Below are positions 1 through 64,000 of a stretch of DNA of 64,000 nt, piece after piece. Numbering within the stretch: the first letter of the stretch is position 1; each line of letters starts with the position of its first letter. The DNA lies in NCBI GenBank assembly GCA_002688135.1, contig NZCD01000031.1, positions 4,544-68,543 of the forward strand. Reading direction: 5' to 3'. A program made the position numbers and the translations under genes. This stretch comes from Parcubacteria group bacterium. Lineage in GTDB: Bacteria > Patescibacteriota > Patescibacteriia > Magasanikbacterales > GCA-002688135. The notes beneath the pieces were generated by a model. The model had not been told where the DNA came from and did not search any database. It worked only from the letters and a program-made list of their open reading frames with translations.

Positions 1-2820
1 GTAGCACAAGTACAATCAGTGTCTAAGGGTGTTGCAACATTCACCAAATCAGGTGGATTGTTCACAGTTCCTGCAGGCGGTACAACAAACTTGGATTTGA
101 GAGTTGATGTAAACAAAGACGCATCAGCAGGAATCACAATTGGATGGAGCTTGGCAGCAGCCGACATTACATCAAGTGCTGATTCTGTATCAGGTTCAGC
201 AAGTGGTGAAAACCACACAGTAGCAGTCGTATCAGACTTGGCTTTCTTGGATGTTGCTAACGTATTACCGGCAGCAGCAGACACGATCGACCCACAAGAT
301 GACTACGACCTATGGACATTCCGACTCGACGCAAACTCACAAGACATGTTGGTGGAATCACTTACATTGACAAACGTGGGTTCAACAGATGACGATGACC
401 TACAAAACCTCGAATTGTGGTACCAAGGCTCAACACAGTTGGGTAGCACATTAGGAACACTCACAAACGGTACAGCAACATTTGACTTGACTGGTTCCGA
501 AGATGGTGGATTCAAGATCACTTCAGGACAACAACGTCAGTTGACTGTTCGTGCCGACATCAAGGGTGGAACTAATCGTACCGTACGATTCGGTATCCAG
601 GAGCAAACAGACATTGTCGTTAAAGACTTGAACTACAACGTCTACACAGTTCCTGCACAAGATGACAATTCTGCATTTGCAGTTACACAAGCTGGTGGCG
701 CAACAACCATTAACACTGGTTCATTGACACAAACCATCTCAACTGATTCACCAACAGGAAACATCCCTGACGGAGCAACAAACGTATTGCTCGCGAAGTT
801 CAACTTCAAAGCTTCAGGTGAGCCTGTGAAGGTGAAGAACTTGGACATTTCATGTACAGGTAATGCAGCAACAAACATCTTGAAGAACGTTAAAGTTTCA
901 TTTGATGGTTCACAAATCGGCTCAACATTGAGCTCATTGACATGTGACGCATCAAGTCCATCAGGAACAGACTTCAGCTTCGGAAACTCCTTCACAATTC
1001 AAGAAGGTGCAACTGGAACTGTAGAAGTTCACGGTGACTTGACTGATTCAACCATCGCTGCATCTGACACAACATCTGTGACATTGGCAGCAGGCTCATC
1101 AAATGCTAATGGTACTGTCTCATTGACAGCACTTTCAACCACAGCAATTTCTGGTCGAACATTGACCGTGAAATCAGGTGCGGTAAGCGTTCGAAAGAAC
1201 CCATCATTGGCAAACTACACATCATCACGTCCATTGGGTGTGCTTGGTTCAGCAAATGTCCGTGCTGGTTCATTCATCATCACTGGTGGAGCAGAAGCAT
1301 CAACCATCTCACAAATTGTGTTGAAGGATGATGTTGATACAACATCAGATGGTGTGACCTTGAAAGACTACTTCGATAATCTTTCAATCAAGCACGGTGA
1401 TACAATGTTGCACTCATCACCGCTGTCATTGACAGACACAGACTCAACAACATACACATTTAACCTATCTCCAAACGTAACGCTTGGTGTTGGTGAAACG
1501 TATGTCGTTGACGTGTACGTTGACATCTTGTCAACAGCTGGTGTTGCTACATCTAACTTGAACGACGACGATACTGATGGTGCTATCCAGGTTGATTCAG
1601 TTGTCGCTACAGGTGTAGAAACAAGTACAACAACATCTGACACATCAACAGATCCACGATTGCAACGTTTGAACATTGCAACTAACGGATCACTTCGTGT
1701 AACAATTGACGGTGACACACCACAAGACGATCAACTTGTCTTGGGTTCAACCGACCAAACGTTTGCGAAGTTCAAGTTGGCTGAAGAATCAAATGCAGAA
1801 GACGTCTTGATCAAAAAGTTCGTAGTTGCGGACGTGATCTCGGTTAATACTGCAGTGCCTTTCAGTTCAACTGGTACAATGCGAAACCTTAAGCTTTACA
1901 ATGGCTCAACACTGTTGGGATCAGTAGACGCTTTGGATGACTCCAAAACATCAACTGTACCTGTAGCTTCATTTGACTTGACTGGCCTTGCTGCTGGTGG
2001 ATTCAAATTGGCAAAGGGATCAACAACTGTATTGACATTGAAAGCTGACTTGACACCGTGGCTAGAGAATGAATCAGCATCCTCAACTCACCGGGCAACA
2101 ATCTTCACTTCAGATGCAGATTTAACAACTGCAGCTCAAGATGATTACATTGACGCTATCGGTTTGGGATCTGGTTTTGCTATCTCAACCACAAATGCTA
2201 CAGCTACATCAGGTCTCGTGATTGGTGTTGCAACAGGTGCAACACAAACTGCCTTGACTGGTAACGTAATGGATGCGTTGAGAACAAAGATCAGCATCGC
2301 CTACTCAGACGACGCTGGTAAGGTCTCACCATCTGGAACTGTAACTAAGTCTTCAGAGCAAACAATCTCGATCTTGAAGATATCTAATACTGCGAATGTA
2401 GGCGGGTACGAAGCAACCATTAAGGGATTGAATCTTGATGTTAACTCATCAGGTATTTCACTTGCTGGAACTCGTGTATTGAAGGTCTACAAAGATAGTA
2501 TTGATTCTGCTAACCAGCTCGCTACAACAACGTACGCGTTGGGAGCAGCTAACGCTGGTTTCTCAGATACAGCGATCGATGCAGCAAACTTCACCGACAT
2601 TACTGTTTCTGCTGGTAGCTCACGTTATGTTTACGTAACGTTGGACACCAATGACTCGTCAATTGGAGCAAACGATACATTGAGTATCGGAATCCAAACG
2701 ACAGCGGTAATAGGTATTGCTGGAGAAGTTATGAGTCCAGTATTGTGGTCAGATGGCTCTGCCCTCACTCTTACAGAGGTTAGAGGAATGCCATTGACTG
2801 GTAGATCAGTTTCCTACTAG
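1..2820 (+). CDS. Large Thr/Ser/Asp-rich repetitive surface protein (S-layer/adhesin-like), 5' partial
   Basis: Frame is open from nt 1 (GTG at 19 is only the first start-like codon). Low-complexity T/S/G/D-rich beta-type sequence. An internal repeat FDLTG..GGFK(I/L)..G...LT(V/L)(R/K)AD(I/L) occurs near aa 160 and aa 655. No catalytic motifs. A strong terminator follows. Confidence 0.55.
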   Translation, partial: VAQVQSVSKGVATFTKSGGLFTVPAGGTTNLDLRVDVNKDASAGITIGWSLAAADITSSADSVSGSASGENHTVAVVSDLAFLDVANVLPAAADTIDPQDDYDLWTFRLDANSQDMLVESLTLTNVGSTDDDDLQNLELWYQGSTQLGSTLGTLTNGTATFDLTGSEDGGFKITSGQQRQLTVRADIKGGTNRTVRFGIQEQTDIVVKDLNYNVYTVPAQDDNSAFAVTQAGGATTINTGSLTQTISTDSPTGNIPDGATNVLLAKFNFKASGEPVKVKNLDISCTGNAATNILKNVKVSFDGSQIGSTLSSLTCDASSPSGTDFSFGNSFTIQEGATGTVEVHGDLTDSTIAASDTTSVTLAAGSSNANGTVSLTALSTTAISGRTLTVKSGAVSVRKNPSLANYTSSRPLGVLGSANVRAGSFIITGGAEASTISQIVLKDDVDTTSDGVTLKDYFDNLSIKHGDTMLHSSPLSLTDTDSTTYTFNLSPNVTLGVGETYVVDVYVDILSTAGVATSNLNDDDTDGAIQVDSVVATGVETSTTTSDTSTDPRLQRLNIATNGSLRVTIDGDTPQDDQLVLGSTDQTFAKFKLAEESNAEDVLIKKFVVADVISVNTAVPFSSTGTMRNLKLYNGSTLLGSVDALDDSKTSTVPVASFDLTGLAAGGFKLAKGSTTVLTLKADLTPWLENESASSTHRATIFTSDADLTTAAQDDYIDAIGLGSGFAISTTNATATSGLVIGVATGATQTALTGNVMDALRTKISIAYSDDAGKVSPSGTVTKSSEQTISILKISNTANVGGYEATIKGLNLDVNSSGISLAGTRVLKVYKDSIDSANQLATTTYALGAANAGFSDTAIDAANFTDITVSAGSSRYVYVTLDTNDSSIGANDTLSIGIQTTAVIGIAGEVMSPVLWSDGSALTLTEVRGMPLTGRSVSY

Positions 2821-2850
2821 TTCGACCGTTGGGTTAGTTACCCAAAACAA

Positions 2851-2878
2851 ATCCCCTCGCAAGAGGGGATTTTGTTTT
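2851..2878 (+). terminator. Rho-independent terminator (ATCCCCTC-gcaa-GAGGGGAT followed by TTTGTTTT)
   Basis: Perfect 8-bp GC-rich stem with a 4-nt loop, then a T-run, 30 nt after the stop at 2820. Confidence 0.8.
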
Positions 2879-2906
2879 GATTTCTTGATCTTGTATATGC
2901 TATAAT
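2877..2906 (+). promoter_or_regulatory. sigma70-like promoter: TTGATT - 18 nt - TATAAT with extended -10 (TGcTATAAT)
   Basis: -35 at 2877-2882, -10 at 2901-2906, preceded by TGC. Shares the motif TATATGCTATA(A/C)T with the sites at 13588 and 39298. Confidence 0.5.
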
Positions 2907-2932
2907 ACCTTTGTATATAATTGAAATATCCT

Positions 2933-4525
2933 ATGTTTATTGCTGCTGCACGAGGTATAAAATCGCTGTTTTTTGTAATTGCCATATCAATGATGTTTAC
3001 ATGGGTTCAAACGGCAAGTGCTCAAGAGCGCTCTATGAAATTATTTTTTATGGCGACCGACGAATTCGGCAATTCGCTCGAGAGGGCACCACAAATACAC
3101 ATATCTGAATGCATGATTCATCAATCAGGAATGGTAAAACCAGATACAACAATTCCAAATCGTTACGAGGTAGAATTGCTATATGACCATGCAATCACAG
3201 GAACCAGGTGTATGGTAACAGTTTCTGCGCCCGGATTTGTATCATCAGAAAAAATCGAATTAGGAAATATTCAGGCCTCATCTGATTTCAATATAATTTC
3301 AAAACCAGTAAAATTGGAATACACACTAGCGGTGCGTCCCTACGACGACGAAGGAGCATCGCTAACAAACGCCGATGTATTTTTTGAAGGAACATCAGCT
3401 CGAGTAAAAAAAGGAGGTACATACTATTTTGCAGCAACTCATTCGGGGGCGCTTGAAATCTCACATCCAACATATGTGAGTCAATCTCAATCCACAGATG
3501 GTCTGCTGGGACTTGTACAGATTTCAAATAATGCAACAACAGCAGTATCATTTAAAGGCACTGGATCCTGCATGAAAAGCGGAACAGTACTCTCATGTGG
3601 TGCTTTGCAAGCATCAGCGAATATTTCGGTTAGAAATAATGCCGACATTTTGATAAGCGGAACAACAGTAACGCTCTACACAGACAAAGCACGCACAAAA
3701 ATTGCAAAAGAACTAGGGGCAGTAGAGCGAGATGCAACACAAATCATAGGTTCAGCGAATGTTAATTTTGCGATAATGTCTGGCACCTATTACGCGACGA
3801 TCCAGAAACAAAGATACAATACAATACATGACACGATACACATCGAAGATGAAGGAAATAATGAAATCGTATACCATCTCGATTTAGAATCACCATCAAA
3901 AATCTCCCCAACACGCTCGGCGGCTACGGTCAGTCGCGTATCCGCAATCGCAGACTTGAACGACACAGTAATTGTAAATGTTGTAGTGAGGTCTTCTGAC
4001 AGCACATTGCTTAAAAATCATGTTATTGAAATCGATACAGGAGATGATACAGACGTTGTGACATTTGATAGCGGATCGCTAACCAACAATCAGGGGTTAG
4101 TTATCGCGTATGTCACTGCCTCAAATGCGGGGGAGCGAACCCTACAGGTAAAAGCAAATGGATTGCTCATATCAAATTTCCCAAAAATTTGGTTTGAATC
4201 AGTGGAGGATGAAGATAGTATCAGCCCAAAAAAAAGCTTCACGGAACAAACACCATCTCCAATCATGGTCGGAGGAACAGAGGAAGTTACGGTGACAGTT
4301 CATGCAAAAAATCACAAGGGAGTATATCTATCAGGGAAAGATGTGGCGCTGACCAGCGATAGAGCCAGCAGTGATGTTATCAGTTGTGATAATGGAAAAA
4401 CTCAGCAAGGAAAAGTAACATGCATATTCTCATCAAATGAGGCGGGAACAAGCATATTGACGGCAACTGTAGATGATGTCATTATAGACAAAATAGCTGT
4501 TTCTGTTTCGCCAATTCCTTCATAA
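2933..4525 (+). CDS. Secreted protein with N-terminal signal peptide and C-terminal bacterial Ig-like (Big-type) beta domains
   Basis: The track ORF begins with TTG at 2921. The first ATG at 2933 gives MFIAAARGIKSLFFVIAISMMFTWVQTASA|QE, a classic signal peptide with an AxA cleavage site. The C-terminus (VTVTVHAKN...GKVTCIF...TSILTATVDD) is Ig-like. Confidence 0.5.
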   Translation: MFIAAARGIKSLFFVIAISMMFTWVQTASAQERSMKLFFMATDEFGNSLERAPQIHISECMIHQSGMVKPDTTIPNRYEVELLYDHAITGTRCMVTVSAPGFVSSEKIELGNIQASSDFNIISKPVKLEYTLAVRPYDDEGASLTNADVFFEGTSARVKKGGTYYFAATHSGALEISHPTYVSQSQSTDGLLGLVQISNNATTAVSFKGTGSCMKSGTVLSCGALQASANISVRNNADILISGTTVTLYTDKARTKIAKELGAVERDATQIIGSANVNFAIMSGTYYATIQKQRYNTIHDTIHIEDEGNNEIVYHLDLESPSKISPTRSAATVSRVSAIADLNDTVIVNVVVRSSDSTLLKNHVIEIDTGDDTDVVTFDSGSLTNNQGLVIAYVTASNAGERTLQVKANGLLISNFPKIWFESVEDEDSISPKKSFTEQTPSPIMVGGTEEVTVTVHAKNHKGVYLSGKDVALTSDRASSDVISCDNGKTQQGKVTCIFSSNEAGTSILTATVDDVIIDKIAVSVSPIPS

Positions 4526-6811
4526 ATGAGTCAAGAAACCACGAAAAACACAAAGAACTGGATTATCCGCGGTTGTGTGGCCGCGGTTTTTTTGCTTCCT
4601 GTTATCACAACACCACCATTAGTTTACGAAGGTCATGTTGGGAAATGGCTCTTAATTCTTGGGGTAACAGTATTCCTTATCATGTACACGTGGATGAAAA
4701 AAAATACATCAGAAGATCCTCTTAATCGATCAATACATTTTGGTTTAACAGCTTTGACAATATATGGGCTAATACTTATTGCATGGTCATTTTTGGGGGA
4801 TGCAACAAAAGGATTGTGGGGAGATGCATTAAGGCTTAATGGAGCAATGGTTTGGCTAGTGATGATTGGATTGGCTTGGTGGTTGAGTTGGTGGGCCAAC
4901 TCACTTCAAAAGAGATTATTTGTTTTGAGAATCCAATCATTTGCAGCAGTAATTGTGACAGCGCTCGCAATTCTTGTACAGTTCTCTCCTGATTTTTTCA
5001 ATGCAATGGTAGGAACTGAAGGTGTGTTGTGGGACAAAAATATTGGGTTTGTCGGAGTTAAGCTCATGGGGTTGTGGGGAAGTTCAACCTATCTTGCGGC
5101 GTATTTGCTCATGAGCTTATTTCTGATGGCGCTGCATATATCCACTGAAAATTCAAAAACAATAAAAAATATATTGAAGTTAGGCATTCTGCTTGTAATA
5201 TTCGGGGTGTGGGGAACCGGTTCGAGGGGGGCGATAATCGGATTAGTGGTTGGATTAGGCTTAATGGGTTGTGCGTATATTCAGGGTAGAAGTAAAAAGA
5301 TGTACACACTCGTGAAGCGTATTGCGATTGCAGCCATCATCGGAACAATTATTGGTATATACGCAACTGCGTTCACTCCGAGCGATCAACAACAACAGCG
5401 CCCGTACCATCCAATGTATTGGTACGAACAGATGGAATCACAAGGTGGTATATCTACTCGTCTACTTCTATGGTCATCAGCCCTTGATGGTATTGCAGAA
5501 AAACCATGGTTGGGCTGGGGTAACGAAATGTATGAAACAGTATTTGATGTGCATTACAAAAAAGAAATGGCACGATTTGGTTTGCAGGAAACATGGGCAG
5601 AGCGCACACATAGTCAGTTACTTGAAGTAACAGTCACAACGGGAGTTATCGGATTGCTCGTATATCTTCTTTTGGTACTCTCACCACTTCTGGCTAAACA
5701 GGCTGAAAATGAAGAACAAAAAACACTACGCATATATGCAGCCGGCACTCTTGGTGCATACGCTGGATTTGGTTTATTTGCATTCAATACACCATCACAA
5801 TTATTACATATTGCACTCATTGTGGGTCTTGGCGCAGCAGTGAGTAAAAAAGTTGTATTACCAGGATGGACTAGGGGTGTCTCAAGTCGAATTATCATTA
5901 TTTGTGCTGCTGTGGCAATACTGTTTACATTAGTTATCAAGCCTTGGACAGAAGCAAAGCAGGTGCAGCAGGTTCGTGACGCACTCGAAAAAGGAGACAT
6001 TACACAATATGAAAAAAAACTCACCTCCGTTCTTGAGTTACAATCTCTCACGCAAACTGATACACTCAAAATACTCACGGATGATTTAGTAAACAACAAC
6101 AATGGGGTGCTGCCCTTAGAATTTTTCCAAATAGGAATACCACTATTACTCAAAGGCCTTGATGCCTACCATGAAACATACAATCCAAGATATGCAATGA
6201 AACTGCGCGAGGTACAACTTAAGAGTCTTGCAGCAGAACATATTGATGCGGCTTCCTACAGGGCGGCAATTGAGCAGGAATATAATGATGTGCGTAAACT
6301 TTCCACAGGACGTCAAACGGTCGATGTTAATCAGATGAATTACTATATTCAGCTGGGAGAGCTTGAAAAGGCGCGTGAATTAATAGAAAAACTTGTTATC
6401 GATGTTCCTTCAAGTAGCGATTTTCAGTGGACACGTGTCATTATTATGTCAGCACAAGAGCAAACGCACGAAGCTGGATTGGTGGCTGCACAACTCATAA
6501 GAAATGACATATTCATACCTCGCATGTCACAGTCAACTCTGGATCTAATTCTTGTCTTACTTGAAGAGGTGGGCGATTATAAGGCAGTATTTCATCAGCT
6601 TAACATACTCCTTAACCTGTCACAGGAAAATCCACACCTTGAAACAGGACACAACTTTTTAAGAAAAGCATACGCAGCCTATAATCTCGATGCATATATC
6701 ATTGCACGTACAGATGCGTTGGCTGCACTTGAGTTGGATTCTGCACTAAAGCCACAGGTAACTGATTTAATAGCTCGAATTGAAGTAGCAACTCAACCAA
6801 CCAATGAATAA
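4526..6811 (+). CDS. Wzy_C-domain (O-antigen ligase / O-oligosaccharyltransferase-like) polytopic membrane protein with C-terminal TPR-like domain, paralog 1
   Basis: About 10 TM helices; WGTGSRGAIIGLVVG (the (T/S)xSRGA motif of Wzy_C) and the periplasmic-loop motif ...RTHSQLLEVTVTTGVIGL (the HNxxLE-type motif). C-terminal ~300 aa soluble helical-repeat domain. Confidence 0.7.
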   Translation: MSQETTKNTKNWIIRGCVAAVFLLPVITTPPLVYEGHVGKWLLILGVTVFLIMYTWMKKNTSEDPLNRSIHFGLTALTIYGLILIAWSFLGDATKGLWGDALRLNGAMVWLVMIGLAWWLSWWANSLQKRLFVLRIQSFAAVIVTALAILVQFSPDFFNAMVGTEGVLWDKNIGFVGVKLMGLWGSSTYLAAYLLMSLFLMALHISTENSKTIKNILKLGILLVIFGVWGTGSRGAIIGLVVGLGLMGCAYIQGRSKKMYTLVKRIAIAAIIGTIIGIYATAFTPSDQQQQRPYHPMYWYEQMESQGGISTRLLLWSSALDGIAEKPWLGWGNEMYETVFDVHYKKEMARFGLQETWAERTHSQLLEVTVTTGVIGLLVYLLLVLSPLLAKQAENEEQKTLRIYAAGTLGAYAGFGLFAFNTPSQLLHIALIVGLGAAVSKKVVLPGWTRGVSSRIIIICAAVAILFTLVIKPWTEAKQVQQVRDALEKGDITQYEKKLTSVLELQSLTQTDTLKILTDDLVNNNNGVLPLEFFQIGIPLLLKGLDAYHETYNPRYAMKLREVQLKSLAAEHIDAASYRAAIEQEYNDVRKLSTGRQTVDVNQMNYYIQLGELEKARELIEKLVIDVPSSSDFQWTRVIIMSAQEQTHEAGLVAAQLIRNDIFIPRMSQSTLDLILVLLEEVGDYKAVFHQLNILLNLSQENPHLETGHNFLRKAYAAYNLDAYIIARTDALAALELDSALKPQVTDLIARIEVATQPTNE

Positions 6812-9068
6812 ACGCGCACTCATAAAATACAGCAGGTGGATATCATGGCTAACAGTCGCACTCATGCCGCTCATAGTATTGCCGTCAGTGATATACCCAT
6901 TCATGTTCGGAAAGACGCTTTTTTTGCATACAACCAGTATTGCTCTGATTATAATATGGGCAGTCTTACTCACGTTTCAAGATCTTCAAAAAAGACTCCT
7001 CACAATCTTAAAAAAACCTATAACAATTTTATTCTCCTTGTATCTTATAAGTGCATGGATCTCATCAATATTTGGAGTCGATCCATCGCGCAGTTTCTGG
7101 GGAACACAATCACGCGGAACAGGACTGCTCACACTCACACAAATATGGCTGTGGTTTGTATTAACACGTGCTACTCACACTACCACAAAAGATTATAAAA
7201 GACTCACACAAATAATTTCAATATCAGGTTTGGTAGTTTCTGGAATTGCACTGGCTCGATTAAAAGGAATTGTATTATTCGGCGTAGATACAGGACTACG
7301 TATTTCCGGAACAATAGCAAATCCAATTTTTTTCGCTGGCATGTTGATTCTCTATATTGGAATAGCTGGATACGGATATTTCACGCATGAAAACAAACTT
7401 TACAAAGCGCTATTTGTATTGCTGGCATTGTTCCAAACACTTATCATGTTTTTCACGCAGACTCGAAGCGCAGCACTTGGATTTGTTGTGGGTGCGATCA
7501 TAGCAGGTATACTTGTTACATTAAGTTCAAAAAGAAAAATAATCCGATACACGACAATTGGATTATTAATCACTGGAATACTCGCAATAACACTAGCAAT
7601 AGCATTTCACAAATCATTTGATGAAAAAGTTCCGCTAATTGGTAGATTGGTAGCTGTCACAACATTACAAGATAGCTCACTCGTTTCGCGCATTAGCGCA
7701 TGGAAAAGTGGATGGCAATCATTTAAACAAAGACCAATACTAGGCTGGGGACAAGAATCATTTATTGCAGCGTTTGATACGAATTACAACCCAGACTCAT
7801 TGTTTCTCGGTTTTGCTGAAACACGATTTGATCGAGCGCATAATTTAATCGTCGAGCTGTTGGTAACAGGAGGATTGATCGGGTTGCTTGCTTACGCAGC
7901 ATTATTACTAAGATTCCTCTATCAACTTTGGCAATCAAGCAAATGGAAACGACCAATAAACATTCTAGCAATCGCCACGCTTGCAGCCTACCTAGTACAC
8001 TTAATGTTTTCATTCGATACGGCAATTTCACTCATTCTATTGTTTTCGCTAATGATATTGCATGAACCAACCACCACACCACAAGAAATAGATAATAAAA
8101 AAATCGAAGGTAAAAAAATTGTGATACTCACCATCGCATCATTAATCGGTTTGATGGGAATCTACCGTTTTGTATATCTGCCTTTAAAGCAATCATCTGC
8201 CCTCATCGATACACTTGTCTTTGCCGCAGAACATTCGCGTCTACAAGCCACGCCTCGTCTACAAGGAGTGCTTAACATACCAACACCTTATAAAACAGAA
8301 GCTCGCAACGAATACGTAAAAAATGTTGTACGGGGTGTACAGGCTGGTGTATATAGTAATGAAGAAGTTGGTGAATTTATACTCCGAGCAGAACAAGTTG
8401 GATTGCAAAATATTGTGGATCATAAATATGATTCATATCACACATACTTAAACGCTGTGTTGTATTATCAAGCGACCAAGTTAGACCCGTCATACGCACA
8501 AAAAAGCATCGATTATTTTAAGGACGCAATTGAAAAATCTGAAAGGCAGCAATACATGTTTGCGCTTGCAGAGCTATATATGAGCATAGGTGATGATCAA
8601 AAGGCGCATGATGTATACAAGCGAGCTCATGATCTTTCAGCGAAAGTGGGGATTGGGCATTGGTACTATGGTTTATCTTTATTAAGAATGGAGCAGAAGG
8701 AGGAGGGCGTGCAAGAGATCATTGAGGCAATAGATTTAGGGTACGTTCCTGTGGAGGGTGATCAGAAAAAATTAACCGCAGGTATTTTATTGGAACATAA
8801 AGAGTATGATCAAGCATTAAAAGTTTATTGGCAGATCATGCATATTGAAGGAAATATTCGAAATCCACAAACATGGGCTGAATATGCAATATATTTGAAA
8901 GAAGGAGGCTATTCACACAGCGCAAAATTAGCTGCCGAAACAGCCGTAAAATTGGATACAGGCTTTAAGCAGGAGGCGGATATGTTTATTGCAGAGCTTC
9001 CGGTCATGAATCATGATGGAAAGACAGAGATAATTCTCAATCTCCGTGAGGATTTTGATATTGAATAA
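6804..9068 (+). CDS. Wzy_C-domain + TPR membrane protein, paralog 2
   Basis: FTQTRSAALGFVVGAII and RAHNLIVELLVTGGLIGLLAY motifs. TPR-like C-terminus (ELYMSIGDDQKAHDVYKRA...). Overlaps the upstream stop, suggesting translational coupling. Confidence 0.7.
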   Translation: MNKRALIKYSRWISWLTVALMPLIVLPSVIYPFMFGKTLFLHTTSIALIIIWAVLLTFQDLQKRLLTILKKPITILFSLYLISAWISSIFGVDPSRSFWGTQSRGTGLLTLTQIWLWFVLTRATHTTTKDYKRLTQIISISGLVVSGIALARLKGIVLFGVDTGLRISGTIANPIFFAGMLILYIGIAGYGYFTHENKLYKALFVLLALFQTLIMFFTQTRSAALGFVVGAIIAGILVTLSSKRKIIRYTTIGLLITGILAITLAIAFHKSFDEKVPLIGRLVAVTTLQDSSLVSRISAWKSGWQSFKQRPILGWGQESFIAAFDTNYNPDSLFLGFAETRFDRAHNLIVELLVTGGLIGLLAYAALLLRFLYQLWQSSKWKRPINILAIATLAAYLVHLMFSFDTAISLILLFSLMILHEPTTTPQEIDNKKIEGKKIVILTIASLIGLMGIYRFVYLPLKQSSALIDTLVFAAEHSRLQATPRLQGVLNIPTPYKTEARNEYVKNVVRGVQAGVYSNEEVGEFILRAEQVGLQNIVDHKYDSYHTYLNAVLYYQATKLDPSYAQKSIDYFKDAIEKSERQQYMFALAELYMSIGDDQKAHDVYKRAHDLSAKVGIGHWYYGLSLLRMEQKEEGVQEIIEAIDLGYVPVEGDQKKLTAGILLEHKEYDQALKVYWQIMHIEGNIRNPQTWAEYAIYLKEGGYSHSAKLAAETAVKLDTGFKQEADMFIAELPVMNHDGKTEIILNLREDFDIE

Positions 9069-9071
9069 TGT

Positions 9072-11243
9072 ATGAAAATTCGCCACTACATCTCAAGTTA
9101 CAATCATTGGCTAATTGCGCTCGTTCTGTGTGCAGTTATTGTGGCACCAACAAGCGTACTCTTTCCTCATACATTTGGAAAAACCTTATTCTTCGTAATT
9201 GCACTAGCAATAATCGCACCGCTAATATTGTTTGGCCAAAAGCAAATTCAGATTCCAAGAAATCACATTACCATCGCACTTTCGCTGTTTATTGTTTCAA
9301 TGATAGTTTCAACAATATTCAGTGTAGATAGTTCACAAAGCTTATGGGGGACGGATACTCGCGGATTCGGACTGTGGGTTTGGGTTTGGATGTGGATTCT
9401 ATATATCCTTCTGTCTAATATACTGAAGCATCAAAATAAGAAGCGATTTCTTACATGGCTAATTATCATGTTGGGAAACACAGCTCTTTTAAAAGTGATA
9501 TCAGAGGTCGTAACGTTCGGATATCAACACCGCGCAGAGTCATTTTTTGGAAACCCGCTCTTATATGCAAATGTCGCACTCTTCCCATTATTTTTTGCAC
9601 TAGAAAGATTTTTTGCAGAGTCTGACACACGTTGGAAAACTGTTGCACTAATTTCGGCAATGGCAAGTGGAGCTGGAATCTATCTTACTCAAACCCGTGG
9701 TGTTATTGTAGGATTGGGAGTCGCTGTGATTGCAATTATTGCATACGGCTTTCGGCCCAAAACACGAAAACAAAAAAAACGACTAGCATTAGCAAGTATC
9801 GCAACAGTAATAATCATTGCAGGATTGTGGACCATCAGAGACACGCGCACTATAAGACAATTTAAAGCACTCAACCGAATCCTCAATATCTCGTTGTCAG
9901 AATCAAGTGCAAACCAGAGGCTAATATTATGGAAATCAGGATTCAAGGCTGCACAAGAAAAACCACTTCTCGGCTGGGGGCCAGAAACATACGACTACGC
10001 ATTTAACAAACATTTTGATCCGATATTCACGCGATTCGGATTCAATCAAACATACTCGGATCGTGCTCACAACATGTACGTGGATGCGCTCATCATGCAA
10101 GGAATCCTTGGACTTCTGATATTTTTGTTTCTGCTATTTGCAATGTTTAGATCGATTGTAAAAAAATCGGATAATACGGACAAAATAAATGTAGTGCTGT
10201 TGGCGTTATTGGTAGCATATGCAGTACAAGCAATATTTTCATTTGATTCACCAGCTACCGCAATACTCTTCATGTTTTTCGCCGCATATCTCACAGCACG
10301 ATCAAATAACAGATCAATATCAGCAAGAGGTGCTGGACTAGCGATAATCTGCGTGATGATTTCAATACCAACATTGTATGTTGCATCACAAGCAATCGCC
10401 AGCTCACAAGCAATAATGACAATTGAGCACCGTAGTGATATAGGACAACCAGAGATACAGCTTGCCAAAACAACACTTGAAAAATGGTCTCCACATCAAA
10501 ATTCTCTAACCCAGCGCTATGTAAATCTAACATTCGAACGCTCAAATAGAGATGATGCACACAAAGCAAATATATTATTGCAATCAGGTATCGATGAGAT
10601 CAATAAGGGTATAGAGCGTAGTCCAGAAAAATTTGAATATCATTTCACACTCGGAAATCTATTGACAAAGGCAGGCTATATCATAGATCCATCATTCACA
10701 GATAGCGCAGAAACCGCTCTCACACGCGCACTATCACTTTCACCTAATCGAGTCGCAGTTCTATTTCAGAATGCAAATTTATATGTCTTGACTAAGGAAT
10801 ATGACAAGGCGGTGGAAGTATTAAACAGAGCAGTAGCATTGGGCCCAGACCTATCTCAATCACATTATCTTAAGGGATTAATATTAACTTATACAGAAAA
10901 AAAGGATGAAGGTTTGGATTCGCTTGCTACGGCTATTCACATGGAAAATCCTTATCTTTCAACGAACGTGCCGGAACTACAGCAGATTGCTCGGGTTGCA
11001 GTGGAGAGAGAGCGTGTTGATATCCTTACATATGTATTCGTTCGTTTAATCCGCATGGATCCACTCACGGAAGAAAATTGGTACAATATGGAACAGTTAA
11101 TGAACCTTGACGGAGTTGAAAAGCCCCCTGTAAGAGATGTTATGCAATACTTGCAAGAGCAAGGATATAATCGAAATCATGACTATGCTGCAGTGAGAGC
11201 CAAGGCAACAGAATTTCTGGAGCAATATAAACTAGAGAATTAA
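9072..11243 (+). CDS. Wzy_C-domain + TPR membrane protein, paralog 3
   Basis: LTQTRGVIVGLGVAVIAI and RAHNMYVDALIMQGILGLLIF motifs. TPR-like C-terminus (LSLSPNRVAVLFQNANLYVLTKEYDKAVEVLNRAVALGP). Confidence 0.7.
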   Translation: MKIRHYISSYNHWLIALVLCAVIVAPTSVLFPHTFGKTLFFVIALAIIAPLILFGQKQIQIPRNHITIALSLFIVSMIVSTIFSVDSSQSLWGTDTRGFGLWVWVWMWILYILLSNILKHQNKKRFLTWLIIMLGNTALLKVISEVVTFGYQHRAESFFGNPLLYANVALFPLFFALERFFAESDTRWKTVALISAMASGAGIYLTQTRGVIVGLGVAVIAIIAYGFRPKTRKQKKRLALASIATVIIIAGLWTIRDTRTIRQFKALNRILNISLSESSANQRLILWKSGFKAAQEKPLLGWGPETYDYAFNKHFDPIFTRFGFNQTYSDRAHNMYVDALIMQGILGLLIFLFLLFAMFRSIVKKSDNTDKINVVLLALLVAYAVQAIFSFDSPATAILFMFFAAYLTARSNNRSISARGAGLAIICVMISIPTLYVASQAIASSQAIMTIEHRSDIGQPEIQLAKTTLEKWSPHQNSLTQRYVNLTFERSNRDDAHKANILLQSGIDEINKGIERSPEKFEYHFTLGNLLTKAGYIIDPSFTDSAETALTRALSLSPNRVAVLFQNANLYVLTKEYDKAVEVLNRAVALGPDLSQSHYLKGLILTYTEKKDEGLDSLATAIHMENPYLSTNVPELQQIARVAVERERVDILTYVFVRLIRMDPLTEENWYNMEQLMNLDGVEKPPVRDVMQYLQEQGYNRNHDYAAVRAKATEFLEQYKLEN

Positions 11244-11245
11244 AA

Positions 11246-11265
11246 AGCCCTCCAGTCGGAGGGCT
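11246..11265. terminator. Bidirectional terminator hairpin AGCCCTCC-agtc-GGAGGGCT between convergent genes
   Basis: Perfect 8-bp stem lying between the + gene end (11243) and the - gene end (11271). Confidence 0.7.
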
Positions 11266-11270
11266 CGCGG

Positions 11271-13490
11271 TTACTTATTAACCTTCACATTATCAATTCG
11301 ATACATCAATCCGGGATTGTAAGTGCCGGGTTGGATCGTGTAGGTAAACGTGACAACGCTCGAGTCTTTGGTAGGGTCTAGTGAAATGAATGTTCCCACG
11401 TCGTTTTCACTGCCACATGATCCATCAACAAGTACATCATCAACATACCAATGAAGATTGCCAACTCCACATGCAATTGTTCCCCAGCGCACAAACGAAA
11501 GCTTCGGATTTTCGCTATTGGGAATCGCAAGTTCAGGCGTCGTGACACTCAAAACTAAAGTTTCTGTAATTGTTGTTTCGGAAACGACCCATACACCCAA
11601 ATAGAAATTTGAGGCATCGCCATTCCACTCATCATCTGTGACATCAAAGATGATAGAGCCTTCAGTATTCTGATCAAAGTTCCAGTTATCTGGAGCTCCT
11701 TGCGTGAAGAACTCCTTGAACAAAACAACTCCAGCACATGATCCGTTTGTGCATTGATCGGTGACAGTATTCTCATCACCATCATCACAAGGCTTTATTG
11801 GACCGGTCTGATAGACACAACCCAAATCCGAGTCACAACTATCATTCGTGCATTGATTTTCATCGTTGCACGTTTTTGTGATACCAGTACAACTGCCGTT
11901 GAGTGAGCACGCATCGTTTGTTGTGCACGAATCTCCATCATCACACAAGGTGTTGGTTGGGGCTTGCGACTCAACACATGCGCCAGTACTTGGTACACAG
12001 CTGGTAACAAGACACTGTCCAATAGGATCGGTGCACTCAACAATAGTAGAAGGATCAATCTCGCATGTCCAAATCGCAGTAGATTTATCACACATGTATG
12101 AACCGTTACACAGATTCAGGTCGTTCTTAGCTGCGCAATCTGCGTTGCTCTCGCACTCACAGACTTGCTCGCCAGCACATGTACTGCCTGAACAAGCATC
12201 TTCGATGGTACAAGGGTCGCCATCATCACACGCATTTGTATTAGGTGTAAAAAGGCAGTCGCCATTTTGACACGAATCATTTGTGCACGAGTTAGCGTCA
12301 TAGCACTCGACATTACTGCCGACGCATTCGAGATCTTCATTGCATGTGTCATTTTCAGTACATGGCTCGCCATCATCACACGGCGCAAAAGATGGAATCG
12401 CTGTGCATCCCGAACTCATATTGCACGTATTCACTGTACAGTCGTCCCCATCATTACAAGAGGGATGATCTGCAGTAAATGTACAACCAACATCCTCTAC
12501 ACAAACATCATTCGTACATCCAATATCATCATTGCAGATTACAGGGGATGATGCGCACGCTCCTGTATCAGGAACGCATTTAACGTTTGTGCAGGTCAGG
12601 CTGTCATCACAGACAATCACACTCGTAGGATCAAGGGAGCAGTCTCCATCAACACAAGAAAGTGTTCCATTGCACAGGCTGTCATCCTCAAGCTCCAAGC
12701 AATCAGCGTCATCAAGACAGGGGCAGGTGATAGAATCACCAGTACACAATCCTGACACACACACATCATTTTCAGTGCAAGGATCACTATCATCGCACGA
12801 AGTTCCATCGTCCATTTTCTGTGGCTGGCAGGTCCCATCAGAAGGGCTACATACCGCAGTGAAACAAGGGAGAGTTGAGGTTGCTGAACAGTCGACGAAT
12901 GTATCATTAAAGACACAACTCGAATCGACGCAATTCCAAGTACCGTTACAAAGATTGTCGTCATCCAGTTTTTCGCAATCATCATCGATCACGCACTCTG
13001 GCTCAACAACATCCTCTGTATCAGTTTGCGTATCAGCTGTATCAGTACTCGAATCAATTTCGATATCTGACGAAACATCCACTGTATCATTCACAGCATC
13101 TCCGGTATCGTCCGCATCACTTGTGTCGCCGACATCATCCGTATCAACAGAGACATCTTCAGTGTCTGGCTCATCAATTTCATCTGTGGCATCGCCAGTA
13201 TCAACGGGAATATCAGCGTCATCAGACACCTCTTCCTGATCAATCTTACCCTCATCACCGTCAGCATCAGAGAAGATATCATTTGTATCCTCACCTTCAT
13301 CGCTAACACGAGGCGATTCATCGAGTGTGACTACGCTATCAACTGAGCGCGGCCCAAGTGTATCATTGCTCACAACCATCTGCGGACAGTCAGGATGATC
13401 CTGGTTTGAAGCACAAAAATCTGCCTGATTAAAATCCGTCTGACATGCGCACACCAAAAGCAGTGTGCTCACAAGACTTAGTCGCTGCAT
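11271..13490 (-). CDS. Secreted/lipoprotein-like acidic cysteine-rich repeat protein with a C-terminal beta-sandwich-like domain
   Basis: N-terminus MQRLSLVSTLLLVCACQ is lipobox-like. A ~100-aa D/E/T-rich low-complexity tract follows. At least 12 copies of the C-x-D-(D/G)-(D/E)-x-C-T-x-(N/D)-x-C and CNG...C modules are present. The C-terminal ~170 aa carry no Cys repeats. An AGGAGG RBS sits upstream. Confidence 0.55.
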   Translation of the reverse strand: MQRLSLVSTLLLVCACQTDFNQADFCASNQDHPDCPQMVVSNDTLGPRSVDSVVTLDESPRVSDEGEDTNDIFSDADGDEGKIDQEEVSDDADIPVDTGDATDEIDEPDTEDVSVDTDDVGDTSDADDTGDAVNDTVDVSSDIEIDSSTDTADTQTDTEDVVEPECVIDDDCEKLDDDNLCNGTWNCVDSSCVFNDTFVDCSATSTLPCFTAVCSPSDGTCQPQKMDDGTSCDDSDPCTENDVCVSGLCTGDSITCPCLDDADCLELEDDSLCNGTLSCVDGDCSLDPTSVIVCDDSLTCTNVKCVPDTGACASSPVICNDDIGCTNDVCVEDVGCTFTADHPSCNDGDDCTVNTCNMSSGCTAIPSFAPCDDGEPCTENDTCNEDLECVGSNVECYDANSCTNDSCQNGDCLFTPNTNACDDGDPCTIEDACSGSTCAGEQVCECESNADCAAKNDLNLCNGSYMCDKSTAIWTCEIDPSTIVECTDPIGQCLVTSCVPSTGACVESQAPTNTLCDDGDSCTTNDACSLNGSCTGITKTCNDENQCTNDSCDSDLGCVYQTGPIKPCDDGDENTVTDQCTNGSCAGVVLFKEFFTQGAPDNWNFDQNTEGSIIFDVTDDEWNGDASNFYLGVWVVSETTITETLVLSVTTPELAIPNSENPKLSFVRWGTIACGVGNLHWYVDDVLVDGSCGSENDVGTFISLDPTKDSSVVTFTYTIQPGTYNPGLMYRIDNVKVNK

Positions 13491-13587
13491 GAAGCACCTC
13501 CTTTTTAGGTAATTTAAAGACCGTTAGATGTCTGTAAAGTAGCACAGAAATGAGTGTTTGTCAAGATCAATCCACATACATATCAAC

Positions 13588-13602
13588 AATATATGCTATA
13601 CT
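13588..13602 (+). promoter_or_regulatory. Extended -10 element TGcTATACT within the conserved TATATGCTATACT motif
   Basis: Same 13-mer as at 2893-2906. It lies only 7 nt upstream of the ATG at 13610, implying leaderless or near-leaderless expression, or some other function for the motif. Confidence 0.3.
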
Positions 13603-13609
13603 ATCGTTC

Positions 13610-16192
13610 ATGCAGGACAACCCAAAAGAACAAGAAGATAAGCAAGAAGAGAGACCCAAAAACAAGGGTCTTCGTTTGTTGTATTTGGTTGGGGCAGCTT
13701 ATGTATTCGCTGCACTTCTCACCCCGCTGATAGTAATTCCTTCGAAATTTATTTTCCCTTTTATATTTCCTAAAGTTATATTCTTGCGTGTTGTGGTGAC
13801 TATTGCAGCAGCATGTATAGGGATTATTCTTATTTGGAACAAGCAACTGCGCTATAAACCAACGCTCATTCACGCGGCTGTTCTATTCTACATTCTCGCC
13901 CTAGGATTGTCTTCATATTTTGGAGTAGATCCTCATCGCTCATTTTGGGGTGGTCATGAGAGAATGCTGGGATTAATCTCTATAATGCATTACGCACTTT
14001 TCTTCTTCCTGTTGGGGTCAGCTGTGCGCGGGTGGAAAGGTGAAAGATTATCTGATTTTAAAATGTTTGGATGGTGCTCTTTATGGTGGGCATTCATTAT
14101 AATAAGTATTGCAATTTCAATTGTGGGACTAGCACAGAGATTTGGAGATGGAGTGCTATTTAATCAGGGCGGGGGGAGAGTCTTTTCAACACTTGGAAAT
14201 TTCATATACTTGGGAAACTTCATGGCGATCAGCATGATTATTGCCATAATGCTTTTTTTAATAGAAAGAAAAAGATTCAAAAAATTACTTCTTATAGTCG
14301 TGGCGGCTTTGAGCGGACTGCTTCTCATATACTCTGGAAGCAGGGGAGCATTACTCGGGTTAATAGCGGGGCTATTTATAACAGGTGTGATTGCAATACT
14401 AAAAGAAAAATCACAAATCAGAAAAATAGCAATAAAAATAATCGCAACCATCGCAATTTTATCAGGTATATTATGGCTCACTCCTGCAAATAAAATACTT
14501 CTCAAAATTCCAGGAGCAAGTCGATTGGCAGATATCACGAGCGATTCTGGGCCTCGTATTGCCGCGTGGAAAGCTTCTGTCGCAGCATGGAAGGAAAAAC
14601 CGTTATTTGGATGGGGTCATGAAAATTTCTATGCCGCATTCAACAAGCATCTCATTCCTGAATCTCTCACAAATTCCTACTACGAATCTTGGTTCGACAA
14701 TGCACATAACGTAATCTTTAATACACTTGCTACTGGAGGAGTCATCGGTATATTGGGATACTTTGGATTATATGTCGCAGCTCTAATTATGTTATGGAGG
14801 AGGAAGAGTGATGACCCAAAACAAAAAATAAAAATATACGCAGCATACGCACTGCTGTTAACAGACTTTTTTTCAAAAATGTTTGTATTTGATACTCCAA
14901 TATCATTTATTACATTATTTCTGACTCTCGCATTCATCCATGAAATAACACGAACAAAAAAAGTATACAGCGAAACAGCGCCAGCTGTTGATGGAAAAAA
15001 ATTAGGGATTAGCATTGCTTTGATCAGTGTAATTGCGCTATCATTTATTTTTGAAATAAATATCAAACCATCTCAAACTAATGCAGCCACACTCAAGATC
15101 CTGGCAGCACTACATCAACAAGGGCCGCGTAATGCAAAGCAACTCATCAGGGCATCGTATGAGTTTGAGACACCACATATCGCAGACATTAGGCTTGATA
15201 TCGGTAGAAAAGTACATGAGCGTTTACCATTCTGGAAACAAAAGTTTCCCAAAGGCGAATTAAAAGAGGTTGTCGAGCTCACGCTTAAAGGTTTGAATGA
15301 GGCTTATTCCAAGCAGCCAAACGAACTGCACATTGCATTAATAGAGCTTGACCTCGCGTCTTTCCTATTACCCGACCCGAAGTGGGAAACATTCATAGAT
15401 GAAAGGTTTACACAAATTATTAATCGATCCCCAAACAGGCAGCAGCTATACATTATTGCTGCAAATATATATGCCAAAAACGGAAAGACTGAAAAAGCAC
15501 TCTCACTAATTAATGAAGCAGTCCGAATAAATGAAGATGTGGGAAGGGTGTGGTGGGAACGAGGGAAGTTGCATTTCAATAGTGGGGACAAAGAGCAAGG
15601 GTGGGATGATATGTATGAGGGGATAATTGTGAGGCAATTTGTTCCAACAAATATACTAGATTTGGAATTAGCTTCACGGGTCATAAAAGAAAATAATTTT
15701 CATGAAACAGGGTTTGTTCAAAGATTGGTAAGCTCGATCAAGAATTCAGGTCAAAGAGTGCCTCCATACGTATATGTTACCGAGGCCCAGTTGTGGAAGA
15801 ATATTGGATATCATGAAAAGGCTCACGAACTCGCGGTTCAGATGAAGGCGCAGTATCCTGATGAGATCGAAACATTTAAAGAGCTTTTAGAAAAACCAGA
15901 GCATGTGATTACACACAAAGAAACACAAGAAACCTTCAATAGGTATATTGTGGAAAAAGGGGGCAGTTGGCATTATAGATATTTGGAAAAAATCGTATTT
16001 GCCGCAGGATACGCACAAGATGATGAGGCCTTTGAACGCATGAAACCGTATTTTGAAACCAACATTGAGGGAATAAATCCAGACGGATTTCTAAAATGTG
16101 TATTTGAAACTGGAAAATCAAAAAAACTGGCTACAGTGCCAGCACGATGGGACGACCATTGCCCACTTCCTAGAAACCAAAAAGCAGGATAA
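13610..16192 (+). CDS. Wzy_C-domain + TPR membrane protein, paralog 4
   Basis: YSGSRGALLGLIAGLFITGV and NAHNVIFNTLATGGVIGILGY motifs. C-terminal helical-repeat domain. The start is uncertain: the track gives 13550, and the ATG at 13610 was chosen because of the adjacent promoter motif. Confidence 0.6.
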   Translation: MQDNPKEQEDKQEERPKNKGLRLLYLVGAAYVFAALLTPLIVIPSKFIFPFIFPKVIFLRVVVTIAAACIGIILIWNKQLRYKPTLIHAAVLFYILALGLSSYFGVDPHRSFWGGHERMLGLISIMHYALFFFLLGSAVRGWKGERLSDFKMFGWCSLWWAFIIISIAISIVGLAQRFGDGVLFNQGGGRVFSTLGNFIYLGNFMAISMIIAIMLFLIERKRFKKLLLIVVAALSGLLLIYSGSRGALLGLIAGLFITGVIAILKEKSQIRKIAIKIIATIAILSGILWLTPANKILLKIPGASRLADITSDSGPRIAAWKASVAAWKEKPLFGWGHENFYAAFNKHLIPESLTNSYYESWFDNAHNVIFNTLATGGVIGILGYFGLYVAALIMLWRRKSDDPKQKIKIYAAYALLLTDFFSKMFVFDTPISFITLFLTLAFIHEITRTKKVYSETAPAVDGKKLGISIALISVIALSFIFEINIKPSQTNAATLKILAALHQQGPRNAKQLIRASYEFETPHIADIRLDIGRKVHERLPFWKQKFPKGELKEVVELTLKGLNEAYSKQPNELHIALIELDLASFLLPDPKWETFIDERFTQIINRSPNRQQLYIIAANIYAKNGKTEKALSLINEAVRINEDVGRVWWERGKLHFNSGDKEQGWDDMYEGIIVRQFVPTNILDLELASRVIKENNFHETGFVQRLVSSIKNSGQRVPPYVYVTEAQLWKNIGYHEKAHELAVQMKAQYPDEIETFKELLEKPEHVITHKETQETFNRYIVEKGGSWHYRYLEKIVFAAGYAQDDEAFERMKPYFETNIEGINPDGFLKCVFETGKSKKLATVPARWDDHCPLPRNQKAG

Positions 16193-16202
16193 TTATAACA
16201 GT

Positions 16203-17486
16203 TTAAAGTAAATCCTGATAAACTTTATCAACCGCTTCAATCATTTTTGAGGCGGTAAGTTTTTTTGTAACATGCTCATGGGCAGCTTTTGCTAATTCAG
16301 AGGATAATGTTTCATGATGCATTAACTCGAGAATATGTTCCGCTAGTTGTATCGCATTGCCAGGCTCGACCAAAATCGCTGTCTTTCTGTTTTCCAAAAT
16401 TTCAGGAATCGCACCAACAGAAGAAGCTACGATAGGAACACCAGCAGACATGGCTTCGAGCAATACAAATGGAATTCCTTCCTTAAGAGATGGTAAAACA
16501 AACAAATCAAATGCTCGCAGATATTTATATGCATCAGGAACTGCTCCAGCCAAAAAAACGAAATCATTAAGCGCTCGCATTGCAATATCTTCAGTCAGCT
16601 CGCCTCGCAACATGCCATCCCCAATAATCACAGACTGAACATACGCATCATACTTCGTGTCATCAATTTGATCATTGACCATCCCAATAGCTTCAACCAA
16701 ATGAGTTAGTCCCTTGTTCGGGTATAAATTAGCCACCGTTCCAACCCAGAAATTTTTTTTATTTAAAAGCTTCGGCGGCTGCATTCGATGCAATTTTCGA
16801 TATATAAAATGCCGAGCTTCTTCGCGAGATAAAAAATCAGACACAGGAATATCAACTCCATTATTGATAATATAAATCTTTTTCTTAGGCATGATGCCGT
16901 GCTCATACGCTAAATCCTTATCAACTCTCGAAAGCACAATAATCGCATCCTTCATTTTGCTCGTGAATCTTTCTGCCCAAATATAAAACCACCGCTTCAG
17001 CCACGAAATTTTCTCAGTAAACACCCACCCATGTGCAGTGTATACGACTTTTGGGCGATAACCACCCTTTTTTTTGTAACGTCTGCCAATTTTTGCAGCA
17101 GCCATTGAACCTAACACGCTCATTTTTGAAGCATGTAGATGAATGATGTCTGGGCGAAGACGCTCAATCAATTTCACAATCTCGTGATAACCAACAGGAT
17201 CATAAAGTGGTGAAATTGAGCGAACAACATGCTTAAGTTCAACTGTCTCAATCCCAGCATTTGCAGCACGAACCAACAACTCTTTTGAAATAGAAATCTG
17301 ACCACTCGCAATAATAGTACGATAGCGATCAGATAATCCAGTCGCGACATCAAAAACATATTTCTGTGCACCACCAAATTCCGCTTGCGTGATGATGTGC
17401 AATACAATTGGCTTATTCTCCTTAGAAGACATATGTGTATAGTTTGTGGTGAGTAGTGCGTAGTGAGTAGTAAATGTATCCAACAA
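16203..17486 (-). CDS. Glycosyltransferase family 4 (GT-B, retaining)
   Basis: C-terminal EX7E-type motif EGIPFVLLEAMSAGVPIVASSVGAIPEIL. The N-terminal GT4 acceptor domain spans the first ~180 aa. Confidence 0.8.
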   Translation of the reverse strand: MLDTFTTHYALLTTNYTHMSSKENKPIVLHIITQAEFGGAQKYVFDVATGLSDRYRTIIASGQISISKELLVRAANAGIETVELKHVVRSISPLYDPVGYHEIVKLIERLRPDIIHLHASKMSVLGSMAAAKIGRRYKKKGGYRPKVVYTAHGWVFTEKISWLKRWFYIWAERFTSKMKDAIIVLSRVDKDLAYEHGIMPKKKIYIINNGVDIPVSDFLSREEARHFIYRKLHRMQPPKLLNKKNFWVGTVANLYPNKGLTHLVEAIGMVNDQIDDTKYDAYVQSVIIGDGMLRGELTEDIAMRALNDFVFLAGAVPDAYKYLRAFDLFVLPSLKEGIPFVLLEAMSAGVPIVASSVGAIPEILENRKTAILVEPGNAIQLAEHILELMHHETLSSELAKAAHEHVTKKLTASKMIEAVDKVYQDLL

Positions 17487-17550
17487 AGTTCGATGTATTA
17501 ATAGGTCGCCTTCGGCGACACATTACTACTCACTACAAACTACAAACTAC
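17438..17550. repeat. Family-A hairpin element (GTAGTGAGTAGTAA / TTACTACTCACTAC arms) with nested UUCG-loop hairpin GTCGCC-ttcg-GGCGAC
   Basis: Imperfect ~30-bp inverted arms flank a ~45-nt loop, in the gap between two minus-strand genes. Confidence 0.6.
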
Positions 17551-17557
17551 CCACTAA

Positions 17558-18544
17558 CTAAGCTAACTCTTTATCCTTGACCTCTTCTGTAACACCAGCA
17601 AACTCTCGTTGCCATGCAATAGCCTTTTTGATTCCTTCTGGAAGTGTGGTAGTAGGTTCAAACCCAAGTAACTCTCGTGCTTCAGAAATATCAGCAATAT
17701 AATATGTAATTTCTCCAGGGCGAGTGGGTTCAATAATAGGATTGATTGTTTTTCCTAAATTCTCCGCAATGAAATTCGCCATTTGAACCAAAGTATAACC
17801 AGATCCACATGCCAGGTTCATGGTTTTATTAACAACACGTTTTGAAGTGAGTGCATCAATACCCTTCACAAGCCCCTGAACTGTGTCATCAACAAACGTG
17901 AAATCAAGTGTTTTTTCAGCACCGAAAATAGTAATCTGTTCGTCCTTCCCGATCTTATTGATGAATAACGGAATCACTCGCTCCATGCGTTCAATATCAT
18001 TATCATATCTTCCATAAACATTTGAAAAGCGAAATACTATGTAAGGAATGTCATAACATTGAGCATATGAATAAATCAGAGATTCACCAGAAACTTTACT
18101 TGCCGAATACGTACTTTCTGTAAAAACGAAATCTGCAGCAGGTTCTTTAATTTCCGTACGAGATGTATCGAACCGATTGATATCTCCGTAAACCTCACGA
18201 GAGCTTCCAAAAATAATTGGTACATTATTCGCACGGCAATACTCCAACACATTGAAAGTAAGAATAATATTATCCAAAGCTCGTTGAGGATCTTCAACCA
18301 ACTCATGTACTTTCGCATTAGCAGCCAAATGAACCACAACATCAGGCTTAGGATAACTTGCTGCTCCAATCCCACCAACAAAGTTATGAAAGCGCTGTGA
18401 CAAATCCTGAAGTAACGTAGGAATACGATCTGTCCATGTGTTCATGCGTTTATCAACACCAAAAACACGATCTCCACGATCGAGTAATTTTAGACCTAAA
18501 TTTGTACCAATTTCACCGCTAGAACCTGTAATAAGGACATTCAT
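17558..18544 (-). CDS. NAD-dependent sugar-nucleotide epimerase/dehydratase (extended SDR; UDP-glucose 4-epimerase-like)
   Basis: MNVLITGSSGEIGTNLG (Rossmann GxxGxxG) and YSASK (YxxxK). The track ORF extends 30 codons further upstream (to 18634) through repeat element A2, so the ATG at 18544 was chosen. Confidence 0.8.
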   Translation of the reverse strand: MNVLITGSSGEIGTNLGLKLLDRGDRVFGVDKRMNTWTDRIPTLLQDLSQRFHNFVGGIGAASYPKPDVVVHLAANAKVHELVEDPQRALDNIILTFNVLEYCRANNVPIIFGSSREVYGDINRFDTSRTEIKEPAADFVFTESTYSASKVSGESLIYSYAQCYDIPYIVFRFSNVYGRYDNDIERMERVIPLFINKIGKDEQITIFGAEKTLDFTFVDDTVQGLVKGIDALTSKRVVNKTMNLACGSGYTLVQMANFIAENLGKTINPIIEPTRPGEITYYIADISEARELLGFEPTTTLPEGIKKAIAWQREFAGVTEEVKDKELA

Positions 18545-18548
18545 ATAA

Positions 18549-18667
18549 TATGAGTAAAGCGTAATGAGTAACGCGTAATGAGGGGATTGTATCGGCGCAG
18601 CCGATGTACTAATATGTCGCTTCTGGCGACTCATTGCCCGAGTTACGCATTACGAGTTACGTATTAC
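18549..18667. repeat. Family-A hairpin element (CGTAATGAGTAACGCGTAATGAG / CTCATT..CGCATTACGAGTTACG arms) with two nested small hairpins
   Basis: Inverted GTAATGAG-type arms. Inner hairpins ATCGGC-gca-GCCGAT and GTCGC-ttctg-GCGAC. Lies in the divergent region between the 17558 (-) and 18708 (+) genes. Confidence 0.6.
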
Positions 18668-18707
18668 GAACAATAGTTGACTTTTAACTAACTTTACACC
18701 ATAATAC

Positions 18708-21026
18708 GTGCAAACTGCGAATAACGCAAGTAATTCTATGGCCAAAAAACCTGTACATGTAGCCATTTTATCAACATTCTACGATCCCTTCATGTCAGGG
18801 GCGGAAATGTGTGTTGAGCAAATCGTCAATCGTTTGGGTCGTAAAGATTCCCATGCATTTACTATTATCACAGCTCGATTGTCAAGAGATCTGCCTCGAG
18901 TCGATAATCGTGGGCGATATGTCATTATTCGTGTCGGGTTAGGATTCAAATTTGATAAATGGCTTTTCCCATTACTTGCGCCTTTCAAAACACTCAAACT
19001 AAAACCAGATATCATTCATGCAGTCATGGAAAGTTATGCAGGAATCGCACTGTGGTTTATCGGAATGTTCTCACGACGATCACGAAGAATACTCACATTG
19101 CAAAGTGGAGATCTCGACGACAAAGCTGCAAAAGGAATGATCCCTGCATGGCTTTGGAAAAAAATTCATACATCCCCAAATCGAATCACCGCGATTTCTC
19201 ATTTTCTTGCTGCTCGAGCTTCACAGCTTGGCGCACGTCATATAGACATTATCCCAAATGGAGTAGAGATGGGGAAGTTGGAGTTCATCAAGAAATCAAA
19301 AAATCTAGAAAGCGAAAAATCAAAGAATATGATTGCGGCAGTTGCACGACTATCTCCAGAGAAGGGGATTATGGATTTGGTGACATCATTTAAAAAAATC
19401 TCGCAAGAAATTCCAGATGCAACATTACATCTCGTAGGAGATGGTGCTCAAAGACGTGAAACAGAAGTACTCATAGAATCTTTGGGATTAAAAAACAAAG
19501 TAACATTGTATGGTCGACTACCTCATGAGGAAGCCATGGCCGTGCTGGCAGGAGCAACAGTTGCAGTAGTTCCATCTCATGGCGAAGGACTTGGAATCGC
19601 AGCACTCGAAGCATTTGCTCTGGGAGTTCCTGTTGTTGCGAGTAATGTCGGTGGAATCCCAGATGTTGTTATTCATGAGCACACTGGTTTGCTGTGCACA
19701 CCAAAAAATACAGATGAATTCGCAGATGCAATTACAAGAATGCTTCATGAAGAAGAGTTAAGAAAAAAGTACGCAAAAAACGCAAAGGAGTTAATCAAGA
19801 ATTTTGAATGGTCAACTATCGCAAAACAATTTCGAAATACATACGATGAAATGATGCAGCCAAAAGTTCTAATCGCCACAGGAATTTTTCCTCCAGATCC
19901 AGGAGGTCCTGCAACATATGTCGCAGCAATTGCATCAGAGTTATCAGAGCGCAGCGTACAAACACGCATCGTATCATTTGGTGAATCAGACACAAAAAAA
20001 TTCGATGGAAATACTACGATAAGATTGATAGATCGAAATCGTCCCATGCTTGTGCGATATTTCAAATATACACGAGCGCTCAAAAAAGCTGCACGAACCG
20101 CAGATCTCATCTACGTACAAGATTCCATGTCCACCGGATTACCTGCTCGAATCGTACAACTATTCGTACGCAGACCACTCATTTTGAAAGTAGTTGGAGA
20201 TCCTGCATGGGAGCGAGCTCGCAACTATGGAGAATGTGATGACATACTCGATGAATTTGAAAACAAACGATATGGATTCAAAGTAGAACTAGTGCGCATG
20301 CTTTCGCGCTGGGTTGCACGCGGAGCACATACAATCATCACTCCAAGTCACTATCTCAAAGGTATCATTACAAAATGGGGAGTAGATAGTGAAAAGATAA
20401 AAGTAGTTTACAACGCCGCACATCTTCCAGAAAAAGCAGAAGTAATTGAAGATTGGCCAGAAGGACCGGTAGTATTGTATGTCGGAAGATTGGTGCCGTG
20501 GAAAGGTATAGACAAAATAATGAATGTATTGGAGCCACTCTCACGAGAAATAAACAACGTCCAATGCGTGATAGTTGGTGATGGTCCGATGCGAGAAGAT
20601 CTCAAGCAAATTACAGTCGCAAAAAAAATCGATCAACGCGTACACTTCATGGGCGCACGACCACACGCACAAGTTGCGTGGGCGATGAAACAATCTCACG
20701 TATTTGTTTTGTATAGCGACTATGAAGGATTGCCTCATGTGCTCATCGAAGCACAATTTTCAAAGTTGCCGATCGTCGCATCGCGCGCCGGCGGAAACGT
20801 AGAGGTAGTCGAACACAAAAAAAGTGGATTACTCGTAGATCTCAATGACAATCTATCGTTATTAAAATCAATTCGAATGATGATTAAAGAACGAGAATTG
20901 GCAAACATTCTTGCACAAACCGCTCACAGTCAAACAGAACGGTTTTCTCGCGAAACTATGATGAATGATACGATTGCATTACTAAAACAAACATATGGAT
21001 CGACAACTAAAAAATCGTCGCGTTAG
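18708..21026 (+). CDS. Tandem GT4-GT4 two-module glycosyltransferase
   Basis: Two complete GT4 units. Unit 1 ends with GEGLGIAALEAFALGVPVVASNVGGIPDVV (aa ~290-320). Unit 2 carries EGLPHVLIEAQFSKLPIVASRAGGNVEVV (aa ~680-710). The start could instead be the MAKKPVHVA at 18738. Confidence 0.8.
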   Translation: MQTANNASNSMAKKPVHVAILSTFYDPFMSGAEMCVEQIVNRLGRKDSHAFTIITARLSRDLPRVDNRGRYVIIRVGLGFKFDKWLFPLLAPFKTLKLKPDIIHAVMESYAGIALWFIGMFSRRSRRILTLQSGDLDDKAAKGMIPAWLWKKIHTSPNRITAISHFLAARASQLGARHIDIIPNGVEMGKLEFIKKSKNLESEKSKNMIAAVARLSPEKGIMDLVTSFKKISQEIPDATLHLVGDGAQRRETEVLIESLGLKNKVTLYGRLPHEEAMAVLAGATVAVVPSHGEGLGIAALEAFALGVPVVASNVGGIPDVVIHEHTGLLCTPKNTDEFADAITRMLHEEELRKKYAKNAKELIKNFEWSTIAKQFRNTYDEMMQPKVLIATGIFPPDPGGPATYVAAIASELSERSVQTRIVSFGESDTKKFDGNTTIRLIDRNRPMLVRYFKYTRALKKAARTADLIYVQDSMSTGLPARIVQLFVRRPLILKVVGDPAWERARNYGECDDILDEFENKRYGFKVELVRMLSRWVARGAHTIITPSHYLKGIITKWGVDSEKIKVVYNAAHLPEKAEVIEDWPEGPVVLYVGRLVPWKGIDKIMNVLEPLSREINNVQCVIVGDGPMREDLKQITVAKKIDQRVHFMGARPHAQVAWAMKQSHVFVLYSDYEGLPHVLIEAQFSKLPIVASRAGGNVEVVEHKKSGLLVDLNDNLSLLKSIRMMIKERELANILAQTAHSQTERFSRETMMNDTIALLKQTYGSTTKKSSR

Positions 21027-21073
21027 CTACACATTAATTTTGCATTTTTCGCTTTTAATTTTAATCTTGAAAC

Positions 21074-22165
21074 ATGAACGTACTCCTTCTTAGTTTTGAT
21101 AAAAAAATCCTCAACAAGGAAACAGAGTCGTACGAACGTATGACTCGTTATGCCGAACACACATCAATGCTCGGTGTTATTGTTCTTTCACGATGCGAAG
21201 AAGAGGGGGTAGAGCACGGATCATTCATCGCAACTGGATTCACAGGAAACCCAATCACAAGATTATGGAAAGCATACAAAACTCTTAAGCGGTGGAATAA
21301 AAAGTACAACGCAAACATCATCAGCTCGCAAGAACCATTTGAAAGTGGTTTCATTGCATGGCTTGTTACTCGAAAAAGCAAGGCTGCACTAGAAGTACAA
21401 CTTCATGGTGATTTCTATGGAAATTCATTTTGGAAAAATCAATCATGGATAAATAAAATTCGAGCAAAGATTGGACTGTTCGTATTAAGACGAGCAGAAA
21501 GCGTACGAGTTGTCTCACAAAGAATTAAAAAAAGTTTGACAGAAAAAGGAATTTCAGAAAACAAAATAACCGTTACGCCAGTTGCCGCCCAAAGTACATC
21601 AGAAATGACGGAGCATGAGTCGCATGATGATTTCACTGTTCTTGTGGTGTCACGCCTAACAAAAGAAAAAAATGTAACATTACTCACAAGAGCAATGCCT
21701 TACATCTGCGGAAGTATTCCAGGGGCGCAATGCTTGGTGATTGGTGACGGACCACAAAAAAATGAAATTCTCGCCAGTGCAAAAAGTATTGGTATTGCGG
21801 AGTCGATTCATCTACACGGATACAAACGAGACCTTTCTCATTACTATGCTCATGCGGATGTTGTTGTCATACCATCGCACACTGAAGGATGGGGGCGTGT
21901 TGCAATAGAGGCAATGTCACACAAAAAACCAATCGTTATGACAGATGTAGGAGTAGCAGGAGAAATAATCAAACACAATCACAACGGACTTGTCATTCCA
22001 GAAAATGATGCAGGGGCGCTAGCAGAAGCAGTGATAAGATTACGAGAAAATAAAGAACTAGCAAAACAACTTGCAACACAAGCACGACGAGATTTCGAAT
22101 CACTCGCACAGGAAAAGGACACACAGGAAATTATGATTGAAACATGGAAAAAAATGCTCGTATGA
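21074..22165 (+). CDS. Glycosyltransferase family 4
   Basis: EGWGRVAIEAMSHKKPIVMTDVGVAGEII motif; size and architecture typical of GT4. Confidence 0.8.
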   Translation: MNVLLLSFDKKILNKETESYERMTRYAEHTSMLGVIVLSRCEEEGVEHGSFIATGFTGNPITRLWKAYKTLKRWNKKYNANIISSQEPFESGFIAWLVTRKSKAALEVQLHGDFYGNSFWKNQSWINKIRAKIGLFVLRRAESVRVVSQRIKKSLTEKGISENKITVTPVAAQSTSEMTEHESHDDFTVLVVSRLTKEKNVTLLTRAMPYICGSIPGAQCLVIGDGPQKNEILASAKSIGIAESIHLHGYKRDLSHYYAHADVVVIPSHTEGWGRVAIEAMSHKKPIVMTDVGVAGEIIKHNHNGLVIPENDAGALAEAVIRLRENKELAKQLATQARRDFESLAQEKDTQEIMIETWKKMLV

Positions 22166-23292
22166 ATATACTCATCATAAACGGAACAAGATCTCATGTC
22201 GTTAAAACAGCGGCTCTACTTCGGTACAACACAGAATTAAAACATGTATATGCAGGAACTGACGATGGAATCGAGAGATTATGCGCAGAGCTTGAAATTG
22301 CGAAACCTCTCTCACTAGTACATATCGATCAAACACAGCCTGACAATGCATTTCCAGAAACCCTCAAAGTATGTGAAGAAGTAATACAAAAAATACAGCC
22401 GGACATGGTATGTGTGATGGGTGAGAGTCTCACAACATACGCCGCAAGCATAGCAGCACACATAATAAAAAAACCACTTATAAAATTAAGTGCGGGAAAT
22501 CGATATCATAAATCATGGATTCGAGAAGAAGCATATGCAATTCTTTCTGACCATATGGCATCAGTATTATGCGCAGATGATGAGTATGCAATGGATAATT
22601 TAGAAAAAGAATCGATAGATCCAAAGAAATGCTATTTGACAGGAGGTTTGCACATTGACTCATTGTTGCGATACGAAAAAATCGCTCCGCACAGCAAGAT
22701 ACTAAAGAAAATAGACCTACCATCTCGGGGCTATGCACTGCTTTCTTTTCATCGACCAGCAAATACTCTGCATTTCAAGAAAGCGCAAGAGCTGTTCGGT
22801 GCAGCATGTGAAATTCATGATATACTGCCAGTAGTCAGCGCGTTGCATCCACACACCCAAAATATTTCAAAAGCTTTCGATTTAAAATGGAAATCGAAAT
22901 ACGCACCACAAGCACTAAAACGCATTCCGTATATAGATCACTTGCATCTCTTACAAAATGCATCTGTAGTCTTAACTGATTCATCATCAGTACAAGATGA
23001 AGCGTCGGCATTGGGAGTACCCTGCCTCACGCTTGCAGATGAAACAAATAGAATGCAATCTATACACGAAGGAACGAATGTATGCGTCGGAACATTCCGC
23101 GAAGATATTGTTCAGCAAACCAGAAAAGCCCTTCGTGGGAATTGGAAGCGCAGATCAATAAATCTGCCACTTCATGATGGGCTATCTGCACAGCGAACAC
23201 TAAGAGCAATCAAACTTGAAGAAGGTGTGCCGAAGTCACGCATCGACATTTTTGTCCCTGAAATGAGAAATCATATGAAAGGGGAGGTATAG
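22144..23292 (+). CDS. Divergent UDP-N-acetylglucosamine 2-epimerase (WecB/Epimerase_2 family)-like protein
   Basis: ILIINGTRSHVVKTAAL resembles the N-terminal xxFGTRPExIKxAPL motif. PDMVCVMGESLTTYAASIAA parallels PDxVLVHGDTTTT. VVLTDSSSVQDEASALGVPCLTL parallels LTDSGGIQEE. The HEAGLR motif is degenerate (KLSAGNR). Confidence 0.55.
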   Translation: MEKNARMNILIINGTRSHVVKTAALLRYNTELKHVYAGTDDGIERLCAELEIAKPLSLVHIDQTQPDNAFPETLKVCEEVIQKIQPDMVCVMGESLTTYAASIAAHIIKKPLIKLSAGNRYHKSWIREEAYAILSDHMASVLCADDEYAMDNLEKESIDPKKCYLTGGLHIDSLLRYEKIAPHSKILKKIDLPSRGYALLSFHRPANTLHFKKAQELFGAACEIHDILPVVSALHPHTQNISKAFDLKWKSKYAPQALKRIPYIDHLHLLQNASVVLTDSSSVQDEASALGVPCLTLADETNRMQSIHEGTNVCVGTFREDIVQQTRKALRGNWKRRSINLPLHDGLSAQRTLRAIKLEEGVPKSRIDIFVPEMRNHMKGEV

Positions 23293-23293
23293 T

Positions 23294-25141
23294 ATGTGCG
23301 CAATCAATGGATTCACATGGCGCGATCTTGATACGATCACAGCCATGAACAACATCACGAAACACAGGGGGCCGGATGATTCCGGTGTCTTTTGTGATGA
23401 CGGAATTTCGTTGGGGCATAACAGACTCTCAATTATCGATCTCTCTCAAAAAGCACATCAACCCATGAAAACAGAAGATGGCAGATTTACAATTTCGTAT
23501 AATGGAGAACTTTATAACTTCAAAGAACTTAAAAAACAGTTGAGCGAAAAAGGTGTTCAGTTTAATTCAGACTCAGACACAGAAGTTATTCTCAAATTAT
23601 ACAAAGAAAAAGGCATTGAGATGCTACAAGACTTAATCGGAATATTCGCAATTTCAATTTGGGATAATCACAAAAAAGAATTATTTCTCGCTCGCGACCA
23701 CTTCGGCATCAAACCACTCTACTATCACTACGATGGCGCGCGACTCATCTTCTCATCAGAAGCAAAAGCACTCTTTGAACACACCATTTCAAAAGATGTA
23801 GATCCAATTTCACTGAACAATTATTTGAGATTCCTATATTGCGTTGGTCCGCGCACAATGTGGCAACACATCAAAAAAATGCCAGCCGGATCATACGGAA
23901 TCTACAAAGATGGAAATTTTCAAATTAAAAAATACTTCTCGCTCAAAACAAAAGACATTCCAGAAAAGAAACATGAAATCGAAGAACTCATTCGAGGGCA
24001 CGTCAGAGAGGCTGTAAAATCACAACTCATATCAGATCGACCTGTTGGAATATTTCTCTCCGGAGGATTAGATTCCTCTATCGTCGCAGCAATAATGGCA
24101 CAAGAAGCATCTGGAACAATAAACTCATTTTCAGTCGGTTTCGACACAAAAGTAAATCCAGAAAAATTCAATGCAGATTTTAAAATAGCTGCCCAAACAG
24201 CAAAACATTTTGGCTTTAATCATCACGAAGTGACTATCACAAATCAAGACATGGTAGATCATCTGGAAGATTGCATCTATTCAATGGATGAGCCTGTTTC
24301 AAATCCTATTCAAGTTGCAACATACATACTCGCAAAAAAAGCAAAACAGGATGTTGCAGTAGTTTTGGGTGGAGATGGCGGAGATGAATTATTTGGTGGA
24401 TATGATAGATATTATTACTACAGAATGCTTGATCGAATACAGAAAATCGCGCCATTTGTAAAAAATAAAAAGAATGCAAATTTGATTGCAAAGCTATTCA
24501 AAAAACCAGCTCTCGCACGAAAACTCCAATCCGAGCCAGGGCTGGGTCGTTTCTTCACAATGATGGCACAAAAAGAAGATCTATTAAGAAAATTCGTAAA
24601 ACCAGGATACAACAACGGTATACTATCAATAGGATCATACAAGCAATTTTTTGACAATAATCTTGAAGATCCAATTAACAAAATGATGTGGGCAGACGCT
24701 CAAACATGGCTCACAGATGAATCCCTCATCAGATCAGACAAGCTCACGATGGCGCATGGTTTAGAGCAGCGTGTACCACTTCTTGATCCGCGTCTGGTAG
24801 AATTGGCATATTCAATTCCATCACATCACAAACTCCACTCAAAATCAGAAGGCAAAAAAATATACAAAGACGCATTCGCACCAATGCTTCCAGAATTTGT
24901 ATTAGAACAAAAGAAACGAGGATTCTTCTCGCCAACTGCAAAATGGCTTCGCGAAGAACCTCTAAAATCATACATCTACAAAATCCTCTCGCCAACATAC
25001 TGCCCACAAACCGCAGACTGGTTCGATTGGGACGCAATCAAAAAAATCACAGACGACCACATAAATTTCAAAGGATACGCACTCAACACAATTTGGTCGA
25101 TTGTCACCCTACAAATCTGGGCTAAGAAATTTCTGAATTAA
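23294..25141 (+). CDS. Asparagine synthase (glutamine-hydrolysing) family amidotransferase (AsnB/WbpS-like)
   Basis: N-terminal MCAINGF puts the Cys2 nucleophile of class-II glutamine amidotransferases in place. SGGLDSS is the PP-loop ATP pyrophosphatase motif. Typical ~615 aa size. A GGAGG RBS is present. Confidence 0.85.
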
Positions 25142-25142
25142 T

Positions 25143-26609
25143 ATGGATACACAATGCTACGACATAATGAATCAACAGGAGGAGAAGCATTGGTGGTTTC
25201 GCGCCAAGGCAGATATTGTAATTCGATTATTAGAAAAAAATATCGGTCCACTTATAGGTAAAAAGATTTTGGATGTTGGATGCGGCACGGGGTACATGTT
25301 ACAAAGACTCACTGATAAAGGCGCAGTAGTCTATGGAATAGACCCCAGCTGCAGCGCAGTTGGATATGCAAAGAAAAAATCTAACTCAACAGTGGTATTG
25401 GGAGAAGGAGAATCAATTCCATTTCCATCAAACTCATTTGATGTGGTGTGCGCATTAGATGTATTGGAACACCGCGAAAATGACAAAAAAGCTATAGAAG
25501 AAATCAAGCGAGTTTTGAAACCAAATGGATATGCACTCATAACAGTTCCTGCGTTACAATCACTTTGGACAAAGCAAGACGAGCGACTACATCACCATCG
25601 TAGATACGCAAAAGATGAGTTGCGAGATATTATTCAACCGCTCGGAGAAATTCACAAAATAAGTTATTACAATTCATTTTTATTTCCTCCAATCGCCACA
25701 GTAAAAATTGCAAAAAGATTCATCCCATCACTCGATACAAAAGATGAAGTGGACATGACACCAAAAGGATGGATCAATAATGCGTTATATAAAATATTCT
25801 CATCAGAAAAGCACCTCATCACTCGCATGTCGCTCCCAATCGGAGTTTCATTGCTTTCGCTAAGTCAATATTGCCCAAATCAAGAAAATCAGCTACCATG
25901 GCAACTTATGAAAGTTTCAATAATCATTCCGTGTTACAACGAAAAAAAGACAATTCGCGAGATTGTCTCTCGTGTAAAAGCATCTCCAATTTCAGAAGAA
26001 AAGGAGATTATTATTGTTGACGATTTCTCAACAGATGGAACGCGAGACATTTTGGCAGAAATAGAAAATGAGGGAGTCACTGTCGCATACCAAAAAGAAA
26101 ACCAAGGAAAAGGTGCGGCACTTCGCGCGGGATTTGCAAAAGCAACGGGAGATGTATGTATCATTCAAGATGCAGATTTAGAATATAATCCTGATGAATA
26201 CAATCGACTGCTTGATCCTATTCGTGATGGCAACGCAGATGTAGTTTATGGATCAAGATTTGTTGGTTCTGATGCTCATCGTGTTTTATACTATTGGCAT
26301 TCAATAGGAAATAAATTTCTAACATGGATGTCCAACATGTTCACAAATGTGAACCTAACTGATATGGAAACATGCTACAAAGTATTCAAAACACCAATCA
26401 TAAAAGAAATCCTACCACACTTAAAATCCGACAGATTTGGATTTGAACCAGAAGTCACTGCGCGTCTTGCTCGTCGACGAGTCCGCATGTACGAAGTTGG
26501 AATTTCATATCAAGGGCGAACATACGAAGAAGGAAAAAAGATCGGATGGTGGGATGGAGTAAAAGCGATTTTTTCAATTTTCTACTTCAACGTCATAGAT
26601 AGAAAGTGA
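25143..26609 (+). CDS. Bifunctional class-I SAM methyltransferase (N) - GT2 glycosyltransferase (C) fusion
   Basis: N-terminal [11 protein letters not shown] (motif I) and [12 protein letters not shown] (post-II). The C-terminal half carries [25 protein letters not shown] and QDADLEY (DxD), the motifs of DPM1/GtrB-like GT2 enzymes. Confidence 0.75.
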
Positions 26610-26642
26610 CACGCAGTGTCATCCCGGCGCAGGCCGGGATCC
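26606..26642. repeat. Family-C element, half copy (GTGTCATCCCGGC-gcag-GCCGGGATCC)
   Basis: Hairpin TCCCGGC/GCCGGGA with a tetraloop plus a GGATCC site, starting at the stop codon of the upstream gene. Confidence 0.65.
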
Positions 26643-26648
26643 AGTATT

Positions 26649-28841
26649 ATGAATAATAAGATTCCGTGTTCAGTCACGATTCTCACACTAAACAATGAAG
26701 ATACGATTAGACAGTGCCTCGACTCTGTCTCTTTTTGTGATGACATTATCGTACTGGATGGAAACTCTACAGATAAAACAGTTGAGATCGCAAAGGAGTT
26801 TGGAGCACGTATATACCCCCAAGTTGAAGGGCCACATGCAAATATAGCGATTCAGAACTTCACACAGATGCGCGTGAAATCATTTAACCTCGCAAAAAAC
26901 GACTGGGTATTTTATGTTGATTCAGATGAGTATATTGATGAAGACTTGAAAGAAGAAATTCAAAAACTCGTACAAGACAATGACAAAAATATAGTAGGAC
27001 GATTCCGTCGCATTGCAATCGTGGAAGGAAAGAAAATCGACAAAGCATATTTCTATCCAGAATTTGCAGATCGTCTCATAAACAGAAAAGCCGGAATTCA
27101 TTGGAAGCCAGGATCGCGCGTACATGAATCTTTAGTCTTTCCAGAAGGAGCTGAAAAGAAAGAATTAAAAGGAGAACTGTTTTCATATTGGCCAGATTTA
27201 GAAAAATGCAAAAAGAAGGACAAACATTATTTGAAATTGGCACGGGAAAAATTTATTGATGCCGCACACAAAACAAAATGGACAGATTTTTTGAGAGGAT
27301 TATGGAAGAATACACTCCGAGCAAAAAAAGTGTTCGCTCTTGCGCTGTGGCTTCCGCTACGATATCGAGACGAAAATGTCCTCCCATTTCGTTATCATAT
27401 GAGATTTTTTTGGTACAACCTGATCCATGCCTGGCATCCTGTAAAATTTAAAGCACTCATTGTAGCATCATGGAAACGACTTCCCAAAATGCTCAAAACA
27501 ATCATGATGGCTGCACTAGTAATTAGAGTAGTATTATTTGCAGTCCTTCTCATCACACAAGGACAATCAAGTTTTGTATATGGACCAAACGGTGATGCAG
27601 TAGAATTCGTCACAATCGCAGAAAACATAAAAAATCACGGAGAATTTTCATTATCAGAAAGTGAGCCATTTTTAGCCAATGACTTCAGAACACCCGGAAT
27701 GCCAGCATTCCTATTGCTCACCGGCGGCGCGCATGGAGCATACTGGCCAGGAGTAGTCGTTCAGATCCTCGCATCATTGGCGCTAATTTTAATGATCTAC
27801 TTTTTCACAAAAAGATACTTCAATGAAAACATCGCATTCATCGCAGCCGGCCTCGCAGCACTCGAACCAAACATGTGGTACTGGCCAACACAGTTAATCG
27901 GAGAATCACTTTTTACAGTTTTCCTATTTGGTGCAATATATTGCTTCGTAGATTATTTAGAATCCAAAAGAATGGGTGTATTGATCGGATACGCAATCCT
28001 ATTAGCAATCGCAACATACTTAAGACAAATATCATATCCACTAATTTTCCTTCTGCCGCTCGTCGGATTATTGAGCATTAACAAACAACGATTCACAAAA
28101 ATGGCAATCGCCGTCATGATGCCGCTCGTTCTTCTCGCACCATGGTTCTACAGAAACCATGTCGTGCTCGGAGATTTCACATACGGTTCATCATTCGCAG
28201 TTCGTGGAAGCGTAGGAAAATACGTGGAAAGCTACACACAAAAGAAATTCCAAAAGCCACCAATAGAAGTATATGAAGAATTGCAAAATGTTTCAGGAGA
28301 AGATGCAGCAGGCGCTATGATGGGAGTAGCACTCAAATCACTAGCAAAAGATCCGCTTGCATATATTGGAATCGGAGCAACAACTCTCGTACCATTTTTC
28401 GCATCAGATGGTTGGTTCACTATCGCAAAATCTGTAGAGCCAACATTTGAAATCGGAGCATTCGACAAAACATGGCTGGGAGAACCGGGAGCCTTCGAAA
28501 CATTCGTTTCAAATTATGTTCAATCTGGCGGAATCGTATTTCTCATCGCAAAAGCACTATATGCATTATTGACGCTCGCAATCTTATTCGGTTTACTCAT
28601 AGCATTGAAAGATAAGCAAAGCAGAAAGTTAGTGCTGTTACTTTTTCTTGTAATATTATATTTCGCTGCAGCATCGGGACTCGGCAGCTATGCAAGATTC
28701 CGCTATCCTATTCAGCCAATACTATTCATTTTCGCTGCAATTTTTCTAGCTCGATACAGCAGGCTGTCATCCCAAGCCAATAGGCTGTCATCCCGAGCCA
28801 ATAGTCTGTCATCCCGAGCGAAGTCGAGGGATCCCTCTTAA
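26649..28841 (+). CDS. GT2 glycosyltransferase domain fused to a C-terminal polytopic membrane domain (GT-C/ArnT-like?)
   Basis: N-terminal MNNKIPCSVTILTLNNEDTI...YVDSDE is GT2 with a DxD motif. About 12 TM helices follow. The track start (26616) lies inside element C1, so the ATG at 26649 was chosen. The last ~25 aa (LSSQANRLSSRANSLSSRAKSRDPS) are encoded by tandem family-C repeat units. Confidence 0.6.
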   Translation: MNNKIPCSVTILTLNNEDTIRQCLDSVSFCDDIIVLDGNSTDKTVEIAKEFGARIYPQVEGPHANIAIQNFTQMRVKSFNLAKNDWVFYVDSDEYIDEDLKEEIQKLVQDNDKNIVGRFRRIAIVEGKKIDKAYFYPEFADRLINRKAGIHWKPGSRVHESLVFPEGAEKKELKGELFSYWPDLEKCKKKDKHYLKLAREKFIDAAHKTKWTDFLRGLWKNTLRAKKVFALALWLPLRYRDENVLPFRYHMRFFWYNLIHAWHPVKFKALIVASWKRLPKMLKTIMMAALVIRVVLFAVLLITQGQSSFVYGPNGDAVEFVTIAENIKNHGEFSLSESEPFLANDFRTPGMPAFLLLTGGAHGAYWPGVVVQILASLALILMIYFFTKRYFNENIAFIAAGLAALEPNMWYWPTQLIGESLFTVFLFGAIYCFVDYLESKRMGVLIGYAILLAIATYLRQISYPLIFLLPLVGLLSINKQRFTKMAIAVMMPLVLLAPWFYRNHVVLGDFTYGSSFAVRGSVGKYVESYTQKKFQKPPIEVYEELQNVSGEDAAGAMMGVALKSLAKDPLAYIGIGATTLVPFFASDGWFTIAKSVEPTFEIGAFDKTWLGEPGAFETFVSNYVQSGGIVFLIAKALYALLTLAILFGLLIALKDKQSRKLVLLLFLVILYFAAASGLGSYARFRYPIQPILFIFAAIFLARYSRLSSQANRLSSRANSLSSRAKSRDPS
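28762..28837. repeat. Family-C element, tandem variant (3x GGCTGTCATCCCRAGCCAATA units ending ..CGAAGTCGAGGGATCCCTC)
   Basis: Three direct repeats of a ~21-nt unit carrying the TGTCATCCC core; they form the 3' end of the upstream CDS. Confidence 0.6.
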
Positions 28842-28845
28842 CAAT

Positions 28846-29535
28846 ATGAAAAACATAAGTTTCATCATCCCCGCATACAACGAAGAAAAATCAATTCGAA
28901 CTGCGATTGAGGAGGTTTTGAAATACGCTGATGAAAATTTAGACACATGCGAAGTAATCGTAGTTGATGATGGGAGCGCAGATGGAACCGCGACATACGC
29001 GTCAGCTTATCCAGATCAGCGAGTAAAACTAATCAAACACAAAACAAATAAAGGAAAAGGCGCGGCAGTAAAAACAGGAGTTGATGCAGCGACGGGGGAA
29101 TGGATTATTTTTCTTGATGCTGATCTTTCAACTCATCCGAGAGATGTCGAAACTCTCAAACCATTCGCACACACACACGACATCATGATCGGCTCACGTG
29201 CACTCCCAGAATCAAACCTCACCAAACGACAACCAAAACGAAGAGAATTACAAGGGCGATTATTCAACAAAGTAATTAAAAAATTCCTAGGACTTCCTTT
29301 TGAGGACACGCAATGCGGATTCAAAGCATTTCACAAAAAAACAAAACACATCTTTTCTGCTCTCCAAACAGACGGCTGGATCTTCGATGTAGAACTCTTA
29401 AAATTCGCACAAAAAAATGGATACTCCATAAAAGAAGTGCCCATCACCTGGCAGGATGATCCGGATTCTCGGGTGAGATCATCTCATGCCATCCAAATCC
29501 TCCGCGACCTCTACAACGCAAAACGCAGAATATAA
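28846..29535 (+). CDS. GT2 polyprenyl-phosphate glycosyltransferase (DPM1/GtrB/ArnC-like)
   Basis: ISFIIPAYNEEKSI, VVDDGSADGT and LDADLS (DxD) motifs; 229 aa. Confidence 0.8.
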   Translation: MKNISFIIPAYNEEKSIRTAIEEVLKYADENLDTCEVIVVDDGSADGTATYASAYPDQRVKLIKHKTNKGKGAAVKTGVDAATGEWIIFLDADLSTHPRDVETLKPFAHTHDIMIGSRALPESNLTKRQPKRRELQGRLFNKVIKKFLGLPFEDTQCGFKAFHKKTKHIFSALQTDGWIFDVELLKFAQKNGYSIKEVPITWQDDPDSRVRSSHAIQILRDLYNAKRRI

Positions 29536-29557
29536 AAAAACCGCGTACGCGGTTTTT
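29535..29557. terminator. Bidirectional terminator AAAAAACCGCGTACGCGGTTTTT between convergent genes
   Basis: 6-bp GC stem with an A-run and a T-run on either side, immediately after the stop at 29535. Confidence 0.75.
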
Positions 29558-29562
29558 GTGAA

Positions 29563-30123
29563 TTACTCGTTTCTTTCCCCAGCATGCTCTAAAATTTCTT
29601 CTGGATCGCTGGGCGACACCTCAAGATTTTCAATCCTGAAACTCCAGTTATTATAAATACTCTCCATCATGCGATGATTAAACTCAGACTTTTGACCGAT
29701 TGAAGTAATTCGTTCTTTCGATTCGTATGCTTGGGCTACAACATACTCACGAAAAGATTTGTATTCCCTTTTGTGACCCCTATAGTCAAGTCGTAGATCA
29801 CCTACGATCTCTGTGAGTGCATTGAAACTAGTTATAAGCCTGTCCTGCAGTTCTGACAGTCCATTGATATTGTTCGCTGAAACTGAATTGCTCTCTGACA
29901 TCGCTAGCTGCCCAATCGAGATTACTGAAATTCGATTCTGATGTGAATACAGAATATACGCCTGAACTGCGCAAATTATAAACAGCATCAGAGTTGCGAA
30001 TTTTAGAAATCGAATATCAGACAGAATTATTTCATGCGACTTACTCTCTTGTTCATCCTGCCATTCTGGCGGCATTTCGTCTGTCATCTGGAGCCTCCTA
30101 TTGCCGTACAATGACCTAGACAC
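29563..30123 (-). CDS. Hypothetical single-pass membrane protein (downstream of MBOAT in the same operon)
   Basis: One TM helix (FATLMLFIICAVQAYILY). No recognisable motifs. Confidence 0.35.
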   Translation of the reverse strand: MSRSLYGNRRLQMTDEMPPEWQDEQESKSHEIILSDIRFLKFATLMLFIICAVQAYILYSHQNRISVISIGQLAMSESNSVSANNINGLSELQDRLITSFNALTEIVGDLRLDYRGHKREYKSFREYVVAQAYESKERITSIGQKSEFNHRMMESIYNNWSFRIENLEVSPSDPEEILEHAGERNE

Positions 30124-30154
30124 AGGCTAGCAGAATTTGGGATGTATGTCAAGA

Positions 30155-31552
30155 TTAAAACTGATAATAGAGGAAGACTTGTTGTGTGTAGTTCATTAAA
30201 ATTAAACTAACGACAAACAAGAAAGCGAGCAGTATTGCGACGCTTTTTTTGGTTGAGTATTTTATTTCGAATGAGTTTGGCGCGAAGAGTGCAATGAGGG
30301 CACCAACAAAAAGCATGCCAAATAATATAATTTGAGATTCGAGATTCCATGCAGCAGGCATGGTCCAATTATCAAATGAGAACATCGCACGAAGCATGTT
30401 CGTAGAATCACCAAACGTGATGTTGCGGAAAAATACCCAGGAAATCATTACCAAGAAAAGTGTGAGAAATCGGCGGAACCAATAATTAAGTTTGTCATGC
30501 CATGGCTTAATAATCTTCGTCACGCCCAAAAGCGTTCCATGAATTCCACCCCACACAACAAAATTCCACGAAGCGCCATGCCACAAACCACCCAACAACA
30601 TCGTCAGCATCATATTTATAAATGTCCGAACTGTTCCTTTTCGAGAGCCTCCCAAAGGAATATATAAATAATCTTTCAACCACGCAGAAAGCGACATATG
30701 CCAACGCCGCCAAAAATCCTGAATATCAACAGCCTTATATGGCGAATGGAAGTTCTGTGGGAATTTCAAACCGAACAATAAACCAAGTCCAAGTGCCATA
30801 TCCGAATATCCAGAGAAATCAAAATACAATTGAAGTGTGTAACCGATAATCGCTACCCAAGCAGTGAGTGCATATAAATCACCAGTATTAGCAAACAATG
30901 GATTGATGAAATGCGCGATCGTATCAGCGATAATAACCTTCTTCGCCAAACCAACAAGAAACATCGAACCTCCACGATGAAACGATTGTGTGCGACCATG
31001 CTGATCAATATTCTCCAAATCACTATCAATATCAGAAAATCGGACAATCGGCCCGGCGACAAGTTGTGGAAATAGCGAAACATAACATGCAAACTCCATG
31101 AAATTTTTCGTAGGCTTCAATTTCCCACGATACACATCAATCGTGTAACTCATGGTTTGGAAGGTAAAGAACGAAATTCCAACCGGCAAAATGATATCGA
31201 GATTCGGCAAAGTAGGGGAGAGTTGGAATAGCGTAAAGAGTGATTGTAGCGAATCGATCGAGAAATTGAAGTATTTAAAGAATCCCAACATCCCCAAATT
31301 CGCAGCGAGAGAAATCAACAGCACCATCTTCTTTTTCTTCCCCTCATGTTTTGGAATCTGTCGAGCAACGTAAAAATCGATAATCGTAGAAACGAGTAAA
31401 AGTGCAGTAAATCGCCAATCCCAATATCCATAAAAAATATAAGACGCCAAGGTCAACCAAATGTATCGAGGTTGCTTTCCACGCAACATCCAAAAACCAA
31501 GCCATGCGATTGGGAAAAATACAAACAGGAAAATGTAGGAATTGAAAATCAT
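30155..31552 (-). CDS. MBOAT-family membrane-bound O-acyltransferase (AlgI/DltB/PatA-like)
   Basis: WRRWHMSLSAWLKDYLYIPLGG and GLWHGASWNFVVWGGIHG carry the conserved MBOAT His and the surrounding motif. The track ORF runs to 31657 through element C3 (MLISMDPGLRRDD), so the start was placed at the ATG at 31552 (MIFNSYIFLFVFFP...). Confidence 0.8.
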   Translation of the reverse strand: MIFNSYIFLFVFFPIAWLGFWMLRGKQPRYIWLTLASYIFYGYWDWRFTALLLVSTIIDFYVARQIPKHEGKKKKMVLLISLAANLGMLGFFKYFNFSIDSLQSLFTLFQLSPTLPNLDIILPVGISFFTFQTMSYTIDVYRGKLKPTKNFMEFACYVSLFPQLVAGPIVRFSDIDSDLENIDQHGRTQSFHRGGSMFLVGLAKKVIIADTIAHFINPLFANTGDLYALTAWVAIIGYTLQLYFDFSGYSDMALGLGLLFGLKFPQNFHSPYKAVDIQDFWRRWHMSLSAWLKDYLYIPLGGSRKGTVRTFINMMLTMLLGGLWHGASWNFVVWGGIHGTLLGVTKIIKPWHDKLNYWFRRFLTLFLVMISWVFFRNITFGDSTNMLRAMFSFDNWTMPAAWNLESQIILFGMLFVGALIALFAPNSFEIKYSTKKSVAILLAFLFVVSLILMNYTQQVFLYYQF

Positions 31553-31617
31553 AATCGAGAAGCAGGAATTAAGAATTAAGAATACGCTTCGCTTGGCTGT
31601 TACACAGCTTGTAGAAT

Positions 31618-31686
31618 TGTCATCCCGGCGAAGGCCGGGATCCATGCTGATTAGCAAGATGGATCCCGGCCTTCGCCGGGATGACA
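31618..31686. repeat. Family-C element, full palindrome (TGTCATCCCGGCGAAGGCCGGGATCC - 17 nt - GGATCCCGGCCTTCGCCGGGATGACA)
   Basis: Perfect 26-bp inverted arms, each itself a hairpin with a GAAG loop. Creates spurious ORFs on both strands. Confidence 0.8.
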
Positions 31687-31704
31687 GTCTAGGGGCTGCG
31701 ATGG

Positions 31705-32721
31705 TCAGTAAAAAATGGCTTCGGTTATTAATCGGGTGTTTGCGATGTTGGGATGGGTTGGGTCATTGAATCCTTCTTCGGATCCTCCGAAGCTTTGAAC
31801 TTCAGAGAAATTATAGAAGCTTATGTTGTCTGGCATCTCATCTGTAAAGAAAGTAATCAACCGTTCCTCAATCGCAATCAAATCCGTATCTTCAATCAAT
31901 CGTGCGCGTGTGATGGATGGCATAGGCAATAATACCACTTTCACCTGAAAATTGTTATCAATCGAATATCTAGCAAGCGAACGAAACGCTTCAAGTCGTT
32001 CCCACTGCGGCTCCGAAACATTCTCAAACAATGCGAGTGCGCGATAATAATTATCATCAATCTTAGCCTCATCATAAGGTGAATCTTGTGTATCTTGCAT
32101 GCCATTTGGCAAAAAGCTCACACGATCAGTTGGGAATCCAGATGCATGGAAAAATACTGCACGAAACATGTCAGCAATGTATTGTGCATTCAATTTATCT
32201 TTCAATGTGCGAGGAGCACGCTTCCTTAAAGGAGTTGGCGGTTCAGCTAAATATTGTTTGAGGTATTTGTTATTCAAAAGTTGTGTCTCAATTGGGTCAT
32301 TATTGAAAGCACCTGCAGAAAAACCAATAATCAAAGTTTCAGGATGAGCAATTTGCTGTTCAGCCAAATAATGGATGATCGCGTCATGATCTTCGCTACG
32401 ACCATAAGAAACAGAAGCATTAAAAGCTCGTTTTCCTGTAAGCTCAAAAATCTGTGCAGGATCCATTGTAAATGTTCGAGATGATCCAAAAATCAAAATC
32501 TCTGGTTTCTCATCCAGTGATGTGATCATTTCCAATTTTTCAGATCTGTTGGTAAGTACAAGTGGTTCAACCAATCCTGTTCCAAAGTCTTCATGCGGAT
32601 CAATGAGAAATGCACCAGCTAGAACAAACAACGAGAAAACAAGAAATCCAGAAATCAGAAAAACAAAAAATTTGCCCTCTGCTGTTTTCAGTGCGGTTTT
32701 CCATCGCGAAAGGAATGACAT
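31705..32721 (-). CDS. Membrane-anchored protein upstream of MBOAT; possible DltD/AlgJ/PatB-like acyl-transfer partner
   Basis: N-terminal TM anchor (FFVFLISGFLVFSLFVLAGAFLI) and a large extracytoplasmic domain. Assigned only by position next to the MBOAT gene; the IFGSSRT block is weakly SGNH-like. Confidence 0.35.
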   Translation of the reverse strand: MSFLSRWKTALKTAEGKFFVFLISGFLVFSLFVLAGAFLIDPHEDFGTGLVEPLVLTNRSEKLEMITSLDEKPEILIFGSSRTFTMDPAQIFELTGKRAFNASVSYGRSEDHDAIIHYLAEQQIAHPETLIIGFSAGAFNNDPIETQLLNNKYLKQYLAEPPTPLRKRAPRTLKDKLNAQYIADMFRAVFFHASGFPTDRVSFLPNGMQDTQDSPYDEAKIDDNYYRALALFENVSEPQWERLEAFRSLARYSIDNNFQVKVVLLPMPSITRARLIEDTDLIAIEERLITFFTDEMPDNISFYNFSEVQSFGGSEEGFNDPTHPNIANTRLITEAIFY

Positions 32722-32817
32722 AGTGGGCTATTTTAGGCATATTCACCCTGCATGTCAAAAGGTTGCTTTTCGCACAATGTCATGATACGATACGAATCAA
32801 TAATTTCATATAAATCT

Positions 32818-33369
32818 ATGGAAAAACCAGCATACAAAACGCTATCAAAAGAGGTGTTTTTCAAAACGCCGTGGACGACATTCATGCACAATAAATTCGC
32901 CATGCCAAACGGCAAAGAGGGCAATTATTGGTATGTACACACAAAAGGATCATCATTTGTGATTCCAGTACTACAAGACGGACGAATCCTCTTGGGACAT
33001 CAATACAGATATCTCACAGACCGAATGTCATACGAATTTGCTGGCGGAAGTGTAAATGAAGATAAGACATATGAAGAAGCAGCACGACAAGAATTAGAAG
33101 AAGAGTTGGGATACACCGCACAAAACATAAAAGAGGTTGGCGAGTTTTGTCCGATGAATGGTGTAACAGATGAAATCTGCAAAGTGTACGTTGCGACAGG
33201 AATTGAAAAGACAGCACAAAATTTGGAAGAGACAGAACAGATCGAAGAACTCACATTTTCACCAGAAGAGTTTGATAGAATGATTGCAGAGGGAAAGATG
33301 GATGATGGCATGACACTGGCCGCTTGGGCACTCGCACGACCACATTTAGGAGTAACTTGTAAGGAATAA
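32818..33369 (+). CDS. Nudix hydrolase (sugar-nucleotide / ADP-ribose pyrophosphatase-like)
   Basis: Nudix box GGSVNEDKTYEEAARQELEEELG matches Gx5Ex7REUxEExGU. The track start (32752) was trimmed to the MEKPAYKTL ATG. Confidence 0.8.
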   Translation: MEKPAYKTLSKEVFFKTPWTTFMHNKFAMPNGKEGNYWYVHTKGSSFVIPVLQDGRILLGHQYRYLTDRMSYEFAGGSVNEDKTYEEAARQELEEELGYTAQNIKEVGEFCPMNGVTDEICKVYVATGIEKTAQNLEETEQIEELTFSPEEFDRMIAEGKMDDGMTLAAWALARPHLGVTCKE

Positions 33370-33380
33370 ATTATTAACCA

Positions 33381-33449
33381 TGTCATTCCGGCGAAGGCCG
33401 GAATCCATCTCGATAGTCAGCATGGATCCCGGCCTTCGCCGGGATGACA
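33381..33449. repeat. Family-C element, full palindrome variant (TGTCATTCCGGCGAAGGCCGGAATCC ... GGATCCCGGCCTTCGCCGGGATGACA)
   Basis: Inverted arms with 2 mismatches and a 17-nt spacer, between the Nudix and LbH genes. Confidence 0.8.
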
Positions 33450-33458
33450 AGAAAAAAT

Positions 33459-34172
33459 ATGCAAAACGAATTTGCAGCAGAACAATACTTCGACCTATCC
33501 GGCTACATGCACAAAGAGCTATTCGAAGGAACAGAATTTGTCTGGGAAGCATTTAACAACTCGGAAAAATATTTAGAAAAACTATTTTCAGAAACTCCTA
33601 AAGACCAATGGCACCAAGGAAACATTTCTGACCAAGCAATTATCAAAGGAGATGTGATTATTGCTAAAGATGCAAAGATTGAACCAACTGCATATATCGA
33701 AGGACCATGTTATATCGGGCCTCGTGCAATTGTTGGAACAGGAGCGTATATTCGTGGATTAACAATTCTAGGCGAACGATCAATCATCGGACATTGTACA
33801 GAAGCAAAAAATACAATCATGCTTGATTACGCATGCGCACCACACTTCAACTTCATCGGCGACTGCATCATGGGAGCACGATCAAACATCGGAGCAGGTG
33901 TGATTTTGGCAAACTTCAGATTAGACGCAAAAGAAGTGCCAGCTGGAAACACCACGACAGGAATGACAAAGTTTGGTGCAATTTTGGGTGACGACGTAAA
34001 AGTTGGATGTAACGCAGTTCTCGAACCAGGCATGTTTATTCAGAAGGATGCATGGGTTGGCCCAACACAATATCTACGACGAGGGGTATACAAAAAAGGA
34101 GAACGTCATGCAGATTTAATTCGATTTGAAAAGGAGATGTTGATGATAGCAAGGGAAAAAGAACTAGCGTAA
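33459..34172 (+). CDS. Left-handed beta-helix (hexapeptide-repeat) protein, acyl/nucleotidyl-transferase C-terminal-domain-like
   Basis: Hexapeptide repeats IGDCIMGARSNIGAGVILANFRLD and VKVGCNAVLEPGMFI. The track start (33444) is inside element C4, so the ATG at 33459 was chosen. Confidence 0.6.
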   Translation: MQNEFAAEQYFDLSGYMHKELFEGTEFVWEAFNNSEKYLEKLFSETPKDQWHQGNISDQAIIKGDVIIAKDAKIEPTAYIEGPCYIGPRAIVGTGAYIRGLTILGERSIIGHCTEAKNTIMLDYACAPHFNFIGDCIMGARSNIGAGVILANFRLDAKEVPAGNTTTGMTKFGAILGDDVKVGCNAVLEPGMFIQKDAWVGPTQYLRRGVYKKGERHADLIRFEKEMLMIAREKELA

Positions 34173-34269
34173 AAAAGCTAGGTGTAAGGTTTTAGGTGTA
34201 AGGTGTAAGCAAAAAAATCGCGAAGCGATCCTTAAACCTCAAACCTAAAACCTTACACCTAAATCCAAT

Positions 34270-34914
34270 ATGCACACAAAAGAACAACTCGAAGAAATCT
34301 ACGAACAAGTCCCGGCAACATACTGGGACGATTCGTATGCTAACAATCGAATGCAGAAACTGTATTATGATATGCGATTCAAACATGTGAATCGTATGCT
34401 CGCAGACGTTCCAGAAGCGGGAAGAGTTTTGGATGTTGGATGCTCATCAGGATTTTCGTTGAGCCACTACTCCAAGGCGCGCCCTGATATTCATTATGCT
34501 GGAGCAGATGTTGCGGAACATCATATTGCATATGCAAAACAAGAGCGTCCGCAGTTTACATTTGCGCATGCTCCAGCAGAAGCTCTACCATTTGAGGAAA
34601 ACACATTCGACGCAGTCACGATGCTGGATGTAATAGAGCATGTTGTTGATTTGGATAAAACTCTTTCAGAAGTAAAACGTGTATTAAAACCAGGAGGAAG
34701 TTTCATTGTATTTGTTGTTGAAGAACATCATGTGGTATTCCAAGTGATTTGGTGGTTCTGGTTAAAAACAAAAGGAAAAGTTTGGGAGGAAGCACATTTG
34801 CGAGATTATGATAAGAAGAGTTTGATTGCTGATTTGGAAAAAGCTGGATTTACAATTGATGAATTTAAAAGATCGCATGGGACGACATGTCTCATTGTGA
34901 AGGCAATATGTTGA
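34270..34914 (+). CDS. Class-I SAM-dependent methyltransferase
   Basis: VLDVGCSSGFS (motif I) and LKPGGSFIVFV. Confidence 0.75.
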   Translation: MHTKEQLEEIYEQVPATYWDDSYANNRMQKLYYDMRFKHVNRMLADVPEAGRVLDVGCSSGFSLSHYSKARPDIHYAGADVAEHHIAYAKQERPQFTFAHAPAEALPFEENTFDAVTMLDVIEHVVDLDKTLSEVKRVLKPGGSFIVFVVEEHHVVFQVIWWFWLKTKGKVWEEAHLRDYDKKSLIADLEKAGFTIDEFKRSHGTTCLIVKAIC

Positions 34915-37517
34915 CGATCGTCATTCCTTGTTACAACGAAGAAGATAATATTCCAGGATTAAAGACCATTCTAGAACCAGAGCTCAAAGCTCTGGATCTT
35001 GATTATGAGATTGTGGCGATCGATGACGGAAGCATAGATAGTACGCAGGCACGCTTATATGAAAGTGATGTAGAAAATTTACGAGTCGTTCAGCATTTCA
35101 AAAATGGGGGAGTCGGCGCTGCAATCAGAACAGGAATTGCACACGCGCAAGGAGATCAAATTGTATTGCTGGATTCTGACATGACATTTCATCCAAAGTA
35201 TATTAAAGATTTAAAAGAGAGATACGACCAAGGTGATGTAGAAGCTGTGATAGGATCGCATGGGTTGGCTGGATATGCAGATGACATTCCAAAATGGCGT
35301 GTAGGGGTAAGCAAGGCAGCGAATCTTGCATACTCGCTTGCGGCTGGAACACGAGTCCATGGAATAAGTTCCATTTTCAGAATAATGGATGCAGAAGCAG
35401 CAAGACGAGTAAAACTCGAAACAACAAGTTTTGATACTCCAACAGAATTATTTTTCAAAATGCATTTCGATGGATCACGATATGTGGAAATCCCAACACC
35501 AATCGGCAATCGTGAATTCGGATCATCAAAATTAGATTACAAAAAAGAAATCCCTCGCCACATGAAATTACTTTCGAGAGTATTTGGGTGGCGACTCAAG
35601 TCTAAAAAAAAAGCGATAAGTGCCAAAGGCACTTGTCGTCCCGGCGAAGGCCGGGATCCAGTGAGGAAACCACATAAGCTTGCATGGCTGGTAGCGCTCG
35701 CAATTGTTGCGCTCTATGCACTCCCACACGTTCTCATCCCTCAATGGCAAGCAGCTGCTGGAATTGAAGGATATCACCCATACTCGCTAAATGTTCCTAT
35801 ATTAGATGACGTAGCAGCATACGGAACAAGAATGCGCGAGGTGTTTGATGGACACATCGCGGACGGAGATGCATATCTCGCAGAATATAAAAATCATGAC
35901 ACAGCTTGGGGAAATATCGCACTAGCTTTTATATTAGGATTACCTGGACTGATCTTAGGATTAACTGATCCCACAAACTTATTCCTATTTTATTCAGTCA
36001 TATTTCCAGCCCTAGCTTTTTTCGTACTATACAAACTCTCATACAAAATACTCGGAAAGCGAGAAATTCCAGCGGTACTGCTCGCACTTGTCACAACGAT
36101 ATTCCCCAACATCCTCATTGCAATCCGCGCAGGATTATCTAACCCTTCGCTCTTCCACCCATTTCAATTTGTCGCCACCGCATTTGATCCAGCACTCACC
36201 CGAAGCTTCATACCATCACCAGGAATAATAATTTGGTTTGGATTCATGTATATGCTGTATCGTGTGGTGGTCGAAAAAAGAAAACAAGATATCATGAAGG
36301 CAGGCCTGCTCTTAGGCGCGCTATTTTATGTCTACTTCTACTATGCTGCATTTGCAGCATTCACAACAATCATAATCACCGCACTACTGTATTTCAGAAA
36401 ACGAGCGCATGAAACAATGTTGGTGGGCATAACCGGTCTTATTGTCGCATTACCATATTTCATCAAAACATTTAGTTTACAGGCACAACCATACTATCAC
36501 GCAATGTCAGAGCGAGTTGGGTTAGTATTCGGAAGAACATTTGATCAGTCATCTTACAAAACCATTCTCATCACATTATTTGTGATTGCTATCGCCGGTA
36601 TTGTCATCAAAAACAAAAATAAAGTAACGTTTCTTGCAGGAGCTTTATTGCCAATTGGAATCGTATTAAATCTTCAATTGTTACTCGGATTCAACCCACA
36701 ACCAGATCATTGGGGATCTCGCGTAAACGTTTACATGCTTGTCTGGACAATTGGTGTCGTTACATACGCTATCTACCACAAAATAAAACCAGATAAGAAT
36801 TGGAAAAAAGCGGAGCGACTTTCCATGCTTGCGGTGATCTTACTATTGTTGGGAAGTGCATTTCACATACATCTCAACGAAAGAAAAGTAACTGCAGCTC
36901 GCTATACAATCGCGCCAGATATTCAGGAATCATTTGCATGGATCAATGAGAATGTAGATAAAGATAGCGTGATAATCTCACCATCAACCAGAACAAGTAC
37001 CTACACACCATTCTTCACACATGCAAATGTATATGTACCCCTCGCATGCTACACCGTCGCAGATCACGATGAAGTTATAGAAAGATACAACTACACTCGT
37101 CATCTATTTCGCGTGACACAGGAAATGACAAACAACACTCTCAAAGGTTCATACAACGAGTTCGAAAATCCGGTGCGTGCAATTGATTTGGATAATATTT
37201 ATACGGTATTTTGTGATACATTAAGAACACGCTACGGAAAGGACTACACAAATTCAGGAAGTGAAAGAGTATTGCCAGAAAAAGAAGAGAAGCAAATTCA
37301 GGATAGCTACGACAGTATACAGCTTTCAGGAATAGTAAAGCTCCCACATCAAGCAAACTACATCTATAATGGCCCGCATGAAAAATTCCTGGGAAATTTC
37401 AATCCAGATGAATGGGATAACATCGAACAAGTATATAGCGAAGGCCAAGTAGACATCTATAAAATCCTGGATCCCGCCGAAGTTTATGCTGGCGACAGCG
37501 AGGCAGTGCGGGAATGA
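34887..37517 (+). CDS. GT2 glycosyltransferase (DPM1-like) fused to a large polytopic membrane domain with a C-terminal extracytoplasmic domain
   Basis: N-terminal LTIVIPCYNEEDNI, VAIDDGSIDST and LDSDMT. After aa ~250 the linker AISAKGTCRPGEGRDPV is encoded by a family-C half element. About 13 TM helices and a ~250-aa soluble tail follow. The membrane part is paralogous to the 42373 protein. The start may instead be 34908 (MLTIVIP). Confidence 0.65.
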   Translation: MSHCEGNMLTIVIPCYNEEDNIPGLKTILEPELKALDLDYEIVAIDDGSIDSTQARLYESDVENLRVVQHFKNGGVGAAIRTGIAHAQGDQIVLLDSDMTFHPKYIKDLKERYDQGDVEAVIGSHGLAGYADDIPKWRVGVSKAANLAYSLAAGTRVHGISSIFRIMDAEAARRVKLETTSFDTPTELFFKMHFDGSRYVEIPTPIGNREFGSSKLDYKKEIPRHMKLLSRVFGWRLKSKKKAISAKGTCRPGEGRDPVRKPHKLAWLVALAIVALYALPHVLIPQWQAAAGIEGYHPYSLNVPILDDVAAYGTRMREVFDGHIADGDAYLAEYKNHDTAWGNIALAFILGLPGLILGLTDPTNLFLFYSVIFPALAFFVLYKLSYKILGKREIPAVLLALVTTIFPNILIAIRAGLSNPSLFHPFQFVATAFDPALTRSFIPSPGIIIWFGFMYMLYRVVVEKRKQDIMKAGLLLGALFYVYFYYAAFAAFTTIIITALLYFRKRAHETMLVGITGLIVALPYFIKTFSLQAQPYYHAMSERVGLVFGRTFDQSSYKTILITLFVIAIAGIVIKNKNKVTFLAGALLPIGIVLNLQLLLGFNPQPDHWGSRVNVYMLVWTIGVVTYAIYHKIKPDKNWKKAERLSMLAVILLLLGSAFHIHLNERKVTAARYTIAPDIQESFAWINENVDKDSVIISPSTRTSTYTPFFTHANVYVPLACYTVADHDEVIERYNYTRHLFRVTQEMTNNTLKGSYNEFENPVRAIDLDNIYTVFCDTLRTRYGKDYTNSGSERVLPEKEEKQIQDSYDSIQLSGIVKLPHQANYIYNGPHEKFLGNFNPDEWDNIEQVYSEGQVDIYKILDPAEVYAGDSEAVRE
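35634..35659. repeat. Family-C half element (TTGTCGTCCCGGCGAAGGCCGGGATCC) lying in-frame inside a CDS
   Basis: Exact GGCGAAGGCCGGGATCC core at the GT2/membrane domain junction of the 34887..37517 ORF. Confidence 0.65.
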
Positions 37518-37520
37518 CAT

Positions 37521-38480
37521 ATGAAAAAAGTCGCACTCAACGTAAATTTTGATTCCCTATATTTTCCACTTTCAATAGATCGGAAAAGAAATTTAGATCC
37601 AACATTTTTTAAAGTTGCAGATAGATTTTTTGAGATGGCAAAAAAATATGACTTCAAGTTTTCCATTTATGTGATTGGAAGGGATTTGGAAAATGAGCGT
37701 GTTGCAGATCAAGTAAAAAAATGGCACGAGGCTGGACATGAAATCGGAAATCATTCTTGGACACATCACGGAAATCTCGGCGCAACAGAACCACAAAAAC
37801 AAAAAGATGAAATTATGCGAACGCATGAAAGAATTACAGAAGTGATTGGAGAAGAACCGAAAGGATACATTTCACCAACATGGAGCATGAGCCCCACATC
37901 AATTCAGACATTATTAGATTTGGGATACATATACGATACTTCTGCATTTCCATCACCAGTTATGTTGGCAGCAATTGCCAAGTTAAAATTCAATTCAAGA
38001 ACAGACCAAAAATTCGATGCAAACTTCATGTCACGAAATGACAAACGAGTATTATTATATGGAACAAGAAAACCATACTTGATAAGACCAGAAAAACTAC
38101 ACAAACCAAACACAGAAGGATTGCTCATGCTGCCAGTCCCAACTGTCACACCGATGCGGCTCCCAGTCTGGCATACCATGGCATTCATGTGGCCTTTAAA
38201 AATTCATCTCTGGGCGCTCAAACAAGCAATGAAAAAAGATGGATTCTACTACATCATGCATCCTGCTGATATTGCGAATTATGAAGAAGATTTTGATCCT
38301 GCTATTGTAAAAGAGTATAAAGACGAGCTCGCAGTATTTGAAAGAATGTCAGACACCATCGAAAAGAAAATGTATCTATTCGAATCTGCAATCAAAACAA
38401 TGTCGACAAACGCAAAACTGGTAACTGTTCGTGAGGTAGCTGAAGACATCCTAAAAGAAAAAAAATATGCACAAGGATAA
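37521..38480 (+). CDS. Polysaccharide deacetylase (CE4 / NodB-homology)-like protein
   Basis: HEIGNHSWTHH matches the CE4 motif-2 (H-S/T-x-x-H) zinc ligands. The other motifs are divergent. Confidence 0.45.
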   Translation: MKKVALNVNFDSLYFPLSIDRKRNLDPTFFKVADRFFEMAKKYDFKFSIYVIGRDLENERVADQVKKWHEAGHEIGNHSWTHHGNLGATEPQKQKDEIMRTHERITEVIGEEPKGYISPTWSMSPTSIQTLLDLGYIYDTSAFPSPVMLAAIAKLKFNSRTDQKFDANFMSRNDKRVLLYGTRKPYLIRPEKLHKPNTEGLLMLPVPTVTPMRLPVWHTMAFMWPLKIHLWALKQAMKKDGFYYIMHPADIANYEEDFDPAIVKEYKDELAVFERMSDTIEKKMYLFESAIKTMSTNAKLVTVREVAEDILKEKKYAQG

Positions 38481-39243
38481 ACTTCGCATAGCAATCTTCA
38501 CAGAACAAGACTACGCATTTCTATTTCCCGCATGGAAAAAGTTTTTAGATTCAGAAGAAAGCTATCAGGTGGTCGGAATTTTCGTATTTCCTAATTTGCT
38601 CGGCAAACACAAAGGGCTACAGGTCCCACTTTACTATCTCAAAACATTTGGAATTATCACGGTATTGAAATTAATTTGGATTACAACGGTCGCAACATTC
38701 AAGCGATATTTCACCGATGGCCCACATTCATACAAAGATCTCGCACATAGACATTCAGCTGCATTTGAAAAACATTCAAATCCAAATAAACAAAATGTCA
38801 TAGATCGAATGAAAGAGCTCGACGTTGATATTATACTTTCAACTTGCGGCTATATTTTCAAAAAGAAAATTCTCGAAGCCCCAAAAATCGGAGTGATAAA
38901 TAAGCACGCGGGACCACTCCCATCTTACAGAGGATTGATGCCGGTTTTCTGGACACTACTTGAAGCAAAACAAAAGGTAGGTGTAACAATTCATTTTATG
39001 GATGAAAAGATTGATAAAGGAACTATGATTCTTCAGCACAACTACAAACAGGATTTTAAAACGGTTGAAGAAGCCTACACGCAAGTATACAAAGATTTCC
39101 CGAAGATGATGTGGGACGCGCTGGACATCGTGCAAGCCGGTGGACCATATCCAAAATACCCAGAACGCGATCAATCCTACTTCTCACTCCCAACCCGAAA
39201 CGACAACAAATGGCTTAAAAAGCAGGGTAAACGCTTTATTTAG
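38467..39243 (+). CDS. Formyltransferase (Fmt/ArnA-N/PurN fold); likely sugar N-formyltransferase
   Basis: INKHAGPLPSYRGLMPVFWTLLE...GVTIHFMDEKIDKGTMILQ matches the N10-formyl-THF transferase catalytic core (N..H..SLLP.G....W.....G.T.H..D...D.G.I..Q). Overlaps the upstream gene. Confidence 0.8.
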   Translation: MHKDKLRIAIFTEQDYAFLFPAWKKFLDSEESYQVVGIFVFPNLLGKHKGLQVPLYYLKTFGIITVLKLIWITTVATFKRYFTDGPHSYKDLAHRHSAAFEKHSNPNKQNVIDRMKELDVDIILSTCGYIFKKKILEAPKIGVINKHAGPLPSYRGLMPVFWTLLEAKQKVGVTIHFMDEKIDKGTMILQHNYKQDFKTVEEAYTQVYKDFPKMMWDALDIVQAGGPYPKYPERDQSYFSLPTRNDNKWLKKQGKRFI

Positions 39244-39250
39244 CAAGAAA

Positions 39251-39280
39251 AATCCACTACGATATATGTGGGTTTTTTGA
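39251..39280 (+). terminator. Weak terminator-like hairpin followed by a T6 run
   Basis: CCAC...GTGG short stem and then TTTTTT, straight after the stop at 39243. Confidence 0.35.
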
Positions 39281-39309
39281 TTGACATTTTAGCCACAGAT
39301 GCTTATACT
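39281..39309 (+). promoter_or_regulatory. Consensus sigma70 promoter TTGACA - 17 nt - TATACT (TGcT-extended)
   Basis: Perfect -35 at 39281-39286, 17-nt spacer, and -10 TATACT at 39304-39309 preceded by GATGCT. Confidence 0.6.
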
Positions 39310-39480
39310 CTGAAGAATCTAGTAAGGAAATAACGTTCGGTAGATTAGGTTGATATTGGTCTTCAGTGCTGTGCATAAGCGAGAAGGCGATGTATGCGCA
39401 TCGCCGACGAGCTTTAAGCAGTACTGAAGAGGAAGAGCATCCTAAGATACCAACTTTATTTCCTTAATAGATTCTAGATT
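39310..39480 (+). promoter_or_regulatory. ~170-nt structured 5' leader (candidate cis-regulatory RNA) ahead of the methyltransferase gene
   Basis: CTTCAGTGCTG (39361-39371) pairs with CAGTACTGAAG (39419-39429) and encloses the GGCGATG-tatgcg-CATCGCC hairpin. No CDS; no tRNA-like features. Confidence 0.3.
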
Positions 39481-40101
39481 ATGCAAGACGCGATTCAAGT
39501 GCCAAAAAGCCATTATGACATGAAATATGACCACAAAGCGCGGTGGTTGTCGTATTGGTATCAGATTCAATTGGTGATGAGTTTCAAGCCTGAAACTGTG
39601 CTTGAGGTTGGCTTAGGAAATGCACTTGTGAGAAACTATTTAGTGAGGCAGGGGGTGCGTGTGACTACAATTGACATTGATGAAGAATTGCATCCAGATA
39701 TTCTTGGATCAGCCACAGACATTCCAGCAGGAGATAATACATATGATGTTGTGCTTGCAGGACAGATCATCGAGCATCTCCCATACGAAGACGCAAAAAA
39801 AGCAATGCGAGAAATTCATCGAGTTTGCGCAAAGGGTGCGATGATTTCAGTTCCGGATTCACGAAAGACATTATTCAAAGCAGGATTCCACATTCCAAAA
39901 ATTGGATGGAAAGATTTGTTTGTGAAAATCCCATCAGGAAAAGTTCATGAGTTTGATGGACAACATTATTGGGAAATAGGAAAGCGTGGGCATTCACTCA
40001 AAAAAGTTCGAAAGGATTTAGGAGATGCTGGCTTCACTATCGAATCAGACATGGTTCCAGCAGACGTTCCAACCAAACATTTTTTCAGATTGGAGAAGTA
40101 A
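39481..40101 (+). CDS. Class-I SAM-dependent methyltransferase
   Basis: LEVGLGNALV (glycine-rich motif I), DVVLAGQIIEHL and MREIHRVCAKGAMISVP blocks. Confidence 0.6.
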   Translation: MQDAIQVPKSHYDMKYDHKARWLSYWYQIQLVMSFKPETVLEVGLGNALVRNYLVRQGVRVTTIDIDEELHPDILGSATDIPAGDNTYDVVLAGQIIEHLPYEDAKKAMREIHRVCAKGAMISVPDSRKTLFKAGFHIPKIGWKDLFVKIPSGKVHEFDGQHYWEIGKRGHSLKKVRKDLGDAGFTIESDMVPADVPTKHFFRLEK

Positions 40102-40102
40102 T

Positions 40103-41236
40103 ATGAAATTATCCTACATCGCAAACATGAGGCTTCCATCAGACCGCGCACATGCATGGCAAATTATGCGCATGTGTCAGGCTTTTGCGAACAATAATCA
40201 TGATGTCACGCTCTACGTTCCAAAACGTAAAACAGATAGTGATAAAAATCCGTTCGAGTATTACAACTTACAACCAAATTTCAAAATCAAAAGAATTCCA
40301 GTCATTGATCTATTTCCTATCAAATGGATGCCACGCAAAATCGCGTACTGGGTAAACACATTCACGTTTTCAATCGGACTCATGTTCAAATTGGGAAAGA
40401 TGAAAAAAGGTATCGTATATTCCCGTGATCCATTCTCAACCTTCGCAATCGGAAGATTCGTGAAAGATTGGTGTTACGAAGTTCACGACTCCCCTAAAAA
40501 AACATTTCTCAATAAGATTCTCTTTGGCGGAATCAAGCATGTTGTTGCGACAAATACATGGAAAAGAAATCAGCTCGCTGATACTTTCAATCTAAACAAA
40601 GATGAAATGAACATCGCGCATCATGGGGTTGATGTAGATGTATTTGCAGAACTCCCTCAAAAGCATGAGGCATTTCGCGTAACAGGATTATCACCGCAAT
40701 ATAATCACGTGGTATACACAGGCCATTTATTTGAATGGAAGGGTGTATATGCACTAGCACGAGCTTCACGATTTCTCGATCAAAATACACGCGTTGTGCT
40801 GGTGGGAGGGACTCCAGAAGATGTAGAAAAGATGCAGGATTTCATCGATAGAGAGCAATTAGACCGCGTACAATTAACAGGTTTCAAACAGCGAGCCGAC
40901 ATGCTACACTATGTGGCTTGTGCTGATTTATTCGTCATTCCAACTTCAGCGAAATTCCAAATTGGAATGTATGAATCATCACCACTCAAGTTATTTGAAT
41001 ACATGGCAACTGGAAAACCTATTGTTGCGACAGACCTTCCAGCTATACGTGATATTGTAGATGAGACCATGGTAGAGTTTTGCGAACCGGACAAGGCTTC
41101 GCAGTTAGCACAAATCATCACGCAAACATTAGAACAACCATCACAACAAAAAATACAAACAGCTGCTGACTATGTGAAAAAGAATACATGGGAAGCACGC
41201 GCAAAAAAATTAGTAACATTCATACATGGAAAATAG
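40103..41236 (+). CDS. Glycosyltransferase family 4
   Basis: ESSPLKLFEYMATGKPIVATDLPAIRDIV (EX7E). The track start (40025) overlaps the upstream gene; the ATG at 40103 follows a GGAGAAG RBS and the upstream stop. Confidence 0.8.
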   Translation: MKLSYIANMRLPSDRAHAWQIMRMCQAFANNNHDVTLYVPKRKTDSDKNPFEYYNLQPNFKIKRIPVIDLFPIKWMPRKIAYWVNTFTFSIGLMFKLGKMKKGIVYSRDPFSTFAIGRFVKDWCYEVHDSPKKTFLNKILFGGIKHVVATNTWKRNQLADTFNLNKDEMNIAHHGVDVDVFAELPQKHEAFRVTGLSPQYNHVVYTGHLFEWKGVYALARASRFLDQNTRVVLVGGTPEDVEKMQDFIDREQLDRVQLTGFKQRADMLHYVACADLFVIPTSAKFQIGMYESSPLKLFEYMATGKPIVATDLPAIRDIVDETMVEFCEPDKASQLAQIITQTLEQPSQQKIQTAADYVKKNTWEARAKKLVTFIHGK

Positions 41237-42179
41237 CGAGCAATGCCCAGTATGCGCATCGACTGAAAGAACAGTTGTTGCAACCATCGGTGATTTAAAT
41301 AAACCGCTCACCAACGTGATTTGCGAATCATGTGGTTTGATTTTTATTACCCCGCGAAAACAAATCGCAGAAGTAGAAGAATTCCATGTAGAAGATTTTT
41401 TGAAAAATAAAGGATACGAAGAAGCTGATCACTTTGAACACAAATTGAGTGCATCAGAAATTCCAACGAAAAAACGCATCGCAGAAGTTATCATTCCTCA
41501 TATGCCAGGCGGGGGAACGGTGTTAGATGTTGGGTGTGGAATTGGAACGCTCGTAAGTATTTTGCTGGACCGAGGGTACAAGGCTGAAGGGATTGAATTA
41601 GCACGAATCGAGATTGAAGCAGCAAAGAAGTTCTATGATGTAGACCTATATTTGGGAAGCTTAAGAAAATACGCTACAGAACATCCGGAAAAGAAGTTCG
41701 ATATGATCGTTCTGCATCACACACTCGAACACATGACAGACCCACAAGGCGAACTACACTTCATGAAATCAATGCTATCTGAAAATGGAAAAATCTATAT
41801 CGGCGTACCAAATGTAACAAACATGAAAAAAAGACCAGAAGTCTATTTTGAATCAGGTCATGTTGTAACATACTCGCCGCGCTCGCTAGCTCACGCACTG
41901 GAAGCACAAGGACTATATCCATCATACTTCTCAACCAAGGCGGTGTATCCAGGAGGAATGGGTGTGATTGCTGGAACTAAGCCCGCAGACAACACAGCAT
42001 TATTACAAAAAGAAATGAAAGGTATGGGTCATCCAAAAGATGTGAAATATTACATCAAGAAAAAGGGTGCTCAATTTGCTACAGCTCGTGTCTGTCGAGA
42101 TATTGGATTATTCTTCATTCCGAAAAAAGCTCGAGTCAAAATAGGTCGGGCAATTTCAAATTGGATGAAAAATAGATAG
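41226..42179 (+). CDS. Class-I SAM methyltransferase with N-terminal Cys4 zinc-ribbon
   Basis: CPVCAS...CESCG zinc ribbon; VLDVGCGIGTL motif I; MLSENGKIYIGVP. Paralog of the 49228 gene. Confidence 0.75.
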   Translation: MENSEQCPVCASTERTVVATIGDLNKPLTNVICESCGLIFITPRKQIAEVEEFHVEDFLKNKGYEEADHFEHKLSASEIPTKKRIAEVIIPHMPGGGTVLDVGCGIGTLVSILLDRGYKAEGIELARIEIEAAKKFYDVDLYLGSLRKYATEHPEKKFDMIVLHHTLEHMTDPQGELHFMKSMLSENGKIYIGVPNVTNMKKRPEVYFESGHVVTYSPRSLAHALEAQGLYPSYFSTKAVYPGGMGVIAGTKPADNTALLQKEMKGMGHPKDVKYYIKKKGAQFATARVCRDIGLFFIPKKARVKIGRAISNWMKNR

Positions 42180-42180
42180 A

Positions 42181-42367
42181 CCACGAATGGTACAAATCAA
42201 ATACAAATCTACAAATCTCCGCTAAGTCACTAGGAGTGTCATCCCGGGCTTGATCCGGGATCCAAAGTTCGCAGCTGGATCCCGGATCAAGCCCGGGATG
42301 ACAGTCGGTCTGGTTGTTGCTAGACGAGCATTTGTAGATTTGTAGAAAATTTGTATTATTCGAGGGA
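42181..42367. mobile_element. Family-B MITE-like element (~187 bp) with ~37-bp terminal inverted repeats CCACGAATGGTACAAATCAAATACAAATCTACAAATC; carries a nested family-C palindrome
   Basis: Left TIR at 42181-42217 and right TIR at 42329-42367 (GCATTTGTAGATTTGTAGAAAATTTGTATTATTCGAGGG). The inner palindrome spans 42237-42303. Confidence 0.7.
42237..42303. repeat. Family-C-related perfect palindrome (TGTCATCCCGGGCTTGATCCGGGATCC ... GGATCCCGGATCAAGCCCGGGATGACA) nested in MITE B1
   Basis: 27-bp arms around a 13-nt spacer. Shares the TGTCATCCCGG / GGATCC cores with family C. Confidence 0.75.
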
Positions 42368-42372
42368 AAAAC

Positions 42373-44220
42373 ATGAAAAACCCACTAACAAACAAAACCC
42401 TACAAATAATCATAGCTGCGACACTCGCGGGGTTCTTTTTTATAGGAAGACATTTGACGATGTGGTGGTATCAGCTGCAGCAGGGCGCACCATTCAACTT
42501 TTTTACTTTTGAGCAAATCGATCCGCTTTCAAATCTCGCGCCTATTTTCAGACAGGTTTTGGATGGGGGGTTATATGTTACGGATGGACGAGTTTTGGAA
42601 TGGGTTGCAGGACCAAGTCTGTGGTCGATATTATCTCCAATAGTCGGATATCCAATTTTAGCTATCACACAAAACATATCTCTAACATTTTTGATTGGAA
42701 CATTACTATCAGCAGTCTTAACATTTATCGCAGCATACGCAATCGCAAAACATCTAACGAAAAATCACTGGTGGGCGATCTTATCATCATTTATATTTGT
42801 AAACGCAACACTCATTGTATTATTTATTCTGCCGATTGATATTGAAGGATTAAAAGTTCTAGCAAGATCATTTTGGCTAGGTTCACCTCCAGGAGATATT
42901 TTGATGAGTAGATATGTCAGTTTTTCAGTTTTCCCAACCTGGCCAGTATTTGTATTTTCATTACTTGGATTATTAAAACTTGCAGCAAACCCAACATCAA
43001 AAAAATGGTTCTGGTTCACCGCAATCTCGTGCGCAATGCTCACACACATGTATGTCACAGATGCGATGTACATTTTCGGCGGGATGGCATTAATGGTGGT
43101 TTGGTTCTTTTTACAAACAGATACACAACGAGCAAAAACATATCTTAAAACAATATTTCTTTCTACTGCATTATCAGCGCCATACATTTTCAATTATCTC
43201 TCAATCCAAGCTCTCCCGCATGCACAAGAGTTAGTTGAACGACTCGGCGCAGAATTCACACATAGTTTTCGTGTAAGCGCATGGCCACAATATTTGGTAA
43301 TGATAATTCTAGCCTACGGAGTTTGGAAATGGGGGAAAGCAGAAAACAGAACTCCAGAAGCAACAGTAATTGGATCTTTAGTTCTCGGTGGAATCGGAAT
43401 TTTGAACATGCAATTGATTTTGGGATTCAATCCACATCCTCCGGTTTGGCCTGTACATCAATTTTATTTAGGATATGCCGCAGCATTCCTTGTAATCGCG
43501 CATCTATTTATTACACATGGATTAAGATCAGCATGGCTTAAAAAAGCCGGAACAACAGTTTTAGTAATTGCATCAGTCGCAGTTATTGGACGAGCAATCC
43601 AAGCAGAATTTATTTCAGGGACACACTTTCAAGAATCATCAGTCATGCCAGAAAATATCCGAAACTCACTAGAATGGATTAACGATAATACACCAACAAA
43701 CAGTGTCGTCGCATCACCATCAGCAACAACAAATAGCTTAATTCCTGTATTTACCGGGGCACACTCAATCCAACCTCTTGCTGTTACCTCCGCCGCGCCA
43801 CTATCAGAAGTAGTTGGACGCTGGTTGACCATCTCAAAGCTCTATGGTATTCCTGAAACAACTCTGGTAACATCTCTGAAAAAAGAGCACACAGATATCG
43901 ACAATTTTGCTCTCGATTCAGAAAACGCAACTGCCATATTCCTCTTCGATACATTCTTCTGGAAAAAGGGATTGGGCGCATTCGATGAAGGCCGACAATT
44001 ATTCATTCCAGATGAAGCGATCGAAAAGATTATTGCCGAATATCAAGCGCTTCCAGAGGGTGAAGAATTGCTTAAAACATATCGAATGGATTATCTATAT
44101 GTTGGACCATACGAACGGGCACTTGTCATGAAAGACCTGGACTACGAATTTCTTAAAAAAGTCTATGACGAAGATGACGTTCAAATTTATAAAATCAATC
44201 AATCATTTCTAGAATTATAG
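42373..44220 (+). CDS. Polytopic membrane protein with C-terminal extracytoplasmic domain; paralog of the membrane moiety of the 34887 GT2 fusion (candidate GT-C-like transferase/polymerase)
   Basis: Shared blocks: LGGIGILNMQLILGFNPHPPVW vs LPIGIVLNLQLLLGFNPQPDHW; PENIRNSLEWINDNTPTNSVVASPSATTNS vs PDIQESFAWINENVDKDSVIISPSTRTST; and C-terminal QIYKI vs DIYKIL. Confidence 0.55.
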   Translation: MKNPLTNKTLQIIIAATLAGFFFIGRHLTMWWYQLQQGAPFNFFTFEQIDPLSNLAPIFRQVLDGGLYVTDGRVLEWVAGPSLWSILSPIVGYPILAITQNISLTFLIGTLLSAVLTFIAAYAIAKHLTKNHWWAILSSFIFVNATLIVLFILPIDIEGLKVLARSFWLGSPPGDILMSRYVSFSVFPTWPVFVFSLLGLLKLAANPTSKKWFWFTAISCAMLTHMYVTDAMYIFGGMALMVVWFFLQTDTQRAKTYLKTIFLSTALSAPYIFNYLSIQALPHAQELVERLGAEFTHSFRVSAWPQYLVMIILAYGVWKWGKAENRTPEATVIGSLVLGGIGILNMQLILGFNPHPPVWPVHQFYLGYAAAFLVIAHLFITHGLRSAWLKKAGTTVLVIASVAVIGRAIQAEFISGTHFQESSVMPENIRNSLEWINDNTPTNSVVASPSATTNSLIPVFTGAHSIQPLAVTSAAPLSEVVGRWLTISKLYGIPETTLVTSLKKEHTDIDNFALDSENATAIFLFDTFFWKKGLGAFDEGRQLFIPDEAIEKIIAEYQALPEGEELLKTYRMDYLYVGPYERALVMKDLDYEFLKKVYDEDDVQIYKINQSFLEL

Positions 44221-44221
44221 T

Positions 44222-45160
44222 ATGGAACGAAAACGAGTTTTAGTAACAGGAGGAGCAGGATATGTGGGATCAGTATTGGTCCCGGAACTTTTGAGTAAGG
44301 GATTCGAAGTGACTGTTCTTGATAACCTATCATACAATAATGGTCGCTGCATTTTACAAAATTTCTACAGCAATCATTTTCAGTTTGTGAAAGGGGATAT
44401 ACGAGATCGCGTTTTGGTAGATAAACTCGTTGGTCAGGCAGACCACATCATCCACCTAGCAGCGATTGTGGGATATCCGGCATGTCGCAAAGATGAACGT
44501 TTAGCCCAAGAAGTAAATGTGATCGGAACAGAAAATATTGCACGTGCAGTGCAGCCTCATCAAACAATTCAATTCGCTTCAACAGGTTCTGTATACGGAG
44601 CGATTGGAGAAACATGTACGGAAGAGACTGTGGCGAATCCACTCACGATCTACGGAAAAAATAAACTCGATGCTGAAAACATTTTGAAAGAACACTGCAC
44701 ACCAATCATCTATCGCTTCGCAACTGCGTTTGGATTGGCCGGTCGCTTACGAATGGATTTGATGATTAATGATTTTGTATATCAAGCAATTCATACGAAA
44801 CACCTAATCGTGTATGAAAAGCATTTCCGACGTACATTCATTCATGTGAGAGATATTGCGCGTGTGTTTGTGCATGGTCTGGAAAAGTATGAAGAAATGA
44901 AGGGACAAACATACAATGTGGGACACGAAACAATGAACTACACAAAAGAAGACATTGTGAACAAAATTCGAGCACGCGTGCCATTTTATCTTCACTTTGC
45001 GGAGTTTGCGAAAGATCAAGATCAACGAGACTACGAAGTAAACTATCAGAAAATTCGTGCAACAGGATTTGAAACAAAAATTTCAATGGACACAGGATTA
45101 CGTGAGTTGATGGACGCGCTAGAAATCGTCACTATCCCTAATCCATACTCAAATATATAG
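44222..45160 (+). CDS. NAD-dependent sugar-nucleotide epimerase/dehydratase (extended SDR)
   Basis: VLVTGGAGYVGSVLV (GxxGxxG); STGSVYG; YGKNK (YxxxK). Confidence 0.8.
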   Translation: MERKRVLVTGGAGYVGSVLVPELLSKGFEVTVLDNLSYNNGRCILQNFYSNHFQFVKGDIRDRVLVDKLVGQADHIIHLAAIVGYPACRKDERLAQEVNVIGTENIARAVQPHQTIQFASTGSVYGAIGETCTEETVANPLTIYGKNKLDAENILKEHCTPIIYRFATAFGLAGRLRMDLMINDFVYQAIHTKHLIVYEKHFRRTFIHVRDIARVFVHGLEKYEEMKGQTYNVGHETMNYTKEDIVNKIRARVPFYLHFAEFAKDQDQRDYEVNYQKIRATGFETKISMDTGLRELMDALEIVTIPNPYSNI

Positions 45161-45381
45161 CCCACGAATGGTACAAATCATTTACAAATCTACAAATCCT
45201 CGATTAGCAACAGCCCGACCAACTGTCATTGCGAGCGTTTTAGCTAAGCAATCTGATTCCACAAACTGGATTCTATCGACGGAGCCTGCACTGGAGTAAA
45301 GTGATAGGGACTCCAGAATGACGCACTAAGTAGTTAGGCGGAAATTTGTAGATTTGTAGTAGATTTGTAATATTCGTGGGA
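45161..45381. mobile_element. Family-B MITE-like element (~220 bp) with the same TIRs; inner part carries the TGTCATTGCGAGCG motif
   Basis: TIRs CCCACGAATGGTACAAATCATTTACAAATCTACAAATC / GGAAATTTGTAGATTTGTAGTAGATTTGTAATATTCGTGGG. Confidence 0.7.
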
Positions 45382-45389
45382 ATAAAAAT

Positions 45390-46358
45390 ATGAATTTAAA
45401 AAACTATTACTTAGGAAAGCGAGTCATGATCACCGGCGGTGCCGGATTTTTGGGCAGTGAGATTATCAAACAACTCGCAGGGTTTGATTGTGAAATTATT
45501 GTACCTCGAAAAAAGAATTACGATTTAACAAGTCAGGAAGATGCGTTGGCATGTGTACGACAATCTAAACCCCATGTGATTATTCATGCAGCAGCATGGT
45601 ACGGAGGCCCTCCAATTCACGAAGCATACCCTGCAAAAATGTTTTACGAAAACACGATGATGGGAATGAATGTTATGCATGCATCACATCTGTGCGATGT
45701 AGAAAAAGTTGTGATCATCGGATCAGATTGCGCATATCCCGGATATCTCGGAAAAGAAGTATTATCAGAAGATGATTTATTTTCTGGAAAACCACATGCA
45801 TCAGCAATTGATTACGGAATGGTAAAACGATTCCTTTCGGTGCAAGCATGGGCATACAACAAACAATACGGATTAAATGCAAACTTCCTCATTCTCACAA
45901 ACATGTACGGAGAAGGGGACAACTTCAATCCAGAATCATCACATGTTGTTGGCGCACTTATTCGAAGGTTCACTGAAGCAGTAATAGAAAATAAAGATGA
46001 AGTAGAAGTTTGGGGATCAGGAAAACCAACACGAAACTTTTTGTATGTGAAAGATGCAGCGCAAGGTGTGATTCGTGCGACAGCGTTATATGATTCTCAC
46101 GAACCAATCAACATTACAACAGGACAAGGAAACTCAATTAAGGAGCTTGCTGAAACAATTGCAGAAGTCACAGGATTCCGCGGACGACTAAAATGGCTCA
46201 CAGAAAAACCAGACGGACAAATGAAAAAAGTTCTGGATGTTTCAAGAATGAAAGAACATTTGAATTGGCAGCCGGAATTTACACTGAAACAAGGATTAGG
46301 AAACACTGCGAATTGGTATAAGGCGAATAAGGAGGTCGCAGACGCTAAAAAGAAATAG
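45390..46358 (+). CDS. fcl: GDP-L-fucose synthase (GDP-4-keto-6-deoxy-D-mannose 3,5-epimerase/4-reductase)
   Basis: VIIHAAAWYGGPPIHEAYPAKMFYENTMMGMNVMHASHLCDVEKVVIIGSDCAYP and NMYGEGDNFNPESSHVVGALIRRF align block-for-block with Fcl/WcaG (VYLAAAKVGG..NTYPADFIYENL..NVIHAAH..V.KLLFLGSSCIYP; NLYGPHDNF.P.NSHVIPALLRRF). 322 aa. Confidence 0.85.
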   Translation: MNLKNYYLGKRVMITGGAGFLGSEIIKQLAGFDCEIIVPRKKNYDLTSQEDALACVRQSKPHVIIHAAAWYGGPPIHEAYPAKMFYENTMMGMNVMHASHLCDVEKVVIIGSDCAYPGYLGKEVLSEDDLFSGKPHASAIDYGMVKRFLSVQAWAYNKQYGLNANFLILTNMYGEGDNFNPESSHVVGALIRRFTEAVIENKDEVEVWGSGKPTRNFLYVKDAAQGVIRATALYDSHEPINITTGQGNSIKELAETIAEVTGFRGRLKWLTEKPDGQMKKVLDVSRMKEHLNWQPEFTLKQGLGNTANWYKANKEVADAKKK

Positions 46359-46560
46359 CCCGCGAATATTACAAATCAACTACAAATCTACAAATCCTTG
46401 ACTAGTAGCTCTGTAAATAGGCTGTCATTGCGAGCGCTTTAGCGTGGCAATCTGAAGCCAGATTGAGATTGCCACGCTAAAGCGCTCGCAATGACGTGTT
46501 GGTCGAGTGGTTGCTAAACGAGCATTTGTAGATTTGTAAAAGATTTGTACTATTCGTGGG
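46359..46560. mobile_element. Family-B MITE-like element (~200 bp); inner part is a TGTCATTGCGAGCGCTTTAGCGTGGCAATC ... palindrome
   Basis: TIRs CCCGCGAATATTACAAATCAACTACAAATCTACAAATC / GCATTTGTAGATTTGTAAAAGATTTGTACTATTCGTGGG. Inner 28-bp perfect inverted arms at 46424-46496. Confidence 0.7.
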
Positions 46561-46571
46561 TCAAAAAGGTT

Positions 46572-47285
46572 ATGCAGCCAAAAGTTTCAATCATGATTCC
46601 AATATGGTCCGAGGTAGATTCTCTCAAAGTGGTAGTCGACGGACTCTACGAACGAATCGGAGATTACATACATGAAATATTTTTCATCGTCGCGCCGCAG
46701 TCATCTGCTGCGTGTTTTAATATGTGCCAAAGATTGGCGTCGGAACATCCAGAAATACAAGTGATGATTCAAAAAGTATGCCCGGGGTTGGGACATGCAT
46801 ATAAACAAGTATTTCCACATGTCACAGGAACACACATGCTAGTCATTGATGCAGATGACGAAATGGATTTAGACACAGTCCCTAAAATGGTAGCTGCCGC
46901 AGAACAAGGATATGATTTAGTTTTACCTACGAGATGGATGCCAGGAGGAGGAGTAAAAGGATACGACACCATGACGTATATTTTAAATAGAGGATTCCAA
47001 ACAATTTTCAGATTAGTATTTCTAACACCCGCACGCGATCTCACATACGGTTTCAAACTATTCAATACAAGACTCATCAATGAAGTTGATTGGTGGGGAG
47101 AATGGCATGAGATCGCCATGGAAACAACACTCAAGCCACTCAAGCTCGGATACAAATACATTGAAATACCAACCTGGTGGAAAGCGCGCACACAAGGAGT
47201 TTCAAAAATAAACACTCTCAAAAGAATGCGATACGTAAAATTCGCACTACGTATTAGATTCGCAAATATCAAAAAGCGTATTTAA
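46572..47285 (+). CDS. GT2 glycosyltransferase (DPM1-like)
   Basis: VSIMIPIWSEVDSL and LVIDADDEMD (DxD). The track start (46545) was trimmed to MQPKVSIMIP. Confidence 0.65.
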   Translation: MQPKVSIMIPIWSEVDSLKVVVDGLYERIGDYIHEIFFIVAPQSSAACFNMCQRLASEHPEIQVMIQKVCPGLGHAYKQVFPHVTGTHMLVIDADDEMDLDTVPKMVAAAEQGYDLVLPTRWMPGGGVKGYDTMTYILNRGFQTIFRLVFLTPARDLTYGFKLFNTRLINEVDWWGEWHEIAMETTLKPLKLGYKYIEIPTWWKARTQGVSKINTLKRMRYVKFALRIRFANIKKRI

Positions 47286-47881
47286 TTTCTCTCCCACACA
47301 CTCAACCATTGTGGTGTGTTCATGAATTTTAAGGTAGAATAGGTCTGCGTTATCGGCAGATCTTTTGTTATGGTATCAAGTTTTTTAGGGTTAAGTTTGT
47401 TGACATGCATGTCACGCGAGCGCATCGGATTTCCATATAATGTAATCGCTGCGCGCGTTGCAGCCATCCCACGGAATAATTCCCATGGATAGACAGCAAC
47501 ATATTTCCCACCAGGTTTTAAAACACGAGCAATCTCCTCAAAGTGTTTGAGAAGTTCTGGGATATGTTCAATCGTATGAGATGAGTATGCCCGATCAAAT
47601 GACGAATCAGGAAATGTCATTGCTGTGCCGTCCATCACTATTGCCTCGTTGCCAGTATTCTGTGAAATCGCAAACTCATTAATATCAATTCCTACACATC
47701 TCTCAACCGCAAGCTCAAACTTCCGCTGCGTATACCCAACATCACATCCAACCTCAAGCAAATGATGATCACTACGCAATTCCAATAAATCAAAAAGCGC
47801 GGCGTCTACCGCGTCATAATTCATGATAATGTCATTTTCGCGATCACGAAGCACCTCTTGTGAATACCGTCTATCGTACAT
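47282..47881 (-). CDS. Class-I SAM-dependent methyltransferase (antisense to the surrounding operon)
   Basis: LLEVGCDVGYT (motif I) and LKPGGKYVAV. Its stop overlaps the stop of the 46572 gene (TTAA). Its ATG abuts the ATG of the 47882 gene (CATATG). Confidence 0.7.
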   Translation of the reverse strand: MYDRRYSQEVLRDRENDIIMNYDAVDAALFDLLELRSDHHLLEVGCDVGYTQRKFELAVERCVGIDINEFAISQNTGNEAIVMDGTAMTFPDSSFDRAYSSHTIEHIPELLKHFEEIARVLKPGGKYVAVYPWELFRGMAATRAAITLYGNPMRSRDMHVNKLNPKKLDTITKDLPITQTYSTLKFMNTPQWLSVWERN

Positions 47882-49222
47882 ATGAACTTGTTACGAAACT
47901 TATTTCGATCAAAACGTGAGACAAGTATATTCTTTTTTGCGCTAGCCGTCCAGTCTATTATTCTCTATCTCACAATGAAAACCGCTTCTGGTGGTTTTTT
48001 GTGGACATCAGATGCAGAACTCTATTTTGATTTAGGACGAAACCTCCTCGAGACAGGAGGATTTTACATGCATCCAGATCTCGACCCGCAAACCATCCGA
48101 ACGCCACTGTATCCATTATTTGTCGCAGGATTATACGGACTCACACACTCACTATTTTTTGTCATCGCAATTCAAAATATAATCGCTGCGTATGTACTAG
48201 TGATTATCTATCGCATTGGTGCAACACTTGTTTCAGAAAGAGTAGCATTAATCGGCACAGTATTATTTATGCTCGAAGCTCGCCGATTGACCAACGCATC
48301 ACAACTCATGTCAGAAACACTTTTCATGCTATTTTTCGCTCTAAGTATCTACTGGCTGATAATATATCTCAAAACAAAACAAGACAGAAAACTAATCATC
48401 GGAAGCGCGATTGCTGCAGGACTCGCTATTATGACACGACCATTTCTGATCCCAGTCATTCCACTTTTTGTATTACTCATCCTATTTGTTTTTTGGAAAA
48501 AGAAGTTTGCTATCAAACATGCTGCGCTCTATGTGATTCTCGTAATCGCTGTCATCATGCCATGGTCCGCCCGAAATTATTATCACTTCAAAACAATCAA
48601 TCCAATCTCAACTGCTGGTGCAAATGCATATTTAACAGCAGCACCACGCTTCCTGGAATATTATGAACCAGGAGAAGAAAGGTATGCAGGGCTCGTGACA
48701 CAGGCAGTGGGAGATCTCAATTACACGGGACTACCACATCTCACACCAGAAGAATCATTTGTGAGATTCGGAATTTTCGAATTTCAATATCAAGATTATC
48801 TAACCACGCACGCACGCGAAATCATCTCTCAAGATTATCTTTTATTCGGACGTGTTATCGCACAAAAGATGGGAGTATTTTTCATAGAAAGTTCTGCATC
48901 AAGATCCTATAGCATACTATTCCACCAACTAAATCCACCACAACAAATCTTCTATCCATTCCTATATTTCGGCGGGCGAATCTGGTGGGCAATTATGTTC
49001 TTGCTGATGGCATTTGGATTCTGGAAATATCTTGCCACTCACAAAGACAAAGCTTCGCGAGGTATCATAGCAACAATAATCATCATGATGTTATTCTTCG
49101 CTTTTATATCATCAATGAATAAAGATACTCCGCGATTACGAATTCCAATCACACCATTTATAACCTTGTTTGCGGCCTACGGTGCAACTATTGCCATGAA
49201 GTATAAATTGTGTAAGGATTAG
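47882..49222 (+). CDS. Polytopic membrane glycosyltransferase, GT-C-like (ArnT/PMT_2/GT39-83-like)
   Basis: About 11-12 TM helices. First extracytoplasmic loop TSDAELYFDLGRNLLETGGFYMHPD resembles the ArnT/PMT acidic first-loop motif. No soluble domain. Confidence 0.45.
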   Translation: MNLLRNLFRSKRETSIFFFALAVQSIILYLTMKTASGGFLWTSDAELYFDLGRNLLETGGFYMHPDLDPQTIRTPLYPLFVAGLYGLTHSLFFVIAIQNIIAAYVLVIIYRIGATLVSERVALIGTVLFMLEARRLTNASQLMSETLFMLFFALSIYWLIIYLKTKQDRKLIIGSAIAAGLAIMTRPFLIPVIPLFVLLILFVFWKKKFAIKHAALYVILVIAVIMPWSARNYYHFKTINPISTAGANAYLTAAPRFLEYYEPGEERYAGLVTQAVGDLNYTGLPHLTPEESFVRFGIFEFQYQDYLTTHAREIISQDYLLFGRVIAQKMGVFFIESSASRSYSILFHQLNPPQQIFYPFLYFGGRIWWAIMFLLMAFGFWKYLATHKDKASRGIIATIIIMMLFFAFISSMNKDTPRLRIPITPFITLFAAYGATIAMKYKLCKD

Positions 49223-49227
49223 CTTTT

Positions 49228-50154
49228 ATGAAAACCATTCCAGAAACAATAGAAATGGAGTCAGTAAAACAGTGTCCAATCTGCGCGCATACAACATTCA
49301 GCAAAATCGCAGACAAAGGTATTGTCGAAAAAGCTGGCGAACCATACGCAATGACAAATGTGATTTGCACACGATGTTCATGTGTATTTTTAAATCCACG
49401 ACCAACAGAAAATGGATATGCGGAATTCTATAAAACGCTCTACGTTTCAGATCGAGGAGAATCAACAAGAGAGGGTGAGGGTATTGTGATGAACAAAGAT
49501 ACAAGCAAAAAAACAGGATCAATCGCGCTCGCGTTGGAACCGCACATTAAGAAAGGGGATCGCATTTTGGTGATCGGCGGAGGATTGGGAATGGCATCGG
49601 CACATCTGCGAGATTATTTTGAAGCACATGTAGAAATGATTGAACCCTCACAAGAACAAGCAGGGCATGCATCAAACAAATACAATCTTGAAGTTCACAA
49701 CATGGATTGGGAAACATTTACAAAAACGCATTCTGAAAAAAAATACGATGCAATTGTCATGCATCATGTACTCGAACACTTTCCGCATCCCGTAACAATG
49801 CTCACAGAAGCGCGAAGCTATCTCAAAACAAATGGAGTATTATATATCGAAGTACCAGACGCAAATGACTACAAAAAACCAAAAGCACATTTTTTCGATT
49901 TACTTCATCCAATTAGTTTCTCACCATCTTCTATGTTTTGGACATTGCACTACGCAGGCCTCAAAGCAATTTGGAAAAATGAAAACAAAAAAACAAGATT
50001 ACAAATTATTGTACAAAAAGCAGAAGATGCTCAAGACAAGCAAAACATCCTATCTGCAAAAAAATTGGGTACACCCATAACAGTGTGCTATGGGCTCTAC
50101 AGAACAATGTGGGAGATCGCATACAACATAAAGAACTTTAAGAAAGCTGCATGA
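49228..50154 (+). CDS. Class-I SAM methyltransferase with N-terminal zinc-ribbon (paralog of 41226)
   Basis: CPICAH...CTRCSC; ILVIGGGLGMA; LKTNGVLYIEVP. Confidence 0.75.
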   Translation: MKTIPETIEMESVKQCPICAHTTFSKIADKGIVEKAGEPYAMTNVICTRCSCVFLNPRPTENGYAEFYKTLYVSDRGESTREGEGIVMNKDTSKKTGSIALALEPHIKKGDRILVIGGGLGMASAHLRDYFEAHVEMIEPSQEQAGHASNKYNLEVHNMDWETFTKTHSEKKYDAIVMHHVLEHFPHPVTMLTEARSYLKTNGVLYIEVPDANDYKKPKAHFFDLLHPISFSPSSMFWTLHYAGLKAIWKNENKKTRLQIIVQKAEDAQDKQNILSAKKLGTPITVCYGLYRTMWEIAYNIKNFKKAA

Positions 50155-51512
50155 ATCCGACCTTACTACAAATAATCCGAGGAATCGGAGCAATAGCAGT
50201 TTCAAATGTGGTGGGACGATTAAGCTCATTTACAACAGTCGTTCTACTGACGACTGCGTTGTCATTATACGAATATGGTTTGGTGATGTTGGCTCTTGCA
50301 ATAACCGGGCCAGTTTTGGCAATCATGTCTCTCGGGTTGGATGATATGATTCTAGCCGACACATCACGCTATCTCGCAGACGGAAAAAGATCACACGCAA
50401 AAAGAATGCTCGTGGGGTATCTATCAGTAAAAGCAGTTCTGCTTGTCGCGCTAATTATAAGTGGTTATTTCTTCCGTGATTTTCTCGCGACAAAATACGG
50501 AACACTCATTACAGACGCTTCACTCATCCTATTACTCTATGTAGTTCTTCAGTATTTTAGAACCTCATACAACACAATTCTACACATCCACAAAAGATTC
50601 AAAACCCTTGCATTCTGGAATTCAATCGAGCCAATCGCCCGACTTATATTCGTGGCTGTAGCATTTGCAGTAGGAGGAATTAATGTGATGGTTGCGCTAG
50701 CGTCATATGTCGCATCTTCTGCGGTGACTATTGTAGGAGCAACACCACAACTTCTTGCAATAGCAAAGACATATCTCAAAGTTCCAAAACTACAACAACC
50801 ACTTTTTAGAATCGCCATGAAAGCTCATGGAAAATGGCAATCCGCACTTTCAATGCTAGGAAGTTTCACAGGTGCAGCCGGAGTATATATCATCAAATAT
50901 TTACTCTCTACAGAAGCAGTTGCTATTTTCTCGGTCGCACAAAGCATGTTCTCTGCGATCGCATCACTCACTCCAATTAAAACTGTCATGGTGCCATTCA
51001 TATCACAATGGTCTACAAATAAAGAACGTCTCAATCAGGTGCTGAAAAAAATTACCAAATATTCCATGTTGATGTACGGGGTAATTATGATAGCTGCAAT
51101 TACTATAGGTCCAGAATTGATACATGTATTCTTTCCAAAATACACAGCCTCTATTCTTGTCTTTCAGATACTTTCTATTCGGTTGTTACTCAACACATTT
51201 TCAATTACGCAATCACCGACGCTCACTGCACTACGTGATCAAAAGTTCATGTCCGGTTTGAGCATATTCAAATTGATTATGCTAGTACTCCTAGCACCTC
51301 CACTGATTATGAAATTCGGAGTGATTGGGGCAGTTCTCGAAATTATCATCACAACTGCAATAATAGAACTTATTCGAGAATGGAGACTACGAACCCGCTA
51401 TGGAATCAAAACAACAACAATTCAGTCATTTTTCACTTTCGATCATATCGATAGGATGATTCTAAACCGAATGAAACAGTTCGGTCATATCATCAAGCAG
51501 AAACTTAAATGA
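50151..51512 (+). CDS. Polysaccharide/oligosaccharide flippase-like membrane protein (MOP superfamily, Wzx-like)
   Basis: 453 aa with ~12-14 TM helices. N-terminus LLQIIRGIGAIAVSNVVGRLSSFTTVVLLT is typical of the Wzx/PST family. Overlaps the upstream stop. Confidence 0.5.
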   Translation: MNPTLLQIIRGIGAIAVSNVVGRLSSFTTVVLLTTALSLYEYGLVMLALAITGPVLAIMSLGLDDMILADTSRYLADGKRSHAKRMLVGYLSVKAVLLVALIISGYFFRDFLATKYGTLITDASLILLLYVVLQYFRTSYNTILHIHKRFKTLAFWNSIEPIARLIFVAVAFAVGGINVMVALASYVASSAVTIVGATPQLLAIAKTYLKVPKLQQPLFRIAMKAHGKWQSALSMLGSFTGAAGVYIIKYLLSTEAVAIFSVAQSMFSAIASLTPIKTVMVPFISQWSTNKERLNQVLKKITKYSMLMYGVIMIAAITIGPELIHVFFPKYTASILVFQILSIRLLLNTFSITQSPTLTALRDQKFMSGLSIFKLIMLVLLAPPLIMKFGVIGAVLEIIITTAIIELIREWRLRTRYGIKTTTIQSFFTFDHIDRMILNRMKQFGHIIKQKLK

Positions 51513-51720
51513 GACCGGTACGATACTCCTGTGCGGGTGTAATGTAGATATTTTTTTCTCAGTTGTGTGAAAAACGACGAGGAAATATGGATCTATTGCC
51601 GAGGAGTTTTGAGCACATCTGAGGAAAAAAGAGCACATCACGCGTGTGCACGGAGTATTGTGCCGGTCTATCAAAAAACCCTTGCGAAAATAGGAGATAT
51701 GCGGTAAGATTCCGTCCACT

Positions 51721-53163
51721 ATGAAGACTATATTCATGACCATTTCTAGGGGTGGAACCGCACGAAATCTCTTGCAAAGTGAGGTATTTAGTGCGCTCAA
51801 AGAGTCTGGAAACAAACTGGTTATTATTGCACCTGCATCAGAGGATGGGACTTTTCAGAAACTCTGTGATGCTCCAAATATACATCTTGAAAAAATGGTT
51901 GAGCTGCCGTGGCGATGGGCAGATCGAGTTTTGGTAGGGATTCACAAGGGACTAATTTACAATAAGAGCACGATGTTCCGTGATAAGTTCGGAATTTACG
52001 ATCCTAAAGAGGGGAGCATGTTCAAGTACTGGATGCGAAAAATTTTTATTGCGCCATTTTCAAAATCAAAATCTCTCAAAAGATTTGCTAGAAAATTAGA
52101 TAAAGTAATAGCACCCGCACGACACTACGAAGAAATTTTTTCAAAACACAAACCAGACGTTCTTTTTTCGACAAGCATGATTGAAGATCAAGAAGTTGAA
52201 ATCATGAAACAAGCGGAAGCTCATGGTGTGCCAATAATCGCAATGCCAAAAACATGGGACAATCCATCAAAAATAAATCTTCGAGTAAAACCGAATAAGA
52301 TAATTGTGTGGGGAGAATATTCAAGAGATGAGGTGGTAAAATATTCGGCAATAGACGAAAAAGATATTGAGGTGTGCGGAATTCCACAATTCGACACATA
52401 TCGAAATATCGATCTGATTGATACACGCGAAGAATTTTGCACAAAATGGGGATTTGATCCAAACAAAAAAATTATTGTATTTGGATCTGAAGGCCGCATC
52501 ACACCACAAGATAAAGACATCGCCAGTCAGATTGCCGCTTGGGTAAAAAATGGTGGGATTGAAAATTCGCAATTGTTCATACGGCCTCACTTCATGTATC
52601 CGGAAGATCCCAAAAAATTCAAAAACATCGAAGCACAAGAAAATGTAAAAGTTGATAATTCTTGGAATCGAATTGATGGGTTTCGTGACAATTGGGATTA
52701 TTCAATGAAACAAATTTCACATTTCGCAAATCTGATGGTTCATGCGGATCTAATGATAACAACAGGCTCAACACTTTCAATAGACGCAGCTGCAACTGAC
52801 ACGCCAGTCATCAATATATATTTTGACACGCCAGATCCAAAACCATTTAACGAATCTGTGAGACGCTGGTACACATCAGAACATTACTCTCATGTGCTTG
52901 AAACTGGAGCTGTAAGTTTGGCACATTCAATGGAAGAGCTGAAAGAATACACAAAACGATATCTCAAAACACCATCTATCAGACAACAGCAAAGAAAAAA
53001 CTTGATTGAAAAATTTGGATACAAAAACGACGGAAAATCCGCAGAAAGAATCGCAGCTTCTGTTCTTGCGTTTATTGGCGAAGAACCTAAATCTCACACA
53101 CACCATGATTCTGTATTAATAACTAAGAGTGAAAAACAAGAACAGAAAGTAATGAGTAATTAG
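51721..53163 (+). CDS. GT-B-like transferase with RPH motif; TagB/TagF (CDP-glycerol glycerophosphotransferase)-like. Alternative reading: CMP-sugar (sialyl/Kdo)-transferase-like
   Basis: Motif order FGSEGRI ... IRPHFMYPED ... LMITTGSTLSIDAAATDTPVINIYFD mirrors the TagF-family order YAPTWR ... K/RPHP ... ISDYSS..D..LL.KPII. Paralog of the 56029 gene. The last codons lie in element A3. Confidence 0.4.
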   Translation: MKTIFMTISRGGTARNLLQSEVFSALKESGNKLVIIAPASEDGTFQKLCDAPNIHLEKMVELPWRWADRVLVGIHKGLIYNKSTMFRDKFGIYDPKEGSMFKYWMRKIFIAPFSKSKSLKRFARKLDKVIAPARHYEEIFSKHKPDVLFSTSMIEDQEVEIMKQAEAHGVPIIAMPKTWDNPSKINLRVKPNKIIVWGEYSRDEVVKYSAIDEKDIEVCGIPQFDTYRNIDLIDTREEFCTKWGFDPNKKIIVFGSEGRITPQDKDIASQIAAWVKNGGIENSQLFIRPHFMYPEDPKKFKNIEAQENVKVDNSWNRIDGFRDNWDYSMKQISHFANLMVHADLMITTGSTLSIDAAATDTPVINIYFDTPDPKPFNESVRRWYTSEHYSHVLETGAVSLAHSMEELKEYTKRYLKTPSIRQQQRKNLIEKFGYKNDGKSAERIAASVLAFIGEEPKSHTHHDSVLITKSEKQEQKVMSN

Positions 53164-53238
53164 TAATGAGTAAAGCGGTCGGCGAAGCCGACAAAAAGCC
53201 ACAGGCTTTACCTCATTACTAATTACTCATTACGCGCT
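53148..53238. repeat. Family-A hairpin element (AGTAATGAGTAATTAGTAATGAGTAAAGC / GCTTTACCTCATTACTAATTACTCATTAC) with nested GTCGGC-gaa-GCCGAC hairpin
   Basis: ~28-bp near-perfect arms. The inner 57 nt are near-identical (3 mismatches) to the copy at 62575. Overlaps the stop codon of the 51721 gene. Confidence 0.75.
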
Positions 53239-53250
53239 ACTAAATTTTCT

Positions 53251-54639
53251 ATGAAAATTTCACAACTCCGAAAAATCTGCCAAACAAGCTCAAGCTCACC
53301 ATCGGCAGCATCACAAACCATCTGGGGCCAAACCAACAGATTCTTTTCGATATACCTAACTCGACTTTTCATCAACACTAAAGTCACTCCTAACCAAATC
53401 ACTATTTTGGGGTCTGCGGTTTTCATCGCGGGTTGTACACTTTTTGTGTTCGGTACAATGAAGTTCAATCTTATCGGATTTGCAATGGTTGTACTGGCTT
53501 ACATTCTGGATGCATCAGATGGAGAACTTGCTCGCTACAGACGTCATCAAGGTCAAACTTCAAAGTACGATCTCGGAGGAGTATATGTAGAGCCAACATC
53601 ACACGACACACAATACGGATTCATGCTGGTTCCCATGGGATATGGAGCGATGATTGCTACAGGCTCTGCCTTACCATTAGTAGCCGCAGCATTTGCAACA
53701 ATTGGAAAACTCATGTTTCGATTACTGGAATTTCGATACATGGCTGCAGCGCGTCATATCGATGAAATTCAAGGCGCAACATATGGCTGGAAGCAAAACG
53801 TACAAACGCCAACCACACTCACGTATCGACTCTATAGAAATTTCTCAACGGTGTGTGGAATGATGCCACTATTGCTAATTGCTATTCTCGTTGACAGAAT
53901 CGATATATTTTTATATGCTTATGCAGTTCTCTTTATAGTATTATGGGCGGTGAAATTTGATCGAAATGTAGAAAAGATACAAAAAAAGATGCAAAAAAAT
54001 GAGACGACAAATCTGCCCAAAATCATCCTATTTGATTTTGACGGAACACTTGTAGATACTATGCATGGATACGCAGATCTAGCTGCGCAAATAATGCATG
54101 AGGCTCATGGAGCCCCGACAGATGAGGCACGTGATGCATATATGCATACATCAGGATTACCATTTTGTCAGCAACTGGAAGTAATCTATCCTCAAGATGA
54201 AAAGAATACTGGAGCAGCTGAAAGATTTGAAAATGAAAAACTCGAGATTATGTGGGCAGCTAATCCTGATGAGGATTGTGATGAGGTATTGACGAAGCTC
54301 AAAGAAAAAGGAATCACTGCAATCATCTCAAGCAACAACACTCAAGAAAATATTACAGCATATTCGCAAAAACATGCACTGAAAGTAGATGATGCGCTCG
54401 GTTACAAAGAAGGATTTGCAAAAGGCCGAGATCACGTCGAACACATAAAAGAAAAGTATAATGTATCTGAATCAGACTTATGGTTTATCGGAGATTCTTT
54501 CGCAGACGGAAAAAAAGCCCACGCACTAAACATCAACTTCATCGCTCGAACAGGAACAAATTCAGCAGACGCATTCTTAGAAAAATTTCCAAATATACAA
54601 ACTATCGATTCTCTAAGCGAGCTACTCAAACTTTTATGA
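53251..54639 (+). CDS. Fusion protein: N-terminal CDP-alcohol phosphatidyltransferase-family membrane domain + C-terminal HAD-superfamily phosphatase
   Basis: N-terminal half: ~6 TM helices with DASDGELARYRR, which fits the D-G-x2-A-R CDP-OH phosphotransferase motif. C-terminal half: ILFDFDGTLVDT (HAD motif I, DxDGT), ISSNNTQ (motif II) and GDSFADGKK (motifs III/IV). Confidence 0.65.
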   Translation: MKISQLRKICQTSSSSPSAASQTIWGQTNRFFSIYLTRLFINTKVTPNQITILGSAVFIAGCTLFVFGTMKFNLIGFAMVVLAYILDASDGELARYRRHQGQTSKYDLGGVYVEPTSHDTQYGFMLVPMGYGAMIATGSALPLVAAAFATIGKLMFRLLEFRYMAAARHIDEIQGATYGWKQNVQTPTTLTYRLYRNFSTVCGMMPLLLIAILVDRIDIFLYAYAVLFIVLWAVKFDRNVEKIQKKMQKNETTNLPKIILFDFDGTLVDTMHGYADLAAQIMHEAHGAPTDEARDAYMHTSGLPFCQQLEVIYPQDEKNTGAAERFENEKLEIMWAANPDEDCDEVLTKLKEKGITAIISSNNTQENITAYSQKHALKVDDALGYKEGFAKGRDHVEHIKEKYNVSESDLWFIGDSFADGKKAHALNINFIARTGTNSADAFLEKFPNIQTIDSLSELLKLL

Positions 54640-55874
54640 ATCACGAGAATAAAAAACGAAAAATCTGTGTCACCCTAATCAACCGCGCAAATTACGGTCG
54701 ATTAAAATCAGTGATGACAGCCATAAAAAATCATCCAGACTTGGAACTCCAGGTTATTTGTGGTTCAGCAATGTTGATTTACAATTATGGAAATGCGATA
54801 GATGTGGTTGAGCGTGACGGCTTTAAAGTTGACGAGAAAATCTTCATGCACGTTGCCGGTGAGACACCCATGACGATGGCAAAGTCAGTTGGAATGGGAA
54901 TGATAGAATTCCCTGCAGCATATGACAGATTAAAACCAGATATTGTAATGGTGAATGCAGATCGATATGAAACATTGGCTATTGCAGCATCAGCATCATA
55001 TATGAACATTCCAGTAGCACATCAGTTGGGTGGAGAATGCACAGGAACTATCGATGACTATGTCAGGCATGCAGTAACAAAACTTTCAGATATTCATTTT
55101 GCAGCTCACACAAAAGCAGCAGAACGCGTCGTTATGATGGGAGAGGATCCATCACGAGTATACGTCACAGGAAATCCGTCACTAGATGTTATTCATGAAT
55201 CACAATCAAATGTCACGAATCAACAATTCTGGGAGAAGTATGGAGGAAAAGGTGGTGGTGTAAATATTGATGAACCATTCTTACTCTCAATTTTCCATCC
55301 CGTTACAACTGATTACGGAAAAAACCGCACAAATGCAGAAGCACTCTTAAGCGCAGTTGATGAGTTAGAAATTCCAACAATCATGCTCTGGCCAAACAAT
55401 GACGCAGGGTCAGATGAAATTGCAAAAGCAATGCGTGTGAGATTCGATCAGGGAAACATGGAAAACCTTCACTTCATCAGAAACCTAGCTATTGAAGATT
55501 ACCTAACTCTCATGGCACGCTCATCTGCTGTGATCGGAAACTCATCATCAGGAATTATGGAAGCAGGATTTTTAGGAGTTCCATGTGTAAACATCGGAAA
55601 CAGACAAGAGGGGCGCGAGCAAACTCACAATGTAATCAATGTAGAACCAAATAAAGAAAAGATAATCGAGGCAATCAAACAATCAATTGAAAAGAAATCA
55701 TATCCAAAAGACCCGCTATTTGGTGATGGAAAATCAGGAAAACGAATCGCAGACATTCTCGCAACAATCCCACTAATGCGACCAAAGATTTATTTTGAAG
55801 CTTCAGATGAGACGAAGAAGAGTTACGTAGATCTTGTTGAACGTGAAGTGAAGCAACGAATGACAACGGAGTAA
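54636..55874 (+). CDS. UDP-N-acetylglucosamine 2-epimerase, hydrolysing type (NeuC/LegG-like)
   Basis: KICVTLINRANYGRLKSVMTAI; QLGGECTGTIDDYVRHAVTKLSDIHF matches the NeuC G-G-E-x-T-x-G...D...RHAITKLS.LHF block. The start ATG overlaps the upstream TGA (ATGA), so the track start 54480 was trimmed. Confidence 0.7.
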   Translation: MNHENKKRKICVTLINRANYGRLKSVMTAIKNHPDLELQVICGSAMLIYNYGNAIDVVERDGFKVDEKIFMHVAGETPMTMAKSVGMGMIEFPAAYDRLKPDIVMVNADRYETLAIAASASYMNIPVAHQLGGECTGTIDDYVRHAVTKLSDIHFAAHTKAAERVVMMGEDPSRVYVTGNPSLDVIHESQSNVTNQQFWEKYGGKGGGVNIDEPFLLSIFHPVTTDYGKNRTNAEALLSAVDELEIPTIMLWPNNDAGSDEIAKAMRVRFDQGNMENLHFIRNLAIEDYLTLMARSSAVIGNSSSGIMEAGFLGVPCVNIGNRQEGREQTHNVINVEPNKEKIIEAIKQSIEKKSYPKDPLFGDGKSGKRIADILATIPLMRPKIYFEASDETKKSYVDLVEREVKQRMTTE

Positions 55875-55989
55875 ATAGAAGAGCTGCTTTTGAGAACGCA
55901 GTGCTCAAAAGCGTTACTATAAAACGAAAAAGGTTTGGTGGGAATAATATAGAATGGCTGCGATGGTATAGGAGGATCAATACTAATAC

Positions 55990-56017
55990 GGGATCCCTCC
56001 TATTGTCGGGATGACGT
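55990..56017. repeat. Family-C half element (GGGATCCCTCCTATTGTCGGGATGACG)
   Basis: GGATCC plus the GGGATGAC core, preceded by an ATAGGAGG...CCTCCTAT short inverted repeat. The track ORF start at 56011 lies inside it. Confidence 0.5.
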
Positions 56018-56028
56018 GGAACGAAGTT

Positions 56029-57402
56029 ATGAAAAAAATCTTCATGATGTTATCGCGCGGATTCGTCGCGCGCAACATGCTTCAAACTGAAGTAAAAAAA
56101 ACAATACTCGAGCAAGAGGATGTACAACTCATCCTCTTTGTTCCATCTAACATTCCTGATCACTTTCACAAAGAGGCAAATCATCCGCGCATCACAACAA
56201 TAGAATGTGAGGATGTGCAGTATGGTCCATTGCGTCGTAGATTCGCGCGATCAATGCAAAAGATGGTGTATTCAAAAACTGCGCAATATCTATTGCATTA
56301 TGGTGGCCGTCCATCAAAGAAGAATATGTCGTGGCCGTTTTTTATTGTTGCACATGGATTCTTCAAATTACTCTCATCAATGAAATTCTTTATTCCAGTC
56401 TGGAGATGGCTGGAGATCGCGACATGGCCAGACAAAATATATGATGAGCATTTCAAAGAACATAAACCAGATTTGGTAATTGCGACAAGTCTTAAAACAA
56501 AACGAGATGCAGCTATTTTGAAATCTGCAAAACGATTCAATGTGAAACCGATTGGTATCACACGAAGCTGGGATAATTTGGATCGAATGTTATTGCAAGT
56601 TGTGCCAGACAAGTTGGTAGTACAAAATGAGGCAATGAAAGAAATTGCAATAAAAGATCATGCGATAGATGAGAAAACTATTTTTGTTGCAGGATTCCCG
56701 CAGTTTGATTTGTATGATAATTCAGAAACATTCGACGACTACGAAACATTTCTAGAAAAAAGAAATTTCACGCCAGATCGAAAAGTCATATTCTTTGGTT
56801 CTGAAGGAGCATGGGCGCCGTATGGATACATGATTGCACAGGAGCTGATCGATATGGCAAACAAGGATGAATTTGTGCATCCAGTTCAGGTGATTGTGAG
56901 ACCGCACTTTTCAGATATTAACTTTGACAAAAAAAATGTATATGACGTAGTTGAGGGTAGACCGCTCACATATTACGACAATTACTTCCGTGTCTCAAAA
57001 ATGTTTACCGACAAATGGGACCCTTCATGGGAGGAAATGACAAACCTCGCAAACCAACTCAAGCATTCAGATATGCTCATCACATACGCCTCGACATTGT
57101 CACTAGAAGCAGCTATACTCGATACACCAATAATCAATATCGATTATCAGGCAAGACAAGAACCAAAAGGTGGACCATTCATGGGAACATTCTACCAATC
57201 CAGTCACTATTCTAGAATGGCAAACTCTGGAGCAATCAAATTTGCGCATTCACGAAATGAATTGAAAGCGCTCGTAAATCGATATCTTGAAAATCCAGAA
57301 TACGAAAAAACAGAACGAAAAAAATTCGCAAACTGGCTTGCGCCTTACACAGGAGAGGCTGGAAAGAGACTTGGCGACTTTATTATTCAACAGCTGTCGT
57401 AA
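56029..57402 (+). CDS. GT-B-like transferase with RPH motif, paralog of the 51721 protein (TagF-like)
   Basis: FFGSEGAW ... VIVRPHFSD ... MLITYASTLSLEAAILDTPIINIDYQ. The N-terminus MKKIFMMLSRGFVARNMLQTEV parallels MKTIFMTISRGGTARNLLQSEV of the paralog. Confidence 0.4.
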   Translation: MKKIFMMLSRGFVARNMLQTEVKKTILEQEDVQLILFVPSNIPDHFHKEANHPRITTIECEDVQYGPLRRRFARSMQKMVYSKTAQYLLHYGGRPSKKNMSWPFFIVAHGFFKLLSSMKFFIPVWRWLEIATWPDKIYDEHFKEHKPDLVIATSLKTKRDAAILKSAKRFNVKPIGITRSWDNLDRMLLQVVPDKLVVQNEAMKEIAIKDHAIDEKTIFVAGFPQFDLYDNSETFDDYETFLEKRNFTPDRKVIFFGSEGAWAPYGYMIAQELIDMANKDEFVHPVQVIVRPHFSDINFDKKNVYDVVEGRPLTYYDNYFRVSKMFTDKWDPSWEEMTNLANQLKHSDMLITYASTLSLEAAILDTPIINIDYQARQEPKGGPFMGTFYQSSHYSRMANSGAIKFAHSRNELKALVNRYLENPEYEKTERKKFANWLAPYTGEAGKRLGDFIIQQLS

Positions 57403-57470
57403 TGAGTAATGAGTAATGCGGGCTATCGCCTTGCGCGATCGCTTTACGCTTTACTCATTACGCATTACGA
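57397..57470. repeat. Family-A hairpin element (CGTAATGAGTAATGAGTAATGCG / CGCTTTACTCATTACGCATTACG)
   Basis: Inverted GTAATGAG arms overlapping the stop codon of the 56029 gene. Inner GC-rich palindrome GCGATCGC. Confidence 0.65.
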
Positions 57471-57476
57471 ATCTAT

Positions 57477-58601
57477 ATGAAACTAGCAATTGTCTTGGGA
57501 ACAAGACCAGAAATAATCAAAATGGCACCAATTGTAAACGCATGCAAAAAAATGAATGTGGATTTTTTCATTTTGCATACTGGGCAGCATTACTCTGAAA
57601 ACATGGATTCAGTATTTTTCAAGGATTTGGAGCTGCCACAGCCGGATTACAATTTAGGAGTGGGGAATCAACCACATCGCAAACAAGTTGGGTTGATGAC
57701 ACGTCACATGCTCGAGGTATTCAAACAAGAAAAGCCAGATGTGGTGATTGTTCAAGGTGATACAATTTCAGTATTGTCTGGAACGCTCGCTGCAAAACGT
57801 CTGGGAATAAAAGTTGCACATCATGAAGCGGGACTACGAAGTCACGATCCATCGATGATTGAAGAAACTAATCGAGTAACCACAGATCATTTATCAGACT
57901 TTCTATTTGCACCAACAAAAGAAGCAACAAAAAATTTAGTAGAAGAAGGATACACAAGTGATCGAATTTTTGAAACAGGAAACACGATTGTTGATGCAGT
58001 TTTATACGCTAAAGATTTAGCAGAAAAAAAATCGAAGATTCTAGAGAAATTAGACCTTGTTAAAGGTAAATACGTTCTGATCACAGCTCATAGAAGTGAA
58101 AACGTAGATAAACGAACAAACCTCAAGGACATGATTCGCGGGATCGAATCAACAGCTGCATCATATCCAGAATTAACCTTCGTATATTCAATGCATCCTC
58201 GCACAAAGAAAATGATCGACCGTTTTGGACTTAATATGCCGCAGCACATGAAAATCATCGAACCAGTTTCATTTCTAGATTTTCTACAACTTGAAACACA
58301 CGCACGACTCATCATGACAGACTCAGGAGGCTTACAAGAAGAAGCCTGTATTTTAAAAGTTCCGTGTGTAACGATGCGCCTAAACACAGAACGTCCAGAA
58401 ACAGTTCGATTAGGAATAAATACATTAGCTGGAACACACCCCGATATGATCCGAGCAAAAGTAAAAGAAATGATGTCAAAAGATAATATCGAATGGAAAA
58501 ATCCATTTGGAGACGGAAAAGCAGCAGAACATATTTTGGAGATATTAGAAAAAGAAATGCAAACTCAACCTGAAAAGGTTGCAGAGTTGACAAATCAATA
58601 A
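57477..58601 (+). CDS. wecB: UDP-N-acetylglucosamine 2-epimerase (non-hydrolysing)
   Basis: MKLAIVLGTRPEIIKMAPIV; HHEAGLRS; MTDSGGLQEEA; 374 aa. These are canonical WecB/MnaA motifs. Confidence 0.9.
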   Translation: MKLAIVLGTRPEIIKMAPIVNACKKMNVDFFILHTGQHYSENMDSVFFKDLELPQPDYNLGVGNQPHRKQVGLMTRHMLEVFKQEKPDVVIVQGDTISVLSGTLAAKRLGIKVAHHEAGLRSHDPSMIEETNRVTTDHLSDFLFAPTKEATKNLVEEGYTSDRIFETGNTIVDAVLYAKDLAEKKSKILEKLDLVKGKYVLITAHRSENVDKRTNLKDMIRGIESTAASYPELTFVYSMHPRTKKMIDRFGLNMPQHMKIIEPVSFLDFLQLETHARLIMTDSGGLQEEACILKVPCVTMRLNTERPETVRLGINTLAGTHPDMIRAKVKEMMSKDNIEWKNPFGDGKAAEHILEILEKEMQTQPEKVAELTNQ

Positions 58602-58637
58602 TATTAACTACACTGTGCGAAGCACACAGGAGAAAAT

Positions 58638-59615
58638 ATGCAAAACGATTACTACAAAGGAAAAAGGGTTTTAGTCACTGGCGCAGACGGCTTCATGGGG
58701 TCACATCTCGTGGACGCATTATTAGCGCAGGGAGCTGAAGTTTCTGTGTTTGTGCGCGGAAATTCTGTAACAGGCACCAACATTAATCAGTTAAAAAATC
58801 TGTCACACGCAGAAGGTAAGCTCAATAAGGTGATAGGTGGTGATGTAGGAAATCCCGATACGATTTCGCTCATTAAAAACAGCGCACCAGAAATCGTTTT
58901 TCATTTAGCAGCTGACGCATACGTTCCAAAGTCTTTCGAGCAGCCTCTTGAGGTTTGGCAGACAAATGCTACGGGGACGTTGCATGTGCTTGAAGGAGCT
59001 CGTGCATGTGGTGCACAACGCATAGTCTGCACATCAAGTTCAGAGGTATATGGGCATTGTGCTGGGTCAATTGATGAGCTTACGGAAATGCGGCCAACAT
59101 CAATCTATGGAGCCTCAAAATGTGCCGCAGATAGAGTAGCGTTCGCACATCACACACAGTTCGGTACACCAGTTGCAATTGTGAGACCGTTCAATACGTA
59201 TGGCCCCCGACATACATATGATGTAATCCCGTACTTCATTAAACTAGCGTTTGATGGAAAAGATCTGACAGTTCATGGAGATGGAACACAAACTCGCGAC
59301 TTTACCTATGTTGATGACACGGTCCGGGGATTCCTTATCATGGGAGAACATCCAGATGCAGTTGGAAGAGCTGTGAATTTTGGAACTGGTACTGACACAA
59401 CAGTAAATGAAATCGCAGTGGCAATTCAAAAACATACCGGAACAGGAATCGGAATTATCCACGGAGAAGCTCGTATGGCAGAAGTTCAAAAAATGCGCAG
59501 CAACCCAGGACTTGCAAAAGAACTGTTTGGATGGGAGGCACAAGTAAGTATTGATGAAGGAATTCGTCGAAACGTAGAACACGTGAGAGCAGCACAGAGG
59601 GTTGTTGCCGTATAA
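58638..59615 (+). CDS. NAD(P)-dependent sugar-nucleotide 4,6-dehydratase/epimerase (extended SDR; Gmd/RfbB-like)
   Basis: VLVTGADGFMGSHLV; TSSSEVYG; YGASK (YxxxK). The N-terminal layout is loosely GDP-mannose-4,6-dehydratase-like. Because fcl is present in the locus a Gmd would be expected, but the specificity is unproven. Confidence 0.7.
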   Translation: MQNDYYKGKRVLVTGADGFMGSHLVDALLAQGAEVSVFVRGNSVTGTNINQLKNLSHAEGKLNKVIGGDVGNPDTISLIKNSAPEIVFHLAADAYVPKSFEQPLEVWQTNATGTLHVLEGARACGAQRIVCTSSSEVYGHCAGSIDELTEMRPTSIYGASKCAADRVAFAHHTQFGTPVAIVRPFNTYGPRHTYDVIPYFIKLAFDGKDLTVHGDGTQTRDFTYVDDTVRGFLIMGEHPDAVGRAVNFGTGTDTTVNEIAVAIQKHTGTGIGIIHGEARMAEVQKMRSNPGLAKELFGWEAQVSIDEGIRRNVEHVRAAQRVVAV

Positions 59616-59780
59616 TCTTTGTGATAAAACTTTCAAGTTTCGGGGTATAATCGATGAACACTTGATGAGATATAAGCCGTAGCTTAGTCGAAGAAAGTTG
59701 AGTCGATTATAACCGAAAATTGAATTTTTTAGCCGAAGACTTATATGGAAAGAGCCCTCATAAAAGGAAAAGGTAGTCGT

Positions 59781-60389
59781 ATGATTAAGGAGAGAGTAAA
59801 GCTTCATCCTACTGCTGAAATCGGCGAAGGTGTCGAGATTGGTGATGGTACTAAAATTTGGGCGCAAGCACAGCTCGGCGCAGGCGCTCGACTGGGTGCT
59901 AATTGCGTAGTTGGAAAAGGAGCATACATTGATCGCGGAGTAAGAGTTGGAAATAATGTTATGATTCACAATTATGCATTATTGTACCGGCCGCTTACGG
60001 TGGAAGACAATGTGTTCATCGGACCACAAGTTGCAAATGCAAACGACCCAACCCCTATCGCAAACGTAATTCGCGACACTGCTAAGGATCCGGGTACGAC
60101 TTTCAAAAAAGGATGTCGTATCGGCATGGGCGCAACACTTGCACCAAATCTGACCATTGGCGAATACGCACAAGTAGACATGCGAGCACTCGTAACTCGA
60201 GATGTTCCGCCTCATGCTATTGTGAGAGGTGTGCCTGCAAAGATTGTCGGCTTCGCATGCTTTTGTGGAAAGAAGTTGGGGAAACATCCTGAAATTCAAA
60301 TGGGCGCAAGCATCCATCATAGATGTGCTGACAGCAGCTGTGCTAAAACAGTAACAATCCCACTTGAAAACTACAAAAGAATGAAATAA
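59781..60389 (+). CDS. Hexapeptide-repeat (LbH) acetyl/acyltransferase (PglD/NeuD/WbbJ-like)
   Basis: Hexapeptide repeats IGDGTKIWAQAQLGAGARLGANCVVGKGAYIDRGVRVGNNVMI. The track start (59745) was trimmed to MIKERVKL. Confidence 0.65.
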   Translation: MIKERVKLHPTAEIGEGVEIGDGTKIWAQAQLGAGARLGANCVVGKGAYIDRGVRVGNNVMIHNYALLYRPLTVEDNVFIGPQVANANDPTPIANVIRDTAKDPGTTFKKGCRIGMGATLAPNLTIGEYAQVDMRALVTRDVPPHAIVRGVPAKIVGFACFCGKKLGKHPEIQMGASIHHRCADSSCAKTVTIPLENYKRMK

Positions 60390-60444
60390 AATACGAGCAA
60401 CTCAATAGAGTTGCTTTTTACTACTCACTACAAACTAAACAGAT

Positions 60445-61602
60445 ATGACCTTAGAAGGAGTCACTACGAAAGTAGCAGATAGAACAAAGAGTGTTTCTTT
60501 GGTGAAAGATTGGATTCTACATTCCGGAATCCAAAACCAAAGCGAAAATAAAAAATTACACGGTGCATTTAATGCGTGGCATGACATCACAAACAACACC
60601 TATCCATACATGTATTCAGAAATCACAGGATATGGATTATCAACTCTCGCGCACATCGCAGCAGAATTTGGTGATAATGAATTGATCAGACAAAAAATTA
60701 CAGATGCGCATGTGTGGCTGCGGGATGTTGCATTGCATGAAAGTGGAGGAGTGAGAACACGAGATTACTATCCCGGAAGCTCTGCATACAACGAACACTT
60801 CGATTTCAAAAATGAAACACTCTATACATTCGATACCGGAATGGTATTGAATGGATTGATGTCAGCATACAATCTAACAAAAGACGAAACACTTTTAGAG
60901 ACGGCAAAAAAGAATGCAGACTTTCTGCTAAAAGCACAAAAAGAAGATGGATCAATCTACGCATATTGGGAAGCTCATAAAGATGAATGGGTAGACAGAC
61001 CAGAAAAATGGTCGTCACAAAGCGGGGCTTATCATGCAAAATGTGCTATCGGATTATATGCATTGGGGAAAGTTGCAGAAAACAAAAGCTGCATAGAAGC
61101 AGCGCTGAAGCTGTGTGAATACGCACTTACACTCCAACATGAAGACGGACGATTCGTTTCATTCCGCGAAACAACAAACACAGAGCTTCATCCACACACA
61201 TACACAATTGAGGGATTGATGTATGTTGCGCAGCAAGAAAATAATCAAAAATACAAAGAGGCTTGTAATCGAGCAATAGAATGGAGTTTCACCTTGCAGC
61301 GATCCAAAGGTGGAGTATCAAGGAGTGTGCACAATAACACTCCAAACGATAATGAAAGGGTAGACGTACTCGCACAAACACTGCGGATGGGAGCTGTCTT
61401 AAATCAATCAGAAGAAAAGCTTCAAAAACTAGAAAAGCAATTATCCTCATACCAAACAGAGGGCTTCATATACGGTTTTGATAATGATGGAAACAAGTTA
61501 TCTCACACAAATGCATGGGTTTCAATGTTCGCCATTCAGGCATTTTCATGCAGAAAAACGCAGGAAAAAGGCGAAAAAATCGATCTGATCAATCTCATCT
61601 AA
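60445..61602 (+). CDS. Hypothetical protein, probably (alpha/alpha)6-toroid fold (N-acylglucosamine 2-epimerase / six-hairpin glycosidase superfamily-like)
   Basis: 385 aa of helix-rich repeats of ~50 aa with aromatic/Gly turns (SEITGYGLSTL, DTGMVLNGLMSAY, TIEGLMYVAQ). No NeuB or TIM-barrel motifs. Low confidence. Confidence 0.3.
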   Translation: MTLEGVTTKVADRTKSVSLVKDWILHSGIQNQSENKKLHGAFNAWHDITNNTYPYMYSEITGYGLSTLAHIAAEFGDNELIRQKITDAHVWLRDVALHESGGVRTRDYYPGSSAYNEHFDFKNETLYTFDTGMVLNGLMSAYNLTKDETLLETAKKNADFLLKAQKEDGSIYAYWEAHKDEWVDRPEKWSSQSGAYHAKCAIGLYALGKVAENKSCIEAALKLCEYALTLQHEDGRFVSFRETTNTELHPHTYTIEGLMYVAQQENNQKYKEACNRAIEWSFTLQRSKGGVSRSVHNNTPNDNERVDVLAQTLRMGAVLNQSEEKLQKLEKQLSSYQTEGFIYGFDNDGNKLSHTNAWVSMFAIQAFSCRKTQEKGEKIDLINLI

Positions 61603-61627
61603 CGAGAGGTATCGCAACCTTCTTAAG

Positions 61628-61726
61628 TGTCATCCCAAGCGCTTATTCTAAAAAATATTTTTCTCTGGAGCCTGCCCTCGCGGATGCGGGGGAGGGATCC
61701 CTCGACTAAAACGCTCGGGATGACAG
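61628..61726. repeat. Family-C element variant (GTGTCATCCCAAGCG ... GAGGGATCCCTCGACTAAAACGCTCGGGATGACAG)
   Basis: Termini TGTCATCCC / GGGATGACA with an internal GGATCC. The right half is the reverse complement of the C2 terminal unit. Confidence 0.6.
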
Positions 61727-61835
61727 TTTCCGAATGCATTCAGGTATCCTCACAGCAACCTTGACAAAAGGCCGCAAAAAAAGTAGCATAACCGAAATAC
61801 TTGATACTTTATTCTTAATACTTGATACGTATTTC

Positions 61836-62579
61836 ATGTACAAAAATAAGCGATTTTTCGCGGTGATTCCAGCCAGAGGAGGATCAAAAGGAATACCTCG
61901 AAAAAACATCAAAGAGTGTGCTGGAAAGCCACTCATACAATGGACGATCGAAGCAGCAAAAAAATCTGCACTGCTCGATCGTTTTGTTGTTTCTACAGAT
62001 GATGAGGAGATTGGGAGAATTGCAACTGCGTGTGGCGCGGATATGCCGTTTGTACGACCAGAAGAATTATCTACAGATTCAGCCCGCGGAATCGATGTAG
62101 CAGCTCATGCGCTGCAATGGGCAAATGAAGAAAGTGGACCATATGATTATTGTCTCATCCTACAACCCACTTCGCCGCTTCGAAGCGTTGAAGACATTGA
62201 TGAATGCATACGCAAAGCAGTAGATACGAATGCGGATTCAGTGATGAGCATGTATGAAATTTCTGACATGTCGCCACGAAAGTTCAAGAGAATTGTGAAC
62301 GATAAAATTCTACCCATGGCAGCGGATGAAGGCGCAACAACTGCAGATCGACACGACAGCGAACCAATTTACAAACGAAATTGCGCGGTGTATCTCACGA
62401 AAGCAGAAGTAATGCTGCGCGGTGAATTGTTTGGCGATGACTCTCGTCCATACATCATGCCAGCAGACCGCTCAATCGACATTAACGAAACGTTGGATTT
62501 CAAGTTTGCCGAATTTCTGTTAAGCGAGCGGAGATCTAAGAAAGGTGCTGATCAACAGCAAGTAAAGAGTAAAGCGTAA
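61836..62579 (+). CDS. Acylneuraminate cytidylyltransferase family (CTP_transf_3; NeuA/PseF/KdsB-like) nucleotidyltransferase
   Basis: FFAVIPARGGSKGIPRKNIKECAGKPLIQW is the hallmark N-terminal motif of CMP-NeuAc/CMP-Kdo synthetase-type enzymes. The track start (61734) was trimmed to MYKNKRFFAVIP. Confidence 0.8.
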   Translation: MYKNKRFFAVIPARGGSKGIPRKNIKECAGKPLIQWTIEAAKKSALLDRFVVSTDDEEIGRIATACGADMPFVRPEELSTDSARGIDVAAHALQWANEESGPYDYCLILQPTSPLRSVEDIDECIRKAVDTNADSVMSMYEISDMSPRKFKRIVNDKILPMAADEGATTADRHDSEPIYKRNCAVYLTKAEVMLRGELFGDDSRPYIMPADRSIDINETLDFKFAEFLLSERRSKKGADQQQVKSKA

Positions 62580-62650
62580 TGAGTAAAGCGGTCGGCGAAG
62601 CCGACAAAAAGCCGTAGGCTTTCCCTCATTACGCTTTACTCATTACGCGT
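62561..62650. repeat. Family-A hairpin element, near-identical core to the 53148 copy
   Basis: GTAATGAGTAAAGCGGTCGGCGAAGCCGACAAAAAGCCGTAGGCTTTCCCTCATTAC. Overlaps the stop codon of the 61836 gene. Confidence 0.75.
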
Positions 62651-62660
62651 CACTAATTTT

Positions 62661-64000
62661 ATGAAAATAGTAATTACCGAGTCAAAAGACTACTCAAAGG
62701 AAGCAATCGATCTGTATGGTTCGATGGGCAATGTTGTGGTATGTAATAATCTCACACGTGCGGAATTTCTAAATATAACACAGGATGCAAAGCTTGTTGT
62801 GGTTCGTCTGGATCACACGCTAGATAGAGAATTTTTTGAAAATGCAAAAGAATTGAAAGCAATTGGAACGCCAACAACAGGTCTCGATCATATTGATAAA
62901 GATGCAGCAAAAAAACATGGAGTAAATATATATTCACTTCGTGGCGAACAAGCATACCTCGAATCAATTGCAGCAACGCCAGAGCACACTCTTGCACTCT
63001 TACTCTCTTTACTGCGAAGAGTACCAGCAGCACATAAACATGTGATGGAAGGTGGGTGGAACAGAAATTTATTTAAGGGGCATGAGATCAAAGGGTCAAC
63101 AATTGGTATTTACGGATTCGGAAGAGTCGCGCGATTATTCGCAAGTTATGTGCATAATATGGGAGCGAAAGTAACTGCTTTTGATCCCTATGTAGATAAA
63201 CGTGTGATGGAAGATCATGATGTTATGTGGGTTGAGCGAGATGAGCTTTTCAAGCAGAGCAATATTTTGATGATTCACGCACTACTTACACCACAAACCA
63301 AAAACTCAATTGGTGAAAAAGAATTAGCCTTACTTCCACAAGGAGCATTTATCGTAAATACAGCGAGAGGACAAATCATTGAGGAAAAAGCACTTGTTGA
63401 AAGATTGCATCTCAAGAGCATAGCGGGGATCGCAGTTGATGTGTTAGCAGACGAACGCGATGATGGAGATTGGTTCAAAACAAGCTTGTTACACGAATAT
63501 GCCAAGCATCACGAAAATGCTATCATTACGCCTCACATTGCAGGAGCAACATACGACTCAATGGAATCAACAGAAAATTTTATTGCCAAAAAATGCATCA
63601 GATTTATGACAGGTAAAAACACAGAACAGGACAATAAACACTTTGACGATAAATGGATGGAAGCAATCACAAAACGAAAGGGACAGGAATTTTCCCTGTA
63701 TGTACCTGAAGATGAGAAACCAAAAACACAAAGACAATTCAACTTGCATAACTATATGGAATTCATCGGAAAGCAAGTGAAGGGCAGGGGTTTTACATCA
63801 TCGCTTGAGCTCGGCGCAGGGCGCGGGACAATTTCGCTATATTTGAAAAAAAGATTTGGATTCGATGTCACACTTAACGATGTTTCAGATAATGCGATGG
63901 AACTCGCGCGTGCAAACTTTCAATACTTCAATGAATCAGCAGAATTTCAAGTTGGTGACGCTGCAACACTTCCATTTCCAGATAACTCTTTTGATGTTGT
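62661..64000 (+). CDS. Fusion: D-isomer-specific 2-hydroxyacid dehydrogenase (N) + class-I SAM methyltransferase (C), 3' partial (runs off the window)
   Basis: Translated manually; the ORF is absent from the track because there is no stop in the window. GIYGFGRVARLF (GxGxxG NAD site), NTARG and PHIAG are D-2-hydroxyacid-dehydrogenase motifs. After aa ~330, LELGAGRGTISLYL and LPFPDNSFDV are methyltransferase motifs I and post-I. Confidence 0.7.
   Translation, partial: MKIVITESKDYSKEAIDLYGSMGNVVVCNNLTRAEFLNITQDAKLVVVRLDHTLDREFFENAKELKAIGTPTTGLDHIDKDAAKKHGVNIYSLRGEQAYLESIAATPEHTLALLLSLLRRVPAAHKHVMEGGWNRNLFKGHEIKGSTIGIYGFGRVARLFASYVHNMGAKVTAFDPYVDKRVMEDHDVMWVERDELFKQSNILMIHALLTPQTKNSIGEKELALLPQGAFIVNTARGQIIEEKALVERLHLKSIAGIAVDVLADERDDGDWFKTSLLHEYAKHHENAIITPHIAGATYDSMESTENFIAKKCIRFMTGKNTEQDNKHFDDKWMEAITKRKGQEFSLYVPEDEKPKTQRQFNLHNYMEFIGKQVKGRGFTSSLELGAGRGTISLYLKKRFGFDVTLNDVSDNAMELARANFQYFNESAEFQVGDAATLPFPDNSFDV

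Follow-up and report, generated by a model that had tools for sequence, protein, structure and literature searches.

An unannotated membrane-domain family with features of GT-C glycosyltransferases, fused to or encoded near GT2 enzymes in a Patescibacteria-type glycan locus

Two genes in the 64,000-nucleotide stretch of DNA analyzed here (the window) encode paralogous membrane proteins that we read, with a probability of about 75%, as unannotated GT-C transferases that move sugars on the outside face of the membrane using lipid-linked donors supplied by a GT2 enzyme, either fused or separate. The first protein (A; 876 amino acids, 34887..37517, with an ATG at 34908 as a possible alternative start) joins a GT2 domain to the membrane domain, and the second (B; 615 amino acids, 42373..44220) is a free-standing version of the latter. 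Both are taken from the list of open reading frames, and all features given below between 34887 and 47285 lie on the plus strand. The family is new, in that its GT-C domain was previously unannotated, and the mechanism is a familiar one.

The earlier note had proposed that the C-terminal part of A and B share conserved blocks, and alignment bore this out. BLASTP matched residues 306-860 of A with residues 49-608 of B (E 2e-32, 25% identity over 584 columns), and the three blocks singled out beforehand all fall within this alignment (LNLQLLLGFNPQP in A and LNMQLILGFNPHP in B; DIQESFAWINENVDKDSVIISPS and NIRNSLEWINDNTPTNSVVASPS; VDIYKI and VQIYKI). Because the soluble C-terminal domains by themselves still give an E value of 7e-24 (29% identity), the match is not an artifact of membrane composition. 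A and B are the only two family members within the window. A begins with a cytoplasmic GT2 domain (residues 9-203, with the motifs AIDDGS and LLDSDM) and a long helix (residues 218-246; together 34911..35624), followed by a basic linker of low model confidence that leads to TM1 (residues 247-263, 35625..35675; pLDDT below 50 at 247-260, 5 K/R in 17 residues). The GT-C membrane domain (residues 264-668, 35676..36890) comes next, and then an extracytoplasmic alpha/beta domain, delimited by BLASTP of the tail and by the secondary structure of the model (residues 669-876, 36891..37514; W685, E729, R733, and Y825). The extracytoplasmic domain of B spans residues 419-615 (43627..44217; W435, E479, R483, and Y574). 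A tail of about 200 residues had been anticipated correctly, but the expected 12 to 13 TM helices were reduced to 11, with the N terminus inside and the C terminus outside, by the models and the positive-inside pattern. This topology obeys the positive-inside rule and places the GT2 domain and the basic linker on the cytoplasmic side.

The GT2 domain of A is of the polyprenyl-phosphate sugar synthase type (DPM1/GtrB/ArnC). It matches PF00535 in a Pfam scan (E 3.9e-23, residues 10-172), and its three best-ranked matches, DPMS, ArnC, and GtrB, are all polyprenyl-phosphate sugar synthases. Orthologs of the fusion gene occur in seven related loci (L001, L007, L010, L011, L014, L038, and L039), and a further ortholog of A (L009, 55% identity) is encoded by two genes split exactly at the linker position. 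The related loci were found with a narrower alignment (A2), the broad one (A1) having no conserved stretch, and the resulting taxon list is therefore skewed toward A-type relatives. In nonredundant loci, a GT2 of the Pren-P type was fused (5) or directly adjacent (11) to 16 of 36 family genes, compared with 42 of 305 controls (14%), an odds ratio of 5.0 (p 3.7e-5). For about 40% of the family genes in the sampled loci, five GT2 queries detected no GT2 within 3 kb, many of the contigs being short. Two other members (P0134 and P0143) carry a fused GtrA_DPMS_TM flippase domain, which argues that the family domain is not itself a flippase. Methyltransferase or GT4 fusions also occur, and the fusion partners are thus not exclusively donor-pathway proteins.

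The A and B genes lie inside a glycan locus of the Wzx/Wzy type. The fusion gene is followed by a CE4 polysaccharide-deacetylase-family gene (37521..38480; PF01522 E 1.5e-18, PDB 3qbu E 1e-12), whose product is probably cytoplasmic, since its sequence shows neither a signal peptide nor a TM helix. A CE4 gene comes after the fusion gene in L007, L008, L009, and L011 too, and in L038 the CE4 protein is joined to a carbamoyltransferase. Overlapping it by 14 nucleotides is a formyltransferase gene of the fmt/ArnA-N/sugar N-formyltransferase type (38467..39243; PF00551 E 2.5e-19), with NCBIfam matches to fmt and ArnA and PDB matches to ArnA (9e-10), PseJ, and sugar N-formyltransferases; L039 and L010 lack both CE4 and formyltransferase. 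A core module then comprises a SAM methyltransferase (39481..40101; PF08241, with orthologs in L001, L003, L007, L009, L010, L011, L038, and L039), a cytoplasmic GT4 glycosyltransferase of the GT-B fold (40025..41236; PF13692 and PF00534, with orthologs in the same loci), and a second SAM methyltransferase, whose N-terminal segment is Cys-rich (41226..42179; PF13489 E 1.8e-20, with orthologs in related loci). After B comes an SDR sugar epimerase/dehydratase (44222..45160; PF01370), which follows the B ortholog in L001, L038, and L039 as well, giving a conserved operon order of GT2-A, methyltransferase, GT4, methyltransferase, B, and SDR. Since A and B belong to one conserved operon, they most likely modify one and the same surface glycan in two separate steps. 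Farther downstream are a GDP-L-fucose-synthase-like SDR (45390..46358; NCBIfam NF047922 at 271 bits, under the cutoff of 500) and a GT2 encoded on its own, of the Dol-P/Und-P hexose transferase type (46545..47285; PF00535, with NCBIfam matches to AglJ and dolichyl-phosphate hexose transferase), which its position makes a candidate donor synthase for B. The ArnT/PMT-like protein reported at 47882 was confirmed as a PMT_2 protein (47882..49222). A third GT2-membrane fusion, placed at 26649, is indeed a GT2-PMT_2 fusion, but its gene runs from 26616 to 28841, with the ATG at 26649 as an alternative start inside it. In total, at least four GT-C genes and several GT2 genes of the Pren-P type are present in the locus. 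The sole flippase-like gene in the window is of the Wzx type (50151..51512); neither tblastn with the GtrA domains of relatives nor a check for a small 4-TM open reading frame found GtrA there, and an Rfam scan of the window found no RNA.

Standard family searches had little to say about the membrane domain. Pfam and NCBIfam held no family above cutoff for that of A or B, PDB sequences searched with the protein (phmmer) and with the family profile gave no match, and a word-indexed search with the 615-residue protein and then the profile returned three close relatives only. Sub-threshold partial matches to DUF6798 (PF20604) were seen in 10 of 18 members, at best E 8.9e-5 and at ~13-19 bits against a gathering score of 26.9; they cover profile positions 2-27 of 61 and fall at the WINxN...SVxxSP block (residues 678-701 in A). 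The GT-C_AftD Pfam model was touched by one member of 18 (E 0.09). Neither window paralog matches PF13231 (PMT_2), which one of the 18 members reached at E 0.005. Profile comparison gave a clearer signal: hhalign of the family profile against the PMT_2 proteins of the locus scored 79% when built from 18 sequences and 92% (E 5.7e-7) when built from 168, over TM1-TM7, compared with at most 2.5% for Wzy_C, MBOAT, and Wzx. Judged by these profiles, the remote homology to PMT_2 is specific. Literature searches on GT-C enzymes, Patescibacteria/CPR, ArnT in CPR, and DUF6798 turned up nothing on the A/B family. Clustered at 50% identity, the family has over 3,500 clusters, 1,166 of them with E values of 1e-30 or lower. 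Its hosts are mostly Patescibacteria-type MAGs, and its members are currently labeled "hypothetical protein" or, when fused, only "glycosyltransferase family 2 protein."

Structure models of A and B, for which the alignments were shallow (18 and 22 sequences), agree with the profile result. The AlphaFold model of the 876-residue protein has a pLDDT of 84.5 and a pTM of 0.71. Two methods applied to the two models recovered the GT-C fold, the best 17 to 19 matches all being GT-C, and in structure comparison the family domain has the TM-core arrangement of solved GT-C enzymes. A transporter reading was rejected (Foldseek TM ~0.1). The closest structural match is AftA, which primes arabinan, and AftD and AftB match too. 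Together with the abundance of GT-C and Pren-P-type GT2 genes in the locus, more an assembly line than a single decoration, these matches could point to a processive outside polymerase of the Emb/Aft kind, one that would build a homopolymer from polyprenyl-phosphate sugar instead of adding single side-chain residues. We consider this unlikely: no sequence feature tells processive GT-C enzymes from those that add one residue, AftA is itself of the latter kind, and the GT4 and Wzx/Wzy set of the conserved operon would make a backbone conventionally.

Polar residues on the outside face are strongly conserved. GT-C enzymes are marked by an acidic residue, conserved and essential for catalysis, in their first long outside loop, which two helices form (PMC10265970). 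In A this loop is LDDVAAYGTRMREVFDGHIADGDAYLAEY (35805..35885), with conserved acidic residues at D307-D308, D321, D328, and E333, and in B it is IDPLSNLAPIFRQVLDGGLYVTDGRVLEW (42520..42600), with D50, D64, D71, and E76; both assignments draw on conservation, across 168 members for A, and on hhalign. D307/D50 opens the loop-1 helix, and 156 of 168 members have D or E there. In the hhalign alignment it falls on the invariant D44 of the PMT_2 proteins, matching this hallmark in position and conservation; we propose the loop of A as the catalytic site. A second outside-face stretch of A, LNLQLLLGFNPQPDHW (36513..36713), contains R543 and G545, both in the loop that follows TM7, along with N595, Q597, G601, H608, and W609, each conserved in 89-98% of 168 members. 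The loop after TM7 (residues 533-553 in A, 280-300 in B) includes a short helix and the invariant R543/R290 and G545/G292; this would-be donor gate, only ~21 residues long, is short compared with that of PglB or ArnT. R543 is a candidate phosphate ligand. An oligosaccharyltransferase like STT3, AglB, or PglB, which would pass a preassembled oligosaccharide from a polyprenyl-diphosphate carrier to protein or another acceptor, as opposed to single monophosphate-linked sugars, is very improbable, there being no STT3 Pfam match and no WWDYG motif (WWD[YWFN]G in 0 of 168 members). That the domain is a noncatalytic GT-C-fold protein aiding the fused GT2, for instance as a scaffold, by binding or flipping lipid-linked sugars, or as a PIG-U-like subunit, is the least credible reading given the 84-99% conservation of outside-face polar residues (D50, D71, E76, R290, N345, Q347, W435, E479, and R483 in B numbering), the alignment of the predicted catalytic Asp with that of PMT_2, and the conserved C-terminal outside domain.

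The preferred reading, outside-face transfer by A and B, takes up the earlier note's suggestion that the membrane domain is an outside-face transferase with the fused GT2 as its donor synthase; the fold, the PMT_2 homology, the loop-1 Asp, the GT2 type, and the fusion/adjacency pattern all support it. In the mechanism that we infer, the cytoplasmic GT2 domain of A would charge polyprenyl phosphate with a sugar drawn from a nucleotide sugar, the loaded lipid would be flipped across the membrane, and the GT-C domain of the same polypeptide would pass the sugar to an outer-face acceptor. D307 (A) or D50 (B), where the first outside loop begins, would serve as the catalytic base, with conserved outside-face residues such as R543/R290 holding the lipid phosphate. 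B would carry out the same reaction with a donor from a separate GT2, probably that at 46545. A more speculative extension, which we hold only tentatively, is that A, B, the PMT_2 proteins, and several Pren-P-type GT2s form a line for extracytoplasmic glycan assembly or decoration specific to Patescibacteria-type cells, in which A adds an unusual N-modified amino sugar that is de-N-acetylated by CE4 and then N-formylated (carbamoylated in some lineages), before or after lipid loading. If so, the family would be the main surface-tailoring route of these ultrasmall, host-attached bacteria and would constitute a new CAZy GT-C family of more than 3,500 sequence clusters.

Through the GT-C assignment, an envelope gene that is common and conserved in Patescibacteria/CPR-type genomes, where little is known of surface chemistry, acquires a function that can be tested, and residues for mutagenesis are named (D307/D50, D328/D71, E333/E76, and R543/R290). 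A synthase-transferase in a single polypeptide would also be handy for biochemistry, because one protein should perform both donor loading and transfer. As the mechanism is not new, what the assignment offers is annotation and a way into CPR glycobiology, not a new principle.

The nearest parallel is the known three-component system of GT2, GtrA, and GT-C (PMC11127046). Like GtrA/GtrB/GtrC of Shigella and Salmonella phages, CsbB/GtcA/YfhO, and GT136 of Citrobacter (PMC11127046), the family pairs a GT2/DPM1-type synthase with an outside-acting GT-C protein, and its relatives are likewise fused to GT2 or GtrA domains. Unlike in those systems, the family GT-C domain matches none of their Pfam or NCBIfam GT-C models, A combines synthase and transferase in one polypeptide in a window where no GtrA was found, and the hosts are Patescibacteria-type MAGs instead of enterobacteria or Firmicutes. 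The likeness to AftA, AftD, and Emb, as seen in the models, is structural only: the Mycobacterium tuberculosis galactan 5-O-arabinofuranosyltransferase AftA (GT85, PDB 8IF8) shows 8-13% identity and no similarity that sequence searches could detect, has 13 TM helices, the two additional ones being N-terminal (11 in A and B), and uses decaprenyl-P-arabinose from a PRPP route, whereas the family donor route would be the GT2.

ArnC, ArnD, ArnA, and ArnT carry out the aminoarabinose modification of lipid A, and related amino-sugar systems exist in Francisella and mycobacteria. The GT2, CE4, and formyltransferase of the locus resemble Arn components at the family level only, far under the equivalog cutoffs (57 bits versus 529 for ArnC), and the CE4 protein has no specific match to ArnD. 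No ArnB-type aminotransferase or ArnE/F was found in the window, no DegT-type aminotransferase was among the window open reading frames scanned, and lipid A is probably absent from the family hosts. A formyl-protection cycle strictly of the Arn type was judged less likely in view of L039 and L010, without CE4 and formyltransferase, and of the CE4-carbamoyltransferase fusion in L038, which fits deacetylation followed by reacylation better than formyl protection. The PMT_2 proteins of the same locus (PF13231; 47882..49222 and the C-terminal half of 26616..28841) differ from the family in length (~450 versus ~600 residues), and the family's C-terminal half and outside domain are unrelated to them in sequence. 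They share with it the remote homology over TM1-TM7 and the aligned loop-1 Asp, and one of them (26616..28841) is, like A, fused to a GT2.

Both open reading frames described in the earlier note were recovered: A, an 876-aa protein in which a GT2 domain is fused to a membrane domain (34887..37517, +), and B, a free-standing 615-aa paralog of that domain (42373..44220, +). BLASTP matched residues 306-860 of A to 49-608 of B (E 2e-32, 25% identity), and all three conserved blocks quoted in the note lie inside this alignment. Because composition alone can align polytopic membrane proteins, the soluble C-terminal parts were compared separately; they still matched at E 7e-24 (29% identity), so the proposed paralogy is real. 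A family HMM search of the window found these two members only. The rest of the locus inventory also proved correct: A begins with a GT2 domain (PF00535, residues 10-172, E 3.9e-23), a third GT2-membrane fusion is present as GT2 plus PMT_2 (26616..28841), and a separate ArnT/PMT-like protein is a PMT_2 protein (47882..49222). At its C-terminus (28760-28841), the 26616 fusion carries an imperfect repeat rich in serine and arginine (SRLSSQANRLSSRANSLSSRAKSRDPS) that aligned PMT_2 relatives lack.

The membrane domain of A and B had no Pfam or NCBIfam match above threshold, and neither a protein query nor the family profile matched any PDB sequence. The 61-position DUF6798 model gave partial, sub-threshold matches in 10 of 18 family members, at the WINxN...SVxxSP block. 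Named database copies are few and come from Patescibacteria group MAGs, under the titles "hypothetical protein" or, for one fusion, "glycosyltransferase family 2 protein." The family is nevertheless large though unannotated: an 18-member profile matched 3,555 cluster representatives (50% identity) with an E value of 1e-3 or below, of which 1,166 reached 1e-30 or below.

We read conserved columns from an alignment of 168 members (numbered B/A). The first outside loop, with the consensus LDEvxxYGxRxREVMDGHxxDGDPYLAEYK, holds three conserved acidic positions, as the note had suggested checking: D50/D307 (D or E in 156/168 members), D71/D328 (156/168), and E76/E333 (155/168). Elsewhere on the outside face, the loop that follows TM7 has near-invariant R290/R543 and G292/G545, the segment LNxQxxLGFNPxPxxW has N345, Q347, G351, and W359 (B numbering), and the C-terminal domain has W435, E479, R483, and Y574 (B numbering). 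A and B both retain every one of these residues. Model helices and hydropathy gave 11 TM helices, so the 12 to 13 proposed earlier was slightly high, while the extracytoplasmic C-terminal tail stood. Loop 1 and the C-terminal domain are predicted to lie on the outer face because the GT2 domain and basic linker are necessarily cytoplasmic; the short loops LGKR, VEKR, FRKR, IKN, and KPDK are placed in the cytoplasm, and loop 1 carries 10 acidic versus 3 basic residues.

Profile-profile comparison with PMT_2 proteins from the window and related loci gave a probability of 79% with 18 family sequences and 92% with 168 (E 5.7e-7, ~200 columns, TM1-TM7), versus at most 2.5% for other polytopic window proteins (four Wzy_C paralogs, 2.5%; MBOAT, 0.2%; Wzx, 0.0%). 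In both the 18- and 168-sequence alignments, D50/D307 aligned with D44, the Asp that is invariant among the PMT_2 proteins. The AftA structure paper (PMC10265970) names three GT-C hallmarks: how the helices are arranged, a two-helix first long outside loop that bears an essential Asp, and a loop joining distal helices that acts as a gate. The family has the first two, with a putative catalytic role for the loop-1 Asp; its candidate gating loop is only ~21 residues long. The named GT enzymes listed with figures were STT3B (17.8), Pmt2 (16.3), Pmt4 (16.1), AglB (15.8), ALG12 (14.3), AftD (13.7), PglB (13.7), ArnT (13.3), and DPY19 (12.8).

A domain that does not catalyze anything is unlikely because its outside-face polar residues are conserved. 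By the sequence models of PMT_2, AftA, and AftD, the domain belongs to none of the three. An STT3/PglB-type oligosaccharyltransferase is rejected because the WWDYG motif is found in 0/168 members and the context is that of a monophosphate donor. A Wzy/WaaL-type enzyme is ruled out by the 2.5% comparison. The sequence is compatible both with addition of a single residue and with polymerization. The reading as a GT-C-like transferase is supported: the family is a large, unannotated one inside the GT-C superfamily. In the window it occurs once joined to its presumed donor synthase and once on its own, both inside the conserved operon that lies in this 64-kb surface-glycan locus.

The region around A and B is one same-strand block of methyltransferase (34270), the GT2-A fusion (34887), a CE4 deacetylase-family protein (37521), formyltransferase (38467), methyltransferase (39481), GT4 (40025), methyltransferase (41226), B (42373), an SDR (44222), a GDP-fucose-synthase-like SDR (45390), and a Pren-P-type GT2 (46545). 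The core from GT2-A through methyltransferase, GT4, methyltransferase, B, and SDR recurs in related loci L001, L010, L011, L038, and L039, with A-type identities of 35% to 85%, so A and B are two orthologous lineages kept together. We read this joint retention as indicating that A and B carry out two steps on a single glycan. B is 84% identical to its counterparts on the L001 and L002 contigs, where the formyltransferase and the methyltransferase that follows it are separated by a 177-aa DUF3228 gene (L001 6416-6949); in the window a gap of just 237 nt (39244-39480) occupies this place, so the DUF3228 gene is missing. A MBOAT gene (30155-31657, -) and a DUF1574-like gene (31705-32721, -), for which we suggest a possible AlgI/AlgJ-type acylation role, also lie upstream of the fusion gene in L007, L008, L009, and L011; NUDIX and hexapeptide genes intervene in L008, L009, and L011, as does a methyltransferase in L008 and L009.

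Nearly every window gene scanned concerns envelope glycan synthesis; no tRNA, rRNA, or other Rfam family reached threshold across the 64 kb. Four tandem Wzy_C/O-antigen-ligase-like paralogs of 723 to 880 aa, an unusual row, start at 4526, 6804, 9072 (with C-terminal TPR repeats), and 13550 (+) within 4526-16192; they follow a Big_1/invasin Ig-domain protein (2921-4525) and are interrupted by a 738-aa ORF without a Pfam match (11271-13490, -). The glycan locus has at least six SAM-methyltransferase genes (25143, 34270, 39481, 41226, 47282 [-], and 49228), which suggests heavily methylated sugars; those at 41226 and 49228 have a zinc-ribbon-like N-terminal CxxC...CxxC segment. Fusions are common in this locus type: methyltransferase with GT2 (488 aa, window 25143-26609), with PMT_2 (654 aa, L003 8018-10000), and with GT4 (713 aa, L010 2948-6426); family members themselves are fused to methyltransferase (P0044, P0045) or GT4 (P0052). 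Three UDP-GlcNAc 2-epimerase (WecB/Epimerase_2) genes (22144-23292, 54480-55874, and 57477-58601), a TagF-like glycerophosphotransferase (51721), a membrane-anchored HAD protein (53251), and a cytidylyltransferase (61734) are also present.

P0004, from a Tara Oceans marine metagenome, is a database copy of A, 100% identical over its length. Named relatives come from Patescibacteria, Parcubacteria, Giovannonibacteria, Sungiibacteriota, and Saccharibacteria MAGs, with single matches in Woesearchaeota, WOR-3, and TA06 MAGs, a list biased by the two A-type peptide patterns with which the scan was run. The closest MAGs (L008, L009, L011, L013, and L015) were deposited, possibly under a placeholder label, as "uncultured Gammaproteobacteria bacterium," unlike the other named relatives, all Patescibacteria-type. 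The family is large and occurs in hosts whose surface chemistry is scarcely charted; its proposed transfer mechanism is familiar rather than new, and the prediction is directly testable.

In the ArnA/ArnC/ArnD/ArnT scheme, a sugar is formylated, loaded on a lipid, deformylated, and transferred. The window resembles it in pairing CE4 and formyltransferase genes beside an ArnC-like GT2, and the pair also lies behind the fusion gene in L007, L008, L009, and L011. In L038, a 923-aa protein (6221-8992) joining a CE4 ortholog (phmmer E 9e-93) to a Carbam_trans_N/C carbamoyltransferase lies directly upstream of the fusion; the window has a separate formyltransferase instead. We argue against a strict Arn-type cycle for this operon: the scores of the window genes fall far under the equivalog cutoffs, no aminotransferase was found among window ORFs scanned, the CE4 ortholog of L038 is fused to a carbamoyltransferase, and L010 and L039 have neither CE4 nor formyltransferase. 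Deacetylation followed by reacylation of an amino sugar suits these locus variants at least as well as the Arn scheme.

Follow-up and report, generated by a model that had tools for sequence, protein, structure and literature searches.

Hairpin elements with heptad-array arms at operon junctions of CPR bacteria share these arms with a GxxExxY nuclease-type gene

In REP/REPIN systems, a short repeat flanks one small nuclease-type gene, RAYT (TnpA-REP), in inverted orientation; inverted doublets of the repeat without the gene form hairpins of ~100 nt that are scattered in intergenic gaps, and the type of repeat co-varies with the protein. These properties recur in the elements described here. 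Unlike RAYT, which is a HUH/Y1 transposase, the partner here is the PD-(D/E)XK protein GxxExxY, and the arms, unlike the palindromic REP with its 5' GTAG, each consist of four heptads in direct array. The hosts also differ: they are CPR bacteria, and there are hints of such elements in Gemmatimonadota and Spirochaetota. Bacterial MITEs (Correia/NEMIS, ERIC, RUP, Nezha) are likewise short, non-coding, bounded by terminal inverted repeats (TIRs), multi-copy, intergenic and co-transcribed; they form hairpins, are variably present between relatives and can nest. The present elements differ from them in having heptad-array TIRs and no target-site duplication (TSD) found here, in an arm sequence conserved over very distant lineages, and in gene-bearing relatives that encode a PD-(D/E)XK protein only, not a DDE or other known transposase. 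ORF-carrying intervening sequences of 23S rRNA also have a long inverted-repeat stem, the small ORF in the loop being of a family that looks selfish, but they occupy rRNA helices and not mRNA operon junctions, and their protein family is another one; any excision of the heptad elements at the RNA level would be hypothetical. Free-standing homing endonuclease genes, including that of the PD-(D/E)XK enzyme I-Ssp6803I, are similar as small insertion-like nuclease genes whose specificity co-varies with the flanks; to our knowledge, they have no repeat-array TIRs and no abundant gene-less hairpin copies, whereas the heptad elements have both. From the Cas4, Hjc and type II restriction endonuclease folds, GxxExxY differs in being only ~125 aa long and in having no CRISPR or restriction-modification context.

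In a window of 64,000 nucleotides from a Parcubacteria group bacterium (contig NZCD01000031.1), the original prediction had described three MITE-like elements of ~200 bp with ~37-nt TIRs. These were confirmed essentially where they had been placed, the TIR similarity being reproduced on alignment, and their limits were refined as follows.

42181-42366, + strand: family-B copy 1 (186 nt); preceded by a methyltransferase gene, stop at 42177-42179, and followed by a gene for a 615-aa protein without Pfam match, ATG at 42373
42181-42216, + strand: left arm of copy 1, CCACGAAT-GG-TACAAAT-CAAA-TACAAAT-C-TACAAAT, four heptads
42330-42366, + strand: right arm of copy 1, ATTTGTA-G-ATTTGTA-GAAA-ATTTGTA-TT-ATTCGAGGG
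45161-45380, + strand: family-B copy 2 (220 nt); preceded by the epimerase gene, stop at 45158-45160, and followed by the fcl-like gene, ATG at 45390
45161-45197, + strand: left arm of copy 2
45344-45380, + strand: right arm of copy 2
46359-46560, + strand: family-B copy 3 (202 nt); preceded by the fcl-like gene, stop at 46356-46358, and followed by the GT2 gene, ATG at 46572
46359-46395, + strand: left arm of copy 3
46524-46560, + strand: right arm of copy 3

The first base of each element comes directly after the TAG stop of the preceding gene, and 6-11 nt separate its end from the next ATG. Every arm in the window is built of four units, CCCAC(G/A)AAT and then three TACAAAT. The core TACAAATCTACAAATC, allowing up to 2 mismatches, gave 6 matches, one per arm (0.15 expected; none of 100 shuffles reached 6), and the outer CCACGAATNNTACAAATC was found at all six arms. 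Paired arms are 81-95% complementary across 36-37 nt, and each element folds into a single long hairpin (-113.1, -80.7 and -119.7 kcal/mol for copies 1, 2 and 3, with z = -16.8, -7.7 and -17.7, respectively). The elements (186-220 nt) are ORF-free, with a GxxExxY remnant in no frame, and their non-coding, TIR-bounded, multi-copy nature was borne out. They do fill three successive gaps, but not solely among the epimerase, fcl and GT2 genes, copy 1 sitting between the methyltransferase gene and the 615-aa gene. The common orientation claimed for them is not secure, as the 26-nt segment internal to the left arm of copy 2 matches, in reverse complement, the 26-nt segment internal to the right arm in copies 1 and 3.

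In syntenic relatives (L085-L088), whose fcl-like protein is 74% identical to that of the window, ATGA gene overlaps are present at the epimerase-fcl and fcl-GT2 junctions, two of the three junctions concerned, and the 9.6 kb of L085 contain no hairpin-type inverted repeat. Two outgroups (L171, L172) keep the gene order, with gaps of 14-28 nt at the junctions. Compared with related genomes, the window copies are insertions, and these data show that they entered compact gene junctions in a conserved glycosylation operon after the split from the closest relatives sampled. What is documented is gain since divergence from a relative at 74% protein identity; the proposed active proliferation was not borne out. 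Additional filled and empty sets were L027/L052/L084 and L020/L067, the empty members being L052, L084 and L067, and at one junction L052 differed from L027/L084 in hairpin family. No credible TSD flanked the window copies: the longest direct repeats were 8, 6 and 6 nt between cognate flanks and 3-7 nt between non-cognate flanks, all A-rich, and repeats of 6-8 nt were equally frequent between non-cognate flanks. The other filled/empty pairs gave no consistent duplication or transposition footprint.

The TIR was followed beyond the window with a 23-base arm pattern, searched in CPR assemblies with one genome per species. It matched 84 loci across many lineages, including Moraniibacteriota, Falkowbacteria, Buchananbacteria, Kuenenbacteria, Komeilibacteria and Uhrbacteria, and the family is dispersed in many CPR genomes. 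We detected 40 two-armed elements, including the three window copies, with a modal length of 96 nt, and besides these about 60 single arms among the arm-selected loci. The arm consensus was CCCACAAAT-C-TACAAAT-Cnnn-TACAAAT-C-TACAAAT, mirrored on the opposite side. The three window copies depart from it in common traits, namely CACGAAT as the outer unit, a first spacer of 2 nt and a subterminal segment of ~26 nt, and such subfamily traits in consecutive gaps would be expected of a purely local duplication in the operon, or of an integron-like cassette array with attC-type sites. Both have a practically negligible probability: the same arms occur at 84 loci of many genomes, the arms are without the RYYYAAC...GTTRRRY cores of attC sites, and the gene order is conserved in relatives without elements, so the genes are not shuffled cassettes.

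Hairpins of the family, usually of ~96 nt, occupy stop-to-start gaps, and the loop length clusters at 24 nt over distant lineages, which could reflect functional constraint. At many loci the 3' GGG or GGGAG overlaps a Shine-Dalgarno-like sequence. This placement inside operons, together with the very stable stems (z down to -17.7) and the clustered loops, would also suit non-mobile regulatory RNAs selected by the host, such as sites of RNase III processing, structures that stabilise the mRNA, or translational gates in which the ribosome-binding site of the next gene is sequestered. We consider such a role very unlikely. The same junctions are empty in the closest relative and in the two outgroups, and the hairpins lie in both orientations relative to transcription. 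Rfam 15 covariance models at gathering score gave no match in the whole window, and the stems do not resemble intrinsic terminators, being AT-rich, ~37 bp long and followed by GGG and A-rich sequence without a T-run. Among the arms left free by the search pattern, heptad positions were at least 90% conserved and spacers 30-60%, while opposite arms were only 20-30% complementary at spacers (Watson-Crick pairs in 53 of 192 cells), and on the transcribed strand G-U and A-C mismatches were equal (26 vs 22). Judged from these alignments, selection acts on the heptad sequence of each arm, a pattern that does not fit selection for RNA pairing.

At seven of the 84 arm-selected loci, the arms flank an ORF of ~125 aa belonging to the GxxExxY / PF13366 PD-(D/E)XK family. 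Six are complete units and one (L070) runs off the end of its locus. The left arm is in contact with the start codon and the right arm with the stop, and in four units (L099, L101, L050, L068) the arm design is identical to that of the window arms. The arm-flanked gene matched TIGR04256 (E = 5e-30 to 1e-28) and PF13366 (E = 3e-29) only. Conversely, when 80 metagenome loci were selected by the GxxExxY protein alone, nearly all had inverted tandem-heptad arrays around the ORF, the heptads including TACAAAT, TACGAAT, TACTAAT, AACGAAT, CTCTAAT and TACGGAT. The heptad class tracked protein similarity (identity 0.59 within a class vs 0.53 between classes; reached in 0 of 2000 permutations), and the nearest-neighbour protein was of the same class in 43 of 75 cases (57%, vs 22% expected), an association that is significant but loose. 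A paralogue in L055, 33% identical, has arrays of ACAGAA type. Outside CPR, a GxxExxY gene of Gemmatirosa is followed by a hairpin of CGCGGAT x3 / ATCCGCG x3, and one of Treponema is flanked by an 11-nt inverted repeat. Residues E38, D77, E87 and K89 were invariant across 75 GxxExxY sequences; the protein has a minimal nuclease fold of PD-(D/E)XK type in which the E...D...ExK site is intact, so that it is likely active, and it showed a sequence match to none of the solved structures.

The arrays might instead be operator-like sites of a GxxExxY protein that serves as a DNA-binding regulator or a defence-related nuclease, and the scattered arrays would be regulatory sites or decoys and would owe nothing to mobility. 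In favour of this, each arm conserves its heptads independently of the other, the gene is enclosed by the arms at its own start and stop, and in several loci (e.g. L017/L069, L053/L057) lone arms directly precede gene starts. We find this extremely unlikely, since all the catalytic residues are invariant, which a pure binder would not need, and since presence or absence, and different hairpin families, at orthologous junctions look like gain and loss and not like a conserved regulon.

In our judgement, the window copies are probably gene-less members of a CPR-wide family of heptad-array elements in which gene and arms form one unit, and the family was mobilised, we infer, by the nuclease. Both the ~96-nt hairpins and the window copies would then be arms without the gene, related to the gene-bearing units much as MITEs are to transposons or REPINs to RAYT. 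The heptads of both arms would be recognised by a cognate GxxExxY nuclease whose gene, absent from the 64-kb window, would lie elsewhere in the genome; the enzyme would cut the extruded hairpin or the CCC/GGG ends, or close to them, and the cut would permit copying or relocation of the element. Each insertion would split formerly coupled cistrons and add to the polycistronic RNA a stem of 37 bp whose 3' GGG adjoins or enters the ribosome-binding region of the next gene. In one assembly (JBAZBJ01), gene-less hairpins (L004, L020, L056) were found alongside a gene-bearing unit (L050). Coding remnants of GxxExxY were detectable in none of the loops of gene-less and intermediate elements; an origin by deletion is therefore hypothetical, and the direction could be one of gene gain. 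Six genomes or contigs share a gene-bearing unit at one site upstream of dnaX, which looks like stable vertical inheritance and not frequent movement.

The order of events may also be reversed, the hairpins being primary and serving as landing sites. GxxExxY would then behave like a homing endonuclease (PD-(D/E)XK enzymes of this kind exist, I-Ssp6803I being one), recognising gene-less hairpins by their heptads and cutting the loop, and repair templated on an occupied copy would bring the gene in. On this view the gene is cargo of the hairpin, like the TGTCAT palindromes, and the spread of the hairpins would need another mechanism. The position of the ORF exactly in the loop with both arms intact, the lack of coding remnants, the visible insertion of other sequences in loops and the co-variation of heptad class with the protein, as expected of a target-specific endonuclease, all agree with such homing. 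Nevertheless, it is unlikely, as it leaves the arrival of gene-less hairpins at new junctions, such as those of the window, unexplained, the gene-less two-armed elements and single arms far outnumber the seven gene-bearing loci, and no orthologous site was found occupied in one genome and empty in another.

The elements resemble MITEs in being short (below about 600 bp), non-coding, TIR-bounded and dispersed with insertion polymorphism, and differ from them in that no TSD was found. A cognate transposase of IS630/Tc1 or IS200/605 type had been suggested; none was found, nor was any classical transposase partner, GxxExxY being the only gene found between the same arms. Its role as a transposase is putative, and we know of no PD-(D/E)XK nuclease that performs transposition alone. 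The term MITE-like is right in spirit, and the GxxExxY nuclease partner would make the relation to REPIN/RAYT closer. The inverted-repeat-flanked gene with dispersed gene-less doublets is a working resemblance to REPIN/RAYT and not membership, because the arms are direct TACAAAT arrays, not palindromic, and the gene is not a Y1 (HUH) transposase. The window arms agree with a proposed GxxExxY-associated heptad-array group, defined by inverted arrays of at least 3 tandem xACxAAT heptads and termini of CCC/GGG type.

The loops of the window copies contain a second repeat family (no strand assigned).

42234-42306: loop of copy 1, nested TGTCATCCCGGGCTTGATCCGGGATCCA palindrome of the TGTCAT family (family C of the original prediction)
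46424-46495: loop of copy 3, nested TGTCATTGCGAGCG...CGCTCGCAATGAC palindrome with 33-nt arms, 97% complementary
45223-45323: interior of copy 2, left half of the TGTCATTGCGAGCG module (45223-45261) and an unrelated TGTCAT-type module ending CTCCAGAATGACG, with no palindrome

The palindrome of copy 1 is a full-length TGTCATCCCGGG... palindrome. The nested, composite structure was supported, and interior palindromes are complete in copies 1 and 3; copy 2 has only the left half-module, 85% identical to that of copy 3, joined to a different module. In place of the cargo-swapping suggested earlier, separate nested insertions of a second repeat family are a better fit, TGTCAT palindromes also being present alone elsewhere in the window. 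The loops seem to have received them later, a view with moderate support. Other loops hosting insertions are those of L027 vs L052 at one site, L032 and L080. In other genomes, TGTCAT palindromes flank GIY-YIG genes.

A wider reading can be offered only tentatively, with slightly more doubt than belief: GxxExxY proteins may be the nucleases of an unrecognised class of mobile or selfish elements whose ends are protein-specific heptad arrays and whose hairpin derivatives litter CPR genomes. GIY-YIG and TGTCAT would form a parallel system, the window copies would be composites of both, and the whole would be a second REPIN/RAYT-like case based on different enzymes. The gene-less hairpins and GxxExxY units hint at an undescribed kind of mobile element. 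The GxxExxY / PF13366 family comprises about 11,000 clusters at 50% identity and is listed as 'Unknown' in a survey of PD-(D/E)XK proteins; our literature search on GxxExxY, TIGR04256, PF13366 and PDDEXK_3, and on MITE or REP in CPR, found no link to repeats. The consistent, co-varying association with heptad arrays offers a concrete candidate DNA (or RNA) ligand for this orphan family and, if true, would account for a large part of the hairpins between genes in the very compact CPR genomes. In the window, the insertions uncouple overlapping cistrons of a surface-glycosylation operon and may alter their expression. For annotation, such repeats create spurious small ORFs and can break assemblies.

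The three elements of about 200 nt with terminal inverted repeats, which were predicted to fill successive intergenic gaps, were found essentially as stated. Refined limits of the copies of this family (family B) were as follows.

Positions of the family-B elements in the window
42181-42366, family-B copy 1
45161-45380, family-B copy 2
46359-46560, family-B copy 3

Every copy started immediately 3' of the TAG stop codon of the upstream gene and ended 6-11 nt upstream of the following start codon (ATG). The genes around the copies are a methyltransferase gene, a 615-aa gene without Pfam match that is fused end-to-start to an NAD-dependent epimerase gene, and the genes for an fcl-like epimerase/reductase and a GT2 glycosyltransferase. 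The core TACAAATCTACAAATC occurred six times, once per arm (0.15 expected), the outer CCACGAATNNTACAAATC was present at all six arms, and the two arms of a copy were 81-95% complementary across 36-37 nt. Each element folded into one long hairpin, with z values of -16.8, -7.7 and -17.7 for copies 1, 2 and 3, respectively. No match was obtained when the window was scanned for Rfam families and tRNAs. The claim that all three copies lie in the same orientation is not secure: judged from the ~26 nt adjoining the inner ends of the arms, copy 2 seems to lie the other way round from copies 1 and 3.

A homologue of the fcl-like protein with 74% identity (P0002) is encoded on contigs L085-L088, where synteny with the window extends over positions 41226-49222 of the latter. 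On these contigs the epimerase/fcl and fcl/GT2 junctions are 4-nt ATGA overlaps, and no hairpin-type inverted repeat was detected in 9.6 kb of L085. In two outgroup loci (L171 and L172, 56-58% identity) the genes follow each other in the order epimerase, fcl, GT2, and 14-28 nt separate them. Thus, the compact junctions represent the ancestral state and the lineage of the window acquired the ~200-nt elements, which confirms that the window copies are insertions. Other filled and empty pairs were found among L027, L052 and L084 at two sites, and between L020 and L067. At one orthologous site L052 carries a 96-nt element and L027 carries that element with an additional 114 nt in its loop. The other junction harbours a TACAAAT hairpin in two species (L027 5885-5974 and L084 2346-2435) and a hairpin of AATCAAT-type units in L052 (4815-4900), which reflects either separate insertion events at the same site or turnover of the heptads in place. 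Target-site duplications, expected of MITE-like elements as originally proposed, were not credible at the window copies, where 6-8-nt A-rich direct repeats were matched by non-cognate flank pairs; none was credible either in the cross-species filled/empty alignments, in which the spacers are too diverged.

Read in register, the arm is CCCAC(G/A)AAT - spacer - TACAAAT - 4-nt spacer - TACAAAT - C - TACAAAT. When one genome per species was scanned with the arm pattern TACAAATCNNNTACAAATCTACAAAT, 84 stretches were matched, almost all in Patescibacteria/CPR assemblies, several of which had 4-6 exact matches apiece; the predicted further copies thus exist in many CPR lineages, among them Moraniibacteriota, Falkowbacteria, Buchananbacteria, Kuenenbacteria, Komeilibacteria and Uhrbacteria. 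Viral contigs scanned with the same pattern gave no match, and the arm of family A (TTACTCATTACGC) was absent from the fetched loci. Pairing of arms yielded 40 complete elements, including the three of the window, with a modal length of 96 nt made up of two 36-nt arms and a loop of ~24 nt, the length at which loops cluster. Two-armed elements nearly fill the stop-to-start gap and are found in both orientations with respect to the genes. In the window, this common CPR hairpin is present in an enlarged form, and its three copies make up a distinct subfamily in which the outer unit is CACGAAT and the first spacer is 2 nt long. An integron attC array, an intrinsic terminator and local duplication were considered and rejected as readings of the family-B elements, as was an invertible promoter, for which the typical loops of ~24 nt appear too short.

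Six further intergenic hairpins of the window (17440-17556, 18545-18680, 34179-34261, 53141-53247, 57397-57472 and 62554-62660) have the design of family B, with arms of tandem TAC-heptads (TACAAAC/TACTCAC, TACTAAT/TACTCAT/TACGCGC, TACACCT) and small GC hairpins in their loops, and are probably its sister families. Those of the TACTAAT type resemble the arms around the GxxExxY genes in L115-L123. At three loci (L061 ~6930-6990, L083 ~5085-5130 and, on the minus strand, L014 ~4790-4830) the right arm of family B is split by a small hairpin rich in GC (CCTGTCTCGCTCTGGCTTGCCAAGACGGG or a related sequence), which is a third type of nested insert. A conserved sequence of ~150 nt (...GCGCAGTGCGTAGGCAAAAGACGAGTGATGAGCGTTAAGAAATTTTCAGCGAGC...) present 3' of single family-B arms in four genomes (L016, L019, L035 and L077) is possibly a structured RNA, or else a further repeat.

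Among the 84 loci chosen by arm pattern alone, seven (L068, L050, L051, L047, L045, L037 and L070) had an ORF of ~125 aa abutted by the arms, both arms being visible in six of them, as L070 ends within the ORF. The left arm touches the start codon and the right arm touches the stop codon, and the whole gene-bearing unit, of 460-500 nt, lies in an intergenic gap. The ORF encodes the TIGR04256 'GxxExxY protein' (PF13366, PDDEXK_3), with its catalytic motif intact; a sequence search of solved structures revealed no relative. In the reverse direction, 80 metagenome loci were fetched by the GxxExxY protein alone, and inverted tandem-heptad arrays surrounded the ORF in nearly all of them. The heptads differed among loci (TACAAAT, TACGAAT, TACTAAT, AACGAAT, CTCTAAT, TACGGAT and TACGAAA) and their class tracked protein similarity, identity being 0.59 within as compared to 0.53 between classes (a difference reached in 0 of 2000 permutations); the nearest protein neighbour belonged to the same heptad class in 43 of 75 cases, as against 22% by chance. 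A paralogue in L055, 33% identical, is accompanied by ACAGAA-type arrays. Outside CPR, a GxxExxY gene on a Gemmatirosa plasmid is followed by a CGCGGAT x3 / ATCCGCG x3 hairpin, and an 11-nt inverted repeat flanks a Treponema GxxExxY gene. The data establish the family membership, the two-way association of arms and gene, and the co-variation of heptad and protein. At one shared site directly upstream of a dnaX-like gene, the gene-bearing unit was present in six genomes or contigs (L050, L051, L091, L093, L099 and L101), which points to long-term vertical retention. Proteins of ~260-275 aa with two tandem GxxExxY domains were common among the family representatives (P0256, P0267, P0268, P0281 and others).

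Conservation was calculated only from arms unconstrained by the search pattern. Heptad positions were at least 90% conserved and inter-heptad spacers 30-60%, and at spacer positions the arms were complementary in just 20-30%. Watson-Crick pairs filled 53 of 192 spacer cells, which is chance level, and among the mismatches on the transcribed strand, counted in 32 elements oriented by their flanking genes, G-U (26) was not above A-C (22). Thus, it is the heptads that are under selection, whereas pairing is not; the stem as such is not maintained, and the hairpin is a by-product of mirrored heptads in both arms. Such a pattern would mark the heptads as repeated sites of sequence-specific recognition, the simplest candidate for the recognising factor being the protein that co-varies with them.

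We propose that the cognate GxxExxY nuclease would act in trans on heptad arrays, whereby gene-less units would be copied or moved. The substrate of the putative nuclease may be DNA, either as a duplex or as an extruded or single-stranded hairpin, or it may be RNA. Gene-less hairpins may have arisen through gene loss; alternatively, the gene may invade hairpin loops by homing. A six-frame profile search of elements of at least 120 nt with their loops detected no GxxExxY remnants below E ~1 except two real genes, and gene-less hairpins beside GxxExxY loci were recovered in four cases only (two of the same class and two not) by a detector that was too strict. In how they work, REPIN/RAYT systems and MITEs come closest to the GxxExxY-heptad elements, which however lack the defining REP structure and Y1 transposase of the former and the target-site duplication and known transposase of the latter. 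A survey of PD-(D/E)XK proteins gives the function of the GxxExxY family as unknown, and no such repeat association was found in the literature searched on GxxExxY, TIGR04256, PF13366 or PDDEXK_3, or on MITE/REP with CPR. It is quite possible, if somewhat short of probable, that the GxxExxY-heptad elements form a new nuclease-based class of selfish elements.

The nested palindromes form a separate family, built as TGTCAT, small hairpin, ATC ... GAT, hairpin, ATGACA. All three interiors had been predicted to hold palindromes, which is borne out for copies 1 and 3 (complete at 42234-42306 and 46424-46495) and not for copy 2, the interior of which is the left half only of a TGTCATTGCGAGCG module joined to an unrelated module. 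Members of the family also occur by themselves in the window.

TGTCAT palindromes and half copies in the window
31618-31686, palindrome alone
33381-33449, palindrome alone
61628-61730, palindrome alone
26617-26645, half copy
35634-35662, half copy

TGTCAT palindromes were also seen inside family-B loops of other genomes (e.g. L032, L080 and the L007 group), and at L042 ~4980-5400, L055 ~3220-3730 and L007 ~6950-7480 GIY-YIG (COG2827-like) genes are flanked by half or complete copies. This points to another pairing of nuclease and repeat, running parallel to that of GxxExxY with heptads. Since TGTCAT modules flank GIY-YIG genes elsewhere, the proposed cargo-swapping would better be taken for independent nested insertions of a second, analogous nuclease-linked repeat family into hairpin loops. 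At L085 5249-5269 the fcl-like gene ends in ...AATCTCGCAATGACAGTATGA; within this end, CTCGCAATGAC agrees with the right-hand end of the TGTCATTGCGAGCG palindrome located at the junction in the window, and may have been left by an older palindrome that was co-opted as coding sequence.

Other repeats were also noted in the window. Three tandem 21-nt units, AGGCTGTCATCCC(A/G)AGCCAAT, with a TGTCATCCC motif, lie at 28761-28823, just upstream of a gene starting at 28846. Two large intergenic hairpins at 39300-39480 and 51512-51680 are very stable (-98 and -89 kcal/mol with flanks included) and match neither the heptad design nor that of the TGTCAT palindromes. Five diverged 43-nt repeats ending in CCATCATCACA(C/A), spaced 150-417 nt apart at 11748-12798 within the minus-strand gene 11271-13490, probably represent a repeated protein domain.

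Follow-up and report, generated by a model that had tools for sequence, protein, structure and literature searches.

A CDP-alcohol phosphotransferase-HAD fusion among candidate nonulosonic acid genes at the end of a surface-glycan island in an uncultured marine bacterium

We call the whole 64,000-nucleotide stretch of DNA analyzed here the window; it comes from an uncultured marine bacterium, and its last 12 kb close a large island of surface-sugar genes. Our working interpretation, offered tentatively, is that this distal part of the island combines three sub-modules, for a nonulosonic acid, for HexNAc sugars, and for a phosphodiester, and does not encode one new pathway. On a 72.5-kb TARA scaffold, positions 51721 to 64000 form the tail of a co-directional glycan island; same-strand glycan genes reach at least 30 kb upstream, the cluster runs ~8 kb beyond the window to the contig end, and the GC content is 0.39 to 0.42 throughout, so that the "distinct module" described in an earlier note on this DNA does not stand apart from its surroundings. 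All open reading frames named in that note were checked and are real, on the plus strand and at or near the positions assigned to them, although one gene (H, 60445 to 61602) was left out. The operon-like layout is also borne out, as the genes are co-directional and no terminator-like sites were found on the plus strand in the gaps between them; the statement that every gene is short-spaced or overlapping fits the 4-nt overlap of genes B and C (ATGA, read directly), but gaps range up to about 210 nt.

A MOP-type flippase gene (Polysacc_synt, precomputed Pfam PF01943/PF13440; 50151 to 51512, plus strand) lies outside the coordinates covered by the earlier note. It is part of a conserved core, being immediately upstream of A/D-type and B genes in loci L011, L013, L014, L015, L020, and L021. 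Judged by homology, the gene set recurs in uncultured bacteria, and the relatives of A and B that have names are mostly Patescibacteria/CPR; among the 133 homologs of A, taxon-specific source names are mostly those of Patescibacteria.

Genes A (51721 to 53163, plus strand) and D (56011 to 57402, plus strand) encode A-type and D-type GT-B transferase paralogs of the TagB/TagF-BFO_1060 superfamily that are 31% identical; a homolog alignment suggests that D probably starts at 56029, and both paralog clades are old (alignment A3 and neighbor-joining tree). The motif order quoted in the earlier note (FGSEG, RPHF, TDTPxINI) is present in both, with TDTPVINI in A and LDTPIINI in D. That note favored TagB/TagF-like enzymes, and both proteins do pass the Pfam Glyphos_transf (PF04464) gathering score of 22.1, with 33 bits for A and 25 for D; the best solved transferase folds for the pair are TagF and TarL, which are CDP-polyol enzymes and not sialyltransferases (the AF2 model of A has a pLDDT of 93). 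However, A and D score higher against NCBIfam BFO_1060_trans (69 and 46 bits, under the cutoff of 200 and over part of the model), A also scores 51 bits against TIGR04396 (cutoff, 125), and the A/D-like proteins in loci retrieved through gene J match only BFO_1060. Because the BFO_1060 match is stronger and distant relatives directly adjoin NeuB-NeuC-NeuA cassettes, a CMP-sugar-acid donor, a reading that the earlier note had kept open, appears to be a better reading than glycerophosphotransfer, and A would probably release CMP on transfer. One locus (L043) has the order A/D, CTP_transf_3, NeuB, NeuC, A/D.

The enzymes that could supply such acids are in part encoded alongside. Gene C (54636 to 55874, plus strand) encodes a hydrolyzing UDP-GlcNAc (or NDP-HexNAc) 2-epimerase of the NeuC/LegG type (TIGR03568, 396 bits; cutoff, 235.9), and in relatives this enzyme forms fusions with HAD (L017) or with a nucleotidyltransferase (NTP transferase) domain (L013). 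Gene I (61734 to 62579, plus strand) encodes a NeuA-type CMP-nonulosonate synthetase (PF02348, CTP_transf_3, 86 bits; PseF model, 158 bits against a cutoff of 205.7; E = 8.8e-34 to the CMP-Neu5Ac synthetase 6ifd), the true start of which may be the Met at 61836. As the earlier note described, J (62661 to 64000, plus strand, running off the window to 64511 on the contig; 616 amino acids in full) joins a phosphoglycerate dehydrogenase-like D-2-hydroxyacid dehydrogenase (2-Hacid_dh; PDB 1wwk, E = 8e-38; catalytic Arg/Glu/His invariant in alignment A6) to a class I SAM methyltransferase. A second CTP_transf_3 gene (K) begins 1 nt after J and is followed by a short NDP-sugar dehydrogenase, an SDR, a TPR protein, and the contig end.

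Loci fetched independently, through dehydrogenase J, show that its subfamily is widespread, usually in the order NeuB-NeuC-CTP_transf_3-dehydrogenase and often with an A/D-like gene next. Of 21 such loci with enough flanking sequence, 20 contain CTP_transf_3, 19 NeuC, 18 NeuB, and 11 an A/D-like gene. In NeuB-NeuC-NeuA cassettes this subfamily regularly supplies the fourth gene, and J taken alone is not a sign of a pathway for the hydroxy-acid substituent that the earlier note had considered possible. NeuB and an aminotransferase, noted before as absent from the window, are also absent from the precomputed Pfam lists of the whole 72.5-kb contig, including the part beyond nucleotide 64000, and tblastn of three NeuB queries against the contig returned only noise at E ≤ 10. 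The fetched flanks of the close relatives L015, L016, and L097 likewise show no NeuB, and the nonulosonic acid branch is therefore incomplete as seen.

Between D and I lie four genes, all on the plus strand, that would act on the HexNAc side. Gene E (57477 to 58601) encodes a nonhydrolyzing UDP-GlcNAc 2-epimerase (WecB/MnaA; TIGR00236, 394 bits; cutoff, 210) for UDP-ManNAc supply, so that the NeuC, WecB, and NeuA-type enzymes of the earlier gene list are all confirmed. F (58638 to 59615) encodes an extended SDR on NDP-sugar, of dehydratase, decarboxylase, or epimerase type (Epimerase/GDP_Man_Dehyd, about 200 bits; LegB-like model, 228 bits against a cutoff of 475), and it is kept beside WecB and H homologs in L177 to L179. 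The product of G (59745 to 60389) is a left-handed beta-helix acyl/acetyltransferase related to NeuD/PglD (Hexapep, 102 bits; TIGR03570, 83 bits against a cutoff of 161), while H encodes a cytoplasmic (alpha/alpha)6-barrel with the N-acylglucosamine 2-epimerase superfamily fold, akin to cellobiose 2-epimerase, mannose isomerase, and YihS.

Protein B (53251 to 54639, plus strand) is, from its Pfam, NCBIfam, and PDB matches, a real but divergent polytopic membrane CDP-alcohol phosphotransferase (residues ~1 to 250) followed by an intact HAD domain of phosphatase type (residues ~257 to 462), as had been proposed. HAD_2 scores 66 bits over residues 259 to 432, and HAD motifs I to IV are intact (DFDGT, SSNN, K, GDSFAD); hydrophobic segments are present, and CDP-OH_P_transf scores 20.7 bits over residues 45 to 99, under the gathering score of 22. 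The suspected kinship to the DIPPS/AF2299 branch is supported by matches to AF2299 (PDB 4o6m, E = 2.7e-8) and to the archaetidylinositol-phosphate synthase model (33.8 bits). The shorter start chosen by the gene caller, at 53485, would remove part of the homologous region. The complete motif DG(x2)AR(x8)G(x3)D(x3)D, on which the earlier note had staked this assignment, is absent; B has D87xxD90G..A94R95-x14-G110xxxE114xxxH118, kept in alignments A2 and A5, with a 14-residue spacer and with Glu and His in place of the third and fourth Asp. Because the GxxxExxxH ending is conserved across the clade (108 of the 150 nearest relatives), it reads as a variant active site and not as decay. Such a fusion had been thought undescribed in glycan loci; the fusion itself is known, since Heaver et al. 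2022 (PMC9246714) reported a gene cluster in which NTP transferase, CDP-alcohol phosphatidyltransferase, and HAD occur together and which is fused in Prevotella veroralis, but those are inositol-lipid and not glycan loci.

Fusion partners of the B-type domain elsewhere include an APH kinase (P0161), an IspD-like NTP transferase (P0162 and P0164), and HAD (P0166 and about 10 others). B genes that stand alone either precede an NTP transferase/AroB-like cyclase fusion together with a kinase and a second NTP transferase, or adjoin PepM/Ppd/Fe-ADH genes; the domain has cyclitol or phosphonate cassettes as neighbors. Among the 36 B-family loci compared, about 20 contain an A/D gene, and it often adjoins B directly. 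Beside nonulosonic acid cassettes in general, B is rare (1 of 21 loci), and the two modules may therefore be neighbors without a shared product.

From family and fold assignments, conserved motifs, gene order, fusions, and co-occurrence, we infer all substrates, the order of steps, and the phosphodiester-glycan link of the following scheme. C would hydrolyze UDP-GlcNAc to a free 2-epimer of the ManNAc type, which a NeuB synthase, presumably encoded outside the island, would condense; the resulting acid or acids would be activated with CTP by I and K, with oxidoreduction and methylation by J, and A and D would move the acid from its CMP ester to a lipid-linked glycan with release of CMP. E, F, G, and the AGE-like H, together with the short dehydrogenase and SDR downstream, would make UDP-ManNAc-derived sugars that probably include the acceptor sugar. 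B, a member of the His-variant clade, may link a CDP-activated alcohol or lipid to the hydroxyl of a phosphorylated alcohol, after which its HAD domain would strip the leftover phosphate; the nearest characterized relatives (archaetidylinositol-phosphate, phosphatidylinositol-phosphate, and DIPP synthases and AF2299) use a phosphorylated-alcohol acceptor, and their product is dephosphorylated later. The flippase would export the finished product.

An alternative that we consider unlikely is a teichoic acid-like system, in which A and D are a CDP-polyol or CDP-cyclitol primase and polymerase (TagB and TagF), B uses the same CDP-alcohol to make a lipid-linked primer, HAD removes a terminal phosphate, WecB supplies linkage-unit ManNAc, and the nonulosonic acid genes decorate another part of the glycan. 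The Glyphos_transf scores of A and D and the adjacent WecB gene (compare MnaA in teichoic acid synthesis) are consistent with it, as are the A- and B-type domains in the single polypeptide P0157 and a Glyphos_transf-like gene ahead of an NTP_transferase-HAD fusion in L096. In L024, L026, and L042, moreover, B and a CDP-cyclitol cassette directly follow an A-type gene, with no nonulosonic acid genes in view, which argues for a CDP-alcohol donor at least in L024. Against this, the window contains no gene for synthesis of a CDP-alcohol donor, which leaves such a system without substrate supply here; the 72.5-kb contig lacks TagD, TarI/J, a kinase, and a PF00483 nucleotidyltransferase, and its precomputed Pfam lists lack TagA- and TagO-type genes. 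A PDB search with the A/D family profile fails to retrieve TagF even at E ≤ 10, two A-type orthologues have Tyr in place of the RPH His, and the stronger family match and the cassette context point to CMP-sugar acids.

The HAD domain could also act before B and not after it, as a sugar-phosphate phosphatase or beta-phosphoglucomutase-type mutase that feeds the NeuC-type epimerase or NTP transferase supply, the fusion reflecting pathway proximity only; we think this quite improbable. The argument for it is that HAD changes partners, being fused to a NeuC-type epimerase (L017) or an NTP transferase (P0017/L096) or encoded separately (L019), that in the window the NeuC gene begins within the HAD end of B, and that the HAD half has beta-phosphoglucomutase-like proteins among its PDB matches. 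Against it, the HAD matches to characterized enzymes are all weak (E of at least 0.0016), so that no HAD subfunction can be read from sequence, and about ten independent B-HAD fusions exist. In L095, moreover, the only standalone-B locus that was annotated in detail, an inositol-monophosphatase-family gene is placed similarly in the cassette, which fits a posttransfer phosphatase. Very improbable, finally, is a role of B in making a phosphatidylinositol- or phosphatidylglycerol-like lipid head group with no chemical link to the glycan around it, for although its closest characterized families, the clusters of Heaver et al., the homologous HAD domain in the triple fusions P0023 and P0024, and its rarity beside nonulosonic acid cassettes are in keeping with such a role, the window has no inositol-phosphate synthase gene and a His-variant B where P0023 and P0024 keep GxxxDxxxD, B is tightly linked to the flippase and A/D transferases (including by protein fusion), and its partner cassettes vary (cyclitol versus phosphonate) as expected of decoration and not of a housekeeping lipid.

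Returning to the combined sub-modules that we favor, B resembles the IPCT/DIPPS-type enzymes, AF2299, and the archaetidylinositol- and phosphatidylinositol-phosphate synthases in its homologous membrane domain, with the D-x2-DG-x2-AR half intact, in the phosphatase domain in cis, which fits a transfer-then-dephosphorylate logic, and in having relatives fused to a nucleotidyltransferase. It differs in its motif ending and spacer, in the lack of an inositol-phosphate synthase or nucleotidyltransferase in the window, and in its setting in a glycan island by a flippase and GT-B transferases, where its activity is a prediction. The same domain pair, also fused and likewise of putative function, occurs in the "alternative" inositol-lipid cluster of Prevotella/Bacteroides, and P0023 and P0024 share this make-up with an added nucleotidyltransferase domain; that cluster, however, adjoins an inositol-phosphate synthase and is read as lipid synthesis, and P0023 and P0024 keep the canonical Asp, whereas the B of the window falls in a different, His-variant clade that is associated with glycan genes.

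A and D share with TagB/TagF/TarL the GT-B fold, a passing PF04464 score, a comparable motif order, and a WecB neighbor, but their profile misses TagF in the PDB, the conserved His is not invariant, and a nonulosonic acid gene context takes the place of CDP-glycerol or CDP-ribitol synthesis genes. The canonical NeuB-NeuC-NeuA pathway is matched by C at equivalog level, by the NeuA-type I and K, and by J as a regular companion; the contig departs from it in lacking NeuB, in lacking an aminotransferase for a Leg/Pse route, and in the two CMP-synthetases that flank J. For A and D, the best NCBIfam match is to the Pse/Leg transferases of Tannerella forsythia (Tanf_01245, TFUB4_00887, BFO_1060 family), members of which are needed, on genetic evidence, to transfer Pse/Leg onto ManNAcA in that species (PMC5420450). 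The match is partial and well under the cutoff, and the D/E-D/E-G and HP motifs of those enzymes correspond to S-E-G and R-P-H in A and D; even so, the Tannerella transferases carry a TagB-like domain and use CMP-activated acids with a ManNAc-type sugar as the acceptor, and genes for CMP-synthetase and ManNAc supply neighbor A and D here too.

The last 12 kb of the window are the tail of one glycan island, because nothing in base composition sets this stretch apart and ∼45 kb of additional glycan genes lie upstream of it; the "distinct module" of the earlier note does not stand. These upstream genes encode four Wzy_C proteins, transferases of the GT2, GT4, and PMT_2 families, many methyltransferases, an MBOAT protein, an asparagine-synthase-like amidotransferase, a formyltransferase, and an MOP flippase (50151-51512). 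The source scaffold, from TARA Oceans metagenomes, is 72,535 bp long, of which the window covers 64 kb, and genes identical to those of the window are found on three other marine contigs. Between 51.7 kb and position 64000 the + strand carries ten genes, which confirms the genes recognized previously, except that one (H, 60445-61602) had to be added and the boundaries widened. Four further genes of the cluster follow past the window, up to the contig end: K, a second CMP-synthetase of the NeuA type that lies 1 nt after J (the dehydrogenase-methyltransferase gene that starts at 62661); a short NDP-sugar dehydrogenase of 293 aa (L001 14860-15741; contig ∼65304-66185) in which the N-terminal and central domains are not followed by a C-terminal one; an SDR; and a TPR protein. 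The short form of the NDP-sugar dehydrogenase is kept in four loci of relatives (L022, L028, L036, and L179). Intergenic gaps range from a 4-nt overlap, where the stop of B and the start of C share ATGA, to ∼210 nt, so the description of every gene as short-spaced or overlapping was too strong. No terminator-like hairpin was found on the + strand inside any gap of the cluster, and promoter-like sites occurred at the frequency expected from shuffled sequence, which made that scan uninformative.

Several other features of the island were recorded. The four Wzy_C/O-antigen-ligase-like membrane proteins (4526-16192) are very large (720 to 880 aa), and three stand in tandem; upstream of them are a 1,224-aa protein without a Pfam match and another that carries a Big_1/invasin-like domain. 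The window has a third Epimerase_2 gene, which resembles WecB at 156 bits (below cutoff) and precedes a 615-aa asparagine-synthase-type amidotransferase (22144-25141); this pairing recurs in L095 together with methyltransferase, PMT_2, and GT2 genes. Another 615-aa protein, without a Pfam match (42373-44220), is kept in the related glycan islands L013, L016, L019, and L021.

The gene set most plausibly represents a combination typical of its lineage: a sialic-acid-like branch, a branch for a ManNAc-derived sugar, and a CDP-alcohol phosphotransferase/phosphatase step of variant type. All three are variants of kinds already described. The earlier interpretation, of a phosphodiester-linked or CMP-activated acidic decoration pathway, is supported in part.

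CDP-alcohol phosphotransferases transfer a phospho-alcohol from a CDP donor and release CMP. In B (53251-54639), where a domain of this family is fused to a HAD phosphatase-type domain, alignment shows that the signature D-x2-D-G-x2-A-R-x8-G-x3-D-x3-D has kept its first half (D87, D90, G91, A94, and R95), whereas the whole reads D87-x2-D90-G-x2-A94-R95-x14-G110-x3-E114-x3-H118(D119), with a spacer of 14 residues, Glu at the third Asp position, and His at the fourth. The complete DG(x2)AR(x8)G(x3)D(x3)D motif, on which the earlier note had made its reading depend, is thus absent, and the protein ends this region with G-x3-E-x3-H. A G-x3-D/E-x3-H ending is common to 108 of the 150 nearest representatives, while the canonical G-x3-D-x3-D ending occurs in 1 of them, and B on this basis belongs to a distinct His-variant clade; conservation of the variant argues for an altered active site that would still work. 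When 1.84 billion representatives were scanned in full with HMMER, 116 relatives were recovered at an E value of ≤1e-30, and a collection of 5.8 billion proteins yielded 32 matches at an E value of ≤0.001, ∼10 of which are full-length B-like fusions. Many MAGs, most of them named Patescibacteria, encode the N-terminal half by itself, as a protein of ∼255 aa. B itself scores 20.7 bits against Pfam PF01066 (gathering threshold, 22), and relatives from the same clade exceed the threshold (P0157, 31.5 bits; P0161, 33.8 bits; an ORF in L017, 28.6 bits). Its best solved relative is AF2299 (4o6m; E = 2.7e-8), and among curated families the best match is archaetidylinositol-phosphate synthase. A 19-residue Kyte-Doolittle scan, which is simple hydropathy and not a topology predictor, marks hydrophobic stretches at about residues 50 to 82, 133 to 161, and 217 to 235 of the first 250, consistent with a polytopic membrane domain. 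HAD motifs I to IV are intact (D262-F-D-G-T, S-S-N-N near residue 360, K in FAKGRDH, and G414-D-S-F-A-D), and the HAD_2 match reaches 66 bits. No CDP-alcohol-forming enzyme is encoded on the 72.5-kb contig.

Downstream of standalone B genes there is almost always a set of three: an IPCT-like nucleotidyltransferase fused to an AroB-like sugar-phosphate cyclase, an APH kinase similar to homoserine kinase, and another IPCT-like nucleotidyltransferase, often joined by a Zn-dehydrogenase and, in L095, by an inositol-monophosphatase-family gene (L095 10001-17269, L022, L024, L029 to L034, L036, and L041); judging from gene content, this cassette looks like a CDP-cyclitol pathway. B-type domains are also fused to a kinase (P0161), a nucleotidyltransferase (P0162 and P0164), a HAD domain (P0166), and an A-type GT-B domain (P0157, whose GT-B part is 30% identical over 450 residues to A, one of the two GT-B paralogs of the window). 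This network, which links B physically to the A/D transferases, agrees with a Kennedy-type route, in which an alcohol would be converted to an alcohol phosphate and then a CDP-alcohol before transfer by B, with a phosphatase somewhere in the path. One further fusion, P0191 (814 aa), combines a B-type domain with GINT1_N (129 bits), the N-terminal domain of plant glucosamine inositolphosphorylceramide transferase 1; this is a further hint that the B clade may act on phospho-head-group glycoconjugates.

The HAD domain has no fixed partner: it is joined to B in the window, to a NeuC-type epimerase in L017 (654-2540), and to a nucleotidyltransferase in P0017, and L019 encodes it in an overlapping gene of its own. 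It may therefore act after B, following PIP/DIPP logic, or ahead of nucleotide activation. NeuC-type epimerases are likewise found fused to an IspD-like NTP transferase (L013 11442-13475). Neither a kinase nor a PF00483 transferase was found in the window or in the close relatives L015, L016, L019, and L097. An identity of the HAD domain as Neu5Ac-9-phosphate phosphatase was discarded, as no such enzyme was among its PDB matches at an E value of ≤1.

In some relatives the flippase/A/D/B module is neighbored by phosphonate genes: PepM, Ppd, and an Fe-dependent alcohol dehydrogenase adjoin B in L011, L044, L045, and L047 and lie upstream in L016, and L011 (59-6030) additionally encodes a HepD/MPnS-like cupin and a PepM-nucleotidyltransferase fusion. 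These neighbors hint that B-type enzymes may also take CMP-phosphonates or hydroxyalkylphosphonates, and the phosphonate literature searched makes no mention of CDP-alcohol transferases. For the window itself a phosphonate was rejected, since all three genes are absent from it.

The paralogs A (51721-53163) and D (56011/56029-57402) are 31% identical, have a GT-B fold close to that of TagF, and both pass the gathering score of Pfam Glyphos_transf (PF04464), a check that the earlier note had proposed. The search with A returned 133 homologs, few with a taxon-specific source name and those mostly Patescibacteria/Parcubacteria, often labeled "CDP-glycerol glycerophosphotransferase family"; homologs of A and D split into two old clades. 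TagF has two conserved catalytic/pyrophosphate-binding histidines. PDB sequence searches with A alone or with a 21-sequence profile reached no solved structure, TagF included, and among the A/D sequences a single candidate for such a histidine was found, H290 in an RPH motif, conserved in at least 90% of 50 sequences and replaced by Tyr in two A-type orthologs. CMP-sugar-acid and CDP-alcohol donors both leave CMP. We rate a CMP-nonulosonate as the more likely predicted donor of A and/or D over a CDP-polyol, because BFO_1060, the Tannerella Pse/Leg transferase family, is the best NCBIfam match and A/D-like genes lie beside nonulosonic acid cassettes. Members of BFO_1060 carry a TagB-like domain and are genetically required for adding Pse/Leg derivatives onto ManNAcA (PMC5420450). 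A and D match the family below its cutoff of 200 bits (69 and 46 bits, respectively), with partial coverage of the model. The neighbors of A and D include NeuC and two NeuA-type genes, and in 11 of 21 independent loci fetched through the J dehydrogenase domain, a NeuB-NeuC-NeuA-dehydrogenase cassette is followed by an A/D-like gene that is 22 to 30% identical to A or D and matches BFO_1060 only. No TagD, TarI/J, or PF00483 nucleotidyltransferase that could supply CDP-glycerol or CDP-ribitol is present on the 72.5-kb contig. The preference for a CMP-nonulosonate is weakened by loci free of nonulosonic acid genes such as L024, where an A-type gene stands between a GT4 gene and B with the cyclitol cassette.

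The sialic-acid-like branch comprises both a hydrolyzing 2-epimerase and CMP-synthetases. C (54636-55874) is an equivalog-level hydrolyzing NeuC (TIGR03568, 396 bits versus a cutoff of 235.9); I (61734-62579) and K pass PF02348, both under the PseF equivalog cutoff, and I matches the CMP-Neu5Ac synthetase 6ifd at an E value of 8.8e-34. The absence of NeuB and an aminotransferase noted earlier was borne out and extends to the whole 72.5-kb contig, which holds no PF03102 match, no NeuB tblastn match better than an E value of 0.86, and no DegT aminotransferase; between nt 64000 and the contig end, neither neuB, an aminotransferase, nor TagD was found. C, I, and J share 40 to 55% identity with their counterparts (NeuC, CMP-synthetase, and dehydrogenase, respectively) in NeuB-containing cassettes, and the simplest reading is that NeuB would be kept elsewhere in the genome. 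It is also missing nearby in 3 of 21 well-flanked J-dehydrogenase loci.

J (62661 onward; 616 aa) joins a phosphoglycerate-dehydrogenase-like enzyme to a SAM methyltransferase. Its catalytic R236, E265, and H292 are invariant in the dehydrogenase alignment and accompany an NAD domain (2-Hacid_dh_C, 160 bits; PGDH equivalog, 209 bits versus a cutoff of 454), and the subfamily is marked by the motifs TPTTGLDHI and RVPAAHxHV. It has at least 411 metagenomic relatives, and in the loci fetched through it (L097 to L176) the usual order is NeuB-NeuC-CTP_transf_3-dehydrogenase, often with an A/D-like gene next; among the well-flanked loci, CMP-synthetase is present in 20 of 21, NeuC in 19, and NeuB in 18. 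The subfamily is a regular fourth gene of NeuB-NeuC-CTP_transf_3 cassettes, for which we know of no assigned role. A replacement of NeuB by J, which would have meant a route to an ulosonic acid independent of NeuB and was prompted by the position of J between NeuC and CMP-synthetase in L022, L036, and L095, was rejected on these counts and on a NeuB just upstream in L117, on the same contig as L095.

The remaining genes would form the branch for a ManNAc-derived sugar: E (57477-58601) is an equivalog-level WecB, F (58638-59615) an extended SDR, G (59745-60389) a hexapeptide acyltransferase, and H a protein with the N-acylglucosamine-2-epimerase-superfamily fold. The WecB-SDR-H order recurs in unrelated-looking contigs (L177 to L179), and L179 also has a formyltransferase, an Inos-1-P_synth-family gene, the short NDP-sugar dehydrogenase, an SDR, and a TPR protein, a set that resembles the end of the window's contig.

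The surface of Patescibacteria/CPR-like cells mediates attachment to host cells, and to our knowledge their envelope chemistry is essentially unknown; a search of the literature on teichoic and sialic acid genes in Patescibacteria found nothing specific to this module. Our analysis defines a recurrent set made up of a flippase, a pair of GT-B paralogs resembling TagB/NulO transferases, and a clade of CDP-alcohol phosphotransferases in which the last catalytic Asp has become His, accompanied by interchangeable cyclitol, phosphonate, or sialic-acid-like supply cassettes. The set suggests that these cell surfaces may combine sialic-acid-like sugars with head groups linked through phosphodiesters. 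A bolder proposal, which we regard as unlikely, is that His-variant B-type enzymes and A/D-type GT-B transferases, which are sometimes fused to each other, would form a two-enzyme machine for a previously unknown class of envelope polymer or lipid-anchored glycan of Patescibacteria-like bacteria, with phosphodiesters joining nonulosonic acids and/or head groups of the cyclitol or phosphonate kind ("teichulosonic" type), a phosphatase built into the membrane enzyme in the window's clade, and a nonulosonic acid made without a locus-encoded NeuB. No known principle is overturned, and what the analysis offers is hypotheses and targets, namely several enzymes with a variant active site that are open to testing, and a phosphoglycerate-dehydrogenase-like common fourth member of NeuB-NeuC-NeuA cassettes as a concrete lead for nonulosonic acid tailoring. 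For that dehydrogenase, the 8-epimerization system ElaABC of Acinetobacter, with its extra CMP-synthetase and oxidoreductases, offers an analogy only; ElaA is a Gfo/Idh/MocA protein and ElaC an SDR, neither being a 2-hydroxyacid dehydrogenase as J is. The fusion in B, which the earlier note did not know as a described feature of glycan loci, has a comparable counterpart already in the literature, a cluster of an NTP transferase, a CDP-alcohol phosphatidyltransferase, and a HAD protein that is fused in Prevotella veroralis and for which a role in inositol lipids, as yet unconfirmed, has been proposed (PMC9246714).
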